DNA of 64,000 nucleotides from an uncultured Prolixibacteraceae bacterium. GTDB taxonomy: Bacteria > Bacteroidota > Bacteroidia > Bacteroidales > FEN-979. Location: positions 40,248 through 104,247 of the forward strand of contig CAZTSX010000007.1 in NCBI GenBank assembly GCA_964616825.1. The letters are read 5' to 3'. Both the position numbers and the translations under genes were made by a program. Shown one piece after another: positions 1-64,000 of the stretch. How positions within the stretch are numbered: position 1 is the stretch's first letter; each line of letters begins with the position of its first letter. The notes under the pieces are model-generated. The model ran no database searches. It saw only the letters and a program-made list of their open reading frames with translations, and had not been told where the DNA came from.

Positions 1-978
1 TAGCTTCATCTTGGCCACCAGATCGCGCATCTCCTGGTTCTGAGGCATGAAACTTCTCGGCCATGTGGGGGTATATTTCACGTAAGGCCGCTTATACGGA
101 ATCTTCTTCTCATTGGAATAACCAATGGCATGTGCAATACCGGAATCGGGGATTCCGGCAACAAAATCGATCTCCACTTTATCCCTTCGTGCCAAGGCTG
201 CTCCGCATCGATACCGGCAAGCTTCCACATTGATTCCTTCATAACATGAACTCGGATAACCATAATAAACCCAGAGAAAAGCACAAATCTGCATCTTTTC
301 ATTGGGCTGTTTACGTTGCTCAAATCCGTCAGCCGTGATAAACAGGATTTCTCCAGGCCCAATATCCTGAACTATCTCAAATCCGAGGTTATCGAATGAG
401 GTGTTCTCTGAACTTACTGCGTATGCTCCCTCTTTCTTCCCCAAAATGATAGGGGTGCGTCCCAATTTGTCCCGAGCCGCATAGATCCCTTTACCAGTCA
501 ACAACAACATTGAACAAGAGCCTTGCACCTTATCGTATACATTTTCAATCCCTTTTTCGAAGGATTCCTCTTCATTGATCAGCATAGCGATTAACTCGGA
601 AGGGCTCGTTCCATTCGAACCTGTCTCAGAGAAGTAGTGATGGCGACTGAGAGCCCGCTCCGTCAACTCTTCGATGTTGTTGATTTTACTGACGGTCACG
701 ATTGCAAATTCACCCAGGTGCGATCGGATAATGATCGGCTGCGATTCTGTATCACTGATCACACCGATGCCACTGTTTCCCTTAAAACCGGGGAGATCCG
801 TCTCAAATTTGGTTCGAAAATATGAGTTCTCGATGTTATGAATCACTTTTTTAAAACTGCTACCGTTGAACACAGTCATCCCACCCCGCCGGGTTCCGAG
901 ATGAGAATTATAATCAGTACCGTAAAAGAGATCGCTCACGCAATCAGTAGTGGAGATGGTTCCAAATATTCCGCCCAT
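1..978 (-). CDS. PurF-family amidophosphoribosyltransferase-like protein; first 326 aa present, 3' end runs off the window
   Basis: My own minus-strand translation from the ATG at 976-978 gives MGGIFGTISTTDCVSDLFYGTDYNSHLGTRRGGM..., an Ntn-amidotransferase-like N-domain. It is followed by the PRTase motif FVAGIPDSGIAHAIGYS. The ORF is missing from the supplied track because it has no stop inside the window. Confidence 0.8.
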   Translation of the reverse strand, partial: MGGIFGTISTTDCVSDLFYGTDYNSHLGTRRGGMTVFNGSSFKKVIHNIENSYFRTKFETDLPGFKGNSGIGVISDTESQPIIIRSHLGEFAIVTVSKINNIEELTERALSRHHYFSETGSNGTSPSELIAMLINEEESFEKGIENVYDKVQGSCSMLLLTGKGIYAARDKLGRTPIILGKKEGAYAVSSENTSFDNLGFEIVQDIGPGEILFITADGFEQRKQPNEKMQICAFLWVYYGYPSSCYEGINVEACRYRCGAALARRDKVEIDFVAGIPDSGIAHAIGYSNEKKIPYKRPYVKYTPTWPRSFMPQNQEMRDLVAKMKL

Positions 979-1019
979 GTAAGTTTATTATTTAGAATTA
1001 TACTTGTTTCCTAATTCAT

Positions 1020-1059
1020 GGTGATGTGGTGACATGGTGATATGGTGAGTTGGTGAGTA
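1020..1059. repeat. imperfect tandem array, 5 x 8 nt (GGTGAnnT)
   Basis: Read directly as ggtgatgt ggtgacat ggtgatat ggtgagtt ggtgagta. It lies in the divergent spacer between the PurF-like and heparinase-like genes. Confidence 0.85.
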
Positions 1060-1167
1060 AGAGATTCAGAAATAACTCACTCGTTTGACGATTCACGATT
1101 CGCAGAAGTAAAACTACAACAAACAGAAAAGAATAGAATGGAATGTTGACAACTTTGGAAAAGTTAA

Positions 1168-1203
1168 GATATAACCTTTTAGATATAACCCGGATTAATA
1201 GGG
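1168..1203 (+). repeat. copy e of the conserved motif ATAACCTTTT-N9-CCGGATTAAT
   Basis: Sequence gatATAACCTTTTagatataacCCGGATTAATaggg. It is followed 8 nt later by only a 12-codon ORF (MKISCIFAKESR), then by the heparinase-like gene. Confidence 0.7.
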
Positions 1204-1225
1204 AAACACTCATGAAAATAAGTTG

Positions 1226-1233
1226 TATCTTTG
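1226..1233 (+). promoter_or_regulatory. candidate Bacteroidota -7 promoter box (TAnnTTTG)
   Basis: TATCTTTG lies 28 nt upstream of the TTG start at 1262. Confidence 0.4.
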
Positions 1234-1261
1234 CAAAAGAAAGTCGTTAATATACAGCTAG

Positions 1262-3931
1262 TTGAGATACAGAATCCTGATAACAATTCTTTTTTGTCTT
1301 AGTTCCATGACAGGATTCTCCCAGGGTTCATGGAATCCGGCCGGAGCTGATCCCTCTTTTCCCCGAACCTTGCTTGATACCACTCAGATCGGCACGATCA
1401 GAAATACCCTGTCGGATACGAAGATTTATGATCTCTATCAGCTGGTATGGGACAACGCCAATAGCGATATTCCAGCAGGAAACACTACCAATGGCGAACG
1501 GGGCACGCGGGCACTGATCGCCAAAGAGGCAGCTTTTGTGGCACTCATGGATAGCAAACCTGTATTTGGAAATATCATTCCGTTAACTATTCAGGAGCGC
1601 GAACAGCTTAAGGTGAAGAGCAAACAATTGCTTGAGGAGATCAATACAGCAGTTGGTTTTCAGTCGGGATGGATCTTTTACCAAGAGTGGCAAAACCGTT
1701 CGAAGGAGCTGATCAACTATTTAATTGCGTATGATCTTTTACAAGCTACCGATTCCACAGTCTTCAGTCTGCAGTCTGCAAAAGATTCGTTGATTACATT
1801 CACCGCCCATCTCTATCACCGGGCAATGGCGACATATACGGTTTATTTCTGGCATTTTAAATTCTTCGAATTTCAGTTCAACAATCATAGCATCATGACA
1901 GCTTCTGCACTTGGACTGGCTGCTATCTTATTCAATGATTACGAAAATCCTGATCCCGACTACCAGCCACAAAACTGGATCGATGCCGGGTTATGGAACC
2001 TCGACAACACGCTCTTTCGTGAAAACGGCATCTATCCAAGATGTTCTGAACCGGATACGATTGCCGGATATGCTGAAGGGCCCGGCTATTTTGAATACGG
2101 TTTTGAGAATGCGTTCCCCTTTATCCGCGCTTTCTGGAATTTTCTCCCTGACGGGTACTATTCGATGACGTTTAATGCCGTAACCCGCGATATTCGAAAT
2201 CCCTGGTATGACCCCAATTATGATAACCTGTATGAGTGGATGAACCTCATCCGGATGCCTGATGGTAGCTCACCGGCTATTCATGATAGTCCGATCGGCT
2301 TCGGGACCAGCATCACTTCTTTGTCCGGAAAAAGTCGTTTTAACATTCCAAACCTCTCCTATCCGCCAACCGATGCCATGTGGCGCACCCAATATATTGC
2401 TTCGAACGTGCCGGAAGGCTCTTTTTCAGACACGCTGTTCAGAGCCCTCCCTGAAGCCGGCTCGGTAATTTTTCGCTCCTCCCACGATCGGGACGCAGTT
2501 TTCATGCACTTCATCGGAAAACATGACATTCCGCTTAGTGGTGCGAAAGCCCATCACCAGGGAGATGCCAGCAGTTTCTCAATCATGGCAAACGGCGAAC
2601 TGCTGGCTGTTGATCCCGGATATTCCGGTTACCAGGAGTCGTTTGCCATTAACCAGGCATCTAACCACAGTCTTGTATTGATCAATGGTTCAGGTCCCTT
2701 GCCACCCATCGGAGAATTTGTTAGCGTTGAAACCAACACCTGCTGGATCGAAAATTTCTTCAACACCCCACTGCTGGATTATGGGGAAGTACGAACCGCA
2801 TACTTTGACGCTGATATCATCCGGAAAAACCTGTTTGTACGGGATCGCTATTTCATCCTCTCCGATTTCCTCTCCTCCCCCGACCTGAATACCTATACCT
2901 TCCAGGTACAGGGAAACGGACTGATCGGAGGAACTCCCGGGACTCCGGAAGGAGTTTTTACGCCCGATTTCACTAACCATCAGGGTATCTATTCCAGGGA
3001 TTCGACACAATTACTCGTCCATACGACTGTTACCGATGGTGCTGATAGCTATACCTATACAATGGATAGCCTGGCCACAGGCACCAGCCAGTACCGTCAT
3101 TACAGCAAAATGCTGGTCCGGAAAGACAGTGTGGAAAACACACAATTCCTCTCCGTCCTGTTCCCGTTTAAACAAACAGAACCCGATGTAGTTACACTGC
3201 AAACACAACCGGGAATCAATGCGATCATGATTGAAGATGGGAATAATCAAGACCTGGCCTTCACACAGGAAGACTCCTCGCTTGTGGAGATCCCGTTGAG
3301 TATCAGCGGATTTCAAAACAATATTAAAGGCAATGGAGCAATGAATTTCATCTCTTTTTACACGAACTCCTTTCACTCGCTTTTTCTGGAGCATGGAGAT
3401 TCAATGATAGTCGGGAGTCATCTCTATATAAAAGCAGATCACCTTATTGATGTTGCATATCAGCACACAAATGATCTGCTGCATCAGGGATATGTGAGTG
3501 ATGCCGGATGGGTCGGATTCAGGACTGCTACCCCAGGGCATTTCATCCCTACTTCAGGAAACATTATCACATATACTTATGATTTCGATAATTCGCTCCT
3601 CATGGTGCTGTTTGGCGGACCGTCGAATTTCATTCTTGAATACTCTACTGGTGAAGGTGATCGCCCTGGAGAGAATCAGAACGATGAGATCCTCATCAAG
3701 AAGCTTGGAAATGGAAACTATGAGATGGTCATCAACAGTGATCGTTCAGAAGATGGGTTGATATCCATCTACGCTGTTTCCGGAAAGAATGTGTTGACAA
3801 GAAACGTTCATCTGTATCCCGGATCCAACAGCTACAGGTTTGATCTTTTCCGGTTTTCTGATGGACTCTACTTGATTTCCATAGCTTCTGACGCAAAGCA
3901 ATTCTCAACAAAACTTATCCACAACAACTAA
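1262..3931 (+). CDS. secreted heparinase II/III-like polysaccharide lyase-family protein with T9SS C-terminal sorting domain
   Basis: 889-aa ORF with a TTG start and signal peptide MRYRILITILFCLSSMTGFSQ. HHQGDASSFSIMANGELLAVDPGYSGY resembles the heparinase II/III C-domain signature. The last ~80 aa (LISIYAVSGKNV...LYLISIASDAKQFSTKLI) look like a T9SS CTD. Confidence 0.6.
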   Translation: MRYRILITILFCLSSMTGFSQGSWNPAGADPSFPRTLLDTTQIGTIRNTLSDTKIYDLYQLVWDNANSDIPAGNTTNGERGTRALIAKEAAFVALMDSKPVFGNIIPLTIQEREQLKVKSKQLLEEINTAVGFQSGWIFYQEWQNRSKELINYLIAYDLLQATDSTVFSLQSAKDSLITFTAHLYHRAMATYTVYFWHFKFFEFQFNNHSIMTASALGLAAILFNDYENPDPDYQPQNWIDAGLWNLDNTLFRENGIYPRCSEPDTIAGYAEGPGYFEYGFENAFPFIRAFWNFLPDGYYSMTFNAVTRDIRNPWYDPNYDNLYEWMNLIRMPDGSSPAIHDSPIGFGTSITSLSGKSRFNIPNLSYPPTDAMWRTQYIASNVPEGSFSDTLFRALPEAGSVIFRSSHDRDAVFMHFIGKHDIPLSGAKAHHQGDASSFSIMANGELLAVDPGYSGYQESFAINQASNHSLVLINGSGPLPPIGEFVSVETNTCWIENFFNTPLLDYGEVRTAYFDADIIRKNLFVRDRYFILSDFLSSPDLNTYTFQVQGNGLIGGTPGTPEGVFTPDFTNHQGIYSRDSTQLLVHTTVTDGADSYTYTMDSLATGTSQYRHYSKMLVRKDSVENTQFLSVLFPFKQTEPDVVTLQTQPGINAIMIEDGNNQDLAFTQEDSSLVEIPLSISGFQNNIKGNGAMNFISFYTNSFHSLFLEHGDSMIVGSHLYIKADHLIDVAYQHTNDLLHQGYVSDAGWVGFRTATPGHFIPTSGNIITYTYDFDNSLLMVLFGGPSNFILEYSTGEGDRPGENQNDEILIKKLGNGNYEMVINSDRSEDGLISIYAVSGKNVLTRNVHLYPGSNSYRFDLFRFSDGLYLISIASDAKQFSTKLIHNN

Positions 3932-3977
3932 CGAATCTGAAAACTGACATAGTCTATCATCTGGTTCGTGAAGCAGC

Positions 3978-4541
3978 TCATTCTTCTAACAGGTACATCT
4001 TCAATCCTTTTTCATCAACCGGTTCGATTAGCATTTTTTTCAGCGTTTCATAACTTCCAAACCGTTCATGAATCTCCTTTTTTGCAATCAGGGTAGGGTG
4101 TGGACTGATCGTGGCCCGGAACGAAGAGTATCGATACCACTCACAATTCGACACGACCCCATGCTTCCTTGGATTCTGATTGATATATCGCATTACATTA
4201 CACAATACTGCCTCACGGCGGATTTCGATCCGTTTTAGCTTGAAACGAAACAATTTCCCTATATGCCCGGTTTTGTTCACAAAACCCTTCGCATATGAGT
4301 TGAAAAGCAGAGCAAATGGCTTGTACGAATTCCCGTTAACCTCCTCTTTCATTCTGATCAGAAAATGAAAATGGTCGTCGAGAATGCAATATGCCCAGGT
4401 GTCGGCTACAGGCACAATATGCCTTTTGTATAGCTTCAGGAAGAAATGATAGTCCTCCTCTTTCGGAAACAATGGGTCCCCGTTTCTTGTCCGGTTATAA
4501 ATGTGATAAAATTTTCCCGGTTCCAGAATAATGGTTTTCAT
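3978..4541 (-). CDS. REP-associated / IS200-like Y1 (HUH) tyrosine transposase, solitary
   Basis: HUH motif DDHFHFLIRM and the Tyr region RYINQNPRKHG are present. There is no adjacent tnpB and I saw no terminal hairpins. Confidence 0.75.
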   Translation of the reverse strand: MKTIILEPGKFYHIYNRTRNGDPLFPKEEDYHFFLKLYKRHIVPVADTWAYCILDDHFHFLIRMKEEVNGNSYKPFALLFNSYAKGFVNKTGHIGKLFRFKLKRIEIRREAVLCNVMRYINQNPRKHGVVSNCEWYRYSSFRATISPHPTLIAKKEIHERFGSYETLKKMLIEPVDEKGLKMYLLEE

Positions 4542-4552
4542 AGCTTTTTTTA

Positions 4553-4587
4553 CCCATTAATCCGGAAAAGAGGCAAAAGGTTATACG
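4553..4587 (-). repeat. copy a of the conserved motif TATAACCTTTTG-N8-CCGGATTAATGG
   Basis: The reverse complement reads cgTATAACCTTTTGcctcttttCCGGATTAATGGg. It ends 11 nt upstream of the transposase ATG at 4541. Confidence 0.8.
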
Positions 4588-4747
4588 TTGTGGCAACGTT
4601 TTTTATTAACAACTTAGGGATTAAAGGCGATCCCGAAGTTTTTATTCATGAACTGTGAGGTGCGAATAGATCCACAATATCAGGCTGGATAGCCTCTGTG
4701 GGATTCAGCTGATTGAATCAGGGTAGAAAAATATTGTTCGGTGCAGA

Positions 4748-5248
4748 TTAATTTTCCCGGAGAATGTGGTCGTCATACTCAATCTCAAAACTGAGTTTAT
4801 GCTTCGACTCCTCCTGAGCCAAGAGAAGAAACATCTCCCGCATTTCGGGCTGTTGAGCCCGGTCGGCCAGAGCCGTATAGAGTTTGAAAGCCGCTTTCTC
4901 TTTCTTCATAACCAGGATCAGGGCCTCTTCATAGGACATATCCGGCCTGTATTTCACATCCACAAGATAGTCAGAAAGTTTCATGTCTACTACTTTCTCG
5001 GTTCCAAAGACGGCAGCGCCATCCGCCTTCACCTCCATAAGCTTGGCTTTATGAGCCATCTCCTCTTTTGCAAACTCATGAAATGCCTTTTTAATACTCT
5101 CATTCTTAGACAGGTTCGCCAGTTTCAGATAAAAATCCACGGCAGCTTGCTCTTCCCCGATTGCAAAATCGAGTACATCATTGATGTTATTGAATTCTTT
5201 CATAGTTATATGTTTGTATTTGTTTGTTGCTGGTTTCTTGTCCCTCAT
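4748..5248 (-). CDS. ferritin-like / rubrerythrin-family diiron four-helix-bundle protein without a rubredoxin domain
   Basis: The helices EEQAAVDFY, AKEEMAHK, KKEKAAFKLY and AQEESKHK give an E...ExxH x2 pattern. No CxxC pair is present. The ATG at 5246-5248 overlaps the upstream stop codon (ATGA). An alternative start is Met16 at 5203. Confidence 0.7.
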   Translation of the reverse strand: MRDKKPATNKYKHITMKEFNNINDVLDFAIGEEQAAVDFYLKLANLSKNESIKKAFHEFAKEEMAHKAKLMEVKADGAAVFGTEKVVDMKLSDYLVDVKYRPDMSYEEALILVMKKEKAAFKLYTALADRAQQPEMREMFLLLAQEESKHKLSFEIEYDDHILREN

Positions 5249-8200
5249 ACCCTTAAACGTTCTTCAAATTCTTCTTCAAACCGCTTCACCAGGTAATCGC
5301 ATCCGTAATCAAATGAACGATTTAGGTTATCCTCCCTGGTATAAACCATCGCGAGGCTCTCTTCGGGCTGGTCCTCCTCAACATGCGGGAGCAACCGGAT
5401 GATCTCGCTAAAGACATCGTTGCGGCTTTCAAGGCCGTTCAGACCAAATCTTTTCAACAGTTCGATGAACTGCATGATGGAAGAGATCTCAATCCGGGAA
5501 GGCAATACAGGTTCAAATTCAAGAATAGCTTTTTGTGTATTTGAAAACGTGCCGCCAATCTCGGTGGGGAAGGAAGCCGGTAATATCAGGTCTGCTTCTT
5601 TTGCTGTGTCGGTCATAAAATAGTCCTGAACCACAATGAAGGGAATTTGTTTGATCAGAGAAGAATAGGTCTGGGTGGTGTCGCAACCAACCGGATCTTC
5701 ACCGAAAATAAACAGGTTCTTCATTATTTTTTTTGATAGCTTCAGTACCAGGCAATCCGCAACAATTCCCGGTATATCCTTAACATTCCACACATCTTTC
5801 AGTTTCTTGACATATGCTTCATCATCAAGAGGAATTCCTCCAACACCTGTACGACGACTGATTCCCATATCGAACAGGCCCTGAGAGTTATTCTTCTCCT
5901 TGAGTGTGATTAGTCCGTTGGCTGTTTTTCCGAGTTTACCGGTAATCATCGCCAGGTTGAACAGTTCCAGGGAGCTGTTGCTGGTGATCTCTTTTTCTGA
6001 GAAGATAGCGATGGCATTCATCTCAGTATTATACTCTTCAGCGAATTTCCTGATAACTTTTGGCAACACACCAGCATTGGATACCAATGTTGCAAAGTCT
6101 TCTTCCAAAATCTGAAGCTGGTACTCATTCTGTCCGATCACACGATCGCGGAGGAATAAATCGTTTTCTAACCCAAAGGTAAGCAGGTAGTGGTTAACCG
6201 CTTTGATGAAGTAATAATACGACTTCACGTGGATCACCTGATCGACCTTGTGAGTCATCGAACTCTCCTCCTTTTCGGTAACCAGAATTACCGGAATACC
6301 CTCTTTGGCCCGGGCATTATTCACCATGAATCCGGCCACAGCGTGATCCATGTTAATATCTGTCCCAATAAGGAAGATCTTCCCGGCTTTTCGGATGCTG
6401 TCAAGGGGTGCATTCTTTTGATGATTGAACCTGTATCCATCACCCCGTGTGAGGTAATGAAATGATCCAATATTGCCTGTCACGACTGCGGCACGTGCCA
6501 GTTTCTGGATCAGGTACATCTCTTCGTTTGTGAGCCTGGCTCCTGCAAAAAAACTATTTTCATCAGGCTTGACAGCACTGATTTTCTCAACGATTAACTT
6601 GAATGCTTCTTCAAAACTGATTTCCTTAAATTTTCCGTTAATCTTTTTTAACGGCCTGACTATCCGGCTCTTATCATTAAGATAAGCGTATCCAAAGCGA
6701 GGATATCTGCAGATATTGCCCTGTTGGTTCACCACTCCTTTGTTTCCGGAAACACTCATCACAAAGCCGTTGACCTGATTCAGCGTGATCGAACAGCCGA
6801 TTGAACAATAATTGCAGATTGCTTCGGATGGAGTTGTCTGAACCGGCCCGGGCTTGAACAGAACGTTCTCGGTGATCGCTCCTGTCGGACATGTTGAAAT
6901 ACACATCCCACATGATTCACAATTAGTATCCTGCAAGGCTTCTCCCATACTGGGTGAGACAAAAGTTTCAAAACCTCTGTTGACCAGTCCCAGGGCATTT
7001 GCGCCAACCACATCCCGGCAAATTCGGACGCAGCGTGAGCAAAGGATGCATTTATTGTTGTCGATCTCGATATATGGATGGCGGAAATCGACAGCATATT
7101 CGTTGAATTCACCAGCGAATCCTTTCTGGTCAGCATTGTATTCTGTCGAATACTTCTGCAGATCACAATTGAAAAAAGCTGTGCATCCGCATTCGAGGCA
7201 ACGTTGTGTTTCGTGAATTGCCACCACTTCATCAGCGTATCCCAACTCAACCTCATGGAAGTTCATCCGTTGATCAGCTTCCAGCACCGGCATCTCTTCG
7301 CGCTCCTGGGCAATAAACAGATCCTGATAATCTTCCTGAACTTGTGTCCTGAAATTATTGCGCCGGCTAATAAAGGGTTGTTTCAACGGTTTGATCTCAT
7401 CGCCCACCAGGTATTGGTGAGCACTATTTGAAGCAATTTTAGCCTGGGCTATCGCTTCGATGATGGTAGCCGGACCGGTAACGCCATCCCCTGCTGCAAA
7501 AACCGATGGAATACCGGTTTGTAATGTCTCTCTGTCGGCATCAATATCAGCCCACTTATTAACTTCAAGCTTATCGCCTTCGGTATTGGCGTTGATATCA
7601 TCGAGGAAATTCACGTCTGTCTTCTGACCAATGGCAGCCAGGACGTAATCTACGTTGAGTTCAAATTCAGATCCTTCGATTGGTACCGGCCTGCGTCGTC
7701 CCGAAGCATCAGGTTCTCCCAGCTTCATTTTAATACAGGTAACTGATTCCACCTCCCCTTTGTTATTCTTGTTGATCTTTTTAGGAAGTGTAAGAAAGAG
7801 ATATTCCACTCCTTCAAGTTTTGATTCATGGATCTCGATGGGATTGGCAGGCATCTCATTCTCTGTACGACGGTAAATCACATAGACGTTATCCGCCTTG
7901 CATCGCAATGATGTACGGCAACAGTCCATGGCCGTATTTCCTCCTCCGATGACAGCAATGGATTTGCCGCGGAAATCATACCGTTGTCCGGTCATCTCCA
8001 TGTTCTTCAGAAAATCGATCCCTGAGAAAACGTTTTCTGCATCATCCCCTTCACACCCTACACCTGTCCCAATCTGAGACCCGATGGTCAATATCACGGC
8101 ATCGTATTTATCTTTCAGCTCTTGATAGCTAAGGTTCTCTCCTAATTTCTGGTTGTAGAATATATTCATACCCAGATCGGTAATATTCTTCACCTCTTTG

Positions 8201-8952
8201 TCAAGGATATCATTCGGAAGCCTGTATTCAGGGATTCCGTAACGGAGCCAGCCTCCTGATTGGGGAGCCGCTTCAAAAATATCTACCTGGTGGCCCTCTA
8301 TCTGCAGGAAATAACCTGCTGAAAGACCGCCAGGTCCTGCACCGATCACGGCCACTTTTTTGCCAGTGGAGGGTTTGATCTCCGGAACAAACTTATCAGG
8401 GGACTCAAGGTCATAATCGGAAGCAAAGCGTTTCAGGTAATCGATACCTACGGGAGCGCTTTCATCCAGCAGGTTGCGACTGCATGCCACTTCACAGGGA
8501 CGAACACAAACCCGTCCGCAGATTGCCGGTAATGGGTTGGTCTCTTTGATGAGAGCCACAGCATCAGAATATAATCCCTTCTCAATCAGGGCGATATATC
8601 CCTGAACATCCACGCCGGCCGGACAGGTTTGCTTGCATGGCCCCAGACAGTCAGCATAGTGATTGCTCAACATCAGTTCCAACGCCATTTGCCGGGATTG
8701 ACGAATTGGTTCATTGTCGGTGACCACCTTCATCCCCTCTTTTATATGGGTGGAGCAAGCAGGCTGGTGTCCGCGCATTCCTTCTACTTCAACCACGCAT
8801 ATATAGCAAGAAGAGAATGGCTCTAGTCGTTCATCATGGCAAAGTGTTGGTATCTTGATGCCTTCCCGGTTAGCCACCTGGAGGATGGTTTCTCCCGGGT
8901 TTCCCTGAACGATCGTTCCGTTAAGAATTACGTTTACATCTTTTTGAGCCAT
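5245..8952 (-). CDS. 1235-aa NuoG-like iron-sulfur protein with an inserted GltD/NfnB-like FAD/NAD(P)H module and a C-terminal molybdopterin-oxidoreductase-like domain
   Basis: N-terminal [2Fe-2S] spacing C38-x10-C49-x2-C52-x13-C66. GltD-like part: CPAGVDV...GRVCVRPCEVAC, KKVAVIGAGPGGL, IAVIGGGNTAMD, GEPDASGRRRP and FAAGDGVTGP. Then come H580-x4-C-x2-C-x7-C, two CxxCxxCxxxC ferredoxin motifs and the MopB-type CNYCSIGC...GNIC cluster motif. The following ~500-aa domain has no obvious catalytic Cys or Sec. Confidence 0.7.
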   Translation of the reverse strand: MAQKDVNVILNGTIVQGNPGETILQVANREGIKIPTLCHDERLEPFSSCYICVVEVEGMRGHQPACSTHIKEGMKVVTDNEPIRQSRQMALELMLSNHYADCLGPCKQTCPAGVDVQGYIALIEKGLYSDAVALIKETNPLPAICGRVCVRPCEVACSRNLLDESAPVGIDYLKRFASDYDLESPDKFVPEIKPSTGKKVAVIGAGPGGLSAGYFLQIEGHQVDIFEAAPQSGGWLRYGIPEYRLPNDILDKEVKNITDLGMNIFYNQKLGENLSYQELKDKYDAVILTIGSQIGTGVGCEGDDAENVFSGIDFLKNMEMTGQRYDFRGKSIAVIGGGNTAMDCCRTSLRCKADNVYVIYRRTENEMPANPIEIHESKLEGVEYLFLTLPKKINKNNKGEVESVTCIKMKLGEPDASGRRRPVPIEGSEFELNVDYVLAAIGQKTDVNFLDDINANTEGDKLEVNKWADIDADRETLQTGIPSVFAAGDGVTGPATIIEAIAQAKIASNSAHQYLVGDEIKPLKQPFISRRNNFRTQVQEDYQDLFIAQEREEMPVLEADQRMNFHEVELGYADEVVAIHETQRCLECGCTAFFNCDLQKYSTEYNADQKGFAGEFNEYAVDFRHPYIEIDNNKCILCSRCVRICRDVVGANALGLVNRGFETFVSPSMGEALQDTNCESCGMCISTCPTGAITENVLFKPGPVQTTPSEAICNYCSIGCSITLNQVNGFVMSVSGNKGVVNQQGNICRYPRFGYAYLNDKSRIVRPLKKINGKFKEISFEEAFKLIVEKISAVKPDENSFFAGARLTNEEMYLIQKLARAAVVTGNIGSFHYLTRGDGYRFNHQKNAPLDSIRKAGKIFLIGTDINMDHAVAGFMVNNARAKEGIPVILVTEKEESSMTHKVDQVIHVKSYYYFIKAVNHYLLTFGLENDLFLRDRVIGQNEYQLQILEEDFATLVSNAGVLPKVIRKFAEEYNTEMNAIAIFSEKEITSNSSLELFNLAMITGKLGKTANGLITLKEKNNSQGLFDMGISRRTGVGGIPLDDEAYVKKLKDVWNVKDIPGIVADCLVLKLSKKIMKNLFIFGEDPVGCDTTQTYSSLIKQIPFIVVQDYFMTDTAKEADLILPASFPTEIGGTFSNTQKAILEFEPVLPSRIEISSIMQFIELLKRFGLNGLESRNDVFSEIIRLLPHVEEDQPEESLAMVYTREDNLNRSFDYGCDYLVKRFEEEFEERLRV

Positions 8953-8989
8953 CAGTTTCTTTTCTTGTTTTTTTGAGAATTCGGAGAGA

Positions 8990-10765
8990 TCATGTTAAAA
9001 CGATGGAATCAAACTTACACTTTGAGTAACAGATGCCACATTTCGTACAAAGATCCTGATGAATCAGATGTGGTTGCTTGCGCTCTCCTGTGATCGCATC
9101 GGAGGGGCAATTTTTCAGACAAACCAAACATCCGGTACACGCCTCCTGATCAACCGTATAGGTCAGTAAGGGCCGGCATACTTTCGCAGGGCATTTTTTG
9201 TCTTTTATATGTGCGATGTACTCATCCCTGAAATATTGAAGAGTCGTCAGAACGGGGTTAGGCGCTGTCTGGCCCAAACCACACAGGGAGTTATCTTTGA
9301 TCTGATATGACAGCTCCTCCAGTTTCTCAATATCTCCTTCTTTCCCTTTTCCATCAGAAATTCGTTCAAGGATCTCCAGCATTCTGATGGTTCCCATCCG
9401 ACAAAACGTACACTTCCCACATGACTCTTTGCACGTGAAATCGAGGAAAAACTTGGCGACATCCACCATGCAGGTACTCTCATCCATCACTACCATTCCT
9501 CCGGAACCCATAATGGCGCCCGTTGCATTTACGGAATCATAATCCACAATTGTATCAGAGAGATGTTCCGGTATACAACCTCCTGAAGGCCCGCCAAGTT
9601 GCACGGCTTTGAATTTTTTATCATCCTTGATGCCTCCTCCCAGTTTCATGATCACATCATTGATTGTGATGCCCATTGGGACTTCCACCAGCCCTGAATT
9701 TTTAATCTTTCCGGCCAGGGCAAAGACTTTGGTCCCTTTACTTCTTTCGGTTCCATAGCTGGCAAATGCGTCGCCTCCGTTAAGTATGATCCAGGGAATA
9801 TTAGCGAATGTTTCGACGTTATTAATATTAGTCGGATTGCCCCATAAACCTTTCTCAGCAGGAAACGGAGGGCGTCTGCGGGGCATCCCTCGTTCTCCTT
9901 CAACCGATGCGATCAGTGCAGTTTCTTCACCGCACACGAAAGCGCCAGCTCCCTCTTTAATGTAGATGTTGAAATTAAAATCTTCAATTCCGAAAGCATT
10001 GTTCCCTAGATACCCTCTATCACGGGCCTGATCAAGGGCAATATTAAGTCGTTTGATCGCAAGGGGATATTCAGCACGGCAATAGATCACACCACCAGTC
10101 GCATCAATGGAATAGGCGGCAATGATCATCCCTTCAATGACGGAATGAGGATCCCCTTCCAAAATGCTGCGATCCATGAAAGCCCCGGGATCGCCTTCGT
10201 CTGCATTACAGATGATATATTTTTCTTTCGACTTATACCCCCGGGCAAATTTCCATTTCATCCCTGTAGGGAATCCACCTCCACCCCGGCCCCGAAGTCC
10301 TGATTTGAGGATTGTTTCGATGACCAGATCGGGAGGGATCTTCTCATCGGCAATCTTCTGAACAGCTTTGTATCCTTTCCGGGCTTCATACTCTTCGATA
10401 GATTCGGGATCAATGTATCCGCAATTTCTCAACACGATCTTTACCTGCGCCGAAATAAATTTATTTTCCGATCCATCAAAGAGATCGGAGTAAACGATAT
10501 AATCACGAACAGGATCCTGTTGATTGATGTGTTTTTCTATAACTTCAATCGCCTGCTCTTCAGTAATGTCACCATACAAATAAGTTCCGGTATTGTCTAC
10601 AATCTCTACCAGAGGTTCCCTGTAACACATCCCGATGCAGCTGGTTTTCCGGAGGTTAAAATCCAGATTATCCGACTGCTTCAACGCTTTGATCTTCTCA
10701 TATGTCTTATTCGCGCCGGCGGCGATTCCACAGCTTCCAAGTCCGACGGTGACGGTAGTGTTCAT
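8990..10765 (-). CDS. NuoF/HydB-like NADH- and FMN-binding subunit (Bfu-type B subunit)
   Basis: Contains GLRGRGGGGFPTGMKWKF, ICNADEGDPGAFMDR and the CGKCTFCRMG cluster motif. It also has an N-terminal thioredoxin-like 2Fe-2S domain (GSCG...SCIGMC) and two C-terminal CxxCxxCxxxC(P) motifs. Confidence 0.85.
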   Translation of the reverse strand: MNTTVTVGLGSCGIAAGANKTYEKIKALKQSDNLDFNLRKTSCIGMCYREPLVEIVDNTGTYLYGDITEEQAIEVIEKHINQQDPVRDYIVYSDLFDGSENKFISAQVKIVLRNCGYIDPESIEEYEARKGYKAVQKIADEKIPPDLVIETILKSGLRGRGGGGFPTGMKWKFARGYKSKEKYIICNADEGDPGAFMDRSILEGDPHSVIEGMIIAAYSIDATGGVIYCRAEYPLAIKRLNIALDQARDRGYLGNNAFGIEDFNFNIYIKEGAGAFVCGEETALIASVEGERGMPRRRPPFPAEKGLWGNPTNINNVETFANIPWIILNGGDAFASYGTERSKGTKVFALAGKIKNSGLVEVPMGITINDVIMKLGGGIKDDKKFKAVQLGGPSGGCIPEHLSDTIVDYDSVNATGAIMGSGGMVVMDESTCMVDVAKFFLDFTCKESCGKCTFCRMGTIRMLEILERISDGKGKEGDIEKLEELSYQIKDNSLCGLGQTAPNPVLTTLQYFRDEYIAHIKDKKCPAKVCRPLLTYTVDQEACTGCLVCLKNCPSDAITGERKQPHLIHQDLCTKCGICYSKCKFDSIVLT

Positions 10766-10780
10766 GTTGATTTCGTTAGG

Positions 10781-11299
10781 TTAGTTTTTTTCTGCCAGCC
10801 TTATATTTTTTATCACTTTCACAGCCTGATTGCCTGTTAATTTGCCATAGGTCTGATCACCGACCATCATCACCGGGGCCAGGGAGCAACAGCCCAGACA
10901 AGCTACCGACTCCAGGGTAAATAGCCTGTCGTCTGTGGTCTCTCCGTCTTTGATCTTCATCGCCTCCTCGAGGGATTCGGTGAGTTCGTTCGCGTTTTGC
11001 ACGTGACAAGCAGTACCGTGGCATACCTTGACTATGTGTTTACCAACAGGGTTCAACCGGAACTGTGCATAGAAGGTAGCAACGCCATACATATCACTGA
11101 GAGGGATTCCCGTTTTGACGGAGATCTTTGTAAAAACAGCTTCAGGGATAAAACCATAAATATCCTGAGCCCCCTGCAATAGTGGGATCACATTTCCCTT
11201 TTTTCCGATATACTTTTCAATCAACGGATCAAGAAGTACGAGATCTACGTCAATGGATTCCTTCTTCTCCGTTTTCGCTTGTAATCGTGGAATGCGCAT
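10781..11299 (-). CDS. NuoE/HydC-like thioredoxin-like [2Fe-2S] subunit
   Basis: VCHGTACH...SVACLGCCSLAPVMMV is the typical 24-kDa subunit signature. Confidence 0.85.
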   Translation of the reverse strand: MRIPRLQAKTEKKESIDVDLVLLDPLIEKYIGKKGNVIPLLQGAQDIYGFIPEAVFTKISVKTGIPLSDMYGVATFYAQFRLNPVGKHIVKVCHGTACHVQNANELTESLEEAMKIKDGETTDDRLFTLESVACLGCCSLAPVMMVGDQTYGKLTGNQAVKVIKNIRLAEKN

Positions 11300-11408
11300 T
11301 AAATAATCTTATTAGAGTAACGACCTTTATTCATGCCAGGTCCTGGTTATCAAGATGTGCATGGAGTAATTTGTTTCGATGTTTGAGTCTGATTCCCTGT
11401 CCCCTGTA

Positions 11409-13211
11409 TCAATCTTTCCGCCTGGTTTTCATTTTCGACAGTTTCTTGTGAATTGCGTTGGCAGCAATTCTTCCGGCGCCCATGGCTTCAATCACAGTAG
11501 CGGAACCTGTTACAATGTCGCCGCCAGCATAGACAAACTCTTTTGAGGTTTCGTTTGTTTTTGGATCTACAACAATATTTCCCCACTTATTAAGCTCTAT
11601 ATCCGGAGCGGTCTGGAATATGATCGGATTGGCATCGTTACCAATAGCCACCACTGCCAGATCGACATCTAATACAAAGTTTGATCCTTCAATCGGAACC
11701 GGTCTTCTTCGGCCGGAATCATCCGGTTCTCCGAGTTTCATTTCGATACACTCCATTGCTTTGAGCGTATTGACATCTGTTCCGAGAAATCTGATTGGAT
11801 AGGTGAGCAACCGGAATTTCACTCCTTCTTCCTCTGCATGAATCACCTCTTCATGACGTGCAGGCAGCTCGGTTCTTGATCTGCGGTAGACGATGGTGAC
11901 TTCAGTTGAACCGGTTCGGATGGCCGTTCTGGCACAATCCATGGCTACATTCCCTCCTCCAATGACAGCGACACGGTTCCCTTTCGGTTTCGGTGTATCA
12001 TATTCCGGGAATCTATAAGCTTTCATCAGGTTCATCCGGGTTAGATATTCATTTGCGGAGAAGACATTCCCCAGGCTCTCCCCTTCAATGTGCATAAACT
12101 TGGGCAAACCGGCTCCCACCGCAATGAAAACTGCATCGAAGTGCTCGAGTAACTCGTCAACCGTATTGATCTTTCCGATAACCTGGTTCAGTTCGATCCT
12201 GACACCCATCTCTTTCAGGTAATTGATCTCAAACTGCACAATGGATTTTGGAAGCCTGAACTCCGGGATTCCATATGTAAGTACGCCACCCGTTTCATGA
12301 AATGCTTCAAAGATCGTCACGGCATATCCGAGGAGTTGCAAGTCGGCTGCAACGGTCAGGCCGGCTGGTCCTGAGCCTACAACAGCGATTCTTTTTCCCT
12401 GTTTTTTCTTGATCACCGGGATGCTTACCAGGTCCATCTTCCGTTCCCAGTCTGCCACAAAACGCTCCAGGTTACCAATCGCGACCGGCGTATCCTTGAT
12501 GCCAACGATACAGATCTCCTCACATTGGTTTTCCTGCGGACATACACGGCCACAAATAGCAGGCAGTACATTTCGCTCCTTTACTTTCTTGATGGATTCG
12601 TCAAACTTCTCTTCAGCAATCAACCTGATAAACTCAGGGATATCTATATTAACCGGACATCCATCGACACATTTCGGTTTTTTACATTGCAGGCAACGGC
12701 CGGCTTCCAACAACGCCAGTTCAGAAGTATAGCCATAAGGGACCTCCTGGTAATTTGCTGTTCTTAGCTTCTGATCCTGAGCAGGCATCTCCTGGCGGGG
12801 TATTTTTAGTTTGATTTTTCGTTCATCTGCCCTGGTCAGGCCATGCCACTCACAGCCGTATTTCATGCAGATGTAAAAGGGAATCAACTTTGAATAGCTG
12901 GAGATCGTTATCTCTCCCAGTGATGATCCACATTCGCCACATTTCTTTTCAGGTATGACAAGGTTGGTTTTGCAAAACGGACATGCAAGTCCGGTTAGAA
13001 TCTTCCCTTCTTCGATCGGAATTGATGATGCAACCTCAAATACATCAAGGTATGGGCTAAGTTTAAGCTGAAAATCGGAACCGTTATAGCTAGCATCAAC
13101 GATGATAGTTTGGGCCTCTTTATCTTCAACATTAAAGCTTTGGTTGCAATGCGGGCAGTAGGTGTTTAGAAAGGTTTTGTACTTTAAGTACTTTACATCT
13201 TGCTCATTCAT
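11409..13211 (-). CDS. nfnB: NfnB / GltD-family NADPH-dependent oxidoreductase beta subunit with a ~135-aa N-terminal Cys-rich ribbon module
   Basis: Contains RCLQCKKPKCVDGCP, GRVCPQENQCEEIC, AVVGSGPAGL, AVIGGGNVAMD and GEPDDSGRRRP. The N-terminal extension has C19xxC22, C77xxC80, C91xxC94 and C115x4C120xxH123. Confidence 0.8.
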   Translation of the reverse strand: MNEQDVKYLKYKTFLNTYCPHCNQSFNVEDKEAQTIIVDASYNGSDFQLKLSPYLDVFEVASSIPIEEGKILTGLACPFCKTNLVIPEKKCGECGSSLGEITISSYSKLIPFYICMKYGCEWHGLTRADERKIKLKIPRQEMPAQDQKLRTANYQEVPYGYTSELALLEAGRCLQCKKPKCVDGCPVNIDIPEFIRLIAEEKFDESIKKVKERNVLPAICGRVCPQENQCEEICIVGIKDTPVAIGNLERFVADWERKMDLVSIPVIKKKQGKRIAVVGSGPAGLTVAADLQLLGYAVTIFEAFHETGGVLTYGIPEFRLPKSIVQFEINYLKEMGVRIELNQVIGKINTVDELLEHFDAVFIAVGAGLPKFMHIEGESLGNVFSANEYLTRMNLMKAYRFPEYDTPKPKGNRVAVIGGGNVAMDCARTAIRTGSTEVTIVYRRSRTELPARHEEVIHAEEEGVKFRLLTYPIRFLGTDVNTLKAMECIEMKLGEPDDSGRRRPVPIEGSNFVLDVDLAVVAIGNDANPIIFQTAPDIELNKWGNIVVDPKTNETSKEFVYAGGDIVTGSATVIEAMGAGRIAANAIHKKLSKMKTRRKD

Positions 13212-13223
13212 AGTAGTATGGGT

Positions 13224-14048
13224 TTAATGGATCGAAAACAACAAACAATCTTTCTCTTCCTTTAGATAGATGGAGTTACGTTTCATCAGTTCATCAAAAT
13301 TCACCTGGTGTCCATCAAAGTCAGGTCCGTCCACACAGGCAAACTTCACTTTATCATCAATGGTGACACGGCATCCCCCACACATCCCTGTTCCATCAAT
13401 CATAATGGGATTCAGGCTGACGATTGTGGGTGTGTCAAACTTCTTTGTAAGGCCACAAACTGTTTTCATCATGATCAGAGGTCCAATTGCATAGACCAAC
13501 TTGATGTCATTTCGTTCCTGGAGATATTTTTCAAGCGGCTGTGTCACAAATCCCCGGGTGCCATAGCTTCCGTCATCGGTTGTCACCACCAATTCATCAC
13601 TGATCATTTCCATCTCTTTCTCCAGTATGACCAGGTCCTTATCCCTGGCTCCGATAATGCTGATCACATAATTGCCGGCTTCCTTGAACGCTTTGGCGAC
13701 ATGATGCAAAATGGCCACACCGGTACCTCCTCCAACCATCACAACGGTTCCTATCTTCTCAACTTCTGCAGGTCGTCCGAGCGGACCAGCAATATCCCGG
13801 ATAAAATCGCCCTCATTCAATGAGCGCATCAATGCAGTAGTTTTTCCTACCACCTGAAAGATGATCGTAATAATCCCTGCGAACTCATCTTTATCAGCAA
13901 TAGTCATCGGAATGCGTTCACCGGTTTCGTTTACTCGTAAGATAATAAATTGTCCTGCCTGCGCTTTTTTTGCAATTTTCGGAGCAATAATGTCAAATCG
14001 TACAATAGTACCTTTAGCTAACTCTTGTTTTCTGCTTATCTGAAACAT
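13224..14048 (-). CDS. nfnA: NfnA / PyrK-like ferredoxin-NADP reductase-type alpha subunit
   Basis: FNR-like fold motifs RIPMTIAD and MVGGGTGVA, with a C-terminal CGGCRV...FACVDGPDF [2Fe-2S] motif. It sits 12 nt upstream of nfnB. Confidence 0.8.
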   Translation of the reverse strand: MFQISRKQELAKGTIVRFDIIAPKIAKKAQAGQFIILRVNETGERIPMTIADKDEFAGIITIIFQVVGKTTALMRSLNEGDFIRDIAGPLGRPAEVEKIGTVVMVGGGTGVAILHHVAKAFKEAGNYVISIIGARDKDLVILEKEMEMISDELVVTTDDGSYGTRGFVTQPLEKYLQERNDIKLVYAIGPLIMMKTVCGLTKKFDTPTIVSLNPIMIDGTGMCGGCRVTIDDKVKFACVDGPDFDGHQVNFDELMKRNSIYLKEEKDCLLFSIH

Positions 14049-14066
14049 AGTATATTTAGTTAATTG

Positions 14067-14942
14067 TTACCATTCCAAGCTATCCTCCAGTTTGATATCC
14101 TGAAGGTCTTCATCACTCAATCCATGCCATTTGCAGCCTTTTTTCGAGCAAAGATAGAAATTAATCATTTTTGTTCTGGCACTGATAAATATTCTTGCGA
14201 TGGGTGAACCACACTCTTCACATGCCTTGTTTGCTGAAATCAAACTGGTGTCACAATGTGGGCAGGAAATATCAGTCACCGGCTTATCTTCCTGAAGATA
14301 CACTGTTGATTCTGAGGTAAATACATTCATATAAGGACTCAAGATCAGAATACCTGATTTCCCATCGGTTGTGATATTTAGCTTCAGGATATCGTGTTCG
14401 ATCAGGCTTTTAAGGCAGTGGGGGCAGTAGGACAACAGGAAGGCTCCGGATTCGATCATCTCTTTCTTCTCATCTTTTTCTGCAGCAGGAGGAGCCGGTT
14501 TTGTTGCCATGGTTTTCCGATGCTCATTGGTGTATTTTCCGGCTAACCCGTAATCCTGATATAATTTACTCAATGCCAGGGAAACATCATCGAATTCTAC
14601 AAAATGATTTCTACACCCGCTTCTTGAACAGATACTGACCCTTCCTCCCATATCCAGGATAAACGGAACCAGTGGGGCGCTACAAATAGAACATGCATTT
14701 TCAGATGTGATCTCAGTCTTACAGTGTGGACATGAAAACTGTGCAATCAGATCAGGGGAGAGTGGAATACTACACCGGTAATTATAACTCCCCCAAATAG
14801 AACTCAGAAAAATGAATGAAGTTTGTTTCTTGGCCTTTATTCCCAGTTTTATACTGGGCTTCTTATCTACAAGTTCTTGATCATCAATGAGGGAGGTATT
14901 GCAGTATGGACAGTTAACAATAAGGGTAATAAAATCATACAT
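14067..14942 (-). CDS. uncharacterised protein made of two tandem 8-Cys/1-His ribbon modules
   Basis: Module 1 has C11xxC14, C71xxC74, C84xxC87 and C105x4C110xxH113. Module 2 has C173xxC176, C227xxC230, C241xxC244 and C265x4C270xxH273. The pattern matches the NfnB N-terminus, and a Pro/Ala/Lys-rich linker joins the two modules. Confidence 0.7.
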   Translation of the reverse strand: MYDFITLIVNCPYCNTSLIDDQELVDKKPSIKLGIKAKKQTSFIFLSSIWGSYNYRCSIPLSPDLIAQFSCPHCKTEITSENACSICSAPLVPFILDMGGRVSICSRSGCRNHFVEFDDVSLALSKLYQDYGLAGKYTNEHRKTMATKPAPPAAEKDEKKEMIESGAFLLSYCPHCLKSLIEHDILKLNITTDGKSGILILSPYMNVFTSESTVYLQEDKPVTDISCPHCDTSLISANKACEECGSPIARIFISARTKMINFYLCSKKGCKWHGLSDEDLQDIKLEDSLEW

Positions 14943-14985
14943 GGCCTGCTCACTTTTCTTTATTCTGGTAACATCTCAGGAGTTG

Positions 14986-14993
14986 CAAAATTA
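14986..14993 (-). promoter_or_regulatory. candidate -7 promoter box (TAATTTTG) for the redox gene string
   Basis: Plus-strand caaaatta, which reads TAATTTTG on the minus strand. It lies 44 nt upstream of the ATG at 14942. Confidence 0.4.
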
Positions 14994-15017
14994 CAATAAA
15001 ATATCTTACAGATTGGA

Positions 15018-18000
15018 TTATCCACCCCATGTAATCACAGAAATTCGTTTTCTTCCATCCATTCTTACGACAAGTGGTTTTACAAAAGAGGAGACAGTAA
15101 AATAGTTATATTCGTAAGTGTGGTTTTGTTGTTTAAGAATATCGTACCTGATAAAGCTTTTTGAGATCTCAGGCTGGACGCACAGATACCCGACATTCAT
15201 GGATGTAACATTATGAAAGAAATGCGATCCGGATGAGGCATCCAGCGGAAAACCTTCCAGGCTGGTCTCCACAATCACCCTGGCATTGGATATTTGAGGC
15301 CATGTAACCGGGATCCCTATCCACCGGTCCCTGGTCCCCCACCGTCCCGGTCCGATCAAAATATACTTTTTGTTCCGGCTGATCATATCGGCATTGATCT
15401 TCTCTATCTCATCAGCCATTGCAACGGTTTGAGATTTGTCAAATGTGTCGGGATCAACATAGACGACATCATAGATGTTATCGATGATACCATTACCCAT
15501 CTCGCGCTCTGAAAAGAGTAAAATTTGCTCCTTCCGGATCTTTTTCATGTTGATCCTGTAATCCTTGGTATTCCCGATCATCGGCTTAACCTGGAGGAGA
15601 TAAAACGTGGCTCTGCCATGCTGATCCTTGGTCAGGTCTACTGCAAACTCGATCTCAACCGGTGAACCCAGCGCCTCTTTCACCACATCAAGAACGACTT
15701 CGATGGTTTTAGCAAGTGGAATATAATTATATTTCAGGATGTCGGCAAAATTGATCACCCGCGGGCCGGCTTTCGTCAGTCCGGGTATGATCTGGTTATC
15801 ATCAGTACTAAAAACCGATGCAATATGGTTGATAGAGCCATGATGTTCAGCTTCGTCGATATCCAGGGTCCTCAATCCGGCTTCTTCACCATCAAGGAGG
15901 TTCAGGTCCTCTTTCTTCAAATCAACAGCATAAAAACGAACCTGACTCCGTTTTAATTGAGTATGTGCGGAACTGATCTCCAGATTTGGATACTGAGGTG
16001 AAAAGCGGAATGTTTTCTCACCTTCAACAACATACTGGCCAAGTCCAAGTGCAATTACAGCAACCCCCTCTTCCGGTTTCATGTGTCCATAGGGATAATA
16101 GTTGTATGAATGAGCAACACCACTGATATGCGGATAGAAAACATCCTCATGTTGGTTTCCTACCACCTCCTGAATCACAACAGCCATTTTTTCCTGGTCA
16201 ATCCGGTAATGCACAGCTTCAAAATATTTTTTCGCTGTTGGAGAATATATCGATGCATATACCAGTTTGATTGCATTTTTTAACTGTTCAAGGCGAACAC
16301 TCGGATCGGGATGGTTATTGGGGATCATGTAGGTTTCAAAGATACCGGCGAAAGGCTGGTTCAGGGAATCTTCAAATAATCCGGAAGAACGGATTGCCAG
16401 GGGTTTGTTGATGTGCTTGATGATCAGTTTTAATTTACTGATTAAGGCTTCAGACTGCTTCCCTTCGATAAACCATCTCTTTAGCTTTTGATAATCGGTC
16501 TCCAACATCACTTTTTCACGCAATTGATTCCGGTCCATGAAAAAATCAAACTCATCTGTTCCGATTATCGAGGTGACCGGTGTCTGGATATTTATATTAG
16601 GAATATGGTGGGAGAAGTCGTAGTTATATATAACTGTGTTACTAAAGGCAAGACCTCGTCCTTTGCCCCCAAGAGTACCTTCCGTCAGGCTAAGGATATT
16701 AGTAGCATCAGTGATAGCCGATTCCTCAAATGGGATTACTTTACCCTTATCCTGTTCGTTCCTGAAATGCGAGATCACCGAGACCAGATACTCGCGCAAA
16801 CTGGCAGCATCTTTAAAATCAGCGACTTTGGCGGGATTCAGGATCTTTGCTGCCTGGATTTCACTCCGTGCCATCAACCAAAGGGAGAAGTGATCTTTGT
16901 GGGCATGGAAAAGAAGTGACTCCTCCGGTATCGTTTTTAATTTGTCTTCAAACTCTTTCAGCGACCTGGCCTGATCAATTTGCTTTCCTTCTTTGTCGCG
17001 GTAGATAAAGTTCCCAAAACCAAGGTAGCGGGTTATGAAACTTCTGAAATCGGCTAGCAGGGTGTCTGAATTTTTGTTGATGAAAGCAGTCTTCATATCA
17101 TCCGCCCAGGAGGTGTTTGAATCGTCGAACGACTGCAGAACGATCGGGAGATCACGGGACTCTTTGCGAATTTGGTTGACAAGAGTGAATCCGGCATTAT
17201 CATTGAGCTTTCCGTCCTTCTTAAACTTGACGTCAGAGATCAGGCAGAGGATAAATTCGTTGTACTTATGAAAGATATATATAGCCTCCTCATAGGTGGA
17301 AGCAAGTAAGATTTTTGGGCGGGCTTTCAATCGGAGAATACGGTACAACTCATCCGTAGTGACATCTTCAATGATATGCTTCGTCTGCTCCAAAACAATG
17401 TTGTAGAGCATAGGGAGGTAGAGCGAGTAATATTGCGGCGAATCTTCAACCAGCAGAATTACCCTGACCATCCCAAGTTTGGTATCATTCTCTATATTGA
17501 TCTTATCTTCCAGGTAATTGATCATGGCAAAAAAGATCCGGGTATCCCCGTTCCAGATGAAGATGCGATCTATCCAGTTTAGCCGTTCTGGCTCCTCTTC
17601 GAAAAGGGCGACGTCGATGTTGCTGTTTAAGAGTAGAAATACAGGGATGTATTGAAATGCAGCCTTAACCTGCTTGCTAAGCTCAACCGGAAATTCCTTG
17701 TCGACACCAAGCATAATAATCACCAGGTCATAGTGCTTGGCATTCAACTGTTCCATGACTTCTTCTTTTGAAGAAACCCCTGTAATACGAGGCATTGTGC
17801 TCAGGCTCAATTGATAATACTCACCCAGCACATGTTCTGAAAAGCGACCCTCCTTTTCAATGCTGTAAGCATCGTACAGATTAGCCACAAGCAGGATTTC
17901 ACGAACCTTGAACGGCATTAAGTCGTGGTAAAGATCCCTGTTGGCATTCGTTCGGTTGAGAAATGACTGCAACAAGTGGCGACTGGAGGTTTCCTGTTCC

Positions 18001-18863
18001 TGGCTCGTTGTTGCCCTTTTTTTCAGGATCGCTTTTCCTTTGATGGAGTTTAAATATCCTGAAATGAGATTAGCCAAGTTGACGATCAGTACCCTCTCCT
18101 CTTCAAGAAAAGGCCCTTCAGAAGCTTCCGGAAATCCTTTCAAATAACAGATATCAATAAATCCTTCCTGGTTATCAATGGTCTCAAATTTCTGAACCTG
18201 CTGCCATTGTGTTTCGCGAAAATTCGGAGTCTGCACAACTATGTTTCCATATCTTATTCTGCTGGCAGTAAACTCCGGATATTGCCATGCACGTGGAAGT
18301 ATCAGGCATATTTGACGCAGAGACTCTTCAGGCGAGGTTCCCGTACGAAGGATGTTTGTAGTCTGATTGATCGCATCGAGTTCTTTCAGATGTTCCCTTG
18401 TGACATACCTGCCTTCCCGACCTTTCATGGCATTCAGATATCCCTCAATCAGGCTGCTAAGGGTATTGAGCAGGCTTTGCTCTTCCTTCAGAAAAGGACC
18501 TTGGTCGGCTTCCGCGAATTTTTTCGTGTAAAAGATCTCAATTGAGCAAACCAGGTTATCAATTGTAGTAAAAACCTGCTCTTGCTTCCACTCCGTCTCA
18601 ACGAACTGGTCACTGACAAACTCCATCTCATCGATTCGTATCCGAGCAACAGTATATCTGGGATATTGCCAGGCTTTCGGCAGAATCTTACAGATCTTTT
18701 GAAGGGTATCTGAAACAGGCTTTCCCTTTTTAATAATTGCAGTCGTTTCATTGATAGCTGCCAGTTCCTTTAGTCGTTCACGATTATCGTAAAGGAGCTT
18801 ATTAAAGTCAGCTTTATCAACATGAGTTTTGCTGTTCCGTTTTCTGTTCTCTTTCCCAGGCAT
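15018..18863 (-). CDS. multidomain sensor enzyme: 2 x GAF-like repeat, pseudo-receiver, receiver, PEP/pyruvate-binding (PPDK/PEP synthase N-terminal ATP-grasp) domain and an unassigned C-terminal domain
   Basis: An internal 129-aa repeat covers residues ~27-147 and ~156-276 (LKEL.AIN.T...ILP.AWQYP...GPFL.EE). The first receiver-like segment has DLVIIMLG, so no acceptor Asp. The second has VEDS...LISDVKF. The TLGGKGRGLAF nucleotide-binding loop is typical of the PPDK_N family. Confidence 0.6.
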   Translation of the reverse strand: MPGKENRKRNSKTHVDKADFNKLLYDNRERLKELAAINETTAIIKKGKPVSDTLQKICKILPKAWQYPRYTVARIRIDEMEFVSDQFVETEWKQEQVFTTIDNLVCSIEIFYTKKFAEADQGPFLKEEQSLLNTLSSLIEGYLNAMKGREGRYVTREHLKELDAINQTTNILRTGTSPEESLRQICLILPRAWQYPEFTASRIRYGNIVVQTPNFRETQWQQVQKFETIDNQEGFIDICYLKGFPEASEGPFLEEERVLIVNLANLISGYLNSIKGKAILKKRATTSQEQETSSRHLLQSFLNRTNANRDLYHDLMPFKVREILLVANLYDAYSIEKEGRFSEHVLGEYYQLSLSTMPRITGVSSKEEVMEQLNAKHYDLVIIMLGVDKEFPVELSKQVKAAFQYIPVFLLLNSNIDVALFEEEPERLNWIDRIFIWNGDTRIFFAMINYLEDKINIENDTKLGMVRVILLVEDSPQYYSLYLPMLYNIVLEQTKHIIEDVTTDELYRILRLKARPKILLASTYEEAIYIFHKYNEFILCLISDVKFKKDGKLNDNAGFTLVNQIRKESRDLPIVLQSFDDSNTSWADDMKTAFINKNSDTLLADFRSFITRYLGFGNFIYRDKEGKQIDQARSLKEFEDKLKTIPEESLLFHAHKDHFSLWLMARSEIQAAKILNPAKVADFKDAASLREYLVSVISHFRNEQDKGKVIPFEESAITDATNILSLTEGTLGGKGRGLAFSNTVIYNYDFSHHIPNINIQTPVTSIIGTDEFDFFMDRNQLREKVMLETDYQKLKRWFIEGKQSEALISKLKLIIKHINKPLAIRSSGLFEDSLNQPFAGIFETYMIPNNHPDPSVRLEQLKNAIKLVYASIYSPTAKKYFEAVHYRIDQEKMAVVIQEVVGNQHEDVFYPHISGVAHSYNYYPYGHMKPEEGVAVIALGLGQYVVEGEKTFRFSPQYPNLEISSAHTQLKRSQVRFYAVDLKKEDLNLLDGEEAGLRTLDIDEAEHHGSINHIASVFSTDDNQIIPGLTKAGPRVINFADILKYNYIPLAKTIEVVLDVVKEALGSPVEIEFAVDLTKDQHGRATFYLLQVKPMIGNTKDYRINMKKIRKEQILLFSEREMGNGIIDNIYDVVYVDPDTFDKSQTVAMADEIEKINADMISRNKKYILIGPGRWGTRDRWIGIPVTWPQISNARVIVETSLEGFPLDASSGSHFFHNVTSMNVGYLCVQPEISKSFIRYDILKQQNHTYEYNYFTVSSFVKPLVVRMDGRKRISVITWGG

Positions 18864-18883
18864 ACCTGAAATGAATAAGCTGT

Positions 18884-18891
18884 CAAAATTA
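18884..18891 (-). promoter_or_regulatory. candidate -7 promoter box (TAATTTTG)
   Basis: Plus-strand caaaatta, 21 nt upstream of the ATG at 18863. Confidence 0.4.
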
Positions 18892-19074
18892 GCACAAAGT
18901 TTCGTGACAGAGAAATAATAAGTAGAAATGACAGCTTGTAAGTGTATTACTGATAGGGGTATAGGTAATCTTCGGATGTTTCTTTACGTAATTCTCGTAA
19001 GTGATTGAGTTATAGCACATGATAAGATAAAAAAAGATAAAAATTTAGTTTTTTTAGAAATCTTTTCTTTAATA

Positions 19075-19092
19075 TTGTGACGAATTTCACAA
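19075..19092. promoter_or_regulatory. perfect CRP/FNR-type palindrome TGTGA-N6-TCACA
   Basis: The sequence ttGTGAcgaattTCACaa reads as TGTGA cgaatt TCACA. It is centred about 36 nt upstream of the gdhA ATG. Confidence 0.45.
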
Positions 19093-19119
19093 TGAATCAT
19101 TTAACTAAAACATTTTTCT

Positions 19120-20478
19120 ATGACAACCAATGCATTTCAACAACAGGTAGATGAGTTCATGGCTAAGATTATAGCCAAGAATCCAGCTGAAACTGAGTTT
19201 CATCAGGCTGTACTGGAAGTTGCCGAAACACTGATTCCTTTCATTGAAGAGAATCCAAAGTACAAAACGACTAAGATTCTTGAACGGATCGCTGAGCCGG
19301 AAAGAGTCATTTTATTCCGTGTTCCATGGCTGGACGACAAGGGTGAGCCACAGGTCAACCGGGGTTTCCGGATTGAGATGAACAGCGCCATTGGCCCATA
19401 CAAAGGAGGCATGCGTTTTCACCCGACTGTGAACCTGGGCATCCTGAAGTTTCTGGCTTTTGAGCAGGTGTTCAAAAATAGTTTGACTACCCTTCCAATG
19501 GGTGGTGGTAAAGGGGGAAGTGATTTTGATCCCAAAGGAAAATCCGATAATGAAGTGATGAAATTCTGCTATAGCTTCATGAATGAACTCTTCCGTCATA
19601 TTGGCGCAAATACAGACATACCAGCCGGTGACATCGGCGTTGGGGGTCGTGAAATCGGCTTCATGTTTGGTCAGTACAAAAAATTGAGAAATGAATTCAC
19701 CGGTGTATTTACCGGTAAAGGTATCGACTGGGGTGGAAGTCTGATCCGTCCGGAAGCTACAGGTTACGGACAGGTTTATTTTGCCGAAGAGATGCTGAAG
19801 ACTCGTGGAATGGACTTCAAAGGGAAAATCTGTACTGTTTCAGGTTCAGGTAACGTAGCTCAGTATGCTACACAAAAAGCTACTGAACTCGGCGGAAAAG
19901 TTGTTACACTCTCCGATTCCCAGGGTTACATTCACGATCCGAAAGGTATCGATGGTGAGAAGCTTGCTTTTGTCATGAATCTGAAGAATGTAAAACGTGG
20001 ACGGATCAAGGAGTATTGCGACAAATATCCTGAAGCCCAATTCTTCCCGGGCATGAGGCCATGGGACGTGAAGTGCGATATTGCTCTTCCTAGTGCTACC
20101 GAGAATGAAGTCAATGGCGAAGAAGCTGAATTGCTGATCAAGAACGGTTGTTTCTGTGTCTCTGAAGGAGCCAATATGCCTTCCACACCGGAAGCTATCG
20201 AAGTATATATAAACAAGAAAATTCTTTATGGCCCAGGAAAAGCTGCCAATGCAGGTGGTGTTGCCACATCTGGTCTTGAGATGTCTCAAAATTCAATGCG
20301 GTTGTCATGGACAAGAGAAGAGGTTGACAGCAAACTTCACGAAATCATGATCAACATCCATAAAGCCTGTGTGAAATTCGGCACCGAATCCGATGGCTTT
20401 ATCAACTACGTTAAGGGTGCCAACATCGGCGGTTTCGTGAAAGTTGCCGATGCTATGTTAGCTCAAGGACTCGTTTAA
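19120..20478 (+). CDS. gdhA: NADP-specific glutamate dehydrogenase
   Basis: 452 aa with KGGMRFHP and PMGGGKGGSDFDPKGKSDNEV, the hexameric Glu/Leu/Phe/Val dehydrogenase signatures. Confidence 0.95.
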   Translation: MTTNAFQQQVDEFMAKIIAKNPAETEFHQAVLEVAETLIPFIEENPKYKTTKILERIAEPERVILFRVPWLDDKGEPQVNRGFRIEMNSAIGPYKGGMRFHPTVNLGILKFLAFEQVFKNSLTTLPMGGGKGGSDFDPKGKSDNEVMKFCYSFMNELFRHIGANTDIPAGDIGVGGREIGFMFGQYKKLRNEFTGVFTGKGIDWGGSLIRPEATGYGQVYFAEEMLKTRGMDFKGKICTVSGSGNVAQYATQKATELGGKVVTLSDSQGYIHDPKGIDGEKLAFVMNLKNVKRGRIKEYCDKYPEAQFFPGMRPWDVKCDIALPSATENEVNGEEAELLIKNGCFCVSEGANMPSTPEAIEVYINKKILYGPGKAANAGGVATSGLEMSQNSMRLSWTREEVDSKLHEIMINIHKACVKFGTESDGFINYVKGANIGGFVKVADAMLAQGLV

Positions 20479-20505
20479 CTGCCAATATTCTATTCTGATT
20501 TGATA

Positions 20506-20540
20506 AGAAGGCTGCCTGTTTTCAGGCAGCCTTCTTTATT
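20506..20540. terminator. bidirectional rho-independent terminator hairpin between convergent genes
   Basis: 13-bp perfect stem agaaggctgcctg / caggcagccttct with loop tttt, followed by ttatttta. The hairpin overlaps the last codons of the minus-strand gene. Confidence 0.7.
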
Positions 20541-21868
20541 TTATTCGAGACTTGCTCCTTCGGTTTATCAATGGAAGAATACCAGAAAAGCACGGCATTA
20601 AAAAAGGCGTAGAAGACGATTCCTGCCTGACACTCGAACATCGACTCCACCAGAATATTCATGCTGACAAGCAGGATGAAGAAGAAGTAGATGTAGTTCT
20701 TCCTGCGGAACGCAAGAATCCCCGGCCAGACCAGCATTGCGACAAGAACGAGAAATCCGATCAATCCAACAGAAAGATAGGTTTGCAGGTATTGGTTATG
20801 GGCATTCAATCTTCGGGAATAGGCATATTTGATCCCCTTGTGGGAGTACTCCTCAAGTAACGCATCCTTCACATCACCGGTTCCTACTCCAAAGAAAGGA
20901 TGCTCCTGAATGATCTGCCACCCGGACTGCCAGACCAGTATCCTTGATCCCGTTGATTCTTTCATATCTGGTCGAATTGCCTCAATATTCTTTACAGTTT
21001 TTGTGGTTGTTTCCAATCGCTCCATTGTTTGAGGGAATAACCATATGAACAGGACTACTGTGGACAGCATTAACAACGGATAAATAGCTTTTTTTGGCGA
21101 CGATTGCCGATAAAAAAATATGAACGCCATCAACAGGTAGATCACAATCAGGCTGATGATGCCCATTTTGGATGACAACAGGACAACCATCAAATTAAAG
21201 AAGACCAGAAGCAACGTGATGAGTAGGAGTTGCCACCTTTTAAACAGATGAAAATTATCGTAGGTCAGAAAGACTATCAGAACAATTGCAAAATTGACAA
21301 ACATAGCCAGGTAACCGGGATGATGAAAAAGGGAGAGTTGTATATAAAAAAATACGCCGGAATCACAGGTATCTCCATACCGGATCATTGCGCTCGTCAG
21401 GCATACGATTGTGGCTGCCAGGCAACCTGCAATATACGTTAGAAAAATATAGTTAATCCGAAGAAATGAAAAAATCCACCCATCGATAGTGGCAAATAAT
21501 ATAGGAAAGACCAGCAGCGAGAGTTTCACCTGGATGTCAAATCTTGCATACTCCATGTTATTCGTATAGAGCAGACCCATCAGATAGACAAAATACAGCC
21601 CTGTAAAAAGAAGCAGATTCTGCCTGTGTCTCTCCTTCACGATCCTTTTCAGCTTTGCCCAGAAACGCAATTCAGCAGCCCAGTTAATCACCAGAAATCC
21701 AATCACCCAGGTAGCGGTGCGGTTTTTGATCGGGATAGCAAATCCCAGTGCAAGAAAAAGCAGGATGTAAACAACCCTGTGAAAAAGGGCGATCCAGTTC
21801 CAGATTACTCCCCAGGTAATCTTACGCGTTTTACTGATGTCTCTTTCACTAGTTTCTCTCAGATCCAT
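20522..21868 (-). CDS. O-antigen ligase / polymerase (Wzy-like) family integral membrane protein
   Basis: 448 aa with about 10-12 hydrophobic helices and a large loop (RLETTTKTVKNIEAIRPDMKESTGSRILVWQSGW). It sits next to glycosyltransferase genes. Confidence 0.6.
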   Translation of the reverse strand: MDLRETSERDISKTRKITWGVIWNWIALFHRVVYILLFLALGFAIPIKNRTATWVIGFLVINWAAELRFWAKLKRIVKERHRQNLLLFTGLYFVYLMGLLYTNNMEYARFDIQVKLSLLVFPILFATIDGWIFSFLRINYIFLTYIAGCLAATIVCLTSAMIRYGDTCDSGVFFYIQLSLFHHPGYLAMFVNFAIVLIVFLTYDNFHLFKRWQLLLITLLLVFFNLMVVLLSSKMGIISLIVIYLLMAFIFFYRQSSPKKAIYPLLMLSTVVLFIWLFPQTMERLETTTKTVKNIEAIRPDMKESTGSRILVWQSGWQIIQEHPFFGVGTGDVKDALLEEYSHKGIKYAYSRRLNAHNQYLQTYLSVGLIGFLVLVAMLVWPGILAFRRKNYIYFFFILLVSMNILVESMFECQAGIVFYAFFNAVLFWYSSIDKPKEQVSNKIKKAA

Positions 21869-22850
21869 ATCCCAAAAATAGAAATTTAATTACTCCAGAA
21901 AGATATCCTAATCCGTAACTCATATGCAGGACAAAGAAAATCACGATAAGGCCCGGAATTTTGCTGATTTGGTGAACCAGGCTAAAAGAGACTATCGACG
22001 CCAGGATAAAGTAGAGACCAATCACACTTAGATACCCTGTCAGGATCCATTGGTTGAAGCAAGATGCGATCGCCCCTACTGCGAGGAAAAGTATAAACAG
22101 AAATGGGACTAGTTGTCTGCTTGTGGTGATGGTGCGGTGTTTCTTATTTACATAAACTTTCCAGAGGCCATATTGAAAATATTGTTTGAAAAGCTTGCCA
22201 AATGAACTCCTGACATGGTATTTTGAAACTACAGATTTATCAAGCCAGAGTTTATACCCATGTTGAAGTACTCTGAAATTGAACTCATCATCTTGATTCC
22301 TCACCAAGGTCTCATCAAAGAGTCCGACCTTCTCAAACACCTCTTTCCGGTATGCGCCAAAGACCACTGTATCGGTATATCCCTCTTTCATACCTGTCCT
22401 GAAGTAGGCATCTCCAACACCAAAAGAGGACGACATGGCATACCCGATTAGCTCTGATACTGGATTCGTAAACTGATTGTCTAAAATCCCCCCTACGCCT
22501 CCCGCTTCCGGATGGGCATGGAGGCTCTCCAGGCAGCGAGTCAGGTAATCGGGAAGCAACTCAGAATGAGCCCCCAGGATGACAATGATATCACCGGAAG
22601 CATGTTTTATCCCCAGATTAAGAGCCTGTGGGGTTGTTTGCCGGTGATTGACTAATTGATGAATAATGGGATATTCCCGGGTAAACTCATTCACGATCTT
22701 TTGAGTCCCATCATTACTCATTCCATCACAAACAAACACCTCAAGCAGTTGAAGTGGATAATCCATGTTAATGATCGACTGCAAACATCTTCCGATATAT
22801 TGTTCCTCATTTCGACATGGAATGACGATAGAAATCCGCTGATCAGACAT
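21849..22850 (-). CDS. family 2 glycosyltransferase with C-terminal membrane helices
   Basis: ISIVIPCRNEEQYIGRCLQS and the CDGMSNDGT (DxD-like) motifs. Confidence 0.8.
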   Translation of the reverse strand: MSDQRISIVIPCRNEEQYIGRCLQSIINMDYPLQLLEVFVCDGMSNDGTQKIVNEFTREYPIIHQLVNHRQTTPQALNLGIKHASGDIIVILGAHSELLPDYLTRCLESLHAHPEAGGVGGILDNQFTNPVSELIGYAMSSSFGVGDAYFRTGMKEGYTDTVVFGAYRKEVFEKVGLFDETLVRNQDDEFNFRVLQHGYKLWLDKSVVSKYHVRSSFGKLFKQYFQYGLWKVYVNKKHRTITTSRQLVPFLFILFLAVGAIASCFNQWILTGYLSVIGLYFILASIVSFSLVHQISKIPGLIVIFFVLHMSYGLGYLSGVIKFLFLGYGSERN

Positions 22851-22855
22851 TCGTT

Positions 22856-23971
22856 CTAAACTTTTGACAAGGATCTCAATATCCTGTTATATATATCAAC
22901 CATCTGTTCAACATTGTTTTTCCAATCGTAGATTTGCTTTACCCTTTTTCTGCCCAATTTGCCCATTTTCTCACCTAACGCTCTGTTATGAACAAGGTAT
23001 TCTATTGCTTTTGCTGCAGCATCAGGATTTTTGGACTCAACTACAATACCAGTCACGCCATCCTCTACAACTTCCGGGAGACCTCCACTATTTGAAACTA
23101 CCACTGGCTTCTCCGTTGCCTGAGCCTCAACAATTGCTACACCAAAACTTTCTTTTATTGATAACGCAACAAAGATGGATATCATATTATAATATTCGGA
23201 TACTTCAATGGGCCTGATACTTCCTGTGAAAACAGTATCGTCATGGATAGAGAGATCTTTGGCTAATTTCTTAAGCTCTTTTTCTTCTGGTCCACCGCCA
23301 ACAACCAAGAGTTTCAATGGCAAATTCTGGTTGTTTTCCTTAACAATTTTAAAGGCTTTAAGAAGATCACGGATTCCATATTTTGGTTCCAACGTTTTCA
23401 CCGTGCCGATGACGACAGCATCATTATCAAATATAGAATCGACAGTTCGTAATTTAAAATGAGCAAGGTCAACGCCAAACGGAGTTACTTCAATTTCCTT
23501 GTTAGTATATTTTTCTGTTTCCCTTGCCATTACATGACTTGTGGATAATATTTTGTCAGCCTTTGCAAGGTTGAATTTGATAATCATCTTATGGACAGAA
23601 GAGATGTTAGGGAAATCAAATATATCTGTACCCCAAACGGATAAGACGAAAGGATGAAACCCGGAGAGGGCACCAAGAAAACCGTAGCTGGAGGCATAGT
23701 GTGTGTGAATAATGTCAGGACGAAAGTCTTTGATGGCTCTCCGAAGGGAAGGAAGTCGCATCAGGTATAATGTTTTTGTAAAAACAGCAGGCAACAATGT
23801 GTCCCATTGCTGCCATCTAGATAAAAAAAGCGGGATTCCATGATCATCACACCAAGGTACTTTCGGCTCCGTGATACTGAATAGACCGGAAACTACCCCA
23901 GCATTTTTCAAAGATACAGCCCACTTCTGAGTGTGAGTGGAATTCACATCTGACAGTAGTAAAACTCTCAT
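22856..23971 (-). CDS. GT-B fold glycosyltransferase (GT4-like)
   Basis: C-terminal ESFGVAIVEAQATEKPVVVSNSGGLPEVVEDGVTG motif (E-x7-E type). Confidence 0.8.
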   Translation of the reverse strand: MRVLLLSDVNSTHTQKWAVSLKNAGVVSGLFSITEPKVPWCDDHGIPLFLSRWQQWDTLLPAVFTKTLYLMRLPSLRRAIKDFRPDIIHTHYASSYGFLGALSGFHPFVLSVWGTDIFDFPNISSVHKMIIKFNLAKADKILSTSHVMARETEKYTNKEIEVTPFGVDLAHFKLRTVDSIFDNDAVVIGTVKTLEPKYGIRDLLKAFKIVKENNQNLPLKLLVVGGGPEEKELKKLAKDLSIHDDTVFTGSIRPIEVSEYYNMISIFVALSIKESFGVAIVEAQATEKPVVVSNSGGLPEVVEDGVTGIVVESKNPDAAAKAIEYLVHNRALGEKMGKLGRKRVKQIYDWKNNVEQMVDIYNRILRSLSKV

Positions 23972-24813
23972 TTGGTGCGTTTAAAACAATGTTGAAAAAA
24001 AACAGAGAGTTGCAATCCAAACCGATGTGGTTCGTTCACAAGGATGTAAAGCAAAAGAATCGGACGAATAATATAATATTCCCAAGCTGCCCCGCGCCTG
24101 GTAAAAAACTGTAAGAACGATCTCTCAATCATTTGAGCTCGTTCGCGTTCATTCCATTTGTGTTTCGAAGATCCCTTTCCGATATGCATAATCCGTGTAT
24201 CAAGATAATGAACCTGAATATTTCGAAGATAGGCCTGATAAAAGAGTTCCATATCCTCTGCATACATAAAAGTATCCTCCGACCAGCCTCCTAATTGATC
24301 AAATATTGATCGGTTCATTAATACGCTAGCTCCTGTGTTCCAGTAGGCCAGATCATTTCTATTTGCCAATCGGTTTATGAAATTTTTTAAGCGCGGGATG
24401 AGGTATTTGTTCTTCAATAGCCTTCCTTCCTGGTCAACTAAACTGGTCACCCAAATACCTTGAATGCTGGTTCTGCTGATTCTCTGATAATCTTTATTAA
24501 GTTCACTGTTGACAATTACATCGGGATTTAGAAAGTGAAGGAATCTGCCACACGATTGCTCTACCGCTTTGTTGTTTGCCTTCGAAAATCCCAGGTTTTG
24601 ATCTCCATTGATAAGAGTCAGTGATAGGGAATCAGGGTAGATATTCTGCACGTTAAGAAAAGAGTCGTCAGAAGAGGCGTTGTCATATACAATCACTTGA
24701 CAGGAGCCATGAATATGATGGAAGATGGAATCCAAGCAGTTCTTCAATAACTCACCGGAGTTGAAGTTCACAATGATGATACTGAAATCTTTTTCTAATT
24801 TCAGGTTTTCCAT
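23968..24813 (-). CDS. family 2 glycosyltransferase
   Basis: FSIIIVNFNSGELLKNCLDS and VYDNASSDDS motifs, with a 4-nt overlap onto the downstream gene. Confidence 0.8.
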   Translation of the reverse strand: MENLKLEKDFSIIIVNFNSGELLKNCLDSIFHHIHGSCQVIVYDNASSDDSFLNVQNIYPDSLSLTLINGDQNLGFSKANNKAVEQSCGRFLHFLNPDVIVNSELNKDYQRISRTSIQGIWVTSLVDQEGRLLKNKYLIPRLKNFINRLANRNDLAYWNTGASVLMNRSIFDQLGGWSEDTFMYAEDMELFYQAYLRNIQVHYLDTRIMHIGKGSSKHKWNERERAQMIERSFLQFFTRRGAAWEYYIIRPILLLYILVNEPHRFGLQLSVFFQHCFKRTK

Positions 24814-24818
24814 ACTGT

Positions 24819-25430
24819 CTAAATCTTTTCAAGTTCAAACTCCAGTTCATAAGCAGGAAAAAGGTAACAAAGCCCCCCTTCATACCACTCCTGCATCAAC
24901 CGGCAAGAATTAAACAGCCAGGTTTGTATCTTTCGGAATACATTTTGGATTAAAAAAGGTGAGTAAAAGATAATTTTTATTTTTTTGATCTTGAAATCAA
25001 GTGAATTATAATGGGATGGGATTCTTCTTTTAAAGGGACTTTCCCGGGAAAAATAACACAAAGTATAGAGTCCAAAGGTTGTTTTATGGGTATAATCGCT
25101 GTAATAATAGGGATTGGAAAAATGAGGCACATGCCCCTTCATCACCCCTCCTTTTTTAAGAACCCGAAAAGACTCAGACATCAACAATTCAATGTTTGAT
25201 ACATGTTCAAGAAAGTGAGAAGAAAACACGACATCCGCACATTGATCAGGAAGGAATGGCAATCCATCTTCCAGATCACAAACGATATCCACACCTGGAA
25301 GATCTACCCTGTCTATGCCAATGGCATCGGGATTCTTTTTGTTCATTCCACACCCCAATTCAATCACTACCCTCTCCATCTTCAGTATCATCTCTAATAT
25401 TGCTGATTTGTCAGGATTTGTCATTATCAT
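24819..25430 (-). CDS. class I SAM-dependent methyltransferase
   Basis: VIELGCGMNKK (motif I) and VVFSSHFLEHV. Confidence 0.7.
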   Translation of the reverse strand: MIMTNPDKSAILEMILKMERVVIELGCGMNKKNPDAIGIDRVDLPGVDIVCDLEDGLPFLPDQCADVVFSSHFLEHVSNIELLMSESFRVLKKGGVMKGHVPHFSNPYYYSDYTHKTTFGLYTLCYFSRESPFKRRIPSHYNSLDFKIKKIKIIFYSPFLIQNVFRKIQTWLFNSCRLMQEWYEGGLCYLFPAYELEFELEKI

Positions 25431-26698
25431 CGCCGGATTGGTTTAGTGAGTGATAGTATCCACAGAATGACTCCGATCGAGTATATGCTCATCAGTACTG
25501 AAAGAATCGTAAATCCGATCAATATGTCCTGGAAAACTATCCCACCCAGACACATCGAAATTACCATAAATAAATTCCCCACAATAGATATATAAAACAT
25601 AGATCGTGTTTTGCGAAGTATCAATGGGATTTGTGCAATTGAATATCGAATGAAATCGAAGAACATCCAGGGAGCTAAAATCCGTGCATAGATTCCAGAC
25701 TCCCTCCAGGTCTCTCCGAAAATCATACCAAATAACCAGGGGCCAGCTATCACAAGAACCAATAAGACCGGCAGGGCTATCAATGAGCTGAGTTTAACAG
25801 TTTTCCATACAAGACCTTTGATCTGCCCGGTCGACCGGTATTGCTCTGAAGCATCTTTATACAAAACCTGTGATAAAGAGGAGCCAATCAGCATCAACGG
25901 AGCCTGAAGGACACGCATCGATAATGAGAACCAACCGATTATTGATGATGTAAAAAAAATTTGAGCCAGGTATACAATCCCGTAGGTTTGCACCATTTCA
26001 CCAATTGCCTGGGGTGAGTTTGATAAAGGCAAATCCCTGTGTCGCTTGGCAAGAGAAGAGAATAAAGAGAAGTTGATATTTTTTAGAGAAGCTCTATCAG
26101 AATATAAAAAAACGATCAGAAAAAACAATGCAAAAAGAAAGTACCCGATCATATATCCGCCAAGCAAACCCCAGACACCTGCTCCAATCAGACCTAAAAT
26201 AAGCATCCCGCCATTGTTCCCTGCCGAGTTTATCACCTTCCCGATTGCTAGTATTGGATATCTGCTTCCCCTGTTAAACCAATTTTGGAAAATATTTCCA
26301 ATTCCGATTAACAGCACAAGGAAAGGTAACAGGAACAACCATTGTTTCATCACCCCGGTCCCTAAGCTATCTGGTAAAAAAAGCGCCCCTGTGGTAACTA
26401 ACAGCAACAGGAAACAACAAATACAAAAACTTATGAGAAGAGAAAGGGACGCCATGTTAACGGCCTGTTTTTCATCTCTCTGAAGAATGATCGCCATCTC
26501 ATATCGCAACGTTGCTATGAGTGCAAATCCCCCTACAATGGAGATAAAAAAGGTGTAAATACCAAACTCAGAGGGTGTATAGAGGCGTGTTAGTATTGGC
26601 GCGATGATCAGTGTTATTGCTTGTCCTATACCTGCACCTACAACCAGTTTCAATGTGTTGGTTAGGAATTTGGATCGGTGAGCAAAGAGATCAATCAT
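25427..26698 (-). CDS. Wzx-like oligosaccharide flippase (MOP superfamily)
   Basis: 423 aa with about 12 predicted TM helices. It is the first gene of the glycosyltransferase string. Confidence 0.65.
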   Translation of the reverse strand: MIDLFAHRSKFLTNTLKLVVGAGIGQAITLIIAPILTRLYTPSEFGIYTFFISIVGGFALIATLRYEMAIILQRDEKQAVNMASLSLLISFCICCFLLLLVTTGALFLPDSLGTGVMKQWLFLLPFLVLLIGIGNIFQNWFNRGSRYPILAIGKVINSAGNNGGMLILGLIGAGVWGLLGGYMIGYFLFALFFLIVFLYSDRASLKNINFSLFSSLAKRHRDLPLSNSPQAIGEMVQTYGIVYLAQIFFTSSIIGWFSLSMRVLQAPLMLIGSSLSQVLYKDASEQYRSTGQIKGLVWKTVKLSSLIALPVLLVLVIAGPWLFGMIFGETWRESGIYARILAPWMFFDFIRYSIAQIPLILRKTRSMFYISIVGNLFMVISMCLGGIVFQDILIGFTILSVLMSIYSIGVILWILSLTKPIRR

Positions 26699-26725
26699 CC
26701 TGTGTCTTCAATTATTGTGGATTCC

Positions 26726-27790
26726 TTAATGGCTCCCGGGAAATTCCTTCAAAAAAAATGACCTCGGCCGTAATACCTTATCGAACGAGAAGTACTGAAT
26801 CAATACGAAATCCTCTCCATCATTAACGAGAGCCCAAAGCCTGTCAAGGTCATAAGGAATAATGTTCCCATCCATGTCAACATCCCCATACCCCTCTTTG
26901 AAATACGTTTTTACAGTGTTGCTGACTCCACTGGTATCCGTCAGTGTAATGATCATGAACGGACTGGATGACAGAATAGAGTCTTTTTTCAACGGATCCA
27001 TGTTGCTCTGGATGGATTCAAAATTCAGGTTACGAAAACCGGTAAGAAAGTTTAATGCCGCCAGGGTATCAAAATCAGGTATAGGTTGATTCTCCGGATA
27101 ACTGTATAGTGATATGGAGGTGTTTCCGTTGTTCGTGATAACAAATGACTCATTCTCTTTACCTGGGACCTCTACCTGAACAGCAGCGATTTCCGGCAGA
27201 CTCTTCCGGAACACCTTATAATCTCTCCATACATTCACCATTGGCATATAACGCGGGGAGACATACCCCCTGAATCCTGGGATAAAGGTGACAAATGGTG
27301 TGCTTGAATTCTCCATCAGCATATATGTTCCCCTGTTGTTCTGGGTGGCACCGCCAACATAATAGACTTTCGTCAGTTTCTCGTGAGGGAACCACCTGAT
27401 GGTGTTAAATAGATCAATCCGGTATACCTTCTGGTAGATCTCAACCTTCACTGAATTGACTGAGAGTTCCCTGATCACGCTGTTATGTGCAGCCAGTGAC
27501 ACAGGTTCTTTCACCGCCAATGTGTGCATCGTCTGCAAAAGCATATCGATGTTTTGTCTGGAGGCGGGATAGTTATTGTTGACAATCCATTGACCGTCTG
27601 CCTTCCGGGTAAGAGTTACAGTATTGTTGTTTTTATCAGCCATAAAGAGCTTGGTCACTGTTGCAGTGTCCTGTATAGCAAATTCGCTCAATGCACCCTG
27701 GAAGGTTTTATTCGATTGAGTAAAGATCAGGACGACAGCCACCAGGGCCAGGATAATGACGATGCTAATGATGATTCGGTTTTTCTTCAT
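26726..27790 (-). CDS. DUF4340-like protein associated with the GldG-type ABC accessory component
   Basis: N-terminal anchor KKNRIIISIVIILALVAVVLIF. It lies directly downstream of gldG with a 4-nt overlap, as is usual for DUF4340 genes. Confidence 0.5.
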   Translation of the reverse strand: MKKNRIIISIVIILALVAVVLIFTQSNKTFQGALSEFAIQDTATVTKLFMADKNNNTVTLTRKADGQWIVNNNYPASRQNIDMLLQTMHTLAVKEPVSLAAHNSVIRELSVNSVKVEIYQKVYRIDLFNTIRWFPHEKLTKVYYVGGATQNNRGTYMLMENSSTPFVTFIPGFRGYVSPRYMPMVNVWRDYKVFRKSLPEIAAVQVEVPGKENESFVITNNGNTSISLYSYPENQPIPDFDTLAALNFLTGFRNLNFESIQSNMDPLKKDSILSSSPFMIITLTDTSGVSNTVKTYFKEGYGDVDMDGNIIPYDLDRLWALVNDGEDFVLIQYFSFDKVLRPRSFFLKEFPGSH

Positions 27791-29526
27791 TTTTTTCTTG
27801 CATATTTTTGCTTACGTAGATAGAATTTAACCAGGCCAAAACCAGCAACCAGCAATATGGGTAATACGATGTTCAGAATCTGCCACAGGGTTCGCTGAGC
27901 AATCACTTTTGTGGGATCCAGCTGCCTCAATTGCAGTTCCCGTGACCGGATCGAAATCAGCCCGGAATCGTCGCAAAGGTAGTTCATGATGTTCAGTAAC
28001 AGATCCTTGTTCCCGAATGTTTGTCCCGTATATTGGTCAAAACCCAGGGGAAGGGGATACTTCTGTGTGATATGAAACTGGTTCCTGGCGATATCTCCAT
28101 CGGCAATGACAACCATTCGGTTAGGTTTGCTTTTCTTCCGAAATCCCAATTCCCGGTTCTGTTCTATCTCAGGAGGTAACCGAAAGAGATATGCGGAGGA
28201 GAATTCACCCTCAAGCAGCACGGCAAGATGCTGAGGTCCACTGCTGTACATTCGCGGATCAGGTTCTTCGCGAAGAATCTCCAGGTCGATTAAGGCGGGC
28301 GCATTCACGGTTCTGGAATAGGGTGATGAAGCCAGCAGGATTACTTTCTCTACGCCTTTTGCCTCCACCGTATCAATACTGCTGATAAACTCGGTCTTGA
28401 TCGCATTCAGTCCGTTGACAATCGGATGTTTTGATGCCGGGGTTGCCAGGGGGAAAAAGTACCACTCGAAAAAATCAAACCGTGGCTGGGATCCCATCTG
28501 ACCTGTTTTGATAGGAATTGGAAGTGCATTCAGATCCACCACCAGGTTCTTGTTCAACCTGACTCCATAATTGAAAAGCATATCGTCGAGATTGATGTCG
28601 TTGGTTAATCCGATGGTAGAACCAAATTCCTGAAGGCTGTCCATCTTAGCAAATACCGGATCAATCATCCACAATATCCGTCCACCCCGCATGATAAACT
28701 GGTCGATCAGAAACTTGTCCTTCTCGGTAAATGGCCTCTCGGGACCTGCAATAATTAATGCTTTATATTTATTCACCAAGGGCGACCCGGAAGAGTCAGT
28801 CTTCAGTCTCACCGTCAGGCTGTTGATCTGGCTATTGATATTGATCCTTTCAACATTGTAATACTCGGAGAGCGCTTCTTCAAAATAGATCATTTCAGGT
28901 TGTGATAATTCCCCTTGTCCTTCCAGGATCGCTACGCGTGGCTTGGTTGTATTGATCAACTTATCAATCGCGTTACTCAGGTTATATTCAAGCGTCTGGA
29001 TCGAGTTGTTCAAAACCTTTTCCGGATCCTGCCCCAGCTGTGTCATCAGTAACTGGACCGGAACCTCACGGCCCCGGTAAACTACAATAGTTCCCGGAAA
29101 AATAATAAGCTGAGAAGATTCCCCTTTACTGGAAATCCTGAGATCAGTTGGTTGAAGACCCTGCTCAGAAAGAAGCCGGTAGGTGTCGTTCCGCTCCTTC
29201 GTATTGGGACTGGCTGAAGGATTGATAAACTCAAAGTGGATGTGATCGCTGTAAGCTCTGAATTCATTGAGCATCTCCCGTGTTTCGTTAGCCAAACGGC
29301 GAAAACCCGGAGGCAAGTCTCCATCCAGATAGACTCGAAAGAAGACATCGTCGTCAAGATTTTTCAGCATATTTTTGGTGACGAGCGAGAGGGTGTACCG
29401 TTTTTCAGCTGTCAGGTCAATCCTCGTAAACACAAAAGAACCTATAATATTGATCAGAATGATGATCACAAGTGCCAGGATCACCTGAAAAATATTGTTG
29501 CGTTTTATGTTCTTCTTACGATTCAC
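27787..29526 (-). CDS. gldG: gliding-motility-associated ABC transporter accessory protein GldG
   Basis: GTG start. RIDLTAEKRYTLS near the N-terminal TM helix, a C-terminal TM helix, and position after gldF. Confidence 0.75.
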   Translation of the reverse strand: MNRKKNIKRNNIFQVILALVIIILINIIGSFVFTRIDLTAEKRYTLSLVTKNMLKNLDDDVFFRVYLDGDLPPGFRRLANETREMLNEFRAYSDHIHFEFINPSASPNTKERNDTYRLLSEQGLQPTDLRISSKGESSQLIIFPGTIVVYRGREVPVQLLMTQLGQDPEKVLNNSIQTLEYNLSNAIDKLINTTKPRVAILEGQGELSQPEMIYFEEALSEYYNVERININSQINSLTVRLKTDSSGSPLVNKYKALIIAGPERPFTEKDKFLIDQFIMRGGRILWMIDPVFAKMDSLQEFGSTIGLTNDINLDDMLFNYGVRLNKNLVVDLNALPIPIKTGQMGSQPRFDFFEWYFFPLATPASKHPIVNGLNAIKTEFISSIDTVEAKGVEKVILLASSPYSRTVNAPALIDLEILREEPDPRMYSSGPQHLAVLLEGEFSSAYLFRLPPEIEQNRELGFRKKSKPNRMVVIADGDIARNQFHITQKYPLPLGFDQYTGQTFGNKDLLLNIMNYLCDDSGLISIRSRELQLRQLDPTKVIAQRTLWQILNIVLPILLVAGFGLVKFYLRKQKYARKK

Positions 29527-29599
29527 GTTTCACATTTCGCTTTGCTTCGTCACTACGTTCCTCGCAATGACATTTTTCGCTTTTCGCTACCTCACTACC
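29520..29599. repeat. degenerate ~7-nt periodic array (TTCAC/TTCGC cores) filling the gldF-gldG spacer
   Basis: Reads gattcac gtttcac atttcgc tttgctt cgtcact acgttcc tcgcaat gacattt ttcgctt ttcgcta cctcact. G-poor on the plus strand. Confidence 0.6.
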
Positions 29600-30331
29600 T
29601 TACCACTTCCTGCTCTCCAGCCTCAACTTTGTCAGGATGATAAACAACGCCATCACACTAACGAAATAGATCAGATCACGGGTATCGATCACACCCCTAC
29701 TCATCGAAGAGTAATGTGCATTTAATCCGAGTGATTGAATCAGCAATCCTACACTGCCTGAAAGGATGAATGTGTAGATAAACTCAAATCCTATATAGAA
29801 AAAGAAGCTGAGAAAGATCGCTATTATGAATGATACAATCTGGTTATCAGACAGCGAGGAGGAGAATATCCCAATCGAAACAAAGGCCCCGCCGAGCATG
29901 ATCAATCCGATATATGATCCCCAGATACTTCCCAGGTCAAGGTTTCCCTGGGGTAAGCCCAGCCGGTAAACGGTATAAACATATATTAATGTGGGTATAA
30001 GTGAGAAGATTACCAGTACGATACCGGCAAAGAATTTCGCCAGGATCACCTGTAAATCGGTAAGCGGTTGAGTCATCAGTAATTCCAGGGTGCCACTCCT
30101 CTTTTCATCGGCAAAGGATCGCATTGTGATGGCTGGGATCAGAAAGAGAAAGATGAAAGGACCCAGGATGAAAAGCCCGTCAACATTGGCATACCCGAAA
30201 TCGAAAATATTAAACTGTAACGGAAAAACCCAAAGGAATAATCCTATGATCAACAGAAAGACCACGATCACAATGTACCCGATCAGCGAGTTCAGAAATC
30301 CGTTGAGTTCTTTTTTGAAAAGGGTATACAT
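29600..30331 (-). CDS. gldF: gliding-motility-associated ABC transporter permease GldF
   Basis: MYTLFKKELNGFLNSLIGYIVIVVFLLIIGLFLWVFP...FLFLIPAITMRSFADEKRSGTLELLMTQP is the typical GldF N-terminus. Confidence 0.8.
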   Translation of the reverse strand: MYTLFKKELNGFLNSLIGYIVIVVFLLIIGLFLWVFPLQFNIFDFGYANVDGLFILGPFIFLFLIPAITMRSFADEKRSGTLELLMTQPLTDLQVILAKFFAGIVLVIFSLIPTLIYVYTVYRLGLPQGNLDLGSIWGSYIGLIMLGGAFVSIGIFSSSLSDNQIVSFIIAIFLSFFFYIGFEFIYTFILSGSVGLLIQSLGLNAHYSSMSRGVIDTRDLIYFVSVMALFIILTKLRLESRKW

Positions 30332-30352
30332 GCAGCTTCCTTAGTGAACCTG

Positions 30353-30360
30353 CAAATTTA
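30353..30360 (-). promoter_or_regulatory. candidate -7 promoter box (TAAATTTG) upstream of gldF
   Basis: Plus-strand caaattta, 22 nt upstream of the ATG at 30331. Confidence 0.4.
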
Positions 30361-30388
30361 AGATTTTATTTGGATGCCGGAGGCCGGA

Positions 30389-31168
30389 TCATTCTACTTC
30401 AATAAGAACGGAGGTATCCGGCTTGAGTCCCAGCAGGCTGCTTGCATTGCCCTGGTTAATAGCGATTTCAAGATACCCGCTTGTACTGAAGAGCGCCAGC
30501 ATCTCTCCTTCGTGTTCGTCCTGGTAAGATTTGCTGATTTCCCGGATCTGGTATGTGGGTGACCGGAAGGTGATCACAAATTTCCGGTTGTTAACAGTCG
30601 CTTTGAACACCGATTCGGTGATATTTGTGAACGCATTCCCATAATGATCTACATAAATCACTTTTCCTTTGATCTGGCCATCGCGGATCACCGGCTGGAA
30701 AGCCATCTTTGTCAGCACCTTTTTTTTAGCCGAACCCAGTTCATCAATTGGTTTCCCTTCTATGATATGACACGCAGCTTTCACAAAGAGATCACGCGTG
30801 GAGAATGTGAAGTAATCGGAATCCTGAATGATATCCAGTTCAACGATCTTTTCCGGTTTTTCATCAAAGATGAGAGAGAAGATACCATTATCAGCTCCGA
30901 TAAAATAGTGCCCATTGTGAAACACAACGGTATGCGGACTTTCAATAGAGGCTTCGGTATTAACGCCTATGATATGGACAGTCCCTTCAGGGAAGCTGCG
31001 GTAAAAATTTCGAATGATGAACGCAGCCTGGTTGAGGTCGAACGGGGGAATGTCGTGGGAGACATCGACAATTACAGCCTCAGGGATCTGGCTGAGAATC
31101 GCCCCTTTTACAGCTCCCTGATAGTGATCTTTCAATCCCCAGTCACTTGTCAGTGTGATGACAGACAT
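30389..31168 (-). CDS. SAM hydrolase / SAM hydroxide adenosyltransferase family protein (DUF62)
   Basis: MSVITLTSDWGLKDHYQGAVKGAILS...DVSHDIPPFD. I chose Met16 of the tracked ORF as the start because the homology begins there. Confidence 0.7.
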   Translation of the reverse strand: MSVITLTSDWGLKDHYQGAVKGAILSQIPEAVIVDVSHDIPPFDLNQAAFIIRNFYRSFPEGTVHIIGVNTEASIESPHTVVFHNGHYFIGADNGIFSLIFDEKPEKIVELDIIQDSDYFTFSTRDLFVKAACHIIEGKPIDELGSAKKKVLTKMAFQPVIRDGQIKGKVIYVDHYGNAFTNITESVFKATVNNRKFVITFRSPTYQIREISKSYQDEHEGEMLALFSTSGYLEIAINQGNASSLLGLKPDTSVLIEVE

Positions 31169-31179
31169 TGAATAATTCG

Positions 31180-31187
31180 TACTTTTG
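31180..31187 (+). promoter_or_regulatory. candidate -7 promoter box (TACTTTTG) upstream of phoH
   Basis: 25 nt upstream of the ATG at 31213, inside a 44-nt divergent spacer. Confidence 0.4.
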
Positions 31188-31212
31188 TGAATCAAAGGTA
31201 TATATTTTTTCA

Positions 31213-32154
31213 ATGAGCGAGAAAATAATCCGGATTGAGTCGGTTGACCCCTTAGAGATTTTTGGCATCAATGATCAGAACCTTGAGGAGGTACGAAACT
31301 TCTACCCGAAACTGAAAATCGTCGCCAGAGACAATGAAGTCAAGGCTATTGGCGAAAAGTCCATTCTCCTGGATTTCGAGGAGAAATTCACAACTTTAAT
31401 TCTCCATCACGAAAACTTCGGAAGGCTGACAAAAGCGGATATTTCATACCTGCTGAGTGCTGATAATGGAGATAAACCTTTGCAGAAGGAGGGGCATCAC
31501 AAGGAGGTGCTTATCCACGGGCGAAATGGGTTGCTGATACGGGCCCGGACTCCCAACCAGCAAAAGATGGTTGAGGCTGTTGATCAAAATGACCTGATGA
31601 TTGCCATTGGTCCGGCCGGAACAGGAAAGACATATACGGCAGTAGCTCTGGCTGTAAGAGCGTTGAAGAACAAAGAGGTGAAGCGTATCATTCTTACACG
31701 TCCAGCTGTGGAGGCCGGAGAAAACCTCGGATTCCTGCCGGGTGACCTGAAAGAGAAACTGGACCCTTATTTACAACCTCTGTACGACGCACTTCGAGAT
31801 ATGCTCCCTACACAAAAGCTTCTCGCATTCCTGGAAGATGGAACAATTGAAGTGGCTCCTCTTGCTTTCATGCGAGGCCGAACCCTGAACAATGCATTCG
31901 CTATCCTCGATGAAGCTCAGAATACAACCCCCGGCCAGTTAAAGATGTTCCTGACACGGATGGGAGCTTCCGCCAAATTCATCGTCACCGGCGACATCAC
32001 CCAGATTGATCTGCCGGAGAAACAGGTATCCGGCCTGATCCAGTCACAAAGCCTGTTGAAAGATATCCCCGGTATCTCTTTCGTCTATCTCGATGAAAAA
32101 GACATCATCCGGCATAAGCTGGTAAGCCGGATCATCAATGCATATGGAAAATGA
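31213..32154 (+). CDS. phoH: PhoH-family ATPase
   Basis: Walker A IGPAGTGKTYTAVALAV, plus ILDEAQN and GDITQIDL. Confidence 0.9.
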   Translation: MSEKIIRIESVDPLEIFGINDQNLEEVRNFYPKLKIVARDNEVKAIGEKSILLDFEEKFTTLILHHENFGRLTKADISYLLSADNGDKPLQKEGHHKEVLIHGRNGLLIRARTPNQQKMVEAVDQNDLMIAIGPAGTGKTYTAVALAVRALKNKEVKRIILTRPAVEAGENLGFLPGDLKEKLDPYLQPLYDALRDMLPTQKLLAFLEDGTIEVAPLAFMRGRTLNNAFAILDEAQNTTPGQLKMFLTRMGASAKFIVTGDITQIDLPEKQVSGLIQSQSLLKDIPGISFVYLDEKDIIRHKLVSRIINAYGK

Positions 32155-32272
32155 TGGTGATGTGGTGATGTGGTGGTATGGTGGTGTGGTGGTATGGTGG
32201 TATGGTGGTATGGTGGTGTGGTGGTATGGTGGTGTGATGGTGCAATGGTGCGATGGTGCAGTGGTGCAGTGG
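32153..32272. repeat. tandem array, exactly 15 x 8 nt (TRTGGTGG drifting to TGCAGTGG)
   Basis: The units were read in register from the phoH stop codon to 5 nt before the four-helix-bundle stop. The first 88 nt contain no C. Confidence 0.95.
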
Positions 32273-32276
32273 TGAG

Positions 32277-32642
32277 TTATTTTTTTAGACTTTTCCGGGT
32301 TTTAGCGAGAACCATTAGAATCCTAAGTGTTTCTTCTTTTAATGGATAAATTGCCTTCTGATCAATCCATCCAGTCTCTTCAATCATCTCTAACCAAAAA
32401 AGGGTTTCATCACATTCCTCAACAACAATACACAACTTTGCATAATGCTCTGCTTTGGATCTGGCCCGGCAAGATGCCCGGAAGTTTGCAGCTACTGAGC
32501 TACTACTACGAATAATTTGTTTCCCGATAATCCGCAACTCTTCTCGATTTTTCATTTTAGCATATAACTTAATAACGTTAATGGCCATCTGCTTTGTTCT
32601 TTTTCTGAACTCATCATTAAACGATTCTCTTACTTGTTCCAT
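32277..32642 (-). CDS. four-helix-bundle protein (23S rRNA intervening-sequence protein family)
   Basis: IIRSSSSVAANFRASCRARSKAEHYAKLCIVVEECDETLFWLEM is typical of the family. Confidence 0.8.
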   Translation of the reverse strand: MEQVRESFNDEFRKRTKQMAINVIKLYAKMKNREELRIIGKQIIRSSSSVAANFRASCRARSKAEHYAKLCIVVEECDETLFWLEMIEETGWIDQKAIYPLKEETLRILMVLAKTRKSLKK

Positions 32643-32651
32643 GGCTTTTCT

Positions 32652-32689
32652 TTATTAATCCGGAAAAAAACAAAAGGTTATATATTCGG
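32652..32689 (-). repeat. copy b of the conserved motif
   Basis: The reverse complement reads ccgaatATATAACCTTTTGtttttttCCGGATTAATaa. It ends 9 nt upstream of the ATG at 32642. Confidence 0.8.
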
Positions 32690-32714
32690 TATAAAAAAAT
32701 CAATATTAGTTTTT

Positions 32715-32745
32715 CACCATGGCTCCATGGCACCACGGCACCATT
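32715..32745. repeat. tandem array, 4 x 8 nt (CACCAYGG), the inverse complement of the 32244-32274 units
   Basis: Reads caccatgg ctccatgg caccacgg caccatt. Confidence 0.8.
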
Positions 32746-32784
32746 AAAATATATATCTTTGCGAAAACAAAATAGCAGACCAAA

Positions 32785-33735
32785 ATGCAGAACGTAATCC
32801 TCAAAACCGAATTCGATTTTCCCGGGCAAAAGAGCCTCTATAAAGGAAAAGTTCGTGACGTATATAACATTAACGACAAATACCTGGTGATGGTCACCTC
32901 AGACAGGATCAGTGCCTTTGACGTGGTCCTTCCAAAAGCGATCCCTTATAAAGGGCAGGTGTTGAACCAGATAGCGGTGAAATTTCTTGATGCTACGGCT
33001 GATATTTGTCCCAACTGGAAGATAGACAGCCCTGATCCCAGCGTTTCGATCGGGAAGTTTTGTACTCCTTTCCCAGTGGAGATGATCATTCGGGGTTACC
33101 TGACCGGAAGTTCATGGCGCTCATATAAAAAAGGAGCCAGGGAGATTTGCGGAGTACCTGTCCCGGAAGGAATGAAAGAGCACGAGCGCTTTCCCAAACC
33201 CATTGTAACACCCACTACCAAAGCTACGATAGGGCACGATGAAGATATCTCCAAAGAGGAAATCATCAGCCAGGGATTGGTTTCAAAGGAGGATTATGAC
33301 CTGTTGGAGAAGTATACCACCGATCTCTTCAGGCGTGGCACCGAAATGGCTAAAAAGAAAGGATTGATCCTGGTAGATACGAAATATGAGTTTGGCAAAG
33401 GTGATGATGGGAGAATCTATCTGATCGATGAGATCCATACGCCCGATTCCTCTCGTTATTTTTACCTTGATGGATACGAAGAGCGACAGGCGAAAGGCGA
33501 ACAGCAAAAGCAACTTTCGAAGGAGTTCGTAAGGGAGTGGCTTATAGATCAAGGCTTTATGGGACATGAAGGGCAACAAGTACCAGAAATGACCGATGAA
33601 TTCATTCAACAGGTATCCGATCGCTACATTGAACTCTATGAAATGATCACTGGTGAGAAGTTTGTAAAAACGGATACGACAGAAGTTATCAAACGCGTTG
33701 AACAGAATATTTTCAACTGGTTATCAACACATTGA
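32785..33735 (+). CDS. purC: phosphoribosylaminoimidazole-succinocarboxamide (SAICAR) synthase
   Basis: YKGKVRDVY and TSDRISAFD motifs. At 316 aa it is the long form common in Bacteroidota. Confidence 0.9.
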
Positions 33736-33749
33736 CAAATAGAACGCGG

Positions 33750-34982
33750 ATGATCTCTTTTTCACCTCCAAGAATGGATAAAAAAATCGTCGATGCTGTT
33801 GTCGACACCCTCTATTCAGGTTGGATCACTACCGGGCCAAAGACAAAGAAATTCGAGAAGATGCTTACCGCTTACGGCAGCCAACAGGCAACCCTCTGTG
33901 TCAGCTCAGGTTCAGCCGGACTCGAATTTGTTCTTCGCTGGTTTGGTGTCCGGGAAGGTGATGAAGTGATCGTGCCTGCTTATACCTATTGTGCAACAGC
34001 AAACGTTGTTCCTCATTGCGGGGCAAAAGTGATTTTTGTGGATGTCGGAGAAGATTTCAACATCTCTGTTGAAGCGATAGAGAAGGCTATCACACCCCGG
34101 ACAAAGGCGATAATCCCTGTTGACGTAGCCGGATTTCCCTGTGATTACAATGAAATCAATGCCCTGGTTAACAGAACGGATATCCGAAAGAAATTCATGC
34201 CTGAAACGAAGGAGCAGAAGGAGCTGGGCCGGATCCTGGTACTTTCTGATGCAGCTCACTCGATCGGAGCCTGGTACCACGGTAAACGAACAGGGTCGCT
34301 TACCGATATAACGGTTTACTCTTTTCATGCAGTTAAAAACCTCACAACAGCCGAAGGAGGAGCGATTTGTTTGAATCTTCCATCTCCATTCGACAATGAA
34401 GCCATCTACCAGAACCTCAATATTAAATCCCTGCATGGACAAACCAAAGATGCGCTGGCCAAAACACAGATCGGAAACTGGCGCTACGACATTATAGAAC
34501 TCGGTTATAAGTTCAATATGACCGACATTCAGGCAGCCATGGGCATAGTGGAACTTGAGCGGAATGATAACGATATGCTGGTCCGCCGAAAAGAGGTCTT
34601 CGATCGCTACACTGCAGCGCTCTCTGCCTATCCATGGGCTCAGCTACCCATTTATGAAACTCTTGAGAAACAATCGTCCTACCATGTTTTTCTCTTGCGG
34701 ATTAATGGGATCAATGAAGAACAGCGGGATGAGATCATCCGGGAGATTTTCAAACGGGATGTGGCTGTGAATGTCCACTTTGTACCTTTGCCGATGATGA
34801 CCTACTACAAAGATGCCGGATACCGGATGCCGGATTATCCGATATCCTATGACAACTATTCCAGGGAGATCACGCTTCCGGTTTATTATGACCTGACAGA
34901 TGAGATGGTTGATGAAGTAGTACGGGCAGTAGTAGAGGCAGTTGAAGAGGTAGTGAAAAAAAAAATTAGCTCCGACATATAA
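33750..34982 (+). CDS. DegT/DnrJ/EryC1/StrS-family PLP-dependent sugar aminotransferase
   Basis: SSGSAGLEFVL, DAAHSIGA and SFHAVKNLTTAEGG (PLP lysine). I prefer the ATG at 33750 over the tracked TTG at 33732. Confidence 0.85.
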   Translation: MISFSPPRMDKKIVDAVVDTLYSGWITTGPKTKKFEKMLTAYGSQQATLCVSSGSAGLEFVLRWFGVREGDEVIVPAYTYCATANVVPHCGAKVIFVDVGEDFNISVEAIEKAITPRTKAIIPVDVAGFPCDYNEINALVNRTDIRKKFMPETKEQKELGRILVLSDAAHSIGAWYHGKRTGSLTDITVYSFHAVKNLTTAEGGAICLNLPSPFDNEAIYQNLNIKSLHGQTKDALAKTQIGNWRYDIIELGYKFNMTDIQAAMGIVELERNDNDMLVRRKEVFDRYTAALSAYPWAQLPIYETLEKQSSYHVFLLRINGINEEQRDEIIREIFKRDVAVNVHFVPLPMMTYYKDAGYRMPDYPISYDNYSREITLPVYYDLTDEMVDEVVRAVVEAVEEVVKKKISSDI

Positions 34983-35009
34983 CCTTTTGGCACTAAACCG
35001 GATTAATGG
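34977..35009 (+). repeat. copy c of the conserved motif
   Basis: Reads atATAACCTTTTGgcactaaaCCGGATTAATGG. It starts on the DegT stop codon and lies 39 nt upstream of the ATG at 35049. Confidence 0.8.
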
Positions 35010-35012
35010 TGA

Positions 35013-35044
35013 GATTATTCAATTATTCATCCATTAATTCTATC
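35013..35044. repeat. degenerate tandem array, 4 x 8 nt
   Basis: Reads gattattc aattattc atccatta attctatc. Confidence 0.55.
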
Positions 35045-35048
35045 AGCC

Positions 35049-35777
35049 ATGAAAAATCCACATTTCATTACCTCCATCTACCATTACTGTGATCGATGGT
35101 GCAGCCGGTGTTCCAAAACGACTCAATGTCGCGTATTTGTTGATAACCAGGAAAAGGAACTTTCTGCTAACGAACAGAATATCCGGAAAGAGGCCTTCTG
35201 GATAAAATTATCTGAAAAACTTCCTGATTTTATTGAGATGCTTGAGAAAAAGTCGTTAGAAATGGGAGCCGATCTGGAAGAACTAATCCCCGGTCCTCCT
35301 TCAACCATTGAATCCGATCACGCTAAGTTGATCGATCAGGCCACCATTTATGGAATCGAAGTGAATCCCTGGATGAATGACCTGTATTTTCGTCTGAAAC
35401 AATCCGGGGAAACTATCGAAGGTAAAAGTGAAGAATCAGTAGATCAAATCATTGAAGCGTTTGAAGTTCTAAGATGGTATAGCCTTCTAATTAGTGTTAA
35501 GATAAGCCGAGCTGCTTATAAAATGAATGATCCCGATGATGAATTAGCAGACTATGACCAGGTCGGTGCAGCAAAAATGGCACTCATCAGTCTGGACCGG
35601 TCCATCGCTGCTTTCACCACAATTTTCAAGGAATTTCCGCAGGAAGAGGATGAAATTTTGATTTTTCTCGCTAAACTTGCAAAAATTAAGCAGGGATTAA
35701 TTCTGGCGTTTCCCGGCGTTAAGTTATTTAAACGCCCGGGATTTGACGATGAGAAAATGAAAGCATTATCGAACTGA
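35049..35777 (+). CDS. hypothetical helical protein with an N-terminal Cx3Cx2Cx5C motif
   Basis: 242-aa ORF beginning YHYCDRWCSRCSKTTQCRVF. I recognised no family. It lies between the aminotransferase and sugar transferase genes. Confidence 0.6.
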   Translation: MKNPHFITSIYHYCDRWCSRCSKTTQCRVFVDNQEKELSANEQNIRKEAFWIKLSEKLPDFIEMLEKKSLEMGADLEELIPGPPSTIESDHAKLIDQATIYGIEVNPWMNDLYFRLKQSGETIEGKSEESVDQIIEAFEVLRWYSLLISVKISRAAYKMNDPDDELADYDQVGAAKMALISLDRSIAAFTTIFKEFPQEEDEILIFLAKLAKIKQGLILAFPGVKLFKRPGFDDEKMKALSN

Positions 35778-35780
35778 CAC

Positions 35781-36392
35781 ATGATCAGAATCTTTGACAT
35801 CCTCTTTTCCTTGATTGGGCTGCTGATCCTATCTCCCACGTTTCTTTTGATCATGTTGCTGATTCCATTGACTTCCATAGGCTCATCTTTTTTCTGTCAA
35901 ACCCGCGTGGGAAAAAACGGGAAAGATTTCCGGCTGATCAAGTTCCGGACTATGGTGAAAGGCGCCGAACAAAAAGGGGGGCTGACTGTTGGCACACGGG
36001 ATAGCAGGATTACGAGGATCGGCTGTTTCCTGCGAAAGTACAAGCTGGATGAGATCCCCCAGTTGATCAATGTACTGGCAGGTGATATGAGCATAGTCGG
36101 TCCACGGCCCGAGATCACGAAATATGTGGAAATGTATTCTGCTGAACAGAAAAAGGTGTTATCGGTACGGCCGGGAATGACTGATTATGCCTCCATCGAA
36201 TACATGAACGAAAATGAGATCCTGGGGATATCTACTGATCCGGAGAAAACCTATATCGAGGATGTAATGCCATCCAAAATTAAACTGAACATGAAATTCA
36301 TCGACAATCCCACGATTGGGAATTACTTTTCCATTATCTGGAAAACCGCGATAAGCATATTCACTTCACGTCTTTACTCCTCTTTTTCATAA
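35781..36392 (+). CDS. PglC/WbaP-type undecaprenyl-phosphate sugar phosphotransferase (small bacterial sugar transferase)
   Basis: FRLIKFRTMV and DEIPQLINVLAGDMSIVGPRP motifs, with one N-terminal re-entrant helix. Confidence 0.85.
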   Translation: MIRIFDILFSLIGLLILSPTFLLIMLLIPLTSIGSSFFCQTRVGKNGKDFRLIKFRTMVKGAEQKGGLTVGTRDSRITRIGCFLRKYKLDEIPQLINVLAGDMSIVGPRPEITKYVEMYSAEQKKVLSVRPGMTDYASIEYMNENEILGISTDPEKTYIEDVMPSKIKLNMKFIDNPTIGNYFSIIWKTAISIFTSRLYSSFS

Positions 36393-37348
36393 ACCCCTTT
36401 CATCACTTTTAACAGCGCATTCAGTTCATCAACTTTCTCCGGATTATTGAGTTGAGTATAGGTAAGGACCATATTATTGATCAGCCGGAGAATGATATCA
36501 ACATTCGTGCAGGGAGTAAAGAAGGAGGGTTCAGGTTTGAGTTTCATCTGGCGGATAAAGAGATCGATCTCCCGGCGGGTAAATACGGCGCCTTTGTTAA
36601 ACGGGTTGATATAAAACAACACATTCTGCTCCCCGGGATGAGGTTGGTGGAGATCTGAAAGGTAGGCCAGGATGAAGTGTTGTGGCAGATTTACTCCCTG
36701 TATCGGGATATTCAGCCGATGGGCAAGAATCATGTATAATATCCCAAGTGTAAGCGGACTTCCTTTCCGGCTCTCAAGGAGTGTATTAATATATTGATTG
36801 GAAGAGGCATAAAGGTTGATGCGGTTACCTTCGAATTTATGCATATCGTAAAGGATATGATTAAGTATCTTGACATTTTCAAGAGCGGTCAGGTTATCAT
36901 TTAGTTCCAGCCAGGCATCCATTTTCATCTGTTCGATCTGGATAGTGATCTCCTCTCCATTCAGTTCAGGATCATCTGTTTTTGATACAAGAAGGAATCC
37001 CTGCAGCAGATCGGAGGAGCTCAATTTCATCCAGTCGATCAAATCATGCTGAATGTTCTGCTGCCGGATCTGGTGAATAATGGCCTTGATCCGCTGCTGC
37101 ACCAAACCATCGTAACTATTCTCCCGGGCTTGTTCCAGTTCAATTATCGCTTCGTCTCCGAACGCAAAGATTTTCTCCTGAATCACTCCGAATGTTCTAT
37201 CATCCGGTTCATCCAGTAAATTGATCAGGGCTGATAACTGGTTTGACTCTGCCATATCAATTGTTCCCGGTTTCATGCTTTCTACAAATATATCAATTTC
37301 ATGGAAAAAGCATAACGATCGTGGAAACTCTGTAATGCTATGAATCAT
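36374..37348 (-). CDS. SirB1-like transglutaminase-fold / TPR protein (UPF0162)
   Basis: LLESRKGSPLTLGILYMILAHRLNIPIQGVNLPQHFILAY. The start is uncertain; Met25 at 37276 or Met32 at 37255 are also possible. Confidence 0.65.
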   Translation of the reverse strand: MIHSITEFPRSLCFFHEIDIFVESMKPGTIDMAESNQLSALINLLDEPDDRTFGVIQEKIFAFGDEAIIELEQARENSYDGLVQQRIKAIIHQIRQQNIQHDLIDWMKLSSSDLLQGFLLVSKTDDPELNGEEITIQIEQMKMDAWLELNDNLTALENVKILNHILYDMHKFEGNRINLYASSNQYINTLLESRKGSPLTLGILYMILAHRLNIPIQGVNLPQHFILAYLSDLHQPHPGEQNVLFYINPFNKGAVFTRREIDLFIRQMKLKPEPSFFTPCTNVDIILRLINNMVLTYTQLNNPEKVDELNALLKVMKGVYEKEE

Positions 37349-37369
37349 TCCATTCCCCGGTTTTATTCG

Positions 37370-37377
37370 TATATTTG
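37370..37377 (+). promoter_or_regulatory. candidate -7 promoter box (TATATTTG)
   Basis: 25 nt upstream of the ATG at 37403. Confidence 0.45.
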
Positions 37378-37402
37378 CTGAAAACCAATAAACTTATTTA
37401 TT

Positions 37403-38239
37403 ATGTCATCAGAAGTAGAAATTAACTGGAAAAAAATCACACCTACCATTTTAATTGTCGTTGGAGTCATTTTACTGATCATCTTCTGGTCAAGAATGAC
37501 GGTCACGGTCGAAGCCGGGCATGGAGGAGTTTTATTCAGAACCTTTGGCGGAGGGGTTGATACGACACGAACATTTGGAGAGGGTTTTCATGTGATCGCT
37601 CCATGGAATAACATGGTTGTTTATGAAACCCGTCAACAGGAGATTGCGGAAGACATGCAGGTGCTTTCGTCAAACGGTCTGGAGATCAAAGTAGATGTTT
37701 CGGCCTGGTATCAGCCGCTATGGGGTGAACTGGGGAAACTTCATGTGAAGATCGGTTCAGACTACCTCAGACGTATCGTCATTCCGGCTATGCGGTCGTC
37801 GGCCCGAACGGTGATCGGCAGATACACGCCTGAACAGATTTATTCGACTAAGCGGGACGCTATCCAGGCTGAGATCTTTGACGAGACAAAAGCGATCCTG
37901 GATGAAAAATATGTCCAGCTGAACCGGGTACTGATCCGTTCTATTATCCTTCCTCCAACTATAAAAACAGCCATCGAAAGCAAACTGAAGCAAGAGCAGG
38001 AAGCACTGGAGTATGTGTTCAAACTTGAAAAAGCCAAACAGGAAGCCGAACGTCAGCGTATTGACGCAAATGGGAAAGCACGCGCCAACCGCATCCTCAG
38101 CGCCAGTCTGACCGATAAGATCTTACGGGAGAAAGGGATCAATGCCACCCTGAAGCTGGCAGAATCATCCAACACCAAGGTTGTTGTTGTTGGTAGCGGT
38201 AAGGATGGCATGCCACTGATCCTCGGAGGCGGGAACTAA
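37403..38239 (+). CDS. SPFH/Band 7 (prohibitin-like) membrane protein
   Basis: N-terminal TM helix, an SPFH core, and a coiled-coil segment KQEQEALEYVFKLEKAKQEAERQRIDANG. Confidence 0.8.
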   Translation: MSSEVEINWKKITPTILIVVGVILLIIFWSRMTVTVEAGHGGVLFRTFGGGVDTTRTFGEGFHVIAPWNNMVVYETRQQEIAEDMQVLSSNGLEIKVDVSAWYQPLWGELGKLHVKIGSDYLRRIVIPAMRSSARTVIGRYTPEQIYSTKRDAIQAEIFDETKAILDEKYVQLNRVLIRSIILPPTIKTAIESKLKQEQEALEYVFKLEKAKQEAERQRIDANGKARANRILSASLTDKILREKGINATLKLAESSNTKVVVVGSGKDGMPLILGGGN

Positions 38240-38262
38240 TATCTGCCTGGTCTGTTAAACTC

Positions 38263-39597
38263 TTACTCAATCAGACTGTATCGTTTTTTAGTAAAACTGT
38301 AGCCGAATTTTTCCAGTTCTTCCAGAACAGGCTTGTACAATTCAGGTAAATTCGGAGGCATCCGAAATCCGGTTGCGACTATTTTTTTCTCGGCAACCAG
38401 CCGTGCAGAAATAGCAGTGGGAAGGGCAACGGCTCTCGACATGGCAGTTTCACCCTCAGGATCGCCTTTTACTACCATCGTAGCCGTTCTTTTTTCTTTC
38501 TTTCCCTGGTTGAACTCAGCAATGACCTCAATGTAAAGAATAATCATGTCTTTTTCTCCCGGAGCATATATCATGCGCTTCAGCATCCGGCTTAGAAGCA
38601 CATCCAAATTGGTACCCTCATCCAGAGGTATCTGCTCTTCCGCAAACAGCCCCAGCCACTTCAGGCGGTGGATGATATCTGCACTCACATCTATCCCCAG
38701 GTAGTCAGCCGCTTTCTTGCCGATATCTCCGGAACACTCTTTCCCGATCAGAGAAGCCGTAAACTCCCGGAATGATCTGTTCGTCCACTTATCCCTCTTT
38801 TCATTGTCAAACAATCCCAGGGCTCTCATATATTTCATGTTGTTGCAATAGCCCGAATAGCGTAAAAGTCCGCGATAGAAAGAGACATTTTCATCCAGGC
38901 CAAACGGTTTGATGTATTTCTCCACATCTTTGTTGGCATAGGTTTCAAAGGTTCCCAGTTCGTCAATCTCCACAAACCAGAAATGTTCGAATAACTTATC
39001 CCCTGGAATAAAGATCCGCTTTCCGTTTTCAATGTATGCTCCGGAAGTCTGGGCCGCAACGAAAACAGTGTATGGATCCCAGCAGAATTTGTATCCGAAT
39101 GGATTATTATTTGACTCAAAGGCCGGGATCCCGCTACCGTATGACTTCAGACTCAGTACATCTCCTCCCTCATGCCGGATTTCGTCAAGCAGCATCTGCG
39201 TTCCAAAATGATCCATCCCGGGAACCTCTCCCAATTCATTCAGTACCAGGATACCTGCTTTTTCAACTTCCTCTTTCAAAGTCATCAGTTCAGGCACTTC
39301 ATACGAAGCAGTGATCATATTTTTCCGGAATTTCAAACAAGATCTTAAAATGTGGATGTGAACCGGTTTCGGTACCATGCTAATCACCACGTCAGCCTCT
39401 TTGACTACCCCATCCAGAATTTCAGGATCATTGTTTTTCCACTCAAGAGCCGTACATTCTGGTCTGTTATTTTTAATCTCAACCGCTTTTTCGACAAACA
39501 TATCCATCAACACAACGCGAAAACCTGCATGGTCAATTAAATAATCGATCATAGGTTTTACCATCAGGCCTGCTCCGATAATTACGATATTTTTCAT
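38263..39597 (-). CDS. saccharopine dehydrogenase family protein
   Basis: Rossmann start MKNIVIIGAGLMVKP. The 79 upstream codons of the tracked ORF are just the translated heptamer array, and they overlap the cinA start. Confidence 0.75.
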   Translation of the reverse strand: MKNIVIIGAGLMVKPMIDYLIDHAGFRVVLMDMFVEKAVEIKNNRPECTALEWKNNDPEILDGVVKEADVVISMVPKPVHIHILRSCLKFRKNMITASYEVPELMTLKEEVEKAGILVLNELGEVPGMDHFGTQMLLDEIRHEGGDVLSLKSYGSGIPAFESNNNPFGYKFCWDPYTVFVAAQTSGAYIENGKRIFIPGDKLFEHFWFVEIDELGTFETYANKDVEKYIKPFGLDENVSFYRGLLRYSGYCNNMKYMRALGLFDNEKRDKWTNRSFREFTASLIGKECSGDIGKKAADYLGIDVSADIIHRLKWLGLFAEEQIPLDEGTNLDVLLSRMLKRMIYAPGEKDMIILYIEVIAEFNQGKKEKRTATMVVKGDPEGETAMSRAVALPTAISARLVAEKKIVATGFRMPPNLPELYKPVLEELEKFGYSFTKKRYSLIE

Positions 39598-39650
39598 GAT
39601 TCCTGCTTTTTTCCAGTAAAAATAAAAATTTACATGAACATATCCTCGTC

Positions 39651-39713
39651 CCACCATCCAATATCCAACATCTAACATCCAACATCTAACATCCGGCATC
39701 CAACATCTCATTT
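39651..39713. repeat. tandem array, 9 x 7 nt (CYAACAT)
   Basis: Reads ccaccat ccaatat ccaacat ctaacat ccaacat ctaacat ccggcat ccaacat ctcattt. Nearly G-free on the plus strand. Confidence 0.9.
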
Positions 39714-39730
39714 TTCTGTACCTTCGTTCC

Positions 39731-41029
39731 ATGAAGATCGAGATCATCAACATCGGCGATGAGATCCTCATTGGACAGGTTGTCAATACCAACGCAGCCT
39801 GGATGGCGGAGGAGCTGAACCGGATTGGGTTCAAGGTGTTTCAGTTCACGGTAATTTCTGATAAGCGTGAACACATCCTTCAGGCTTTGACTGATGCTCA
39901 GAACCGTGCCGATCTGGTCCTGGTCAGCGGGGGTATCGGACCGACCAGAGACGACATCACCAAACAGACCATTTGTGAGTTTTTCGATACAAAACTGGTG
40001 TTCAATGAAGATGCTTTCCGCGATATTGAGACCCTCTTCGGTCAACGGGGATATAAAATCACCGAGGTAAACCGCAAACAAGCTGAGTTGCCAGAAAATT
40101 GTATCTCACTGCCTAACCGAATGGGAACCGCGAGAGGGATGTGGTTTGAGAACAAAATGAAATTCGAAATTCGAAATTCGAAATTTGAAAATAAAGAATC
40201 GTGGATCGCGGATCCCAGATCCCAAATCTTTGTGTTTTTACCAGGTGTCCCGTTTGAAATGAAGGATCTTTTCACCCGTGAGGTCATCCCACGTTTGAAG
40301 GAACGGTTCACTCCACAGGTAATCTATCATAAAACCGTTATGACACAAGGTAAAGGCGAGTCGTTTATGGCTGATATCATAGAGGAGTGGGAGAACAACC
40401 TGCCTGAGCACATCAGCCTTGCTTATCTCCCTCAACCGGGGATTGTCCGGCTCCGGTTTACCGCCGTGGGCGAGCAGCAGGATGAGCTGGAGAAAGAGGT
40501 CGATAACGAGATCCGGAAGTTACACAAACTCATTCCCGATCTGATATTCGGATATGATACGGATACCCTGGAAGCGGTTGTCGGACAGCTCTTAATGGTG
40601 AAAGGTCAATCGCTCGCCACGGCGGAAAGCTGCACCGGCGGATATATTGCTCACCTGATCACATCCATTGCAGGCAGTTCCAGTTACTTTAAAGGATCAA
40701 TAGTCGCTTACTCTAACGAAGCCAAAGAGAATATCCTTTATGTGAAAGAGGATAGCCTGGTCGCACACGGAGCTGTGAGTCAGCAGGTAGTACTTGAGAT
40801 GGCCCTGGGAGCACGGGATCGTTTCAGAACCGATTATTCAATTGCTACTTCAGGGATTGCCGGTCCAACAGGAGGAACCCAGGAAAAACCGGTTGGAACT
40901 GTTTGGATTGCCATTGCCACACCCGAACGGGTTTTTGCTAAGCAATACCTTTTCGGAGATCACCGGGAACGAAATATCAGAAGAACGGCTTTGCAGGCGT
41001 TGAATTTGTTGCGGAAAGAGATGTTGTGA
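39731..41029 (+). CDS. cinA: CinA-family protein (MoCF-like domain plus PncC-type nicotinamide-nucleotide amidohydrolase domain)
   Basis: MKIEIINIGDEILIGQVVNTNAAW..., C-terminal TAESCTGG and SGIAGPTGG motifs. At 432 aa it carries an extra loop segment. Confidence 0.9.
   Translation: MKIEIINIGDEILIGQVVNTNAAWMAEELNRIGFKVFQFTVISDKREHILQALTDAQNRADLVLVSGGIGPTRDDITKQTICEFFDTKLVFNEDAFRDIETLFGQRGYKITEVNRKQAELPENCISLPNRMGTARGMWFENKMKFEIRNSKFENKESWIADPRSQIFVFLPGVPFEMKDLFTREVIPRLKERFTPQVIYHKTVMTQGKGESFMADIIEEWENNLPEHISLAYLPQPGIVRLRFTAVGEQQDELEKEVDNEIRKLHKLIPDLIFGYDTDTLEAVVGQLLMVKGQSLATAESCTGGYIAHLITSIAGSSSYFKGSIVAYSNEAKENILYVKEDSLVAHGAVSQQVVLEMALGARDRFRTDYSIATSGIAGPTGGTQEKPVGTVWIAIATPERVFAKQYLFGDHRERNIRRTALQALNLLRKEML
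40155..40230. repeat. two adjacent heptamer arrays (GAAATTC x4, GGATCNC x3) lying in frame inside cinA
   Basis: Reads aaattcgaaattcgaaattcgaaatttgaaaat...gtggatcgcggatcccagatcccaaatc. It encodes KFEIRNSKFENKESWIADPRSQ. Confidence 0.85.
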
Positions 41030-41110
41030 TAGCCCCTAAATCCCCTAAAGGGGACTTACTGCACCCCTTCCAGGTATGAAAATTAAAAATGTCTATCTTT
41101 CAATTTTTAC

Positions 41111-41118
41111 TATGTTTG
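41111..41118 (+). promoter_or_regulatory. candidate -7 promoter box (TATGTTTG) for the efflux operon
   Basis: It ends 10 nt upstream of the ATG at 41128, which implies a very short leader. Confidence 0.35.
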
Positions 41119-41127
41119 CAAATCGAT

Positions 41128-41535
41128 ATGTTAGATTGGATTAAGAAAGCAGCCTCATTCATCCTAATTCTACCAGTATTTATGCTGGTTTTGCATGATG
41201 TGATACCCCACCATCACCATACGGATGGGATTCATGGGGTGGTATGCTCAAATAACGCAGTCTCTGATTGTGAAGAAGGAGATCATCATGACAATCAACC
41301 TGGTGAATCACATCAGCCATGTGATATTGAGAACTGCGAGGCGTGTCATTTTGCTGATGAATTTGTCATCGACGACACCTATCGGAAATCACTTTCTATA
41401 CTACCTCCGCACACGTTATTTTCATTTCAGCTTGACAATCCAATACAAATTACCCCATCTATACAAACAACCTACCACGAGCGAGTGTGTCTCCTGACAT
41501 TTTATAAACGTGGTCCTCCCACAAAGCTCGCCTGA
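41128..41535 (+). CDS. small membrane-anchored His/Cys-rich protein
   Basis: One TM helix (AASFILILPVFMLVL), then HDVIPHHHHTDGIHGVVCSNNAVSDCEEGDHHDNQPGESHQPCDIENCEACHF. It is the first gene of the RND operon. The start is uncertain; the tracked ORF begins at 41089. Confidence 0.5.
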   Translation: MLDWIKKAASFILILPVFMLVLHDVIPHHHHTDGIHGVVCSNNAVSDCEEGDHHDNQPGESHQPCDIENCEACHFADEFVIDDTYRKSLSILPPHTLFSFQLDNPIQITPSIQTTYHERVCLLTFYKRGPPTKLA

Positions 41536-41600
41536 TCATTCTACTTTATTTTATTTTTTTGCACAAATCAATACTGGTTTATCTCGTTAATTATTTCAAA

Positions 41601-43103
41601 ATGAAAAAGTTATTTACAATTATTGTCGTGCTATCTCTGTTTACCATAGCCTGTCAAAATCATTCAACCCAGTATGCAGCAGCCAGCCAAGACTATGAAA
41701 GTCTCAGTTTTACCATTTTCTCAGAAGATTTGGAGCTATTTGTTGAATTTCCCACGTTGATCGTAGGTGAAACAGCAACTTTCATCACACACTTTACGCA
41801 ACTTAGTGATTATAAACCTCTGCTAAAGGGAGAGTTGACACTTTCGTTGACAGGGCCATCCACTCAATCTGTTGTTGTCGAAGGCCCGGTACGACCCGGA
41901 ATATTTGAACCATCAATTATTCCTGGCTCGTCAGGTGTTTTTACACTGAGTTTTACCATTGAAACAGAAACCCTCATAGTAGAGTTCATCATTGAAGAGC
42001 TGGAGGTATTTGCTGATGATAAAGCAGCGGAGGCACATGCGGCAGAATGTGAAGCTCCTGATCATGGAGACGGTGGCATCAGCTTCCTGAAAGAACAAGC
42101 CTGGAAGATCGACTTCGAAACACAATCGGTGAAGCGATCAGACTACCAGGAGATAATCAAAACGACAGGGAAAATTTTACCGGCCCAGGGAGATGAATAT
42201 ATGATCACGGCCAGCCATGGAGGAATTGTGGTATTTCGGAAAAACAATATCTTTTCGGGGAACAAAGTTCGGAAGGGAGAATTGTTGTTCAATATTTCAG
42301 CAAGTGGATTGGTTGATGACAATATCAAAGAGCAATACCTTCAGGCATTGGCAAAATACGAAAAAAGCAAAGCCAACTACATCCGCAATAAGTTTCTAAT
42401 ACAAGATAAGCTAATCACTGAGAGTGAGTTTCTTGAAAGCAAATATGAGTTCAAGGTCGACAGCAATGCCTTTCAGGTGATCCTGAAAAATTATTCTGAA
42501 GGAGGCGGTGAGGTCAGAGCTGCTGCAAATGGATTTATTCAGCAGGTATATGTATCTGAGGGGGAGTTTGTTGAACAAGGCCAACTCCTGGCCTCTATTT
42601 CATCAAATCAGAACCTCATTATAGAGGCAGATGTCCCGCAGCGATATTTTCACAAACTGGGATTCATCACCTCAGCGAATATCGAGACGCCTTACGACAA
42701 TAAAATCTATGATATTGATAACCTGAATGGTAAGCTGGTCTCCTATGGCAGAAACACAGATCCTTCCGGGCTGTTCACACCGGTCTATTTCCAGATTAAA
42801 AATCCGGGAAAATTAATCCCCGGATCCTTTATCGAAGTCTATCTTAAAGCCAAACCTGTAAGGGATATACTGGTCATCCCACGAAGCGCCCTCATTGAAG
42901 AGTTCGGCAACTATTATGTCTTTATTCAGACCGGTGGGGAATCGTATGCAAAAAGTGAGGTTGCGATCGGGAACGATGATGGAATCCATGTAATGATTCG
43001 CGAGGGTCTTCATGAAGATGACCGAGTGGTTACGAAAGGAGCCTATCGAATCAAATTAGCCTCCATGAGCAGTGATCTTCCATCACATGGTCATGTGCAT
43101 TAA
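41601..43103 (+). CDS. RND efflux periplasmic adaptor (CzcB/CusB, HlyD family) lipoprotein
   Basis: Lipobox-like LFTIAC, the adaptor barrel/lipoyl segments, an extra ~150-aa N-terminal domain and a C-terminal SHGHVH tail. Confidence 0.75.
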   Translation: MKKLFTIIVVLSLFTIACQNHSTQYAAASQDYESLSFTIFSEDLELFVEFPTLIVGETATFITHFTQLSDYKPLLKGELTLSLTGPSTQSVVVEGPVRPGIFEPSIIPGSSGVFTLSFTIETETLIVEFIIEELEVFADDKAAEAHAAECEAPDHGDGGISFLKEQAWKIDFETQSVKRSDYQEIIKTTGKILPAQGDEYMITASHGGIVVFRKNNIFSGNKVRKGELLFNISASGLVDDNIKEQYLQALAKYEKSKANYIRNKFLIQDKLITESEFLESKYEFKVDSNAFQVILKNYSEGGGEVRAAANGFIQQVYVSEGEFVEQGQLLASISSNQNLIIEADVPQRYFHKLGFITSANIETPYDNKIYDIDNLNGKLVSYGRNTDPSGLFTPVYFQIKNPGKLIPGSFIEVYLKAKPVRDILVIPRSALIEEFGNYYVFIQTGGESYAKSEVAIGNDDGIHVMIREGLHEDDRVVTKGAYRIKLASMSSDLPSHGHVH

Positions 43104-43124
43104 TTGAACTAAAAATTTGAAATC

Positions 43125-46100
43125 GTGCTAGATAAAATCATAAAATATTCGCTCAACAACCGGCTTATTATTTTGGTGAGCGGTCTGTTAATCCTATTGG
43201 CCGGATCGTTTATCACCTCCAGAATAGACATTGATATTTTTCCGGACCTGAATGCACCCACAGTTGTTGTGATGACAGAAGCTCACGGGATGGCTCCTGA
43301 AGAGGTGGAAAAGCTGGTCACATTTCCCATAGAAACTGCTATCAATGGGGCGACAGGGATCCGCCGGGTACGCTCATCATCTTCCACCGGATTTTCCATT
43401 GTATGGGCTGAGTTCAACTGGGGAGTTGACATCTATAATGCCCGGCAGATTGTGAGTGAGAAACTGCAAACGATCAATGATGCATTGCCCACAGGAGCCG
43501 GCAATCCCATGCTTGCACCACAATCTTCGTTGCTGGGAGAGATCATGATCTTCAGCATCAGCTCCGACTCCATCGATCCGCTTCAACTGCGCACACTGGC
43601 CGAATGGGAAATCCGGCCTCAGCTTCTTGCTGTTGGAGGTGTAGCCCAGATAACTATCATCGGAGGAGAGTATAAGGAATACCAGATCCTGGCAGATCCT
43701 TATCAGATGAAAAATTATGAAGTGACGATGAATGAACTGCTGGAAGCGAGTCAATCGACCAACGAGAATGCTTCAGGAGGCTTTATCAACGAATTTGGGA
43801 ATGAGTATATCATCAGAGGGATTGCCCGAACTACGGATATCGAGGAGATCGGGAATACAGTGATCAAAATGCGTGAAGGAGCTCCGGTGTTACTGCAAAA
43901 TGTTTGCACGGTAAAAATTGGAGCTGCTCCTAAAATCGGGGATGGATCCTACAGGGGAGAGAGCGCCGTGGTAATCACAGTGAATAAACAGCCCAATATA
44001 AATACCATTGACCTTACCGAAGAGCTGAATACAACGATTAGTGAAATCCAGGAAAAACTTCCGGATTACATCCAGTTCAATAAAGATATTTTTGAGCAAT
44101 CTGATTTCATTGATATTGCCGTAAGCAATGTAAGGAAAGCACTCCTGGAAGGGGCGGTATTCGTGGTTGTTGTTTTGTTTATTTTTCTGATGAGTTTTCG
44201 AACAACAATCATCTCTGTGGTGGCGATCCCCCTCTCTCTCCTCGTCACTATTCTAGCATTGAAGTTATTCGGCTTTACAATAAATACCATGAGCCTGGGT
44301 GGGATGACCATTGCCATCGGCTCCCTGGTTGACGATGCGATTATTTACGTAGAGAATATTTATAAGCGCCTGAAAGAGAATGTTCGAAAAGAGAAATCAA
44401 AGAGGGAGAGTTCTCTTCAGGTAGTACTGGATGCCTCCCGTGAGATCAGGTCATCCATTCTCAACGCCACAATCATCATCATCGTGGCTTTTATTCCATT
44501 GTTTTTTCTGGGTGGCATGGAAGGCAGGATGTTAAAACCTCTGGGGATAGCCTATATCGTTTCTCTCTTTGCCTCCATGATTGTCGCCATGACTGTGACG
44601 CCGGTGCTTTGCAGCTATATGCTCACAAATGAGAAACGACTGATGAAACGGAAAGTAGGCAGCTGGATAACCAGGAATCTGACCTATCTCTATATGGTCA
44701 GTCTCAAGCAATCACTCAGGAAGAAATGGGTTGTTGTTTCTGTTTCTACGATCCTCTTCATTGTGGCCATTATTGTCTTTCTTTCATTCGGACGGACCTT
44801 CCTCCCTCCTTTCAATGAAGGGTCCCTGGCAATCAATATAGCCACAGTTCCCGGAATTTCCCTTGACGAGTCAAACCAGATCGGTGTTGAAGCCGAAAAA
44901 ATACTTCTAACGATTCCTGAAGTGATCACCACATCCCGCAAAACAGGAAGAGCTGAACTGGCGGAGCACTCATTTGGAGTTAATGTGGCTGAGATTGAAA
45001 CTCCTTTTAAGTTACAAGAGCGATCAAGGGCAGCGTTCCTAAAGGATGTGAGGGATAAACTGGGACAAATTCAGGGGATCATTATTGAGGTGGGTCAGCC
45101 AATCACTCACAGGATAGATCACATGCTTTCAGGAACCCGCAGCAATATTGCGATAAAATTGTTTGGCACTGATCTCAGGGAGATGTATTCGCTGGCTATA
45201 GAGATCAGAAACAGTATTGAAAATGTGGACGGGATTGCAGATTTAAATGTGGAGCAACAGGTCGAAATCCCTCAGATCCAGATCAAGCCAAAACGAGATA
45301 TGCTGGCCAGATATGGGATCCCGGTCAGCGATTTTATCCGATTTGTGGATGTAGCTTTTGGAGGAGAGAAGATCTCTGACGTATTTGAAGAGGAACGATC
45401 GTTTGACCTGGTATTACGTTTTGGTGATCCATACAGAGGAAATATAGGGGCTATAAATAATGCACTCATTGACACATATGATGGAAAGAAGATCCCGCTG
45501 GCAACGATTGCTGATATTTCATCTACTTCAGGACCTACCTCAATTAACCGGGAAAATGTGAAACGAAAAATCGTGATCTCAGCCAATATCGCCGGGCGGG
45601 ATCTGCGAAGTGTTGTCAATGATATTCAAAAACATGTCGACGAAGAGATCATTTTTCCGGAAGGGTATTCCATCCAATACGGGGGACAGTTTGAAAGTGA
45701 AGAGAGAGCTTCCCGGATCATCCTGTTTACCTCCCTTGCGGCAATCATTGTCATATTCTTAATCCTCTACCAGGAGTTTAAAAAATCATCCCTGGCATGG
45801 ATTATTTTGCTCAACCTTCCCCTGGCGCTGATTGGTGGCGTAGCCAGTATCTGGCTGACCTCAGGTGTGCTGAGTATTCCTGCCATCATTGGCTTTATCA
45901 CTCTCTTTGGCATTGCTACCCGGAATGGCATTCTACTGGTTTCTAAATACCAGAATCTTGACAAGGAGGGATATCATCTTCACAATACCGTGATCAAGGG
46001 ATCCATGGACCGGCTGAGTCCCATTCTGATGACTGCGTTAACTGCTGCGCTCGCGCTGATTCCATTGGCGATCGCAGGCGACAAACCGGGGAATGAGATA

Positions 46101-46220
46101 CAAAGCCCTATGGCCGTTGTCATTCTGGGAGGATTATTGTCCTCTACCTTGTTGAATGTATACGTTGTTCCGGTAGTTTACACGCTTATGAATTCGAAAA
46201 AAACAAATTATGAAAAATAA
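43125..46220 (+). CDS. CusA/CzcA-family heavy-metal efflux RND transporter
   Basis: 1031 aa with a GTG start and 12-TM RND architecture. Typical N-terminus KIIKYSLNNRLIILV and the DDAIIYVENI motif. Confidence 0.9.
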   Translation: MLDKIIKYSLNNRLIILVSGLLILLAGSFITSRIDIDIFPDLNAPTVVVMTEAHGMAPEEVEKLVTFPIETAINGATGIRRVRSSSSTGFSIVWAEFNWGVDIYNARQIVSEKLQTINDALPTGAGNPMLAPQSSLLGEIMIFSISSDSIDPLQLRTLAEWEIRPQLLAVGGVAQITIIGGEYKEYQILADPYQMKNYEVTMNELLEASQSTNENASGGFINEFGNEYIIRGIARTTDIEEIGNTVIKMREGAPVLLQNVCTVKIGAAPKIGDGSYRGESAVVITVNKQPNINTIDLTEELNTTISEIQEKLPDYIQFNKDIFEQSDFIDIAVSNVRKALLEGAVFVVVVLFIFLMSFRTTIISVVAIPLSLLVTILALKLFGFTINTMSLGGMTIAIGSLVDDAIIYVENIYKRLKENVRKEKSKRESSLQVVLDASREIRSSILNATIIIIVAFIPLFFLGGMEGRMLKPLGIAYIVSLFASMIVAMTVTPVLCSYMLTNEKRLMKRKVGSWITRNLTYLYMVSLKQSLRKKWVVVSVSTILFIVAIIVFLSFGRTFLPPFNEGSLAINIATVPGISLDESNQIGVEAEKILLTIPEVITTSRKTGRAELAEHSFGVNVAEIETPFKLQERSRAAFLKDVRDKLGQIQGIIIEVGQPITHRIDHMLSGTRSNIAIKLFGTDLREMYSLAIEIRNSIENVDGIADLNVEQQVEIPQIQIKPKRDMLARYGIPVSDFIRFVDVAFGGEKISDVFEEERSFDLVLRFGDPYRGNIGAINNALIDTYDGKKIPLATIADISSTSGPTSINRENVKRKIVISANIAGRDLRSVVNDIQKHVDEEIIFPEGYSIQYGGQFESEERASRIILFTSLAAIIVIFLILYQEFKKSSLAWIILLNLPLALIGGVASIWLTSGVLSIPAIIGFITLFGIATRNGILLVSKYQNLDKEGYHLHNTVIKGSMDRLSPILMTALTAALALIPLAIAGDKPGNEIQSPMAVVILGGLLSSTLLNVYVVPVVYTLMNSKKTNYEK

Positions 46221-47385
46221 GATCTTCTTCTTTGTGTTCCTGATGGCACTCTCAGGAAGTACGTGGGCGCAATCATACAACCAGGTCATGCAGATGATAC
46301 AGAAGAATAACCTGTCGATTGCAGCCACTCAGAAATATCTCGAAGCCGAAAAGTACAATTACAAAACCGGCCTTGCCCCGGATGATCCCACGATTGAATA
46401 CGGGCATTTCCCGGGAAATAAATCATCAATCGGGATTAAAAGAACCCTCGATGTGACGATGGAGTTTGAGTTTCCTACAACCTATTTCAACAAACAGAAA
46501 ATCTCGAAAACCCAGGCAGAAAACATGTCTTACCTGACGCAAAACCAGATACAGAACATTCTGCTCAAGGCCAGAGATTATTATTTCGAACTGGTTTATC
46601 TGAATAAATACTATCTGGTGCTTACAAAAAGGAATGACCAGGCCAATACCCTGATGAAGGCATATCAGCAGAAATTCGACAAAGGCGATGCAAATATTCT
46701 TGATCTCAATAAAGCAAAGATGCAACTTGCTGAAGCGGAAAGTCAGCTTCGGCTTAACGTTTCGATGATTGCTATTTATACAGAAAAGCTGAGCATGTTG
46801 AACTACAACAATAAAGTCGTTGTTTTTGATACTCTCTACCCTGTCATCCCGCTGAAAAGCTTTGATTCCCTTTACAATGAACTTGTAGCAAAGCACCCAT
46901 TGTTAAAAAGTTATTCCAAAGAGACAGAGTTGGCTAATCAGCAAATTTCCCTGAACAGATCTGAGTGGTGGCCCGATCTGGAAGTAGGCTACTCCGGAGA
47001 AGATATCCTGGGGGATATTTTTCAGGGGATTAAAGTGGGGATCAGCATTCCCTTATGGCATGACCTGAACAAGGTTCGTTATTCAAAAGTGTTTGCTGAA
47101 TTTGCAAAGCTCAACGAGCAAAGCATGTATAACCAGACTGAATCATGGCTTCAACAAAAATACATGGAAGTGCTGGCTCTGAAACAAAATTATGAAGAGT
47201 ATGAGCAGGTATTAGCTTCATCCAACAATCTGGCCATGCTCGAAAGATCCCTCAAGTTGGGACAAATCTCGTTGATTGAGTATCTTTTCGAAATGACCTA
47301 TTACTACAGGATGTATGACCAATACCTGATTTACGAAAAATCTTACTACCTGGCTCTTTCTGAAATGTATCGATTCAGTTTGTAG
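46210..47385 (+). CDS. TolC-family outer membrane efflux protein
   Basis: Signal peptide and two coiled repeat halves. It overlaps the RND pump gene by 11 nt. Confidence 0.7.
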   Translation: MKNKIFFFVFLMALSGSTWAQSYNQVMQMIQKNNLSIAATQKYLEAEKYNYKTGLAPDDPTIEYGHFPGNKSSIGIKRTLDVTMEFEFPTTYFNKQKISKTQAENMSYLTQNQIQNILLKARDYYFELVYLNKYYLVLTKRNDQANTLMKAYQQKFDKGDANILDLNKAKMQLAEAESQLRLNVSMIAIYTEKLSMLNYNNKVVVFDTLYPVIPLKSFDSLYNELVAKHPLLKSYSKETELANQQISLNRSEWWPDLEVGYSGEDILGDIFQGIKVGISIPLWHDLNKVRYSKVFAEFAKLNEQSMYNQTESWLQQKYMEVLALKQNYEEYEQVLASSNNLAMLERSLKLGQISLIEYLFEMTYYYRMYDQYLIYEKSYYLALSEMYRFSL

Positions 47386-47483
47386 ATACAAGACTTTTTC
47401 GTCAATGGAAATTGACAATTCGTAGAATTTGTTTTTCCTCTGAGAATAATTGCGTTTACTTTCGGGCATCAAAGAAATTAATC

Positions 47484-48551
47484 ATGAAAATGCTAACCAT
47501 GCTACGCTTGAAAAATACCATTCTGACACTGACTCTTATTTTAGGAGTTATGACAACGCTCTCAACATCAATTTATTCTCAGGATCAATCCACGAATAGT
47601 GGTTTCCTGGGTGATAGCTTTATCAACTATATTACATTCAATGGCGAACAAAGCCTGATTGCATATTATGTGCCGGATACTTACGATTCGCTAGTCTCCA
47701 GTAAGATGATCCTGGCATTGCATTACTGTGGCGGCAATGGTCCGAGTGATGCCATAGCCTATCGGAATCTTTTGCGGAATCTTGCTGACCTAATCAACGC
47801 CATTGTTGTGGCACCCTATTGTCATAATACCGGTCCTCCATCATATGTCATACCTGATCCATCTATCATCACAGTGAGCATCGATTCTACGATGGAATTT
47901 CTGAACATCGATCCAGATCACATTTACCTTACAGGGGGTTCCTGCAACGGGCGATCTACCTTTAAGTATGGATTGGATGAGATCTATGATTTTATCGGGA
48001 TCATCCCTTTCCTTGCCTATATGCCCTCTATCGTTCCTGGATATTATAATTTTGATTCCGAGATGCCCAGTTGTGTCTGTTCCGGGACACTTGATCCCAG
48101 CTATTACAATAATGTAAGGATGTATGACAGCCTGGTAGCTCATAACGCAGTAACTCATATGAATTCTATCCCGGGAATCGGACATAACTTTAATTTTCCT
48201 GAATTTACAGAGGAGATGCAGGAGTGTATTGATTTCATCGATTCAGTTGCGCAAATCCCTACATTCACAATTGATTATACCTCTCTGGATAACAGTATTC
48301 TGATCTATCCAAATCCCGTCAAAGAAACTTTGAATATCCAAATGATCTCTAATCGTCCTGGTAACGTTAAAATTGAATTATGTGATCTGACCGGTAGAGT
48401 GTACCAGTCATTATATCAAGGCACGCTGATTGAAGGATCAAACAGGATCAGAATTCAATTACATCCCGGAGAATTCTCTCAAGGCCTGAATATCGTGAGA
48501 ATCTCCACACATAATCAGGTTGCCTATAAGAAGTTGGTTATTGCCTATTAG
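47484..48551 (+). CDS. secreted hydrolase-like protein with T9SS C-terminal sorting domain
   Basis: Signal peptide MKMLTMLRLKNTILTLTLILGVMTTLSTSIYSQ and CTD LIYPNPVKETLNIQM...GLNIVRISTHNQVAYKKLVIAY. The catalytic assignment is weak because LTGGSCNG is not a clean GxSxG. Confidence 0.55.
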   Translation: MKMLTMLRLKNTILTLTLILGVMTTLSTSIYSQDQSTNSGFLGDSFINYITFNGEQSLIAYYVPDTYDSLVSSKMILALHYCGGNGPSDAIAYRNLLRNLADLINAIVVAPYCHNTGPPSYVIPDPSIITVSIDSTMEFLNIDPDHIYLTGGSCNGRSTFKYGLDEIYDFIGIIPFLAYMPSIVPGYYNFDSEMPSCVCSGTLDPSYYNNVRMYDSLVAHNAVTHMNSIPGIGHNFNFPEFTEEMQECIDFIDSVAQIPTFTIDYTSLDNSILIYPNPVKETLNIQMISNRPGNVKIELCDLTGRVYQSLYQGTLIEGSNRIRIQLHPGEFSQGLNIVRISTHNQVAYKKLVIAY

Positions 48552-48591
48552 GGATAATTTCTATCCATACTCCCCCGACTAGTTACACTTA

Positions 48592-48621
48592 GGGTTTCAG
48601 AAAATCTGAAACCCTTTTTTT
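48592..48621 (+). terminator. rho-independent terminator
   Basis: gggtttcag aaaat ctgaaaccc followed by ttttttt, 40 nt after the stop at 48551. Confidence 0.8.
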
Positions 48622-48629
48622 GTGGTGGC

Positions 48630-48709
48630 ACATTCAACCCGGGCAGACCGAGTGGCAGTCGCCTCTGGATCAGTTTCAACCACCCCTTGGCCAATGACAG
48701 TCGCCCCTT
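48630..48709. repeat. two imperfect direct copies of a ~38-nt unit (TTCAACC-N13-TGRCAGTCGCCYCT)
   Basis: cattcaacccgggcagaccgagtggcagtcgcctct compared with gtttcaaccaccccttggccaatgacagtcgcccct. Confidence 0.55.
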
Positions 48710-48733
48710 TTTTAATAATTATTTAGAAACAGG

Positions 48734-48768
48734 GTATAACCTTTTGGCCTGAAAGCGGATTAATGGAA
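48734..48768 (+). repeat. copy d of the conserved motif
   Basis: Reads gTATAACCTTTTGgcctgaaagCGGATTAATGGaag, 82 nt upstream of the inferred higB start. Confidence 0.8.
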
Positions 48769-48797
48769 GAGAAAATAATAACAACGATTAAAGTAAT

Positions 48798-48824
48798 AAA
48801 AAGTTCTCAAAACGAGAACTTTTT
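48798..48824. promoter_or_regulatory. 11-bp perfect inverted repeat, a likely HigA operator (or an insulating hairpin)
   Basis: aaaaagttctc aaaac gagaacttttt, immediately upstream of a -7 box. Confidence 0.5.
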
Positions 48825-48826
48825 AT

Positions 48827-48834
48827 TACTTTTG
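48827..48834 (+). promoter_or_regulatory. candidate -7 promoter box (TACTTTTG) for higBA
   Basis: It ends 16 nt upstream of the CTG at 48851. Confidence 0.45.
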
Positions 48835-48850
48835 TAAAACCAGATCTCTG

Positions 48851-49147
48851 CTGAAACGAATCATTGCAAAGAGAACGCTGAAAGAATTCTGGGAGAAATA
48901 CCCTGATTGTGAACAATATTTAAAAACCTGGCATGAAATAGCAATGGGAGCAGATTGGAATTCTCCAAATGAGATAAAGAATAGTTATGTAAACGCCAGT
49001 ATATTAAAAGGCAACAGAGTGGTATTTAACATAAAAGGCAATTCATACAGACTGGTAGTAAGGTTCAATTATCAAAGACAATGGGCTTTTATTCGTTTTA
49101 TTGGGACCCATTTGGAATACAACAACATAGATGCTGAAACAATTTAA
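48851..49147 (+). CDS. higB: HigB-type mRNA interferase toxin (type II TA); no canonical start codon at the homologous N-terminus
   Basis: In-frame upstream translation gives LLKRIIAKRTLKEFWEKYPDCEQYLKTWHEIAMGADW...RVVFNIKGNSYRLVVRFNYQRQWAFIRFIGTHLEYNNIDAETI, which matches the HigB family over its full length. The frame is open from 48800 but has no ATG, GTG or TTG before the ATG at 48944. Confidence 0.7.
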   Translation: MKRIIAKRTLKEFWEKYPDCEQYLKTWHEIAMGADWNSPNEIKNSYVNASILKGNRVVFNIKGNSYRLVVRFNYQRQWAFIRFIGTHLEYNNIDAETI

Positions 49148-49157
49148 TTAATTAGAG

Positions 49158-49526
49158 ATGGATATTAAACCAATAAAGACAAATTTAGATTATGTAAACG
49201 CTCTTGCTAGACTTGGACAGGTTTTCGATGCTCAAATGGAAACTCCTGAAGGTGATGAAGCTGAAATTCTATCTCTTTTGATTGAGAACTATGAGAATCA
49301 ACATTATTCCATTGAAGCTCCTGATCCTATTGAAGCAATAAAAATCAGGATGGAAGAGATGGCTTTAAAGCAAAAGGATTTAGTAGGTGTAATTGGTGGG
49401 AAAAGTCGTGTCTCAGAAATTCTTAACAAGAAGAAAAGGTTAACTGTTGAGATGATCAGGAATCTGAACGTCAAGCTTAATTTATCCCCTTCAATCTTAG
49501 TAAACAATTACGCCTTATGTGAATAG
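49158..49526 (+). CDS. higA: HigA-type HTH (XRE-like) antitoxin
   Basis: 122 aa, 10 nt after higB, with the C-terminal HTH KQKDLVGVIGGKSRVSEILNKKKRLTVEMIRNL. Confidence 0.8.
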   Translation: MDIKPIKTNLDYVNALARLGQVFDAQMETPEGDEAEILSLLIENYENQHYSIEAPDPIEAIKIRMEEMALKQKDLVGVIGGKSRVSEILNKKKRLTVEMIRNLNVKLNLSPSILVNNYALCE

Positions 49527-49543
49527 AGGAAAAGACCGCCAAC

Positions 49544-49786
49544 CTACCTCACCAAAACCAATTTCTTCGTTGCCGTTTTGTTCCTGGCATTTACCCTGCA
49601 AACATAAACCCCTGCCGATTACGATCCTGCATCCCAAATATACCGGTTTGCGCCTTTATACCCATTGAGAGAAATTTCATCAACAACCTGCCCGAACTGG
49701 TTATATATCATGATCTCCACTTCTCTTGGTTTCTCAAATTCAAACTCAATAGTTGTTGAATAAGAGAATGGGTTCGGATAATTCGC
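49544..49786 (-). pseudogene. orphan 3' remnant of a T9SS-cargo gene (C-terminal sorting domain only, with an internal stop)
   Basis: Minus-strand translation gives NYPNPFSYSTTIEFEFEKPREVEIMIYNQFGQVVDEISLNGYKGANRYIWDAGS*SAGVYVCRVNARNKTATKKLVLVR*. There is a TAA at 49619-49621 and no upstream coding body. Confidence 0.65.
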
Positions 49787-49811
49787 AATTCGTAAATCGA
49801 AAATTGAAATG
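49780..49811. repeat. degenerate tandem array, ~4 x 7 nt (AATTCGN)
   Basis: Reads aattcgc aattcgt aaatcga aaattga. The same unit family occurs in the cinA insert and at 47409-47436. Confidence 0.65.
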
Positions 49812-49873
49812 TCTCTTTCATCGGTTTTTTTGGTCCCGTTCGTCGATTATTTTCAAATTTTTATCGAATTCCC

Positions 49874-49905
49874 TTGACTTTTACGTTTCAATAGTTATAT
49901 ATTTG
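49874..49905 (+). promoter_or_regulatory. candidate promoter (TTGACT-N16-TATATTTG)
   Basis: The -7 box TATATTTG is at 49898-49905, 42 nt upstream of the ATG at 49947. Confidence 0.45.
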
Positions 49906-49946
49906 TAAACTTCATTATTTTTGAAGTATATAAAAAGTTGAATATC

Positions 49947-50759
49947 ATGAGTAATCGATCAAAGTTACGAATGTCAGTTGGGCTATTCTACCCGATAGCC
50001 ATGATCTCCTGCTACATCATTGCCATTGCCGAATGGGGCATCCGATCGTGGCTGATCAGGGATGGAATGGATATCCATAAGATGCCTTTCTTTACCTATT
50101 ATATATGCGGCGCCTTTTTCATCTTCATGGGTCTCTACCAATGGTTCAAATACCGTCTCTGGGTATACCTGGTAATTGGCATCCTGGTGGGATTTTTATG
50201 CGTCCAGATGCCAACCATGATCACCAACACTTACTTCTTTCCCAAAGCATCCTATTTCGTTACGTTCTTTGCCCTGGCCCTCTTTGTGATCCTGAACTGG
50301 TCAACACTGTATGGACAGGAGCGGTATGAGATCAACTCCAGGAGGGTTTTCAAACTGGCAGCAGAATTGATTGTTGAAACAGCCGATGGCTTTACTGACC
50401 GGCCGTTTTCTGCCGGAGAAATTAAGGCCTCGCAGGACGAATTGCTAGGATTTTCAAGGTTCCTGGAAGGCAAATATGTCGCCAGGGTGTTTCATGAAGA
50501 GAAAACAATTTTCCTGACTTTTTCTCTGAACAGAAGCCTAATCACGGTAGTAAATCCTAAAGAAGTGAGTCATATTTCAATCAATGAGTCAGGCATCATG
50601 ACTGTCTTTATCACCGCATCCGATTACCGTCAGTATCGCCGAACATACAACTTCAACCAACTATGTCAATCCATTGGAGAGGTATTCAAGCGATTCATGG
50701 AATATTATCAACAAGGGCTGGAGGCACGGATCATCACAGAGCTAAAAACAGCCAGGTAA
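49947..50759 (+). CDS. hypothetical membrane protein (about 4 N-terminal TM helices plus a ~150-aa soluble C-terminal domain)
   Basis: Long ORF with clear hydrophobic segments. I recognised no family. Confidence 0.55.
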   Translation: MSNRSKLRMSVGLFYPIAMISCYIIAIAEWGIRSWLIRDGMDIHKMPFFTYYICGAFFIFMGLYQWFKYRLWVYLVIGILVGFLCVQMPTMITNTYFFPKASYFVTFFALALFVILNWSTLYGQERYEINSRRVFKLAAELIVETADGFTDRPFSAGEIKASQDELLGFSRFLEGKYVARVFHEEKTIFLTFSLNRSLITVVNPKEVSHISINESGIMTVFITASDYRQYRRTYNFNQLCQSIGEVFKRFMEYYQQGLEARIITELKTAR

Positions 50760-50764
50760 ATGGA

Positions 50765-50799
50765 AAATCACAAATGACAAGTACCAAATTTCAAATAAA
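50765..50799. repeat. degenerate tandem array, 5 x 7 nt (AAATNAC)
   Basis: Reads aaatcac aaatgac aagtacc aaatttc aaataaa, followed by caataacc aggtaacc aaatcagg. Confidence 0.6.
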
Positions 50800-50849
50800 T
50801 TACAATGTTCAAAAAAACAATAACCAGGTAACCAAATCAGGAGGGTATT

Positions 50850-51038
50850 ATGAAATACAAAGTACATCGTTTTGACATCAACATGGAAAGAGATCAGCAC
50901 CAGCTGGAACGGATGCTGAATAGTTTAAAAGGAGAAGTGGTCTCCATCATTCCGAATGTGGCAAAAACCACAATATTCCAGATCTATGGAATTACCAGAA
51001 AAGTAGACTTTCTGTTGATCGTCGAGAAAATAAAATAA
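50850..51038 (+). CDS. small hypothetical protein (62 aa) with a strong Shine-Dalgarno sequence
   Basis: AGGAGG at 50839-50844 lies 5 nt before the ATG. The ORF fills the gap between flanking genes. Confidence 0.45.
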   Translation: MKYKVHRFDINMERDQHQLERMLNSLKGEVVSIIPNVAKTTIFQIYGITRKVDFLLIVEKIK

Positions 51039-51066
51039 CATTAACAATATCAACAAACCAATCAAG

Positions 51067-53484
51067 ATGAAAACATTACAACTAATTGCCTGCGCCATTT
51101 TACTGGCTTTCATCCTTCCAAAATGTGCCAGTGGACAGCAGGACCCGAGCGGCAACGCCGGAGAAAAGACCATTTATTATGGCGTAGAAATCAATGATGT
51201 CCTCTGCGGGTATGCCAGAGTAACATCTATCCTGGAGGAGAAAGAGGGAAAAGAGATCGAAAAACTTGAAGGCAATGTCACAGTCAAACTATCTGTCCTG
51301 GGAGCCGGTGTCGACATGGTTATCACTTACCTCTATCTTACAGATCCAGTGACCGAACAGTTTTTCTACAATGCGACAACCGTGAAAACCGGAGAGACAG
51401 AGATGGAGTTTATCTCAAAAGTAAAAGATGATTCCATCTATTATGAATCTGCATCAGGGTCGGATAAGAAATCGTTCCTCCTGACCCCGGATGTCATTCT
51501 GGAAGGGCCCTTGACGACCATTCATATTGTGAATGATTTTATTAACGGAGATGCTACAGAAAAAGCGTATATGATATACGATCCGGCCCGGGGTGAGATC
51601 TATGAAAAAACCTATACCCGGGTTGGCGAGGAGACTCTGGAATTGGCAGGAAACAGTTACAAATGTCTCGTGCTGGATGAGATGAATCCAAGGTTGGGTG
51701 TGAAAGCAAAGCAGTGGTATGATATTGCCTCCGGGATGAATGTCCAAACCCTGATTGCCAACCGAAGGATCTTTTTAGCAACCCCATCGGTAATTAAACA
51801 AATTACTACGGTGGATATGGATGATGTCCTCTTTGCAAAAGTAAACACCAAGATATCAGATATCCATCATATCGCCTACATGAAGGTCAGGGCAGTGATC
51901 AATTCGGCCGGGGAGCAGCTCACATCTGAAAATCTCAATCACCTCGGGCAGACGTTTGAGGGGACCGTTACCGATAACCTGATTGAAGGAGTATTTGAAA
52001 TACATGCCGACAAATATGACGGCGTTAATGCCCCTCCTTTCCCACCTGATTTCTTGAACGATCCTGAACTGGAGAAATACCTGAAACCAGAAAACCTGAT
52101 TGAATCAGATGAACCGGTATTGATAGAAGAAGCCACAAAAATAACAGAAGGATCGGCAGATTCCTGGGAAGCTGCTAAGCGACTCAGCAAATGGGTGGCT
52201 GAAAACATCGAAGGAGCTGTCCCGGGCGGGACCTCTGCGATCAATACCTATAAAATCCGTCAGGGAGAGTGCGGATCACACTCCCGTTTGCTGGCAGCAT
52301 TCTGCCGTGCTGTTGGTATTCCTGCCAGACTATCAGTTGGGTGCATGTATTCCTCCGTATATGGAGGAAGTTTTGGTCAGCATGCGTGGACGGAAGTATA
52401 CATGGGTGATGCGGGCTGGGTGCCGGTAGATGCCACCGCATTTGAGATTGATTTCATCGACGCCGGTCATATCCGTTTGGGAGAGGGGACTTCGTTCAAT
52501 CCAAAAGAGATGGAGATCCTGGAGTATCGAATGATTGAAGGGACAATCACAGCCGGTGATTCGATCCCTGTAGAGGTTCAACCTTATCTTGGCAAATACA
52601 CCGATTTGAGTAGAAACAGGGTATTTACGGTAGTGTATAAGGATAATTCCGTAGCCGTGGATATACCCGGACAGATGGTTCTGGTGTTAAAAGAGCCGGA
52701 TGAAAATAGCTACTGGTATCCGAAACTGACCCGTCAGCTCTATTTCCAGTTTCCAAAAAATACTGTTGGTACAGTGGAAAAACTACTCGTGACCCAGATG
52801 GTGCCTATTCCAAGAAAGACTGATCTCGACACATTGCCATCCGATGTTCCGAGAATCCTCCTTCCTTACATCGGGATTTATGACTTGCCCCAGGCGAAAC
52901 TGACTGTTCCTGTATCGTTTCAAGAAGGGAACCTTTCTATTCCTGATCTGATAGGCAGAACCAATAAACCAGTGATCCTAGAGGAAAAGGATGGAAAATG
53001 GAATTCTGAAGACGGGAACTATACCATCAGGTTTGAGAAAAATGACACAGGCGCTGTGACCAGGATGGTCGCTGCTATTCACTTTACATTTAACAGGGGC
53101 GAACCTGCTGCGAATATCATCGAAAAGGTTATTGAAGAGGATGGAATCGATGCAGGATTGGAGAGATACCAGGAGTTGAAAACAGAGAACAGGGGAGAGT
53201 ATATCTTCAAGGAGGAGTTACTGAACAGGTTGGGATACCGGTTTCTTTTGAATAATAAACTCCCGGAAGCCATCAAGGTATTCAAACTGAATGCAAAAGA
53301 GAATCCAGATTCATTCAACGTTTACGACAGCCTGGGGGAAGCCTACATGAAAAGCGGGAATAATGCCATGGCGATGAAGAATTATGAGAAGTCACTTGAA
53401 CTGAATCCGGATAATGAGAACGGCAAAAAAATGTTGGAAAAACTCCAGGAAACAGTAAAAGGTCAGCAAAACGATACTCCATGA
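51067..53484 (+). CDS. secreted transglutaminase-like cysteine protease-fold protein with C-terminal TPR repeats
   Basis: Signal peptide, then the Cys-His-Asp core RQGECGSHSRLLAAFCRAVGIPAR ... GQHAWTEVYM ... WVPVDAT. A TPR-like tail is also present (AIKVFKLNAKENPDSFNVYDSLGEAYMKSGNNAMAMKNYEKSLELNPDN). Confidence 0.8.
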   Translation: MKTLQLIACAILLAFILPKCASGQQDPSGNAGEKTIYYGVEINDVLCGYARVTSILEEKEGKEIEKLEGNVTVKLSVLGAGVDMVITYLYLTDPVTEQFFYNATTVKTGETEMEFISKVKDDSIYYESASGSDKKSFLLTPDVILEGPLTTIHIVNDFINGDATEKAYMIYDPARGEIYEKTYTRVGEETLELAGNSYKCLVLDEMNPRLGVKAKQWYDIASGMNVQTLIANRRIFLATPSVIKQITTVDMDDVLFAKVNTKISDIHHIAYMKVRAVINSAGEQLTSENLNHLGQTFEGTVTDNLIEGVFEIHADKYDGVNAPPFPPDFLNDPELEKYLKPENLIESDEPVLIEEATKITEGSADSWEAAKRLSKWVAENIEGAVPGGTSAINTYKIRQGECGSHSRLLAAFCRAVGIPARLSVGCMYSSVYGGSFGQHAWTEVYMGDAGWVPVDATAFEIDFIDAGHIRLGEGTSFNPKEMEILEYRMIEGTITAGDSIPVEVQPYLGKYTDLSRNRVFTVVYKDNSVAVDIPGQMVLVLKEPDENSYWYPKLTRQLYFQFPKNTVGTVEKLLVTQMVPIPRKTDLDTLPSDVPRILLPYIGIYDLPQAKLTVPVSFQEGNLSIPDLIGRTNKPVILEEKDGKWNSEDGNYTIRFEKNDTGAVTRMVAAIHFTFNRGEPAANIIEKVIEEDGIDAGLERYQELKTENRGEYIFKEELLNRLGYRFLLNNKLPEAIKVFKLNAKENPDSFNVYDSLGEAYMKSGNNAMAMKNYEKSLELNPDNENGKKMLEKLQETVKGQQNDTP

Positions 53485-53523
53485 AAAAAACCAAGTGAAC
53501 AAAATCCAATAACTGAATAACAG

Positions 53524-54123
53524 ATGAATTTCAAGCAAGCAGCCATACTGGGTTCTTACATCTCGAAAGACTACGCCGAAGATCTCTTCCGGCTGCTGGC
53601 TACCTATACGAGTATCTCTGCCTCCGAAGCTGCTTCGCGGCTGGACCTGCACATCAAAACTGTTCAGGATTTCCTGGAAGCGATGAGCGACCTGGGATTC
53701 CTGGAGAAAGAGGAGGTGTATGAAAAGAAGCGTCCCTATTTCCGGTATACGCTAAAAAAGAAGAAGATATCCATGGATCTTGATCTGGTTCCTTTATTCC
53801 CGAAAAGCGCAACCGACGACCGGACAGATCTCCAGATCCGGGAGCGAAAGAATGCCGGCGTCCGATTTACCACCTCACGGAATAATCAGTACATCAGCAA
53901 CGTGGTGATCTGGATTGGGCAAGGACGTGAGCGCACGGAGAGACGGATCAACCTGACTATTTCCCAGGGACAGTTTCTGTTTCATCTCCCCTTCCCCAGT
54001 GCAGATTTTCAATCAATCCGGAAGATCATGGAGAAAGCAGAGGTTGATTCTTCAAACCTGTCTGAGATCCTCGATATCGTGGATGCCCTGATCGAATTCA
54101 ACATAATTGAACATGAAAAATAA
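53524..54123 (+). CDS. hypothetical protein with an N-terminal winged-helix (ArsR/MarR-like) DNA-binding domain
   Basis: LLATYTSISASEAASRLDLHIKTVQDFLEAMSDLGFLEKEEV looks like a wHTH. The C-terminal half is unassigned. Confidence 0.45.
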   Translation: MNFKQAAILGSYISKDYAEDLFRLLATYTSISASEAASRLDLHIKTVQDFLEAMSDLGFLEKEEVYEKKRPYFRYTLKKKKISMDLDLVPLFPKSATDDRTDLQIRERKNAGVRFTTSRNNQYISNVVIWIGQGRERTERRINLTISQGQFLFHLPFPSADFQSIRKIMEKAEVDSSNLSEILDIVDALIEFNIIEHEK

Positions 54124-54131
54124 ATATAAGA

Positions 54132-54160
54132 ACACAAATGACACAGATGGACACAGATTA
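54132..54160. repeat. tandem array, 3 x ~10 nt (ACACANATGN)
   Basis: Reads acacaaatg acacagatgg acacagatta. Confidence 0.6.
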
Positions 54161-54174
54161 TAAAAACGAAAATC

Positions 54175-55056
54175 ATGAAAACAAGAAAATTTTTACCCCT
54201 ATTGATTCCGGTTGGGATCTTATTGACAACGGTCTTCATCCTTGCCGGATGTGCATCCAAAAAGAACATCTGGGGGAGTAAAGAAAAAGGGCTGATCCTG
54301 AGTTATCGTTTCCCGGAATCCAACTCTCTCAAGTATATCGCTTCTGGTGATATGGTTCAGAACATGGAGATGATGGGGCAGAAGTTTGAGGTTACCCTGA
54401 AGAACTATCAGGTTTATTCTCTCAAAACAGACGATCCTTCATCAGATCCACTAACCCTGGATATCACTGTTGACACAATGTATCTCAAAATGAAAACTCC
54501 GATGAACGAAACCACCCCGGGAATGGAAGAGGTAATCGGGCGGAATTTTGCCATCAAACTTACACCAATTGGTAAGGAATCGGATTTCTCACAGGCGGAG
54601 GAGATCACCTTTCAACTGGGGGGTGAAACCCGTAGCCTGAGTGCCGAATTCCAGGGATTCTTCCCTGATTTCCCTGCTAACCCGGTAAAGCCCGGAGATT
54701 CATGGAGCTATCAGGATACGATCAAAGAGGAGTCCGGAGGAAACTGGTTGCACCTTTATATCAATTGCACGGCTACTCTTGAAGGGTACGAGACGCTGAG
54801 CGGAAGGGAGTGCGTCCGGGTTACGGTCCATTTCAGTGGTACGTTACTGGGAGAAGGGATTACACGGCAAGTAGAGATGAAAACAACCGGTGATATTTCA
54901 GGCACCGACACCTATTTCTTCGATTACAAGGAAGGGATTTTGGTGAAAATCAGATCAGAAGGAACAGCTTCTTCTGTGACCAAGACCAGCGGTGAAAGAG
55001 AGATGACGATCCCGGCGACGAGAGAGTTTGCGAAGGAGGTGGTGCTGGAAGAGTGA
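54175..55056 (+). CDS. hypothetical lipoprotein
   Basis: Lipobox FILAGCASKK. 293-aa ORF with no recognised family. Confidence 0.6.
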   Translation: MKTRKFLPLLIPVGILLTTVFILAGCASKKNIWGSKEKGLILSYRFPESNSLKYIASGDMVQNMEMMGQKFEVTLKNYQVYSLKTDDPSSDPLTLDITVDTMYLKMKTPMNETTPGMEEVIGRNFAIKLTPIGKESDFSQAEEITFQLGGETRSLSAEFQGFFPDFPANPVKPGDSWSYQDTIKEESGGNWLHLYINCTATLEGYETLSGRECVRVTVHFSGTLLGEGITRQVEMKTTGDISGTDTYFFDYKEGILVKIRSEGTASSVTKTSGEREMTIPATREFAKEVVLEE

Positions 55057-55110
55057 CAAATCAGACAAGTGATCCAGTGACCAAGTAATCCAGGTATGAA
55101 GTGAAGGTTT
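55055..55110 (+). repeat. degenerate 8-nt array (GACAAGT / GATCCAGT units); left copy of a direct-repeat pair
   Basis: Reads gacaaatcagacaagtgatccagtgaccaagtaatccaggtatgaagtgaaggttt and starts on the TGA stop at 55054-55056. Confidence 0.75.
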
Positions 55111-55178
55111 TAATTTTTCCTGACCTTCTTTCCCAAACATCCGTATATTTGCCCCCCAATTAAACTAAACCTCGAACA

Positions 55179-55523
55179 ATGGATGAGACGAAGAAGCTCC
55201 ATGTCTTATGGACCACAGGGGAGAAAGATGTTGCTATCCGGATGATATTTCAGTACCTGATGAATGCCAAAGCCAATGGCTGGTGGGATGAGATCAACCT
55301 GATTATCTGGGGGCCATCTGCAAAGCTTACAGCTGAAGACAAGGAGATCCAGGAAGAGATCCAGATGTGCCTCGACAGCGGGATGACCATTCAGGCATGC
55401 CTCGTTTGCACCGATTCTTATGGAGTTACAAAAAAAATAATCAGGCTGGGTATTGATGTCCGGCTGATGGGAGAACCGTTTACAGAGTATCTGCGTGGTA
55501 AGGATACAGTGATTACGTTTTGA
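55179..55523 (+). CDS. DsrE/DsrF-like family protein
   Basis: 114 aa. KKLHVLWTTGEKDVA...INLIIWGPSAKL...IQACLVCTDSYGV resembles the DsrE-fold small sulfur-relay-like proteins. Confidence 0.55.
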   Translation: MDETKKLHVLWTTGEKDVAIRMIFQYLMNAKANGWWDEINLIIWGPSAKLTAEDKEIQEEIQMCLDSGMTIQACLVCTDSYGVTKKIIRLGIDVRLMGEPFTEYLRGKDTVITF

Positions 55524-55524
55524 T

Positions 55525-55588
55525 GACAGGTTAGACAAGTATCCAGTTATCCAGTTATCCAGTAATCCAGCTATCTGGTTATCCACTC
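55525..55588 (+). repeat. tandem array, ~6 x 8 nt (ATCCAGTT) preceded by GACAGGTTAGACAAGT; right copy of the direct-repeat pair
   Basis: Reads gacaggttagacaagt atccagtt atccagtt atccagta atccagct atctggtt atccactc. The last two units encode the C-terminus (EWITR*) of the convergent peptidase gene. Confidence 0.85.
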
Positions 55589-57091
55589 GATGTATCCTTC
55601 AATATCAAGTCCTTTTCCAGTGAATCGTTTGAGTTTCTCCTGCCAGTGATAATACTCACCGTCTTTGTAGAAGTACTCCTGCATCAGGGCGGCGGTTTCG
55701 GGATTGAAGAGGTAGTCAGTTCCCAGTCTTCTCTCCAGTTCGTTGTGGATCTGCCACTGGATGATCTCGGCGAAGAGGTAGTTGTGGTTGTAAATGGGAT
55801 AGGATACATACATGGAGTTAGCCATTCTGTGTTGCCGCGAGGAAGGTGTGTCAACCAGCAGGTATCGTTTCAACAACTTTGACCGAAGTGAATCCACATC
55901 CAATTCCGGATTGTTGAATATTTCCAGTTCCAGCCACACATTGTAGAGCCAGAAGCGGATGTTGACCGGAGCATATTTCTTGCAGGTCTTGATTTTTTCA
56001 GCAATTTCTTCCCCGGTGAGATCAGTATACTTTTTCATCCACTCCGGGTTCTGAAGGACACCGGCAGCCCACTCAGCCAAACCTTCTGCCATGATCGGAC
56101 TGGTGCCTCCTGCTATCCACTCATACCCCTTTAGTACCGGAGATGAGATACGGGTGTAAACACAGGCCAGACCATGTCCTACTTCGTGAAAGATGGTTGA
56201 TACTCCTACGCTTGGATTCACAACCAACTTGAAGTTGTCGGGAATCCGTACAGAAATTCCCTGTCCTCCCATCGGAGGCGGCAGTTGCATCTCACGTTGC
56301 AGGATCGGCAGCTCTTCATACTTCATCCCTAATCCATTCAGGGTGGAGGAAAGGATGGCCTGGCGTTCCTCTTTCAAAGGTTCTGGTGGTCCACATCGGA
56401 AATAGTTAAAATAGAGCTGGAATATATCCTGAATCCCCACTTCATCGAGTTCATTCTTCTCCTTTAACTCATCAACCATCACCCTGTATGGCTGGATAGT
56501 AAGTGTATCTATCACATGGAGCCAGCGCTGAAATGCTTCGGGCTGAATGCTGTTAACCATCAGGGTCATGTCTATGTAACCGTGAAATCCTAACTCTTTA
56601 GCCGAGATGTTCCGTTTGACCAGCAGCTCTTTTGCCATCTTCTCCAGGTCTTCGCCTGAAGGCTTCCCTTCTACAGTATCGGATGTAACCAGCCATTTTT
56701 CAAGTTCCGACTGCAGCTCACTGATCCCGGGAGCGTCATTGACCTGTGAAGCCGCCATGATATTGTGCCACTGAATCAGCTGACGATGCATCATTGTATC
56801 GGAAATCTTATCCTGTCTCTGCATCCAGTATTGAAGAAGGGCTTCCATACTGTCTTTTTGCACATACCTATCTGCTTTGAGTGTTTCCAGTTCGCCTGCA
56901 TCCTCCAGTACCCCCGAGTAATAGTCGTAATAGGCATCTCCCAAGGCAACAGAATAATCTTCAAACAATTGATCCTGACGGTCGAGGAAGCTCCGGACTT
57001 GATCCTGTTGTATGATCCAGTTTGTCTCCTGAGCCATAATAGCTACAGAAAGACCGATGGTCATGGCAATAATTAAAAAAAGTGGTTTCAT
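55571..57091 (-). CDS. secreted HExxH zinc metallopeptidase (gluzincin; M3/M2-like, family uncertain)
   Basis: Signal peptide MKPLFLIIAMTIGLSVAIMAQ, motif TIFHEVGHGLA, and a downstream Glu in IMAEGLAEW. Confidence 0.6.
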   Translation of the reverse strand: MKPLFLIIAMTIGLSVAIMAQETNWIIQQDQVRSFLDRQDQLFEDYSVALGDAYYDYYSGVLEDAGELETLKADRYVQKDSMEALLQYWMQRQDKISDTMMHRQLIQWHNIMAASQVNDAPGISELQSELEKWLVTSDTVEGKPSGEDLEKMAKELLVKRNISAKELGFHGYIDMTLMVNSIQPEAFQRWLHVIDTLTIQPYRVMVDELKEKNELDEVGIQDIFQLYFNYFRCGPPEPLKEERQAILSSTLNGLGMKYEELPILQREMQLPPPMGGQGISVRIPDNFKLVVNPSVGVSTIFHEVGHGLACVYTRISSPVLKGYEWIAGGTSPIMAEGLAEWAAGVLQNPEWMKKYTDLTGEEIAEKIKTCKKYAPVNIRFWLYNVWLELEIFNNPELDVDSLRSKLLKRYLLVDTPSSRQHRMANSMYVSYPIYNHNYLFAEIIQWQIHNELERRLGTDYLFNPETAALMQEYFYKDGEYYHWQEKLKRFTGKGLDIEGYIEWITR

Positions 57092-57158
57092 GAATGAATG
57101 AGTTTAGTTTTTAACTCATGCAAAGATGAGGATTAATTGGGAACCATATCACCATCCG

Positions 57159-58433
57159 TTAAAGCTTCTGTCTGAACATGTGCTTGTTGTCTCCCTGACC
57201 AGGGATATCGTAAAGGTAAAAAAGGAAGTTATTATGTACGTGAACCTTTTGGGGAAACATATGCTTTGAGCTGGCGATCCTTTTCAGCTCGCCGGTATTT
57301 AAATCGACACGGTAGAGGGTCATCCTGCCGTTTTTGATGAAGGAAGTATAGGCTTTCCGGTCGATGTCGTCGATATAGATCTCGGTGGTCCACCGGCCGG
57401 CATTTGTCTCCTGAACCTGCAACTTCAGCTTGGATGTAAATTCACCCAGCCGCGTATATAGCTCCAGCGTATAATCGGCTGTATTGAACACACATAGCAT
57501 ATCGTCAATCTTATGAAGCGTAGAAGTGTTTGGTTTGTAAAGTACTTTCTTCACCCAATTCCATTGCTGAAAAGCTTCCCGGCCTTCCGGGATCCGCGAC
57601 ATCATCATCAACGCATTGTCGTCTCGGTTTCTTCTCAACATCTTCATCTTTGCTTCATCATTAGCAAATGTGAGATGCTTTTTCTGGCTGGTTTTGCGAT
57701 TGATGTGATAAAATTCAACTCCCAGCTGATTCCGGCTTATCTTCCTGAAGAAAAGCAGATCCCCCGAAGAGGCTACACAATCAAAGAGGGTCTTGCGGAA
57801 GCGGTCGATCTCAGCAGGAAAGATGAGCCGAAGGATAGTAGAGTCTCTGAATACCTGGTATGCTGTATCATGACTGAGCACATGTATATACCCCAGGCAA
57901 TCATGAAACAGTCGTGTCGGACGAAATGGAAGCGAGCCCGAGCCGGATGCTGTATCGCCCGATACCGAAAGACAAAGTAATTCCGATTCAGCTCGCCTGA
58001 ACCTGAAGATCAGCATGTAGACCCGGTTGCTGTCGACCGTATAATCCAGGACCGAATACTGGGTGTCTTTGAAGAAGAGCTCGGGTTCATATTCGGCCTT
58101 GATCTCGACCTCCCTGAGCGTTGTTGCCTGTTGCTTCAACATGACGGTGATCGTTGCCGAGGTGTTATCCAGCCAGATCCGCTGGGTTTCATACCCCAGA
58201 TGGCTTACAGTCATGTATACCGGGATGGTGTCGATGAAAAAAGAGAACTTCCCCTGGATGCTTGTTGAGGTTCCCAGGTCGGTTCCGGTAAAGCTGATAT
58301 TTACCGACGGGACCGGATGCCGGGTCTCGCGATCAATGACCTTCCCATAGAAATAGAAGTTCTGCTCCTGAGCATAGATCAGCTGGGTGGAACAACATAT
58401 CAGAAAGACCAGAAATAATTTCCATCTTCTCAT
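57159..58433 (-). CDS. CarboxypepD_reg-like domain protein, exported
   Basis: I chose Met27 (MRRWKLFLVFLICCSTQLIYAQ) as the start; it overlaps the upstream stop as ATGA. FYFYGKVIDRETRHPVPSVNISFTGTDLGTSTSIQGKFSF is typical of the domain. Confidence 0.6.
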   Translation of the reverse strand: MRRWKLFLVFLICCSTQLIYAQEQNFYFYGKVIDRETRHPVPSVNISFTGTDLGTSTSIQGKFSFFIDTIPVYMTVSHLGYETQRIWLDNTSATITVMLKQQATTLREVEIKAEYEPELFFKDTQYSVLDYTVDSNRVYMLIFRFRRAESELLCLSVSGDTASGSGSLPFRPTRLFHDCLGYIHVLSHDTAYQVFRDSTILRLIFPAEIDRFRKTLFDCVASSGDLLFFRKISRNQLGVEFYHINRKTSQKKHLTFANDEAKMKMLRRNRDDNALMMMSRIPEGREAFQQWNWVKKVLYKPNTSTLHKIDDMLCVFNTADYTLELYTRLGEFTSKLKLQVQETNAGRWTTEIYIDDIDRKAYTSFIKNGRMTLYRVDLNTGELKRIASSKHMFPQKVHVHNNFLFYLYDIPGQGDNKHMFRQKL

Positions 58434-59428
58434 TTGCGGGAAAACTTCAGGAAAAGCCAACGAATGACAATCACTATCGGGGTAAACACAATCAAGATAA
58501 TAAGTACCCATCTCAGGAACACCAGAAAATCAAATGAAACAGGTACCAGGGCTGTCAATGGTGGAAAGATTCCAGCCTCTTTTTGATGTTTTACCCATTT
58601 CTTCTCAACCTCTGCCAAAGGAATCTGAAACACTTTTTCGAATGTTTTCTCCGTACTGAAATTCCAGTGCATCTTCGATCCATACTTGCGGATCTGGTCT
58701 ATTCCGTATTGTGAGATCAGGTACCGGGTAAACTGATATACTCCCCCGTAACCCTTTGCAGCCATCTTCCCATCTTCCATTCTCACCATCGCCTGCCAAT
58801 CCCAGGGATGTTTCAGTGAGGTGACCGTTACCAGCTCCGGGTTCTCTTTCAGGTAATCGTCGAGATGGTTTGCTGCAAAGGAATAGTCCTGCATTACCGT
58901 AGCACATCCTTCGTCGAACCATTTGGGGAGGGTTAACACATAGCAGAGATACGAGAAACGACGACTCATATAAAGATGGCTCATCTCATGAACAAGAGCC
59001 GAATACAACGACATACTTGTTCCAAAACGGTCGGGATTGAGTACAATCCTCCCCATCAAAGCCGATCCCATAGCCCGGTTCCATGTCAGATGATAATATT
59101 GATCAGGCGATTCACATAAAAAAATATTCACCCCTTTCCAGAACTCCTGGTCACTGGTATCATTCCAGAATTTTCGGATAGAATCCTGTGCGATGGACGC
59201 CATGTAGAGAACATCCATGGCCTCAATGATATGGTCACCGGAATAGTAAACGGTATTTGTATAATCCGTTACATTATCATAGGAATCAAGCAGGTAAGGG
59301 AACAGCACCCTCCCGGGTCCAAACATAAAAAAGAAGATGATCAACCAGAAAAACAGGAATAATAAGATCCGGAGAGTCCATTTTCTCACATTACTTCGCT
59401 TTTTTTCTCTGGTAATCGGGTCATTCAT
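58430..59428 (-). CDS. membrane-anchored hypothetical protein with an HExxH motif (putative MA-clan peptidase)
   Basis: N-terminal TM helix, ALVHEMSHLYM, and a C-terminal TM helix. Confidence 0.5.
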   Translation of the reverse strand: MNDPITREKKRSNVRKWTLRILLFLFFWLIIFFFMFGPGRVLFPYLLDSYDNVTDYTNTVYYSGDHIIEAMDVLYMASIAQDSIRKFWNDTSDQEFWKGVNIFLCESPDQYYHLTWNRAMGSALMGRIVLNPDRFGTSMSLYSALVHEMSHLYMSRRFSYLCYVLTLPKWFDEGCATVMQDYSFAANHLDDYLKENPELVTVTSLKHPWDWQAMVRMEDGKMAAKGYGGVYQFTRYLISQYGIDQIRKYGSKMHWNFSTEKTFEKVFQIPLAEVEKKWVKHQKEAGIFPPLTALVPVSFDFLVFLRWVLIILIVFTPIVIVIRWLFLKFSRK

Positions 59429-59540
59429 GGAGATAAAAGTAACAATGAATATTCAAAAATAGGTTTCCAGGCATAGGCAAGCAAAATATATCGATGATCG
59501 AATACAATCTGTCGATAAGCAGCAAGAAAACAAATAGGAG

Positions 59541-62540
59541 TTATTTCTCCAGCTTCACAAGATGTTTAAAGAGGTCTTTGTTCTTTTCGATCTTTCCGGC
59601 ATTTCCATAAACGCAGTAGGCTTTCTGATTCAGCACATCCTGCATCATACTTGAATAGGCCGAAATATCTTCAGCAGAGGTTTCCAGAATCGCATCACGA
59701 TCTTTCTGCAGATCCATTTGAGATGTTTTGGTGAAGTAGTAGTTCACGGCTCGCTCCCCTTTCTGGGAAGGTGTAAGGGGTCTATCCAGTCCTGCAATGG
59801 TTCCGATAATGTACCGTGTCATTGCTGTCTCATCGGCTTCAAAACCATTGAGGTACTCTGGAATACCGGCATAGTTATCCAAAGTCCCTTCCAAATTCGG
59901 ATCCCGGTAGGAGTTAAAGGTCACTATTCCGTAGGGAGTAAAAATGCTGAAACCCCCATAGGCGCCACCCATCACCCGGATCCGTGTCTGCAGATAATCG
60001 GTTGAGAGGATCTGGTTCAATACCCGCAACTTGCCATCCCAGGGGTATCCGAGTGTTTTGAAATCGGCTCCTTCAATTACATACTGTACTTTGGAAGGAG
60101 TCAGAATCCCTTCATTTTTACTTGTTGGATCGAGCGCCCAGTCTTGCAATGTAACGGCTTCATCCGGAAGCGTGGCAACGAACGTGGTCAGCCCTTCGGT
60201 AAAAAGCTTCATCTGGTCATTCTGGCAGGTGGTGGTTGCGATCAGGTTTTGCTTGCTAAAAAGTATGGTAGCCACCTTGGCAAGCATTTCGCACAATTTC
60301 TCGGGATTCTCATCATACTTCTTAGCGATGTCGGAAACAAACCAGTAGTAATCGAGTCCTCCGGTCAGCTCACGGAACATGCCACGGTTAGAGACATACG
60401 ATGACTGGCGACGGGAAGCATATCGGTATCCGTTTCGCTTCACAGATCCATCAAGTTGGGCCTGATGCTTATCGATCACCGTTTTTAGTCTCTCCACATC
60501 GCAATAGAGCGTATTATTCAATACCTCTCCGGTTAGCTCAAACATCCTGGCTACTTTATCTCCCATGGCTTTGGATGTGACCTCAAATTTCGGGATCAAT
60601 TTACTGTCATCAGAATCTTCCAGGTAAGAGGGAAGGGAGACGTTGAACATCCCCGTATTGATATTGAGCGCTTTATTTAACTCGCCATAGGTGTAATTCT
60701 CTGTATTGAGTAAACTGAGAATATTTGAAAGCAGGGAGGCGTATGGGATCAGTTCCTGAGGTAATACGCGGAGATCGAACATGAGGTTCATATAGACCAC
60801 ATTGTTGGTAAACTGATCACAATGGAGTACCGGTACTCCTGCGACCTCTGTCTCTTGTATGGCAAACCACTCAGCCTTGGGGTTAATGTCATCGATATCA
60901 AGCAACGGAATGGTAGCCAGTGCTTCAGGTGTATCTTCGCGTTCCTGATATTCAATCAGTTCGTTGGTCTCAGCGACTAACTCTTCCATCTGCTCTTTTG
61001 TCAGAGAAGCCTGGTAAGCTTTCAACACCTCCTGTGTCTCCGCGATGTTTTCTTTTTCTAATCCCGGTTTTGGTTCCAATATAAGTTCCAGTGTATGAGG
61101 ATTATTCAGGAAATATTTTGTAATGACAGATTCAAGATAATTCCCGTCTATCCCCTTTTTCAAAGCTGCCAGTGGCTTTTCCCACTCAAGTGTCAGGAAT
61201 GGGTCATCGGCAAAGAACCAACCGGCGAGGGACTGGAATCCATAAATCAGCCCTTTCTGAGCATTATCGCCTTCACGCAACTGGAACTCAATCCGGTTCA
61301 ACACACCTTTAACCTCTTCTTTATCGACGCCTTCTTCAGCCACTTCTTTAAGGGTATTTGTGATCACCTCCAGGAATTTCTCGCTATCCTGAGAATTTGC
61401 ATTTTGCACAATAATCTGAACCACATTCTGGTTGTAGCTGGAAGATGATGCATAAACATCCTGACCGATCCCGGCTTCCTGGAGAGCCAGGCGAACGGGT
61501 GCCGATTCCTGGTTGACGAGTACATCACAAAGGATATCCAATCCCCATGAAAGTTCCTGGTCGGTATTGTGACCGGCAACGAAACTATAGGAGAGGAATG
61601 TCTGATTTTCGGTTTTGGATCCCTCCAACACTGGATAATAAGCCTTAGCTACTTTCATCAACTCAAACGGAGTCTGATCGGTGATAGTAACCGGATTGTC
61701 GCTCCGCTCATAGTTGGCCAGGTAAGCCGAATCGATAAACGCCAGCTCCTTCTCGAGGTCGGCATCGCCATACAACACAATGTAGCTGTTATCAGGATGA
61801 TAATAGCGTTTATGATAGTTTAGAAAAGCCTCTTTTGTGAGTGTGGGGACTGCAGAGGGATAACCTCCCGACTCAAATCCGTAAGGATTACCTGGAAAGA
61901 GATTTTTGTAGATCTCATAATTCAGCACGCGGTTCGGATTGGAGAATGATCCTTTCATCTCATTGTAAACAACACCTTTGTAAACAACAGGACTCTTTGC
62001 ATCTTCCAGTTCATAATGCCAACCTTCCTGTTTCAGAATCCGGGGATCGTCATAGATCAACGGATTAAAAACAGCATCGAGGTAGACGTGCATCAGGTTG
62101 AAATAGTCTTTGTCGTTCATGCTTGCTACGGGGTACATGGTCATATCTTTCCCGGTAAACGCATTGATAAACGTGTTCAGCGATCCTTTTTGAAGAACAT
62201 CAAAGGGACTCTTCACCGGAAAATTCTTTGATCCGTTCAGTACCGAATGCTCCATGATATGCGGTGTGCCTGCATCGGAGTCCGGGAAGGTTTTAAACGC
62301 GATGGCGAATGTTTTGTTCGGGTCGTCCGAGTCAATCTTCAGAAGGTGAGCGCCACTCTTTTCATGTTCGTAGAGGTAACATTCGGCATTCAACTCCGTG
62401 ACAAATCGTTTTTCAACTAGTTTAAATCCGTGCATGTCGTGCTTTTTACATCCTGTAAGGATGAGAGCTGACAAAATTACACAAACAAAAGCAGAAAAGG
62501 CCAGGCGCGGCCATTTCAGAGATCTGGTAGGTTTTTCCAT
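59541..62540 (-). CDS. M16-family (insulinase / PreP-like, M16C) zinc metallopeptidase lipoprotein
   Basis: Inverted zinc motif HIMEHSVLNGS (HxxEH) and lipobox LILTGCKK, about 1000 aa. I chose Met17 of the tracked ORF as the start. Confidence 0.8.
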   Translation of the reverse strand: MEKPTRSLKWPRLAFSAFVCVILSALILTGCKKHDMHGFKLVEKRFVTELNAECYLYEHEKSGAHLLKIDSDDPNKTFAIAFKTFPDSDAGTPHIMEHSVLNGSKNFPVKSPFDVLQKGSLNTFINAFTGKDMTMYPVASMNDKDYFNLMHVYLDAVFNPLIYDDPRILKQEGWHYELEDAKSPVVYKGVVYNEMKGSFSNPNRVLNYEIYKNLFPGNPYGFESGGYPSAVPTLTKEAFLNYHKRYYHPDNSYIVLYGDADLEKELAFIDSAYLANYERSDNPVTITDQTPFELMKVAKAYYPVLEGSKTENQTFLSYSFVAGHNTDQELSWGLDILCDVLVNQESAPVRLALQEAGIGQDVYASSSSYNQNVVQIIVQNANSQDSEKFLEVITNTLKEVAEEGVDKEEVKGVLNRIEFQLREGDNAQKGLIYGFQSLAGWFFADDPFLTLEWEKPLAALKKGIDGNYLESVITKYFLNNPHTLELILEPKPGLEKENIAETQEVLKAYQASLTKEQMEELVAETNELIEYQEREDTPEALATIPLLDIDDINPKAEWFAIQETEVAGVPVLHCDQFTNNVVYMNLMFDLRVLPQELIPYASLLSNILSLLNTENYTYGELNKALNINTGMFNVSLPSYLEDSDDSKLIPKFEVTSKAMGDKVARMFELTGEVLNNTLYCDVERLKTVIDKHQAQLDGSVKRNGYRYASRRQSSYVSNRGMFRELTGGLDYYWFVSDIAKKYDENPEKLCEMLAKVATILFSKQNLIATTTCQNDQMKLFTEGLTTFVATLPDEAVTLQDWALDPTSKNEGILTPSKVQYVIEGADFKTLGYPWDGKLRVLNQILSTDYLQTRIRVMGGAYGGFSIFTPYGIVTFNSYRDPNLEGTLDNYAGIPEYLNGFEADETAMTRYIIGTIAGLDRPLTPSQKGERAVNYYFTKTSQMDLQKDRDAILETSAEDISAYSSMMQDVLNQKAYCVYGNAGKIEKNKDLFKHLVKLEK

Positions 62541-62688
62541 AATGATGTGCTTATTTATTGATTTGGCGCTCAAAATACAAGGAATCATTGAGACCGGAAA
62601 GGAAAATCGATAATAACGGTGATTTTGTCGATTTTTGGTTTAAAACATAGGACATGGGTGGGAAGAGGTGAGCATTATTGTTTAATGA

Positions 62689-62720
62689 TTTGTAAATTTG
62701 AATTAATACGTGTATTTTTG
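62689..62720 (+). promoter_or_regulatory. candidate promoter: -33 TTTG (62689-62692) and -7 TATTTTTG (62713-62720) for rpmB
   Basis: Both elements are read directly. The -7 box lies 40 nt upstream of the ATG at 62761. Confidence 0.5.
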
Positions 62721-62760
62721 CACTCCATTTTGAAGAACCAATTATTTTAAGATTACAGCA

Positions 62761-63003
62761 ATGGCAAGGATTTGCGAAATTACGGGCAAGACATACATGA
62801 CTGGAAACAAGGTTTCTCACTCCCATAAGAAAACCAAGCGGGTATTCAAACCCAACTTCCAGATAAAAACGTTTTACATCCCGGAAGAGGATCGGTCCAT
62901 TACCATCAGGGTTTCAACAGAAGGGATTCGGAACATCAATAAAAAAGGGATCTCTGCTTGTCTAAAAGAGGCTCGCGAGAAAGGATTTCTGAAGAAAAAG
63001 TAA
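62761..63003 (+). CDS. rpmB: 50S ribosomal protein L28
   Basis: MARICEITGKTYMTGNKVSHSHKKTKRVFKPN is the typical bL28 N-terminus. Confidence 0.95.
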   Translation: MARICEITGKTYMTGNKVSHSHKKTKRVFKPNFQIKTFYIPEEDRSITIRVSTEGIRNINKKGISACLKEAREKGFLKKK

Positions 63004-63064
63004 GGGCATCCGGACCGGGTGCCCATACAATCCACAACGGATGTCCTTACATATATAACACCAC

Positions 63065-63094
63065 GCTGTTACACTGATGTAGCAGCATTTTTTT
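63065..63094 (+). terminator. rho-independent terminator after rpmB
   Basis: gctgttaca ctga tgtagcagc (one G-U pair) followed by attttttt. Confidence 0.7.
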
Positions 63095-63164
63095 ATCCTC
63101 GCCAGCAGAATAAATTCCTCCCGGATTCGTTGATAAACCATTGAATTCTCGTAATTTTACCTCC

Positions 63165-63818
63165 ATGAAAATGTGTTTGCCCCTTTCTCTCCTGCTAACA
63201 GTGTCACTGCTGAATTGCATCCCGGGACAGACGCAAAACAGTGATGAGGATCTGGTTCAGTTTACAGGGATCACGATTACGGCTGACAGCCTTTCTTCCG
63301 TTCCATTTACCAGAATCATGGTTAAAACCACCCGTGAAGGGACCACAAGTGATGTGATGGGTTACTTCTCATTCGTAGCCCATGTCGGAGATACGATCCT
63401 CTTCAACGCTTTGGGTTATAAGCCCACCTCTTTTATCATCCCCGATACGATCAAATTCAACCGTTACTCCCTCATCCATCTGATGACAGCCGATACGCTA
63501 ACCCTGGCAGCCGCGATTATCTTTCCCTGGCCGACCTACGAAGATTTCAAAGAGGCTTTTCTCAATATCCGGATACCCGACGATGAACTGGAGATTGCCC
63601 GGAAAAACCTGGCAGCAGCCAAAATCCAGATGATGGCCAAGGAATACTCAATGGACGGCCGGATGAACTATAATAACTACATCGAAAACCAAACAAGCAA
63701 ACTATACTATTTCGGTCAACAACAACCTTTTTCGATTTTCAATCCCTTTGCGTGGGCACAGTTCATCAAAGCCTGGAAAGAGGGAAAGTTCAAGAAAAGA
63801 GAGAACCGGGATGATTAA
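63165..63818 (+). CDS. CarboxypepD_reg-like domain protein, exported
   Basis: Signal peptide MKMCLPLSLLLTVSLLNC, then LVQFTGITITADSLSSVPFTRIMVKTTREGTTSDVMGYFSF. I prefer the ATG at 63165 over the tracked TTG at 63141. Confidence 0.6.
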   Translation: MKMCLPLSLLLTVSLLNCIPGQTQNSDEDLVQFTGITITADSLSSVPFTRIMVKTTREGTTSDVMGYFSFVAHVGDTILFNALGYKPTSFIIPDTIKFNRYSLIHLMTADTLTLAAAIIFPWPTYEDFKEAFLNIRIPDDELEIARKNLAAAKIQMMAKEYSMDGRMNYNNYIENQTSKLYYFGQQQPFSIFNPFAWAQFIKAWKEGKFKKRENRDD

Positions 63819-63827
63819 CTTTCTCAT

Positions 63828-64000
63828 ATGCTGAAACGGGCCCTGATCATTACCGGATTTATCTTCCTGGCTATCTGGAACTCCTTCTCCCAGACAGGGG
63901 TGGTGAAGGGATATGTGAGCAACGAGGAGCAAACGCCTGTTGAATACGTCAACCTGGCGGTGAAAGGAACCACCAAAGGGACTACCACCGACAAACAGGG
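63828..64000 (+). CDS. 5' part of an exported protein starting with a CarboxypepD_reg-like domain (possibly a TonB-dependent receptor); runs off the window
   Basis: My own translation from the ATG at 63828 gives MLKRALIITGFIFLAIWNSFSQTGVVKGYVSNEEQTPVEYVNLAVKGTTKGTTTDKQ. Confidence 0.5.
   Translation, partial: MLKRALIITGFIFLAIWNSFSQTGVVKGYVSNEEQTPVEYVNLAVKGTTKGTTTDKQ

Follow-up and report, generated by a model that had tools for sequence, protein, structure and literature searches.

Gene organisation

The window, the whole 64,000-nucleotide stretch of Prolixibacteraceae DNA analysed here, contains a reverse-strand operon in which a module of ~125 aa, with eight Cys and one His per copy, occurs three times: twice (M1 and M2) in a free 291-aa protein and once (M3) in NfnB. 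From upstream to downstream, the features are as follows.

15018–18863 (−): PPDK_N-domain protein, 1281 aa (Pfam PPDK_N, E 1e-37)
14067–14942 (−): two-module protein, 291 aa, type A module, flexible linker and type B module (ORF)
14538–14942 (−): M1, type A module, residues 1–135 (AlphaFold2 pLDDT about 90)
14442–14549 (−): inter-module linker, residues 132–167, predicted disordered (pLDDT < 50)
14070–14462 (−): M2, type B module, residues 161–291 (43% identity to M3)
13224–14048 (−): NfnA, 274 aa, FAD/NAD-binding, [2Fe-2S] (NCBIfam and Pfam)
11409–13211 (−): NfnB, whole, 600 aa (ORF)
12807–13211 (−): M3, type B module fused at the NfnB N-terminus, residues 1–135 (Cys/His positions, conserved fusion)
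11409–12806 (−): NfnB core, a short linker, Fer4_20 with two [4Fe-4S] clusters, and FAD/NADPH domains
10781–11299 (−): StnA/BfuC-like subunit, 172 aa, NuoE-like thioredoxin-like [2Fe-2S] (Pfam 2Fe-2S_thioredx, E 2.8e-49)
8990–10765 (−): StnB/BfuB-like subunit, NuoF-like FMN/NADH domain (Pfam Complex1_51K, NADH_4Fe-4S, Fer4, 2Fe-2S_thioredx)
5245–8952 (−): StnC/BfuA-like subunit, 1235 aa (Fer2_4, GltD-like domain, NuoG/FdhF-like domain)
4748–5248 (−): Cys-less rubrerythrin-family protein, 166 aa (Pfam Rubrerythrin, E 2e-13)

The ORFs that a sequence-only reading of this DNA had assigned to the 291-aa protein, NfnA and NfnB are present as it gave them. NfnA scores 396.7 bits with NCBIfam PRK06222 (cut-off 220) and contains the Pfam domains DHODB_Fe-S_bind and NAD_binding_1, whilst the NfnB core scores 562.5 bits with TIGR01316 (cut-off 471.75) and aligns with Thermotoga maritima NfnB (4ylf_B) over residues 140–591 (E 3e-164). 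The three genes downstream of nfnB form a complete StnABC (Nfn-Bfu) set. The StnB/BfuB-like subunit additionally has an N-terminal thioredoxin-like stretch and a C-terminal 2×[4Fe-4S] domain, and the StnC/BfuA-like subunit matches 9bov_A (E 1e-233) and Sporomusa ovata StnC (8oh5_C, E 6e-213), with an architecture that agrees with the published description (PMC10482914). The final gene of the cluster, whose start overlaps the StnC stop, encodes a rubrerythrin-like protein without any Cys, which therefore cannot have the Fe(Cys)4 domain found in classical rubrerythrin. The StnABC set and this rubredoxin-less gene go beyond the sequence-only reading. At the other end, the PPDK_N-domain gene is co-directional and 75 nt upstream of the two-module gene, and its product is a possible functional partner of the operon. 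No hydrogenase or hyp genes were found in the window.

The module and its ligands

The Cys and His residues lie at C11, C14, C71, C74, C84, C87, C105, C110 and H113 in M1 (which has an additional, non-conserved C57), at C173, C176, C227, C230, C241, C244, C265, C270 and H273 in M2, and at C19, C22, C77, C80, C91, C94, C115, C120 and H123 in M3. The three copies are clearly homologous, with blastp similarity far above chance: M2 and M3 are 43% identical (E 1.4e-35), M1 and M2 28% (E 4e-15) and M1 and M3 25% (E 7e-8). A six-frame HMM scan found no further copies in the window. The spacing is CxxC, 50–56 residues, CxxC, 9–10 residues, CxxC, 17–20 residues and CxxxxCxxH. The pattern proposed from sequence alone thus holds overall, except that the stretch ahead of the last motif in M1 is of 17 residues, not about 20, and that the third knuckle of M1 (CSICSAP) lacks the Gly. 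Likewise, the rubredoxin-like CxxCG signature is present in the third knuckle of M2 and M3 only and is absent from M1 and most relatives.

The canonical part of NfnB starts at about residue 140–150. Matches to Pfam Fer4_20 (residues 151–259), TIGR01316 (149–589) and 4ylf_B all begin at about 140–151, so residues 1–135 are a genuine extension, as had been claimed.

Relationship to known families and predicted fold

All eight Cys are invariant across 21 distant modules and the His is nearly so, which is consistent with the two Cys4-type metal sites per module suggested earlier. In searches of Pfam, NCBIfam and the PDB, no named family claimed the module, in line with the sequence-only reading, and the matches were to generic zinc ribbons only. 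They were weak ones in Pfam, to the MetRS zinc knuckles, Zn_ribbon_6 and DZR, and, among solved structures, ones to YfgJ (2jne), topoisomerase I zinc ribbons and MetRS (1rqg). Pfam rubredoxin gave no match at E ≤ 1, and Foldseek nothing significant (E ≥ 0.1), its weak top match being the topoisomerase I zinc-ribbon repeat region. The AlphaFold2 prediction of the 291-aa protein shows all-β modules with hairpins flanked by knuckles (pLDDT about 90), in line with the zinc-ribbon-like character proposed, and a disordered linker (pLDDT < 50 at 132–167); the family alignment consensus (A2) has no majority residue over most of the linker stretch. A NuoE::module fusion was predicted with a pTM of 0.50 and a linker (173–178) of pLDDT < 50, and its type A module did not dock confidently onto its own NuoE domain. 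In these models, the modules of both proteins look like tethered domains. By these comparisons, the module is real, conserved and so far unnamed, and is predicted to bind metal.

Among the nearest known counterparts are double zinc ribbons (PF07191 Zn_ribbon_6, Escherichia coli YfgJ 2JNE and PF12773 DZR), in which paired CxxC knuckles also flank β-hairpins and two metal sites, as predicted for the module, occupy a small domain. YfgJ is the best solved-structure profile match besides trivial C2H2 knuckle matches (E 0.004), and the Pfam Zn_ribbon_6 score is borderline (25.5 bits against a cut-off of 25). However, the module is twice as long, the match spans only about 35 residues, and the two have no function in common. 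The module also differs in the three strands inserted between knuckles 1 and 2 (50–56 residues), in ending with a CxxxxCxxH motif and in having conserved non-Cys motifs of its own. The MetRS zinc-knuckle insertion (PF09334, 23.7 bits; Pyrococcus abyssi 1RQG, E 0.035) is locally alike over CPxC-x9-CxxC-x(about 17)-C; the match covers model positions 108–190 of 391, the zinc-knuckle segment alone, so the module contains no synthetase domain and shares with MetRS a structural motif but not a function.

Rubredoxin and the rubredoxin-like domain of rubrerythrin also build a Cys4 site from two CxxC knuckles and are linked with NAD(P)H redox enzymes, as the module is here alongside a rubrerythrin-family protein without such a domain; in contrast, the knuckle sequences and spacings of the module differ, its charge is variable and iron binding by it is hypothetical. 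HypA likewise has a Cys4 zinc-type motif and occurs near hyp and hydrogenase genes. Homology of the module to HypA was considered and rejected (hhalign probability 6%; Pfam 17.9 against a cut-off of 28.9), and in one locus (L166) a canonical HypA is separately encoded beside the modules. In JGI annotation, some relatives are named 'HypA/HybF', and others carry the automatic label 'ssDNA-binding Zn-finger/Zn-ribbon topoisomerase 1'.

The host proteins are plainly homologous to NfnA and NfnB. Solved NfnB proteins of canonical NfnAB/NfnSL (T. maritima 4YLF and Pyrococcus furiosus 5JCA) start at the equivalent of residue 133–140 of this NfnB, and so have no counterpart of the module; no third subunit is described for them, and the module extension is not among the four known Nfn architectures (PMC6405883). 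StnABC/Nfn-Bfu enzymes (S. ovata 8OH5, Caldicellulosiruptor saccharolyticus 9BOV and T. sibiricus 9N5U) have the same subunit architecture as here, but here the genes are clustered with NfnAB, the two-module (A-B) protein and the rubrerythrin-like gene. The module is missing from published BfuC subunits, which have about 150 aa, and Foldseek alignments of the NuoE::module model extend over only about 150 columns.

Subtypes, fusions and free relatives

HMM comparison divides the module into two ancient subtypes, type A (M1; 180.8 bits with the type A model against 53.2 with type B) and type B (M2, 193.5 against 67.6, and M3), and the scores map cleanly onto architecture. Type B occurs as the N-terminal part of NfnB and also, in an unrelated gene neighbourhood, as a stand-alone protein. 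Type A modules are fused C-terminally to NuoE/BfuC-like subunits (the best 120 matches listed for one such fusion, P0278, are all 278–382 aa and cover 85–97% of it), and also to CBS pairs, an adenylate cyclase with AAA_16 and a PgsB-like Mur ligase. Both free and fused type A modules strongly conserve the non-Cys motifs LSSxYGSY, GG and CSRxGCKNH. Free type A proteins adjoin hoxFUYH, hyp, mvh/hdrA and fdhA-like genes: hydrogenase, hyp, NuoEFG or Hdr genes occur in 23 of 24 long single-module loci, and hyp or hycI maturation genes in 18 of the 24. The module gene of L103 and L166 is flanked by hypA/hypB on one side and hypE on the other, with the hyp genes in the opposite direction. Across the 80 loci of the single-module scan, only one weak rubrerythrin-like match falls in a single-module locus. 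The calculated pI of module proteins ranges from 5.0 to 8.7, with widely variable net charge. The subtypes, the NuoE-like fusions and the free relatives beside [NiFe]-hydrogenase genes had no place in the sequence-only reading.

Conservation of the cluster

The 291-aa protein has 636 homologues at E ≤ 1e-3, nearly all of 285–293 aa, and 315 species genomes encode a relative. Related genomes keep the gene order A-B protein, NfnA, B::NfnB, StnA, StnB, StnC and Cys-less rubrerythrin-like protein. In a sample of related loci that are phylogenetically non-independent, the reading frame runs from the NfnB module into the core without a stop codon in 57 of 59, and the module keeps the full 8-Cys and His motif in 58 of 59; nfnA immediately follows the A-B gene in 49 of 61, and NfnB bears the module in all 48 co-directional cases. 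StnABC follows nfnAB in about half of the long loci, with no nearby stnABC in about half, and directly follows the A-B gene in two. A rubrerythrin-like gene ends the cluster in 14 of 17 assessable loci, the two-module gene is immediately preceded by a PPDK_N-domain gene in 30 of 57, and one lineage has B::NfnB without an adjacent free A-B gene. The operon of L005 has peroxiredoxin genes inserted in it, and that of L092 is preceded by a hemerythrin gene.

Proposed role and alternatives

Since three copies are encoded in one operon for two NADH/NADPH/ferredoxin electron-bifurcating enzymes, and its relatives accompany hydrogenase and related redox-enzyme genes, the module is probably an unrecognised accessory part of such enzymes. 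We tentatively favour, at somewhat below even probability, a domain for docking or tethering that is stabilised by zinc and sits where these complexes face ferredoxin. Each module would be a small all-β domain stabilised by two Cys4 sites, most likely of structural zinc, with site 1 formed by knuckles 1 and 2 (C11/C14 and C71/C74 in M1), site 2 by knuckle 3 and CxxxxC (C84/C87 and C105/C110), and the nearly invariant His adjacent to site 2. Itself non-catalytic, it would belong to soluble NAD(P)H/ferredoxin-linked iron-sulfur flavoenzyme complexes as a docking or tethering part, with flexible linkers joining it to the end that faces ferredoxin. The free A-B protein may be a third subunit of an NfnAB variant, its B module binding the NfnB-borne B module or NfnAB itself and its A module docking on the NuoE-like StnA, a contact proposed because type A is elsewhere fused to NuoE/BfuC-like subunits or encoded beside hoxF. 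NfnAB, StnABC and possibly the rubrerythrin-like protein would thus be held together, or access to their ferredoxin sites controlled.

Diffusible ferredoxins and rubredoxins are typically acidic, unlike the module with its spread of pI, and the module matches solely zinc-ribbon families and structures; both points favour docking, as do the fusions, read as Rosetta-stone evidence, the tethered look of the predicted modules and the conserved order of the A-B gene, nfnA, module-bearing nfnB and, in part of the loci, stnABC. The fusions of type A to non-redox partners fit a binding domain better than an electron carrier. The ferredoxin site of NfnB is predicted near the distal [4Fe-4S] cluster (PMC6405883), and that of Nfn-Bfu has the ferredoxin-like domain of BfuB on one side and, on the other, the C-terminal domain of the NuoE-like subunit, which is mobile (PMC12018979). 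Both fusion points adjoin these sites, the type B module sitting just ahead of the NfnB domain with two [4Fe-4S] clusters. Against docking, it is not obvious what would be gained thermodynamically by coupling NfnAB to StnABC, since the overall reaction of the two is identical, and stnABC is not near in about half of the long-flank loci with an A-B gene and nfnAB. The B::NfnB lineage without an adjacent A-B gene, the stand-alone type B protein in its unrelated neighbourhood and the AlphaFold2 model lacking confident type A–NuoE docking also weigh against it. Moreover, Cys4 sites of this kind can bind iron in place of zinc, and the invariant Cys and almost exclusively redox neighbours are equally compatible with a redox role.

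Such a role, which we consider unlikely although deserving of weight, would have the Cys4 sites bind iron, as in rubredoxin, or a small Fe-S centre, and let electrons enter or leave NfnB, BfuC/NuoE-like subunits and Hox/Mvh hydrogenases through additional stations at the ferredoxin end; here, electrons from NAD(P)H or ferredoxin would possibly pass to the Cys-less rubrerythrin-like protein as a peroxide or oxygen reductase. The position of the fusion points beside ferredoxin sites, the recurrent rubrerythrin-family gene at the cluster end, the peroxiredoxin and hemerythrin genes and the earlier proposal of a rubrerythrin-linked Bfu enzyme (PMC9304861) are in its favour. However, a centre near 0 mV, the potential of rubredoxin (PMC9304861), placed by the low-potential branch would be expected to short-circuit bifurcation, and type A relatives in hydrogenase clusters have no rubrerythrin-like gene nearby, the one weak match aside. 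The absent Pfam rubredoxin match, knuckles 1 and 2 without the Gly of CxxCG, the unlike spacing, the variable and often basic pI and the CBS-pair, cyclase and PgsB fusions, hard to explain for a carrier, also argue against iron.

An assembly or maturation factor that inserts or protects metal centres (Ni-Fe or Fe-S), captured as a fused domain of NfnB and NuoE-like subunits, is improbable. The frequency of hyp or hycI genes, the gene positions in L103 and L166 and the 'HypA/HybF' name point towards it, but hyp genes usually adjoin structural hydrogenase genes anyway, the module genes in those two loci run opposite to them, the profile comparison gave a low probability of homology to HypA, the Pfam HypA score was below its cut-off, and the window has neither hydrogenase nor hyp genes. 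HypA has an N-terminal Ni motif, which the modules lack (HypA in L166 begins MHE, as none of the module proteins inspected does), and permanent fusion to Ni-free enzymes (NfnB and NuoE-GltD systems) would be unusual for a chaperone. Quite improbable, too, is a regulatory switch in which redox state or a small ligand is sensed, by the Zn-thiolate sites or by the conserved surface of type A, and the ferredoxin site is then gated or a signal passed via CBS or cyclase partners; the CBS and cyclase fusions, the conserved non-Cys motifs, the oxidative-stress genes within the operon and the linked upstream PPDK_N-domain gene are circumstantial support throughout, and most copies sit in enzyme operons without signalling output. 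A nucleic-acid-binding zinc ribbon regulating transcription or translation of the operon is very improbable: the JGI topoisomerase label, the topoisomerase I region as top structure match and the free gene opening its operon suggest it, but the Foldseek matches are not significant, the modules are not uniformly basic, and covalent fusion to NfnB and NuoE-like subunits makes such a role unlikely.

Three copies of one cysteine module

A unit of about 125 residues with eight cysteines and one histidine, arranged as four knuckles, occurs three times in the window. The genes concerned, together with two others discussed below, are as follows.

Genes and module copies in the window
15018-18863, minus strand: PPDK_N-domain protein, 1281 aa, directly upstream of the two-module gene
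14067-14942, minus strand: A-B protein, 291 aa (ORF, co-directional with NfnA and NfnB), with copy 1 of the Cys pattern, M1, at aa 1-135 and copy 2, M2, at aa 161-291
13224-14048, minus strand: NfnA, 274 aa (ORF, PRK06222 match)
11409-13211, minus strand: NfnB, 600 aa (ORF, TIGR01316 match), with copy 3, M3, at aa 1-135
4748-5248, minus strand: rubrerythrin-family protein, 166 aa, no Cys, the cluster's last gene, its ATG overlapping the stnC stop

A sequence-only reading of the window had proposed two copies in the 291-aa protein and one on NfnB. Pairwise blastp supports this, with 43% identity between M2 and M3 (E 1.4e-35), 28% between M1 and M2 (E 4e-15) and 25% between M1 and M3 (E 7e-8), scores that mark the three as true homologues rather than sequences with a mere common Cys skeleton. 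The spacing pattern given in that reading holds in general, except that M1 has 17, not about 20, residues ahead of the last motif, and the glycine described after the third knuckle is present in M2 and M3 but missing from M1. M1 also carries one additional, non-conserved cysteine (C57). Canonical NfnB had been placed downstream of the extension, and its onset does lie at about residue 140-150, as Fer4_20 (Pfam) covers residues 151-259, TIGR01316 149-589 (562.5 bits, curated cut-off 471.75) and T. maritima NfnB (4ylf_B) 140-591 (E 3e-164). NfnA, 12 nt upstream of nfnB, matches PRK06222 at 396.7 bits against a cut-off of 220. A six-frame HMM scan of the window revealed no fourth copy of the module.

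Fold and family identity

The AlphaFold2 model of the A-B protein, made with a 79-sequence alignment, contains two confident all-beta domains (pLDDT about 90 for M1) separated by a disordered linker at residues 132-167, and in each module strands flank the four knuckles on either side, giving the pairs of CxxC knuckles around beta-hairpins that mark zinc ribbons. From the predicted strand order we infer two sites, with site 1 formed by knuckles 1 and 2, and site 2 by knuckle 3 and the CxxxxC motif. The eight cysteines are invariant, and the histidine nearly so, in an alignment of 21 modules at 19-57% identity to M1; in the representative set the histidine is at the expected position in 95 of 112 complete motifs. 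A seeming insertion in the module of one related locus (L002) is a scaffold gap of Ns.

In Pfam, the A-B protein scores 25.5 bits against PF07191 (Zn_ribbon_6; gathering threshold 25) and remains under threshold for DZR (PF12773, 24.3 vs 27.3) and Zn_ribbon_3 (PF13248, 24.9 vs 27), whilst the NfnB extension has no Pfam match better than E 0.1 and an NCBIfam search on the module gave no useful match. PDB sequence and profile searches returned methionyl-tRNA synthetase (1rqg, E 0.035), YfgJ (2jne, E 0.004) and trivial C2H2 knuckle matches, and Foldseek of the two-module model against the PDB found nothing better than E 0.1, the best-ranked matches being zinc-ribbon repeats of topoisomerase I and RPB9. 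The earlier statement that the module could be assigned to no named family is upheld by these generic zinc-ribbon and C2H2-knuckle matches, and no Pfam or NCBIfam model claims the family. The module's elements are known from zinc ribbons, yet it is a member of no described family.

By sequence, the module fits none of four known families with which it was compared. Neither the A-B protein nor NfnB matches a rubredoxin family (PF00301) in Pfam at E<=1, and the CxxCG ... CPxCG knuckles of the approximately 50-residue rubredoxin domain are absent; knuckles 1 and 2 of the modules are CPxC without glycine, a glycine follows the third knuckle of M2 and M3 only, with 50-56 residues between the knuckles of one pair and 17-20 between those of the other. 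HypA (PF01155) scores 17.9 in Pfam against a cut-off of 28.9, the modules lack the MHE start of its N-terminal Ni-binding motif, and homology is ruled out by an hhalign profile comparison with the HypA of locus L166 (6% probability). The match to methionyl-tRNA synthetase (PF09334) is limited to model positions 108-190 of 391, which are the zinc-knuckle insertion, and leaves the catalytic domain unmatched. The CxxCxxCxxxCP motif of 2x[4Fe-4S] ferredoxins is missing from M1, M2 and M3, with no Fer4 match inside the modules.

Family size and subtypes

The family is large. Searched with a profile, 1.84 billion representatives yield 304 clusters (50% identity) at E<=1e-3, and relatives of the two-module A-B protein alone are encoded in 315 species genomes. 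The best 150 of the 304 comprise 102 single stand-alone modules, some of which may be gene fragments, 19 two-module proteins and 29 fusions to other partners; a word-index search with the NfnB extension as the only query matched gene fragments alone. According to Pfam searches on the fusions, the module is C-terminal to NuoE-like 2Fe-2S_thioredx proteins (8 cases), N-terminal to CBS pairs (3 cases), N-terminal on NfnB (2 cases), behind an adenylate cyclase with AAA_16 (1 case) and behind a Mur-ligase protein, which we take to be PgsB/CapB-like.

The modules form two ancient subtypes, cleanly separated by two sub-HMMs whose seeds overlap with the scored sequences. Type A includes M1, most singles, every NuoE fusion and the CBS fusions, and has the motifs LSSxYGSY, GG and CSRxGCKNH, while M2, M3 and the NfnB fusions belong to type B, which is marked by an insertion of three residues and the motif GCxWHG. 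The order is A then B in 14 of 18 two-module representatives. Charge analysis gives a module pI range of 5.0-8.7, and this variability argues weakly against a ferredoxin-like carrier.

The two-module gene cluster

The window is 98% identical to the marine Bacteroidetes MAG NIOZ-UU56, and the best 80 loci of A-B relatives all belong to MAGs of Bacteroidales, Ignavibacteria or Chlorobiota, in locus sets that were drawn with closer module alignments and are thus biased to two subfamilies. The contigs of three representative module proteins (P0166, P0176 and P0278) are too short for any gene context. nfnA is next after the A-B gene in 49 of the 61 loci having at least 3 kb downstream, and M3 is present on all 48 co-directional NfnB proteins at these loci. 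In a set of 59 related loci, 57 have M3 in frame with the NfnB core, uninterrupted by a stop. Where at least 9.5 kb of downstream sequence is available (45 loci), 23-24 loci continue with three further genes. By Pfam, their products in the window are a NuoE-like protein, a NuoF-like protein that ends in a 2x[4Fe-4S] domain and a Fer2_4-GltD-NuoG/FdhF-like protein of 1235 aa, a set that has the StnABC / Nfn-Bfu architecture (PMC10482914) and is matched best in the PDB by C. saccharolyticus NfnABC (9bov_A) and S. ovata StnC (8oh5_C). Judged by sequence, the host enzymes are ordinary NfnAB and StnABC members with predicted bifurcating activity.

NfnAB (NfnSL type) and StnABC (Nfn-Bfu type), which have the same overall reaction, are both encoded within 5245-14942 on the minus strand. 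One survey reports the two as mutually exclusive within Thermococcaceae, which carry one or the other but not both (PMC9304861), whereas here a single conserved cluster unites them.

Gene order varies among the relatives. stnABC directly follows the A-B gene in two loci and lies ahead of it in three. At five loci without co-directional nfnA, the convergent neighbour is a module-less nfnB-nfnA with a HydA-like/NuoF-like operon, and in another lineage nfnA and B::nfnB stand without an adjoining free A-B gene. Of 17 related loci that could be assessed, 14 keep the rubrerythrin-like gene at the cluster end; its product has no Cys, and therefore lacks the rubredoxin-like domain that classical rubrerythrin has. 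In 30 of 57 loci, among them most of those in which nfnA does not follow, the PPDK_N-domain gene is the immediate upstream neighbour of the two-module gene. In its 1281-aa product, aa 730-1108 form a PPDK_N ATP-grasp domain and the N-terminus has two repeats, each about 140 aa long; a weak receiver-like stretch is also present, and no phosphohistidine domain was detected. Two AhpC/Redoxin (peroxiredoxin-type) genes lie between nfnB and stnA at L005 (11803-12944) and a hemerythrin gene lies upstream of nfnA at L092, which together give the cluster an oxidative-stress theme. A promoter and terminator scan, with a consensus unsuited to Bacteroidota, returned counts equal to the shuffled expectation.

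Type A modules in other redox operons

Fusions of NuoE to a type A module (NuoE::A) form a large family; the 120 listed best matches to P0278 are all 278-382 aa at 85-97% coverage of that fusion and come, where the source is named, from Phycisphaerae, Sedimentisphaerales or candidate division LCP-89. All three operons examined have the order NuoE::A, NuoF::GltD fusion (about 1080 aa), Fer2_4/Fer4_7 protein (about 228 aa) and Glu_synthase-domain protein (about 529 aa), and may encode a NuoEF-linked, possibly bifurcating, glutamate synthase.

NuoE::module operons of Planctomycetota / LCP-89
L094, 9001-15439
L095, 9001-15399
L096, 9001-15507

Free type A genes are found immediately upstream of hoxF (a NuoE+NuoF fusion), hoxU, hoxY and hoxH (L175, L171, L161), between hypA or hypB and hypE (L103, L166), directly behind hdrA-mvhD-mvhG-mvhA (L114), behind an mrp-like cluster and hycI (L161), and ahead of an fdhA-like gene (L157). 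Among the 24 single-module loci that span 6 kb or more, 23 carry hydrogenase, hyp, NuoEFG-like or Hdr genes; these loci represent a few related subfamilies rather than independent cases, in at least five distinct arrangements. The gene context of the CBS-fusion locus was uninformative.

Position near ferredoxin sites

Nfn and Bfu enzymes are model systems of flavin-based electron bifurcation. Ferredoxin is predicted to bind by the distal [4Fe-4S] cluster of NfnB (PMC6405883), which we place in the Fer4_20 domain, whose onset is about 15 residues past M3. In Nfn-Bfu, the mobile C-terminal domain of the NuoE-like subunit gates bifurcation, and the ferredoxin site is between this domain and the BfuB ferredoxin-like domain (PMC12018979); it is exactly at this mobile domain that the module of the NuoE::A fusions is attached. 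The AF2 model of a NuoE::A fusion has two confident domains, a disordered linker (173-178) and a pTM of 0.50, which points to a tether and not a fixed dock.

The solved NfnB, BfuC and NuoE structures all lack the module, and in Foldseek the solved BfuC/NuoE subunits align to the NuoE part of the NuoE::module model only. A survey of Nfn architecture does not include the extension (PMC6405883), and literature searches found no description of the module, the NfnB N-terminal extension or a NuoEF-linked glutamate synthase. A conserved extra domain or subunit beside the Nfn/Bfu ferredoxin sites is described in none of the structures and surveys consulted. It could influence which partners are chosen, gating, protection from oxygen or the formation of supercomplexes.

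Possible functions of the module

Tentatively, and with somewhat less than even confidence, we read the module as a putative zinc-stabilised, non-catalytic docking or tether domain that is part of these complexes, at their ferredoxin end. The A-B protein would then be a third subunit of a module-bearing NfnAB variant (ZnR-NfnAB), with its A module possibly docking on StnA. This is consistent with zinc-ribbon similarity being the only one found, the flexible linkers, the variable net charge (pI 5.0-8.7), the non-redox fusion partners and the clean mapping of subtype to partner; however, the purpose of coupling two enzymes of the same reaction is not obvious, and co-occurrence is incomplete. The modules could alternatively be an iron-binding electron relay, which we regard as rather unlikely: the Cys-less rubrerythrin-like protein, the peroxiredoxin and hemerythrin gene neighbours and a proposed rubrerythrin-linked Bfu class (PMC9304861) speak for it, but the modules are without rubredoxin signatures, and the CBS, cyclase and PgsB fusions would be left unexplained.

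A joint reading extends the relay further and appears unlikely as a whole. In it, iron-binding modules would be relay stations wiring NfnAB and StnABC to the rubredoxin-less rubrerythrin-like protein, the seven-gene cluster would be one supercomplex reducing peroxide or oxygen with NAD(P)H and ferredoxin, and type A would serve Hox and Mvh/Hdr [NiFe]-hydrogenases and Bfu-type enzymes, the NuoEF-linked glutamate-synthase-like system among them, as a general electron port or subunit that had gone unrecognised. A role as maturation factor is improbable, and so is one as redox or ligand sensor; nucleic-acid binding is the most doubtful, with a very small chance. For research on electron bifurcation and hydrogenases, the module is a real lead that can be tested. 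Ignavibacterium album is cultured and a relative is encoded in one of its genome assemblies, and experiments should therefore be feasible.

Additional observations

At L177 (8001-8411), a type B module that stands alone (P0175, 136 aa) is encoded between GH92 glycosidase and M1 peptidase genes, far from redox genes, and is accounted for by none of the explanations offered. At L154 (8552-9352), a PpsR-type kinase/pyrophosphorylase gene (PF03618) directly follows a free type A gene; together with the PPDK_N gene of the window this may hint at PEP/pyruvate dikinase-type regulation, or be coincidence. The Ignavibacteriae version of the cluster (L003) contains three small 23S_rRNA_IVP (PF05635) genes, located upstream of the two-module gene, in the nfnB/stnA gap and in the stnB/stnC gap (5037-5399, 11738-12115 and 14664-15050). 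Elsewhere in the window, an 889-aa ORF (1262-3931, plus strand) has an N-terminus that, judged by eye, resembles a signal peptide and a C-terminal tail that, likewise by eye, resembles a Bacteroidota type IX secretion sorting domain, features that would fit the window's Bacteroidota origin.

Follow-up and report, generated by a model that had tools for sequence, protein, structure and literature searches.

The 15-unit octamer array that follows phoH in this uncultured marine Bacteroidales is probably the expanded arm of an inverted pair of arrays around a gene of the TIGR02436/PF05635 family. These parts would together form a cassette of ~630 nt, similar to the intervening sequences (IVSs) of 23S rRNA, that was inserted into a short phoH–purC spacer. 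We analysed a stretch of 64,000 nt, called the window here. An earlier sequence-only reading of the window had described the 120-nt array and missed its partner; the pairing of this main array with an array at 32715, around an inserted four-helix-bundle gene, is new.

Architecture of the phoH–purC insertion

The main array occupies positions 32155–32274 of the plus strand, past the 3′ end of the four-helix-bundle ORF, and consists of 15 units of the (TGGTGGTA) type. TRF returned a period of 8, 15.0 copies, 88% matches, no indels and a score of 121, bearing out the 15 exact-register octamers over 120 nt reported by the sequence-only reading. Its placement of the array was also accurate: the array begins on the phoH stop codon (TGA, 32152–32154) and finishes ~5 nt short of the TAA stop codon (32277–32279) of the opposing minus-strand ORF, lying 3′ of both flanking ORFs. 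Neighbouring units differ at a mean of 1.07 positions and units at least five apart at 2.56, matching the impression that adjacent units are the more alike. The start is free of C, as described, but the run is 90 nt rather than 88 nt long, with the first C at offset 91. A core at ~32169–32232 is made of homogeneous TATGGTGG/TGTGGTGG units, and the ORF-proximal TGGTGCNN units at ~32236–32272 form the left arm of an inverted repeat. The octamers are contiguous, unlike a CRISPR array with its repeats of ~23–50 nt and unique spacers.

The cargo of the cassette is a minus-strand gene (32277–32642) encoding a four-helix-bundle protein of 121 aa, S23p/Avd-like and assigned to TIGR02436 and Pfam PF05635 ('23S rRNA intervening sequence protein'). 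It matched PF05635 at 2e-14, TIGR02436 with 78 bits (cut-off 24) and PDB 2rld at 1e-14, and the ORF is 100% conserved across eight assemblies. On its other side, 72 nt upstream of the ORF start, a short degenerate octamer array (32715–32745, plus strand; CACCATGG x3.8; TRF score 46) is an inverted copy of the units at 32236–32266. The two arms are identical at 24/30 positions after reverse complementation, giving an inverted-repeat score of 30, which falls in the top 0.7% of 1,566 control genes and is the weakest but three of the PF05635 series. In the minimum-energy RNA fold predicted for the minus strand, the arms pair and enclose the ORF (z = -2.1). The long homogeneous core of the main array lies outside the paired part, and we therefore assign it a role in slippage only.

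The whole insertion (32155–32784, 630 nt) runs from the phoH stop to the purC start and comprises the array, the ORF, the inverted array and ~40 purC-proximal nucleotides. Both boundaries carry AAAAT (GGAAAATGA / ACAAAATAG), which may be a 5-nt duplication and could equally be mere microhomology. There is no transposase within the cassette. Because the ORF is antisense to both phoH and purC, the cassette does not interrupt a single host transcript as an 'intervening sequence' would; most of the other cases that we sampled differ from it in this respect. Scans for sigma-70 promoters and intrinsic terminators across 31800–33000 stayed at background level, with no canonical terminator in the spacer, and tRNA and Rfam scans of the window, rRNA included, gave no matches. 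RNA runs from the same study had zero coverage of this organism's locus and matched a fragment of a relative alone.

Close relatives lack the insertion. In the four nearest reference MAGs (L001, L002, L091 and L004), phoH and purC are adjacent, with spacers of 35–90 nt. Sister populations at ~93–95% identity showed zero depth over 32313–32716 and have no ORF; their phoH–purC junctions either skip 622 nt, leaving the site nearly empty, or hold a different filler of 140 nt whose first 30 letters are not array-like. These intermediate states were read from Logan contigs. Genome and metagenome scans for intermediate relatives found none closer than 75% PhoH identity, and an exact-protein look-up with the TTG-start PhoH had no match, where the purC look-up did.

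Copy number varies in whole units, as the sequence-only reading had predicted for strain comparisons. We found alleles of 11, 15 and 16 units with identical flanks in loci otherwise 99.9% identical, and the unit-step changes sit in the most homogeneous part of the array. For a phase-variable contingency locus, where gain or loss of units in a promoter, 5′ UTR or ORF switches a gene, two observations are relevant: the main array lies 3′ of both flanking ORFs, and the array at 32715, located between the ORF start and a purC promoter-like TAnnTTTG box, was invariant across the eight assemblies.

PF05635 genes and inverted arrays in six phyla

Inverted 7–8-nt tandem arrays lie on both sides of 21/21 PF05635 genes examined. 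These genes were picked blind to repeats and span six phyla (Bacteroidota, Cyanobacteriota, Spirochaetota, Bacillota and Chloroflexota, plus a Melioribacteraceae MAG). Their flanks had inverted-repeat scores of 23–62, as against a mean of 17.6 and a 99th percentile of 29 for the 1,566 control genes. In three wider regions the PF05635 gene came first by flank score out of 26–39 genes, and a 40-kb region of Bernardetia contains two heptamer arrays in all, one on each side of it. The unit sequence differs from genome to genome; the 5′ arm was G-rich in 14/18 cases, and the start and stop codons of many of the ORFs are embedded in terminal arm units. Sampled sites include RND adaptor/pump, hsdS/hsdR and phoH/purC. 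In Nostoc, Planktothrix and Euhalothece, the sampled four-helix-bundle genes sit between inverted STRR-like heptamer arrays. Plasmids of Nostoc flagelliforme hold 4 copies of the gene, and cultured carriers include Flavobacterium acetivorans, Mariniflexile rhizosphaerae and Nostoc punctiforme. A homologue search listed at least 8,000 members of the S23p/four-helix-bundle family, and the searchable literature yielded no published link between PF05635 and heptamer arrays outside rRNA, or between PF05635 and STRRs.

Flanking inverted repeats also score high at some other small genes (Imm-NTF2, ankyrin, ABM), and inverted arrays bracket non-coding cores in Flavobacterium. We considered whether top-scoring controls were hidden PF05635 members and rejected this; they encode Imm-NTF2, TsaE, ABM, ankyrin and HTH proteins. 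One further candidate member, L009, was set aside on a weak HMM match (E = 0.0017) and a lack of flanking arrays.

The cassette shares several traits with the IVSs of 23S rRNA. Those carrying an S23p ORF in Leptospira are said to have been described by Ralph and McClelland in 1993. The selfish IVS of Coxiella burnetii contains an S23p ORF, has an inverted-repeat stem that RNase III cuts, and carries tandem GACAGAT heptamers in three or two copies by strain (PMC4990558). The window cassette likewise holds an S23p-family (PF05635/TIGR02436) ORF, and the two ORFs are comparable in length, with 121 aa here and a predicted 14.2-kDa protein in Coxiella. In both, the ORF lies within stem-capable inverted repeats beside strain-variable tandem repeats (heptamers in Coxiella), and presence is sporadic among close relatives in the manner of a selfish element. 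It differs in residing in a protein-gene spacer, between phoH and purC and antisense to both, whereas the rRNA IVSs occupy helix 25 or 45 of 23S rRNA. Its arms are octameric, with one expanded to 15 units, and its excision by RNase III is predicted by analogy.

Terminal inverted repeats, presence/absence polymorphism and the possible AAAAT duplication recall a MITE or IS. The cassette has no transposase, however, and where those elements end in inverted repeats of fixed form, its arms are tandem arrays that vary in length. An Avd gene of a diversity-generating retroelement would adjoin a reverse transcriptase and a template/variable repeat pair; this gene has phoH and purC as immediate neighbours, and the repeats beside it are 8-nt arrays rather than a longer repeat pair.

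Arrays elsewhere in the window and in Bacteroidota

Short-period arrays are far denser than chance predicts. At a TRF score of at least 40, the window holds seven arrays of period 7 or 8, against 0.03 expected from 100 segment-wise dinucleotide shuffles, and seven of other periods against ~2.4, which upholds the sequence-only reading's claim that density and a common 7–8-nt period exceed chance. Across 1.88 Mb of Bacteroidota loci, arrays reached 412 per Mb in intergenic DNA and 14.7 per Mb in coding DNA, a 28-fold difference and a positive outcome of the intergenic-versus-genic check it had proposed. Frequent onset at stop codons was borne out too, with 23/99 arrays in these loci starting within 5 nt of one, and arrays were ~2-fold commoner in spacers holding the 3′ end of a gene. 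Array density in the window was ~3-fold that of a set of 80 Bacteroidota loci. Two of its other suggestions failed. Period 7 was the commonest period across the 80 loci (27.6 per Mb; period 8, 9.2 per Mb), so the feature is not lineage-specific, and strand skew, proposed as a common trait, had no consistent direction relative to transcription.

The window's remaining arrays, built on CCAACAT, GAAATTC, TATCCAGT and other units, are of the solo or hairpin type; they belong to the long simple sequence repeats (LSSRs) and fall into genome-specific families whose units turn up again at several loci. We scored the 13 regions listed by the sequence-only reading by lag-6–10 autocorrelation against shuffles. 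Nine were significant at p<=0.005 (1020, 32153, 32715, 35013, 39651, 40155, 49780, 55055 and 55525) and three marginal at p 0.04–0.06 (29520, 50765 and 54132), while 47409 found no support by this measure (p 0.62). Its statement that spacers are built from arrays holds for 32155–32276, 39598–39730 and 55524–55570, but not as a rule for all spacers.

A solo octamer array at 1018–1056 (plus strand; ATGGTGAT x4.9; TRF score 50, p=0.0005) belongs to the unit family of the main array, and the 15-nt stretch ATGGTGATGTGGTGA is common to it and the start of the main array (32156). The solo heptamer array at 39651–39707 (plus strand; CCAACAT x8.1; TRF score 72) lies in the 133 nt that separate, after reassignment of a start codon, the divergent starts of the saccharopine dehydrogenase gene (39597) and cinA (39731). 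Its first unit, CCACCAT, reads as ATGGTGG on the opposite strand, and depth spikes placed the CCAACAT unit at many other loci, including another contig of the same genome. Within cinA, an in-frame insertion of heptamers at 40150–40295 (plus strand; TRF score 57) has GGATCNC-like units after GAAATTC x4.6. A loop thereby gains ~21 residues (query 138–165 against 7 residues of PDB 6mr3), and the region measures 104 letters in a sister population and 146 here, the 42 nt being 6 heptamers or 14 codons. A short degenerate heptamer array at 49780–49811 (plus strand; AATTCGN; p=0.0005), under the TRF score threshold of 30, repeats the unit family of GAAATTC at 40159 in another register.

Two further arrays are homologous to each other, sharing the unit order GACAnnT-AGACAAGT-ATCCAGT. 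A degenerate octamer array at 55055–55110 (plus strand; p=0.0025) begins on a TGA stop and is replaced by a different 39-nt filler in a minor sister variant. The octamer array at 55525–55588 (plus strand; TATCCAGT x5.8; TRF score 64) fills the convergent spacer after ORF 55179–55523, and sister populations have 4 nt where the window has 36 nt. In run X5, the TATCCAGT unit was also present on four further contigs whose depth was that of the genome.

A unit was common to 39.7% of array pairs within a locus and 6.4% between loci, and 33/87 arrays had an inverted partner within 1 kb (4.4 expected). Inverted pairs forming hairpins only, at most 91 nt apart, were commoner than pairs containing an ORF. 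Only ~6/127 arrays in the Bacteroidota sample adjoin a PF05635 gene, and the window has a single such gene; a search of six-frame translations with the family HMM found no PF05635 remnants beside its other arrays. Since most arrays lie away from these genes, the cassette accounts for the main array and not for the whole array population. We dropped the idea that the arrays are structured RNA elements, as C/A-rich strands were unstructured and the G/U-rich strand folded weakly.

Named classes for such arrays exist, contrary to the sequence-only reading: LSSRs, cyanobacterial heptamers and the Geobacter families. Cyanobacterial heptamers are known as STRRs and were reportedly described by Mazel in 1990. 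LSSRs have 5–11-nt units, with heptamers most abundant, as Mrazek 2007 is relayed by PMC4679880 and PMC4692102. The window's tandem units fit this class, exceeding chance, being mainly non-coding (the cinA exception is in frame) and differing between strains by whole units (11/15/16 units in the main array; in sister populations, 32 nt for the array at 55525 and 42 nt for the one within cinA). The likeness extends to 7–8-nt intergenic units, length polymorphism and slippage, again as summarised in PMC4679880 and PMC4692102. In those summaries the class is defined by statistics only, with no gene and no inverted pairing, whereas the main array is part of a gene cassette and the window's units form genome-specific families.

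Tandem heptamers of Calothrix and Nostoc, as cited in PMC4692102, likewise form multi-locus families in spacers. The window's arrays share this multi-locus aspect with STRRs but fall outside the class, which belongs to heterocystous cyanobacteria, having a Bacteroidales host and an 8-nt main unit. TAACTGA direct repeats of marine Beggiatoaceae, cyanobacteria and a few Bacteroidetes, with long arrays in Gramella and Aequorivita among others, are also intergenic, sporadic and abut start or stop codons (PMC4679880). They have a single conserved unit, mostly in 2–6 copies just upstream of starts, and are proposed to regulate translation (PMC4679880), whereas we see many families in no consistent orientation. 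In Geobacter metallireducens, dozens of loci carry 4–5 tandem copies of a 7- or 8-nt unit, often as opposite-strand pairs, but these families are short, fixed in copy number, read as regulator binding sites or RNA elements and not linked to PF05635 (PMC2700814).

Proposed mechanism and alternative readings

We propose that the arms pair in the transcript to give a long, imperfectly matched stem whose loop holds the ORF. By analogy with rRNA IVSs, RNase III would cut this stem; cleavage would spare host transcripts any harm from the insertion and may also control whether the ORF is translated. The tandem 7–8-nt arms would lengthen and shorten by replication slippage, because slipped loops of this unit size are too long for efficient mismatch repair, a rationale available from summaries of Mrazek 2007 and of Huang & Mrazek 2014. 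The uniformity of the TATGGTGG core could have come about in this way, as could the 11-, 15- and 16-unit alleles.

The order of events might be the reverse, with 'empty hairpins' the older state and four-helix-bundle genes inserted or captured later, for example by recombination between matching arrays. The excess of hairpin-only pairs over ORF-containing ones points this way, as do the far greater number of arrays than of PF05635 genes, unit families at many loci of one genome, and inverted arrays around the Flavobacterium non-coding cores and a few other small genes. We find this order possible though somewhat unlikely. In Bernardetia, the sole two arrays in 40 kb are the gene's own pair, and sister phoH–purC junctions hold an ordinary short spacer or a filler with a non-array-like start rather than an empty ATGGTGG hairpin. 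ORF start and stop codons often fall inside terminal arm units, which suggests that gene and arms co-evolved.

The arrays could instead be putative binding tracks for a pentameric Avd-like protein, serving autoregulation, mobilisation or propagation, with the RNA stem secondary. The strict gene–array association in six phyla with a different unit per genome is consistent with this, and so is the preference for a G-rich 5′ arm; the family resembles Avd, a nucleic-acid partner in diversity-generating retroelements (PMC10053308), and the solved homologue 2rld was deposited with five chains. We hold binding tracks to be unlikely, given that widely different units accompany fairly similar proteins and that the Coxiella IVS persists even though its protein is probably not made (PMC4990558).

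It is more doubtful that the arrays are plain LSSRs, functionless, unlinked to the small gene and grown by slippage in place from chance duplications. Unit-step changes in the most homogeneous segment, the 28-fold non-coding enrichment with no consistent strand bias relative to transcription, the phylum-wide occurrence with unrelated units and the slippage and mismatch-repair rationale, as relayed in summaries, all suit such repeats. Slippage accounts for changes in length, however, and not for seeding or pairing: inverted arrays bracket every PF05635 gene in the survey and not the controls, units are shared 6-fold more often within a genome than between genomes, and inverted partners within 1 kb far exceed expectation. 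Unit order is also conserved across loci, as in the 15-nt identity of 1018 and 32156 and the common order of 55055 and 55525.

A 3′ UTR, terminator or G-quadruplex element of phoH is very improbable. Such an element would explain the onset on the phoH stop codon, the G/T-rich sense strand with many GG tracts, the lack of a canonical terminator in the spacer, the ~2-fold preference for spacers with a gene's 3′ end and a relative's metatranscriptome contig that joins a diverged phoH end to an array. Relatives nevertheless do without the array, its copy number varies freely from 11 to 16 units, and array orientation relative to transcription is inconsistent; the RNA of the sense strand has next to no structure (centroid 0 kcal/mol) and offers only two-tetrad GG tracts.

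That the main array is an assembly or sequencing artefact, as breaks of k=31 Logan contigs within the homogeneous core and the ends of contigs L087 and L088 in or near the array might suggest, can be dismissed with near certainty: eight independent marine assemblies (JGI, ENA; 99.7–99.99% identical to the window) cross the whole array, it is present in Logan contigs from two studies, and one contig of a separate study cleanly spans the 11-unit allele, which settles the artefact check raised by the sequence-only reading.

Among the long simple repeats of bacteria, tandem arrays of 7–8 nt are the most frequent, and heptamer and octamer families are patchily distributed among Nostoc, Xanthomonas, Coxiella, Bacteroidota and Beggiatoaceae. 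To our knowledge, their origin, genome-specific families and patchiness have gone unexplained since the 1990s, and we know of no role for the S23p/four-helix-bundle family beyond diversity-generating retroelements. The strict 21/21 association, together with the Coxiella precedent, provides an experimental handle on both problems. In practice, such arrays disrupt short-read assemblies and yield spurious ORF calls, and they are ready strain markers for metagenomes. The association points to 'intervening sequences' as cassettes of a general type that can also settle between ordinary genes. More tentatively, and with considerable doubt, we raise the idea that PF05635/TIGR02436 genes and their inverted heptamer arms make up a common but so far unrecognised class of selfish cassettes in operon spacers and 23S rRNA, whose gene or stem may drive the seeding and spread of LSSR/STRR families, solo and hairpin-only arrays being their derivatives or trans-mobilised substrates.

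Anatomy of the phoH–purC cassette

The octamer array downstream of phoH (31168/31213..32154; Pfam PhoH, 3e-91) is real. TRF placed 15.0 copies of an 8-nt unit at 32155-32274 (88% matches, no indels, score 121), bearing out the exact register claimed in the sequence-only reading, along with its account of the array's position: the first unit lies on the phoH TGA, and a few bases separate the last from the opposing stop. The units also drift stepwise as described, neighbours differing at 1.07 positions on average versus 2.56 for units at least 5 apart. C is absent from the array start, but the C-free stretch is not 88 nt long, the first C falling at offset 91. Gene calls of loci L081-L086 contain spurious 33-59-aa ORFs running through this stop-free array (e.g. 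L081 5360..5491).

The opposing 121-aa ORF (32277..32642, strand opposite phoH) matches Pfam PF05635 ('23S rRNA intervening sequence protein'), NCBIfam TIGR02436 (78 bits) and PDB 2rld, a four-helix-bundle family that resembles Avd of diversity-generating retroelements (PMC10053308). On its other side, a short array (32715-32745) reads AATGGTGCCGTGGTGCCATGGAGCCATGGTG in reverse complement and equals the ORF-proximal main-array units at 24/30 positions. A predicted minus-strand RNA fold pairs these arms and encloses the ORF (−130.9 kcal/mol, z = −2.1).

The block of array, ORF and inverted array is an insertion, and a polymorphic one. purC follows phoH after 35-90 nt in the nearest relatives (L001, L002, L091 and L004), and ~93-95% identical sister populations (runs X9, X12, X13 and X15) have zero depth over 32313-32716. 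Sister junctions take two forms, one a 622-nt skip reading ...GGAAAATAGCAGACCAAAATG and the other a different 140-nt filler. The insertion measures 622-633 nt, with 'AAAAT' on both boundaries (32152-32154 / 32776-32784; GGAAAATGA ... ACAAAATAGCAG) and GGAAAATAGCAG at the near-empty sister site; this AAAAT reflects target duplication (5 nt) or else microhomology. Just past the right arm and ~25 nt upstream of the purC start, TATATATCTTTGCG (32745-32784) holds TAtcTTTG, which we take to be a Bacteroidetes-type −7 promoter-like box. Since the box lies inside the insert and upstream of purC, the insert may supply a putative purC promoter. The window's strongest array forms one arm of a four-helix-bundle gene cassette that resembles an intervening sequence.

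Array length varies between strains in whole units (11, 15 or 16) within the same flanks, as the sequence-only reading had envisaged. The window's exact purC protein is present on many marine metagenome contigs, and eight loci that were retrieved match window 26785-39735 at 99.7-99.99% identity. The main array has 15 units in four of these, 11 in L082 through a 32-nt loss within the homogeneous TATGGTGG core, and 16 in L086 through one additional TATGGTGG, with identical flanks throughout. One clean Logan contig of run X5, from a separate study, crosses the 11-unit allele; k=31 Logan contigs from three other runs end within the homogeneous core. That clean contig and the independent near-identical marine loci rule out an assembly artefact. 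At the contig start of L087 (1-105; ENA ERZ23499048 scaffold_818), the ORF-proximal part of the main array joins unrelated repeat-rich CCCTGTCACCCTTTCACCTTTGCACC... rather than phoH, representing either an assembler-collapsed second ATGGTGG-unit locus or a true rearrangement at the array.

Inverted arrays around family genes across phyla

A tblastn search of loci fetched for other purposes found only L031 and L127 as further family members. These are exactly the genes that had been listed beforehand, blind, as lying between inverted same-unit heptamer arrays. We then sampled further homologues by size of the carrying contig or by taxon only. The architecture is general: inverted tandem arrays abut both ends of 21/21 family genes, with 7-nt units (8-nt in the window) that differ in each genome. 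Besides the window and these two loci, the sample spans blind chromosomal contexts (Flavobacterium acetivorans, Mariniflexile, Crocinitomicaceae and a Bacteroidia MAG), ten plasmid-borne genes (Bernardetia, Chondrinema, two Nostoc, Euhalothece, Planktothrix, Pseudanabaena, Treponema, Monoglobus and Chlorohelix), a remote match (L003) and three further chromosomal genes, among them one from a Melioribacteraceae MAG. Examples of arms are (TTAGTGA)x15 / (TCACTAA)x4.9, (CCAGTTA)x6.4 / (ACTGGTC)x12.6 and a perfect 31-nt (AATTCAA)n inverted repeat. Flank inverted-repeat scores were 23-62 for family genes versus a mean of 17.6 and a 99th percentile of 29 for 1,566 control genes, and in three regions of 24-40 kb, each with 26-39 genes, the family gene scored highest. 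The sole two heptamer arrays of the Bernardetia region are its family gene's flanks. Often the ATG lies within the last 5' unit and the stop codon within the first 3' unit, and the 5' arm has G over C in 14/18 cases.

Family genes typically occupy operon spacers. The RND adaptor to pump junction holds one in four genera (L170, L171, L172 and L181; Flavobacterium, Mariniflexile, Crocinitomicaceae and Chondrinema), and the hsdS to hsdR junction of type I restriction systems does so in two phyla (L179 and L189; Monoglobus and Melioribacteraceae); a helicase to methylase junction is also a site. The window's RND operon (41559..46220) has no four-helix-bundle insert. Family genes lie directly upstream of xisH-xisI on Nostoc punctiforme pNPUN01 (L182) and of cas1 on Pseudanabaena pPg_04 (L184); heptamer repeats and XisH/XisI have a common phylogenetic distribution (PMC4679880). 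In Flavobacterium spp. (L059 8444-8843, L076 8588-8910 and L140 2590-2911), inverted (ATTTTAG)n arrays surround a 250-336-nt non-coding core that contains an internal hairpin and in which the stretch cttacaggtgcgcaaaaataccaaaat is conserved; this may be a gene-less cassette relative or a small RNA locus.

Solo arrays in the window and across Bacteroidota

The claim that array density exceeds composition-matched expectation held up: seven arrays of period 7/8 reached a TRF score of at least 40, versus 0.03 in 100 segment-wise dinucleotide shuffles using a curated gene map, and other periods were scarcely enriched. Nine of the 13 arrays listed in the sequence-only reading are significantly periodic (1020, 32153, 32715, 35013, 39651, 40155, 49780, 55055 and 55525) and three marginal (29520, 50765 and 54132), with periodicity at 47409 not supported. 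The gene map starts saccharopine dehydrogenase at 39597, not 39834. In the gene calls of L081-L086, the start chosen for this gene also shifts (471 vs 478 aa) inside the CCAACAT array. Within an otherwise 91-92% coding window, 363-1261 is an unusually long 899 nt without a convincing ORF; it contains a ATGGTGAT array (1018-1056) and could be the decayed remains of a gene or element.

The window holds a single family gene, and no remnant of another could be detected in it, so its other arrays are solo. They are not independent accidents. Array pairs have a common unit in 39.7% of cases within a genome versus 6.4% between genomes; the arrays at 1018 and 32155 have 15 nt in common, and CCAACAT, GAAATTC and TATCCAGT units recur at further loci (depth spikes, extra contigs at genome depth). 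Among 87 strong arrays, 33 are paired with an inverted array less than 1 kb away (4.4 expected), at spacings of ≤91 nt (hairpin-only) or 206-448 nt. The many solo arrays may derive from four-helix-bundle cassettes. Sister populations diverge from the window precisely at arrays. Arrays 55055-55110 and 55525-55588 each begin on a TGA stop and have the same unit order, GACAnnT-AGACAAGT-ATCCAGT, in direct orientation; they flank a 114-aa ORF (55179..55523; weak DsrE/YedF-like matches) that is conserved in sister populations, where both arrays differ.

Inside cinA (39731..41029), an in-frame heptamer array (40150-40295; GAAATTC x4.6, then GGATCNC-like units) adds ~21 residues in a CinA loop (vs PDB 6mr3). 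One sister population has 104 letters here versus 146 in the window. This in-frame 42-nt difference, 6 heptamers or 14 codons, shows selection restricting slippage products to unit numbers divisible by three.

The window encodes a T9SS sorting domain, which together with the relatives of its PhoH assigns it to an uncultured marine Bacteroidales lineage. Its PhoH is only 75% identical to that of the nearest reference genome, and a metagenome scan found no relative nearer than that. Period 7 was the commonest TRF period in 1.3 Mb from 80 Bacteroidota phoH loci (27.6 arrays per Mb), and period 8 reached 9.2 per Mb; window density is ~109 per Mb. The arrays are therefore phylum-wide and not, as proposed, lineage-specific. 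In 1.88 Mb, intergenic density was 28-fold coding density, and spacers with a gene's 3' end carried arrays about twice as often as divergent ones. The reported onset at stop codons recurred (23/99 arrays start ≤5 nt from a stop); the reported strand skew was not consistent relative to transcription.

Nor does the class lack a name: it is already known as long simple sequence repeats with 5-11-nt units. As relayed in PMC4679880 and PMC4692102, Mrazek 2007 ranked heptanucleotides as the most abundant category and proposed slippage plus a ~7-nt polymerase contact. Poor mismatch repair of loops >3 nt offers a rationale for their persistence (PMC4060949). Heptamer arrays are recorded in a few Bacteroidetes (PMC4679880), spacers of Xanthomonas and Nostoc are enriched in variable heptamers (PMC4692102), and Geobacter has multi-locus hepta/octanucleotide families, often as opposite-strand pairs (PMC2700814).

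Precedent and possible mechanism

The 23S-rRNA intervening sequence of Coxiella burnetii is a 428-nt selfish element with an S23p ORF of the same family, inverted repeats forming an RNase III-cut stem, and 5' tandem GACAGAT heptamers in three or two copies by strain (PMC4990558). The window cassette therefore has such an element's defining anatomy, but lies outside rRNA. By analogy with rRNA intervening sequences, its arms would form a stem in RNA that RNase III would process, and array length probably changes by slippage. Cassettes may create arrays or may land in pre-existing array hairpins, and arrays may be putative binding sites for the cassettes' own protein. The literature searched yielded no description of a non-rRNA, cross-phylum cassette form. 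The strict association of gene and arrays across phyla appears undescribed there, and it is directly testable.

What the first reader, a model, noticed from the sequence alone, without database searches (positions are those of the whole stretch)
40155..40230. An intergenic-type heptamer array sits in frame inside the conserved cinA gene
**Seen.**
- Between GMWFE and FLPGVPFEM, cinA contains aaattc-gaaattc-gaaattc-gaaattt-gaaaata followed by ggatcgc-ggatccc-agatccc-aaatc.
- These are two heptamer arrays of the same kind as the intergenic ones. The AATTCG unit recurs at 49780-49811 and 47409-47436.
- Three heptamers make 21 nt, so the peptide itself repeats (KFEIRNS KFEN...).
- The ORF stays open at 432 aa.

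**Established, from memory of CinA sequences.** The segment between the GMWFE-like motif and LPGVP is normally only about 6-8 residues. About 20 residues (60-70 nt) here look extra.

**Inference.**
- The arrays can arise or insert within genes.
- This copy survives because it is a multiple of 3 in a surface linker between the MoCF and PncC domains.
- That argues for an active insertion or expansion process, not passive decay of spacers.
Basis: partly seen in the sequence, partly recalled or inferred. Interest (0 to 1): 0.65.

Follow-up and report, generated by a model that had tools for sequence, protein, structure and literature searches.

The report
In-frame heptamer repeat tract in cinA
A run of 7-base tandem repeats really does sit in frame inside the conserved enzyme gene cinA of this marine Bacteroidales bacterium, and relatives show it is one allele of an old, fast-changing repeat tract at the tip of a tolerant surface hairpin, not a recent insertion or a working part of the enzyme.

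Summary
cinA (39731-41029, 432 aa) carries (GAAATTC)x3+GAAATTT+GAAAATA at 40159-40193 and GGATCGC/GGATCCC/AGATCCC/AAATCTT at 40203-40230, in frame. That is 21 codons more than the canonical Bacteroidota loop.

- **Frame:** intact in four independent metagenome runs and in 13 protein variants, all 432 aa.
- **Position:** The tract is the disordered tip (residues about 141-165) of a beta-hairpin inside the N-terminal MoCF/COG1058 domain, not an inter-domain linker.
- **Age:** it is not specific to this genome. Almost every sampled orthologue in the clade (down to about 65% identity) has a composite heptamer tract at exactly this site, with different units and lengths (10-57 residues in the variable segment). 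Two nested orthologues lack it. A second clade gained an inverted pair of arrays at the same site. One lineage has a REP-like palindrome there.
- **Rate:** flanks are 89% identical while inserts are unalignable. Units share an nnCGArr / GGATCCN register, which points to concerted evolution. Within populations the length is fixed.

Best reading: a neutral coding-region heptanucleotide repeat tract turning over by slippage and recombination. Selection keeps only versions that preserve frame, lack stops and encode hydrophilic peptide. A non-local copying process is not excluded.

The parts
39731..41029 (+). cinA coding sequence, 432 aa: N-terminal MoCF/COG1058-type domain, KH domain, C-terminal CinA/PncC (NMN deamidase-type) domain
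   Evidence: ORF. Pfam PF00994 at 4-190, PF18146 at 200-274 and PF02464 at 278-431. Model matches T. thermophilus CinA 4uux/4ct8 with TMq 0.79 and E about 1e-39.
40151..40225 (+). Variable hairpin loop, residues 141-165 (NKMKFEIRNSKFENKESWIADPRSQ). It has 21 codons more than the canonical 4-residue turn.
   Evidence: Alignment A1. Loop lengths across 90 loci. pLDDT below 50 for 143-162 between strands 136-141 and 165-170. PDB 6mr3 aligns to 1-137 and 166-431 only.
40159..40193 (+). Left heptamer array: GAAATTC x3, GAAATTT, GAAAATA. In CGA register the unit is TTCGAAA. Encodes EIRNSKF-type peptide.
   Evidence: Orthologous arrays are GACGAGG (L081), AGCGAGA (L083), GTCGAGG (L084) and GACGAAG (L086).
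40203..40230 (+). Right, degenerate heptamer array: GGATCGC, GGATCCC, AGATCCC, AAATCTT.
   Evidence: Homologous GGATCCG array in L081 and GGATCCA/GCATCCA arrays in L084, L085 and L088.
39651..39707 (.). Intergenic CCAACAT-type heptamer array (about 8 units) between the divergent saccharopine-dehydrogenase-like gene and cinA. Same class of repeat; units within one mismatch of the CATCCAG/CATCCGG arrays found inside cinA of other genomes.
   Evidence: Conserved at the orthologous place in L081/L082. K-mer depth 3-8 times that of the flanks in four runs.
40252..40438 (+). Polymorphic haplotype patch that starts about 20 bp downstream of the array. It has 32 substitutions (about 17%) in the X7 contig and half-depth unitigs in X1, X3 and X5.
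   Evidence: P0121, P0133 and the window differ in this stretch while the insert is identical. A comparable divergent tract surrounds the array in L088 vs L092.

Best explanation
The segment is a coding-region heptanucleotide simple-sequence-repeat tract. It is the in-gene form of the period-7/8 tandem arrays that litter the intergenic DNA of this and related Bacteroidia.

**Shown.**
- It occupies the solvent-exposed, disordered tip of a beta-hairpin in the N-terminal MoCF/COG1058 domain of CinA.
- The tract is old: almost every sampled orthologue of a clade reaching about 65% identity has one at exactly this site.
- It evolves far faster than its flanks.

**Inferred mechanism.**
- Slipped-strand mispairing or unequal exchange duplicates and deletes 7-nt units.
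- A mutated unit spreads through its array (concerted evolution). This explains why orthologous arrays keep a common register (nnCGArr on the left, GGATCCN on the right) but differ at the same unit positions throughout.
- Selection passes only versions that meet four conditions:
  - the net length is a multiple of 3 (plus or minus 1 or 2 units truncates the protein at 147-181 aa; plus or minus 3 is tolerated);
  - the units are stop-free in all three frames;
  - the sense translation is hydrophilic;
  - the fold is undisturbed.
- Alleles also move between strains by homologous recombination, with tract ends near the array.

**Functional reading.** The tract is most likely a neutral passenger with no role in CinA catalysis.
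For: **The array is real and in frame.**
-.

**A lineage-wide bias toward period 7 and 8.**
- In the window, lag 7 gives 6 arrays and lag 8 gives 4. Lags 4-6 and 9-13 give 0-1 each; lag 14, twice 7, gives 2.
- Across 675 kb of Bacteroidota loci, lag 7 gives 74 and lag 8 gives 27, against 2-15 at other lags.

**Same codon position, different units, in ten fetched orthologous loci.**
- L081, L083-L088 and L090; L095, L097, L099, L102 and L103.
- Variable-segment lengths (between GMWFE and IFVFLPGVP) run from 3 to 57 residues.
- In the tree, insert-less P0018 and P0020 nest inside the insert-bearing clade.

**Rate contrast.**
- Flank nucleotide identity is 0.89 for window vs L081 and L083.
- Global insert identity is 0.37-0.51.

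**Concerted evolution, read.**
- Left units: TTCGAAA (window), GACGAGG (L081), AGCGAGA (L083), GTCGAGG (L084).
- Right units: GGATCNC (window), GGATCCG (L081), GGATCCA/GCATCCA (L084).

**Structure.**
- The loop at 143-162 has pLDDT below 50 and lies between strands 136-141 and 165-170.
- The rest of the model matches solved CinA.
- The solved homologue 6mr3 lacks the segment.

**Selection filter.**
- Slips of 1 or 2 units give products of 147-181 aa. Slips of 3 units give 425 or 439 aa.
- All sense units are stop-free.
- Sense peptides are hydrophilic (EIRNSKF, TRDEGRG, GSGIRDP). Antisense peptides are hydrophobic.

**Recombination.**
- L088 and L092 differ at only one position (1226) in the 4.4 kb upstream of cinA. 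Differences are confined to the 4388-4890 patch around the array and a short intergenic stretch at 5448-5501.
- A divergent haplotype patch at 40252-40438 abuts the window's array.

**Literature.**
- Heptanucleotide repeats are the most abundant long simple-sequence-repeat class in many prokaryotes. Polymerase slippage on about 7 nt has been proposed (Mrazek et al. 2007, as summarised in PMC4679880; also PMC4692102).
Against: - **No slippage variants seen within populations.**
  - Thirteen variants of the window's protein are all 432 aa.
  - The P0022 cluster shows only a C-terminal length difference (431 vs 435 aa), and the P0055 cluster is essentially constant (442 aa, one 441).
  - Logan contigs cannot reveal rare variants.
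- **Local slippage does not explain unit sharing within a genome.** The same unit appears in cinA and at a distant locus:
  - L086: CTGCAAA at 2794-2838 and 4492-4535.
  - L088: GCATCCG at 551-605 and 4534-4597.
  - Overall 2 of 42 within-locus pairs share a unit, against 0.25% of between-locus pairs (p = 0.005).
  - Other loci in the window's metagenomes match its GAAATTC array at 33 of 36 bases.
- **Three things at this loop are hard to derive from in-situ slippage:**
  - the second clade's inverted pair of arrays (L003, fold z = -4.8);
  - the REP-like palindrome in L100;
  - two separate gains at one loop.
- **The period is unexplained.** Why it is 7 or 8 is not addressed by anything tested here.
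Confidence: 0.62

Rival explanations
1. **Non-local origin.** Arrays and other small repeats are delivered to or renewed in this loop by a copying process. This could be ectopic gene conversion from arrays elsewhere in the genome, or a transposition-like or template-switch insertion of pre-formed repeat modules. The CinA hairpin would then be a recurrent landing site, where selection happens to tolerate the cargo.
For: - Identical units occur in the cinA tract and at distant loci of the same genome in L086 and L088. Sharing within loci exceeds sharing between loci (p = 0.005).
- The window's own AATTCG-type array at 49779-49810 is a further, weaker case.
- Extra loci in the same metagenomes, at genome-like depth, match the GAAATTC array.
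- A second clade nested among short-loop orthologues has an inverted pair, (GCATCCN)n plus (NGGATGC)n, at the same site. It folds with z = -4.8.
- Inverted array pairs also occur intergenically, for example L029 755-848 and L037 4231-4328.
- L100/L173 carries the REP-like palindrome GGGGCAGGTTCCAAACCTGCCCC in the loop. The same element lies intergenically in L088, L091 and L092.
Against: - No target-site duplication or conserved terminal sequence is visible at the insert borders.
- Orthologous alleles in the window's subclade share register and core (nnCGArr, GGATCCN), as expected for descent in place.
- The left array core resembles the native purine-rich loop codons of short-loop relatives (L001 gagaaggagcgcacgggagatgg). 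A local seed is therefore plausible.
- The unit-sharing statistic rests on 2 events.
- L173 shows no further copy of the palindrome in 18 kb.
Confidence: 0.22
2. **Functional element.** The tract is kept for one of two reasons. Either a variable disordered loop benefits CinA, for example through partner binding or oligomer control. Or the non-triplet repeat acts as a contingency (phase-variation) switch that turns full-length CinA on and off.
For: - The tract has persisted across a deep clade.
- The 7-nt unit means single-unit slips truncate the protein after the hairpin, at 147-181 aa.
- The sense-strand peptide is always hydrophilic.
Against: - There is no peptide-level conservation at all between alleles.
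- Two nested lineages do without the tract (P0018 and P0020).
- No frame-broken or length-variant alleles appear in three populations or four runs. The one short member, P0123, is only a C-terminal fragment at a contig break.
- CinA is a cytoplasmic housekeeping-type enzyme, not a surface or restriction-modification gene.
- No Rfam family overlaps the region.
Confidence: 0.07
3. **Artefact or chance.** The periodicity is a coincidence of codon usage or an assembly error.
For: The short lag-7 signal at 1751-1782 inside the heparinase-like ORF turned out to be ordinary coding sequence with no length change. Weak lag-7 hits can therefore be incidental.
Against: - Three perfect units plus two near-units are present.
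- Shuffles give about 0 arrays.
- The sequence is identical in four independent runs.
- Orthologues carry much longer arrays at the same site.
Confidence: 0.01

Closest known systems
Long simple sequence repeats of prokaryotes, heptanucleotide class (Mrazek et al. 2007, as summarised in PMC4679880 and PMC4692102)
   Same: - Head-to-tail 7-nt units.
- A genome-wide excess of period 7 over neighbouring periods.
- Mostly intergenic and close to gene ends.
- Slippage is the proposed engine.
   Different: - The literature describes such repeats as under-represented in coding regions. Inside genes, multiples of three are the favoured unit lengths.
- Here a non-triplet tract sits in the middle of a conserved enzyme domain.
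- It has persisted there across a whole clade, as a composite of several unit types.
TAACTGA heptamer direct repeats of Beggiatoaceae, Cyanobacteria and some Bacteroidetes (MacGregor 2015, PMC4679880)
   Same: - Heptamer direct repeats, mainly just upstream or downstream of genes.
- They also occur in Bacteroidetes.
- A few sets lie within ORFs, where they translate to a 7-residue peptide repeat.
   Different: - The unit sequence is different and not fixed here.
- The intragenic TAACTGA sets sit at protein termini or in hypothetical proteins, not in an internal loop of a conserved enzyme.
- No orthologue series showing turnover was described.
Cyanobacterial STRR heptamer repeats (Calothrix/Nostoc; recalled from memory, mentioned in PMC4692102)
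   Same: Tandem heptanucleotides of several unit families dispersed through a genome, of unknown origin.
   Different: - A different phylum and different unit sequences.
- Membership was not tested beyond unit sequence.
Rickettsia palindromic elements inserted in frame in protein genes (Ogata et al. 2000; recalled from memory, not checked here)
   Same: - Selfish or neutral repeat DNA tolerated in frame at surface positions of conserved proteins.
- The encoded peptide has no conserved function.
- One CinA lineage (L100) does carry a palindromic dispersed element in this loop.
   Different: - RPEs are 100-150 bp elements with a conserved consensus and are not tandem arrays.
- The window's tract has no dispersed consensus, and its hairpin potential is only local (z = -2.1).
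Contingency loci (phase-variable simple sequence repeats of Haemophilus, Neisseria and others; e.g. PMC12721329)
   Same: A non-triplet repeat unit inside a reading frame, so unit gain or loss shifts the frame.
   Different: - No on/off variants were seen.
- The gene class is atypical.
- The tract is mid-gene rather than near the 5' end.
- Copy number is low (3 perfect units).

Membership tests
CinA (three-domain COG1058/MoCF - KH - PncC type) | N-terminal MoCF_biosynth-type domain, CinA_KH domain and C-terminal CinA/PncC domain, in this order | tested here: met
   Pfam PF00994 (1.1e-33), PF18146 (3.4e-09) and PF02464 (3.6e-57).
CinA (three-domain COG1058/MoCF - KH - PncC type) | Fold matches solved CinA structures | tested here: met
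   The AF2 model (pLDDT 85.5) matches 4uux, 4ct8 and 4cta with TMq 0.79-0.80 and E about 1e-39. phmmer hits to 6mr3 and 4ct8.
CinA (three-domain COG1058/MoCF - KH - PncC type) | ADP-ribose pyrophosphatase and NMN deamidase activities | not testable with these tools
   This needs an enzyme assay.
Prokaryotic long simple sequence repeat, heptanucleotide class | Head-to-tail tandem copies of a 5-11 nt unit, longer than chance allows | tested here: met
   TRF period 7, 4.6 copies, 96% matches. Shuffles give about 0 arrays.
Prokaryotic long simple sequence repeat, heptanucleotide class | Genome-wide over-representation of that period | tested here: met
   In the window, lags 7 and 8 give 6 and 4 arrays; lags 4-6 and 9-13 give 0-1 each and lag 14 gives 2. 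Across 675 kb of related loci the counts are 74 and 27 against 2-15.
Prokaryotic long simple sequence repeat, heptanucleotide class | Copy-number change by slippage between related strains | tested here: inconclusive
   Orthologues differ widely in copy number. Three populations with 9-13 variants each show no change in tract length. Rare variants are not visible in contigs.
Contingency (phase-variation) locus | Non-triplet repeat inside the reading frame | tested here: met
   7-nt unit. Slips of 1 or 2 units truncate the product at 147-181 aa.
Contingency (phase-variation) locus | On and off length variants co-exist in populations | tested here: not met
   No gaps or length variants in 4 runs. 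All 13 full-length cluster members are 432 aa. P0123 is a contig-break fragment.
In-frame dispersed palindromic element (RPE-like) | Dispersed element with a conserved consensus, found at many loci | tested here: not met
   The window's tract shares only short units with other arrays. Alleles have no common consensus. The feature is met only for the L100 allele.
In-frame dispersed palindromic element (RPE-like) | Insertion in a surface position compatible with the fold | tested here: met
   Disordered hairpin tip, with the rest of the model intact.
TAACTGA repeats / cyanobacterial STRR | Specific unit sequence (TAACTGA; STRR consensus units recalled from memory) | tested here: not met
   The units here are GAAATTC and GGATCCC. 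None of the units listed is TAACTGA.

The most novel reading that the evidence does not exclude
Period-7/8 arrays in Bacteroidia would not be mere slippage debris. They would be made or copied by a dedicated, still unknown process, such as templated copying, ectopic conversion or template switching.

Such a process would do three things:
- spread unit families between loci of one genome;
- build inverted array pairs;
- repeatedly seed the same permissive sites.

The CinA hairpin would be a natural reporter of its activity. Arrays might also act as recombination tract boundaries.
Probability: 0.15. Interest if true: 0.8.

Novelty: new variant of a known kind. Interest (0 to 1): 0.45.

Why it matters
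- **A natural time series of repeat evolution.**
  - Heptamer repeats are the commonest long simple repeats in many bacteria, yet their origin and the reason for the 7-nt period are unexplained.
  - Here one codon position in a conserved, easily aligned enzyme carries dozens of different composite heptamer alleles across a clade.
  - The series is anchored by unambiguous flanks.
  - It allows birth, homogenisation, replacement and loss to be counted.
  - It makes the choice between local slippage and non-local copying directly testable.
- **A practical point for protein work.** This CinA hairpin tolerates 3 to 57 residues of arbitrary hydrophilic sequence, so it is a candidate permissive insertion site.
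- **A warning for annotators.** Low-complexity peptides in conserved proteins of these genomes can simply be translated repeat DNA.

Tried and rejected
- **Left and right arrays as arms of one hairpin.**
  - The window insert folds only into two local hairpins (z = -2.1).
  - Other alleles range from z = -1.9 to +1.4. Only L003 is clearly palindromic, at z = -4.8.
  - Rejected as a general feature.
- **Palindromic cores in units promote slippage** (TTCGAA, GGATCC).
  - 8 of 75 units contain a 6-bp palindrome, against 7.5 expected.
  - Rejected.
- **A 144-aa cluster member (P0123) as a frameshifted allele.**
  - It is the C-terminal part of the protein, called at a contig break caused by the polymorphic patch.
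  - Rejected.
- **A second in-gene insertion at 1751-1782** in the heparinase II/III-like ORF.
  - Homologues align there without any length change.
  - It is not an insertion.
- **Known RNA family in or near the tract.** None at E of 1 or below.
- **The genome-contig scan.** Close orthologues had to be fetched one by one and from metagenome contigs.
- **More copies of the L100 palindrome nearby.** None in 18 kb.
- **One literature search failed** on term length.
Full report
**1. What is in the sequence**

The ORF 39731-41029 (+) is open for 432 aa. It has the three CinA domains: MoCF_biosynth at 4-190, CinA_KH at 200-274 and CinA at 278-431.

Between GMWFE and IFVFLPGVPFEM the DNA reads as follows:
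- GAAATTC three times (40159-40179), then GAAATTT and GAAAATA (to 40193).
- A 9-nt spacer (40194-40202).
- GGATCGC, GGATCCC, AGATCCC and AAATCTT (40203-40230).

TRF scores the first array at period 7, 4.6 copies and 96% matches. The second array is degenerate but passes a lag-7 test.

The periodicity is not chance.
- In the window, lags 7 and 8 give 6 and 4 arrays. Lags 4-6 and 9-13 give 0-1 each; lag 14, twice 7, gives 2.
- Shuffled sequence gives about 0.

- 49779-49810 is a weak period-7 array with AATTCG-like units.
- 47409-47436 is not an array.

**2. Is the segment extra, and is the frame real?**

| Group | Residues from GTAxG to PGVP | Source |
|---|---|---|
| Canonical, across 80 Bacteroidota genomes (e.g. 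MWFEKDGKVYVSM) | 13 | |
| Group at about 60% identity | 18 | |
| Window | 34 | |

So 21 codons (63 nt) are extra.

The solved homologue 6mr3 aligns to residues 1-137 and 166-431 and skips the segment.

Independent data agree on the frame.
- Contigs from three marine or seawater metagenome runs cover 39600-40251 with no difference and no gap.
- A fourth run covers the whole gene without gaps.
- The 90% cluster holds 13 distinct full-length variants, all 432 aa. The two that were read carry the same insert.

**3. Where it sits in the protein**

The AlphaFold model has mean pLDDT 85.5. It has strands at 136-141 and 165-170 joined by a loop with pLDDT below 50 at 143-162. The rest of the model superposes on Thermus thermophilus CinA (4uux, 4ct8) at TMq 0.79.

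The tract is therefore the tip of a beta-hairpin inside the N-terminal domain.

**4. Comparative picture**

Homologues at 65-99% identity vary from 409 to 464 aa, and all the variation is at this site. I fetched the DNA of ten orthologous loci and more from metagenome contigs.

At exactly the same codon position each has a composite of heptamer arrays with its own units:

| Locus | Arrays at the site |
|---|---|
| L081 | (GACGAGG)n + (GGATCCG)n |
| L083 | (AGCGAGA)n only |
| L084 | (GTCGAGG)n + (GGATCCA/GCATCCA)n |
| L086 | about 11 GACGARG-type units + (CTGCAAA)4 |
| L087 | three arrays |
| L088 | four arrays, 57 residues in the variable segment |
| L090 | about 10 CATCGCR units |

Further points from the tree and alignments:
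- P0018 (L089) and P0020 have no tract and nest inside the clade. They are best read as losses.
- A second clade (P0055, P0085, P0103, P0110; loci L003, L005, L113) nests among orthologues with a stable 9-residue loop. It carries an inverted pair, (GCATCCN)n then (NGGATGC)n, at the same site. That pair folds as a strong hairpin in L003 (z = -4.8).
- In L100/L173 the loop holds a REP-like palindrome, GGGGCAGGTTCCAAACCTGCCCC. Relatives of this palindrome lie intergenically in L088, L091 and L092.

**5. Tempo and mode**

Flanking coding DNA of window vs L081 or L083 is 89% identical. The inserts align no better than 0.37-0.51.

Yet the alleles of the window's subclade share a register.
- Left arrays are nnCGArr: TTCGAAA, GACGAGG, AGCGAGA, GTCGAGG.
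- Right arrays are GGATCCN.
- Differences are carried by every unit of an array (read). This is the signature of concerted evolution by slippage or unequal exchange.

The left core also resembles the native purine-rich loop codons of short-loop relatives (L001). A local seed is therefore plausible.

Within populations the tract is stable.
- All 13 variants in the window's cluster are 432 aa.
- The P0022 cluster differs only at the C-terminus.
- The P0055 cluster is essentially constant in length.

One strain pair is informative. L088 and L092 differ at a single position (1226) in the 4.4 kb upstream of cinA, yet their tracts differ in length (174 vs 135 nt) and their right arrays use different units (GCATCCG vs CTGCCAA).
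- The differences form a contiguous patch at 4388-4890 that includes flanking synonymous changes.
- The only other differences are in a short intergenic stretch at 5448-5501.
- This looks like an imported recombination tract rather than in-situ change.

In the window's own population, a divergent haplotype patch of about 17% begins 20 bp after the array, at 40252-40438.

**6. Selective filter**

- Slips of 1 or 2 GAAATTC units truncate the product at 147-181 aa. Slips of 3 units give 425 or 439 aa.
- All units used in cinA are stop-free in the three sense frames. About 69% of all heptamers have this property.
- Sense translations are hydrophilic (EIRNSKF, TRDEGRG, GSGIRDP, HPASSIQ). Antisense translations would be hydrophobic. 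This fits an exposed, disordered loop.

**7. Background**

Across 675 kb of Bacteroidota loci, period-7 arrays number 74 and period-8 arrays 27. Other periods give 2-15. Many of these arrays lie just before the start or after the stop of cinA.

The literature already records three relevant points (PMC4679880 summarising Mrazek et al. 2007; PMC4692102):
- Heptanucleotide repeats are the most abundant long simple-repeat class in many prokaryotes.
- They are mostly intergenic and under-represented in coding regions.
- Polymerase slippage over about 7 nt was proposed as the cause.

PMC4679880 also describes TAACTGA heptamer repeats in some Bacteroidetes, with a few intragenic sets at protein termini.

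**8. Interpretation**

The best-supported reading (0.62) is a neutral, long-lived, fast-evolving heptanucleotide repeat tract in a permissive hairpin. It is maintained by slippage plus concerted evolution, filtered by selection, and shuffled by recombination.

The main rival (0.22) is a non-local copying or insertion process. It is supported by:
- same-genome sharing of units (2 of 42 within-locus pairs against 0.25% between loci, p = 0.005);
- extra loci in the metagenomes that match the GAAATTC array;
- the inverted-pair allele;
- the palindrome allele;
- two gains at one loop.

It is weakened by the lack of any insertion signature and by the shared register of alleles.

A functional or phase-variable role is unlikely (0.07). 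There is no peptide conservation, there are nested losses, and no on/off variants were seen.

An artefact is excluded.

**9. Verdict**

- The feature is a new variant of a known kind: a coding-region long simple sequence repeat with a non-triplet unit.
- Its main value is as a natural series for studying how heptamer arrays arise and turn over.
- Interest 0.45.

Noticed in passing
window 32152-32278 and 32712-32746, with gene 32277-32642 (-): A 127-bp period-8 array, (TGGTGGTR) about 15 times, and a short inverted partner, (CACCATGG)-like, flank a 121-aa gene of the 23S_rRNA_IVP / four-helix-bundle family (PF05635, E = 2e-14). The gene is wedged between a PhoH-like gene and purC. GGTGA-type period-8 arrays recur in other loci (L081 1-71, L083 81-130, L085 1594-1636).
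   Followed up: partly
window 41028-41078: Just after the cinA stop codon, the stretch cccctaaatcccctaaaggggactta... has about 6-10 times the k-mer depth of its flanks in four metagenome runs. It is therefore a dispersed small repeat.
   Followed up: no
window 40252-40438: Two haplotypes about 17% apart co-exist in the population (half-depth unitigs; X7 carries the other allele). The patch begins 20 bp downstream of the array, which suggests that recombination tracts end at the array.
   Followed up: partly
window 39651-39707; L081 3934-3983: The CCAACAT-type intergenic array upstream of cinA is conserved in unit and position between genomes whose cinA left arrays have completely different units. 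Its units are within one mismatch of the CATCCAG/CATCCGG arrays found inside cinA of L084 and L088.
   Followed up: partly
L100 1909-1983 (= L173 about 7211-7285): In this lineage the CinA loop holds a perfect REP-like palindrome (aggggcaggttccaaacctgcccct, peptide RPVGAGSKPAPD) instead of heptamers. The same element occurs twice in the intergenic DNA downstream of cinA in L088, L091 and L092.
   Followed up: partly
L086 2794-2838 (inside gene 2629-3897, -); window 1751-1782: CTGCAAA/CAGTCTG-type period-7 signal lies inside structured coding sequence without any length change. One case is the T9SS C-terminal domain of a Kelch protein; the other is a heparinase II/III-like protein. Both give AVGSLQ-like peptides. 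The L086 array has the same unit as that genome's cinA right array.
   Followed up: partly
L088 5448-5501 vs L092: Apart from the cinA patch, the only other divergent spot between these near-identical strains is a cluster of REP-like hairpins (gggcgggttccaaacccgccc) that are rearranged or inverted between the two.
   Followed up: no
L081 4421-4479, L084 4418-4464, L085 4448-4491, L088 4418-4528: Many left arrays are GGGNNNN units on the sense strand (GGGACGA, GGGTCGA, GGGCTCA), with four or more G3 tracts at 4-nt spacing. These are potential G-quadruplex formers like the GGGAATC repeats of Xanthomonas (PMC4692102). The window's own array is not of this type.
   Followed up: no
L001-L092 and window (675 kb): Period-7 arrays (74) and period-8 arrays (27) far outnumber periods 4-6 and 9-12 (2-15) across many Bacteroidia genomes. 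They often lie within 50 bp of the cinA start or stop, and sometimes occur as inverted pairs (L029 755-848, L037 4231-4328).
   Followed up: partly
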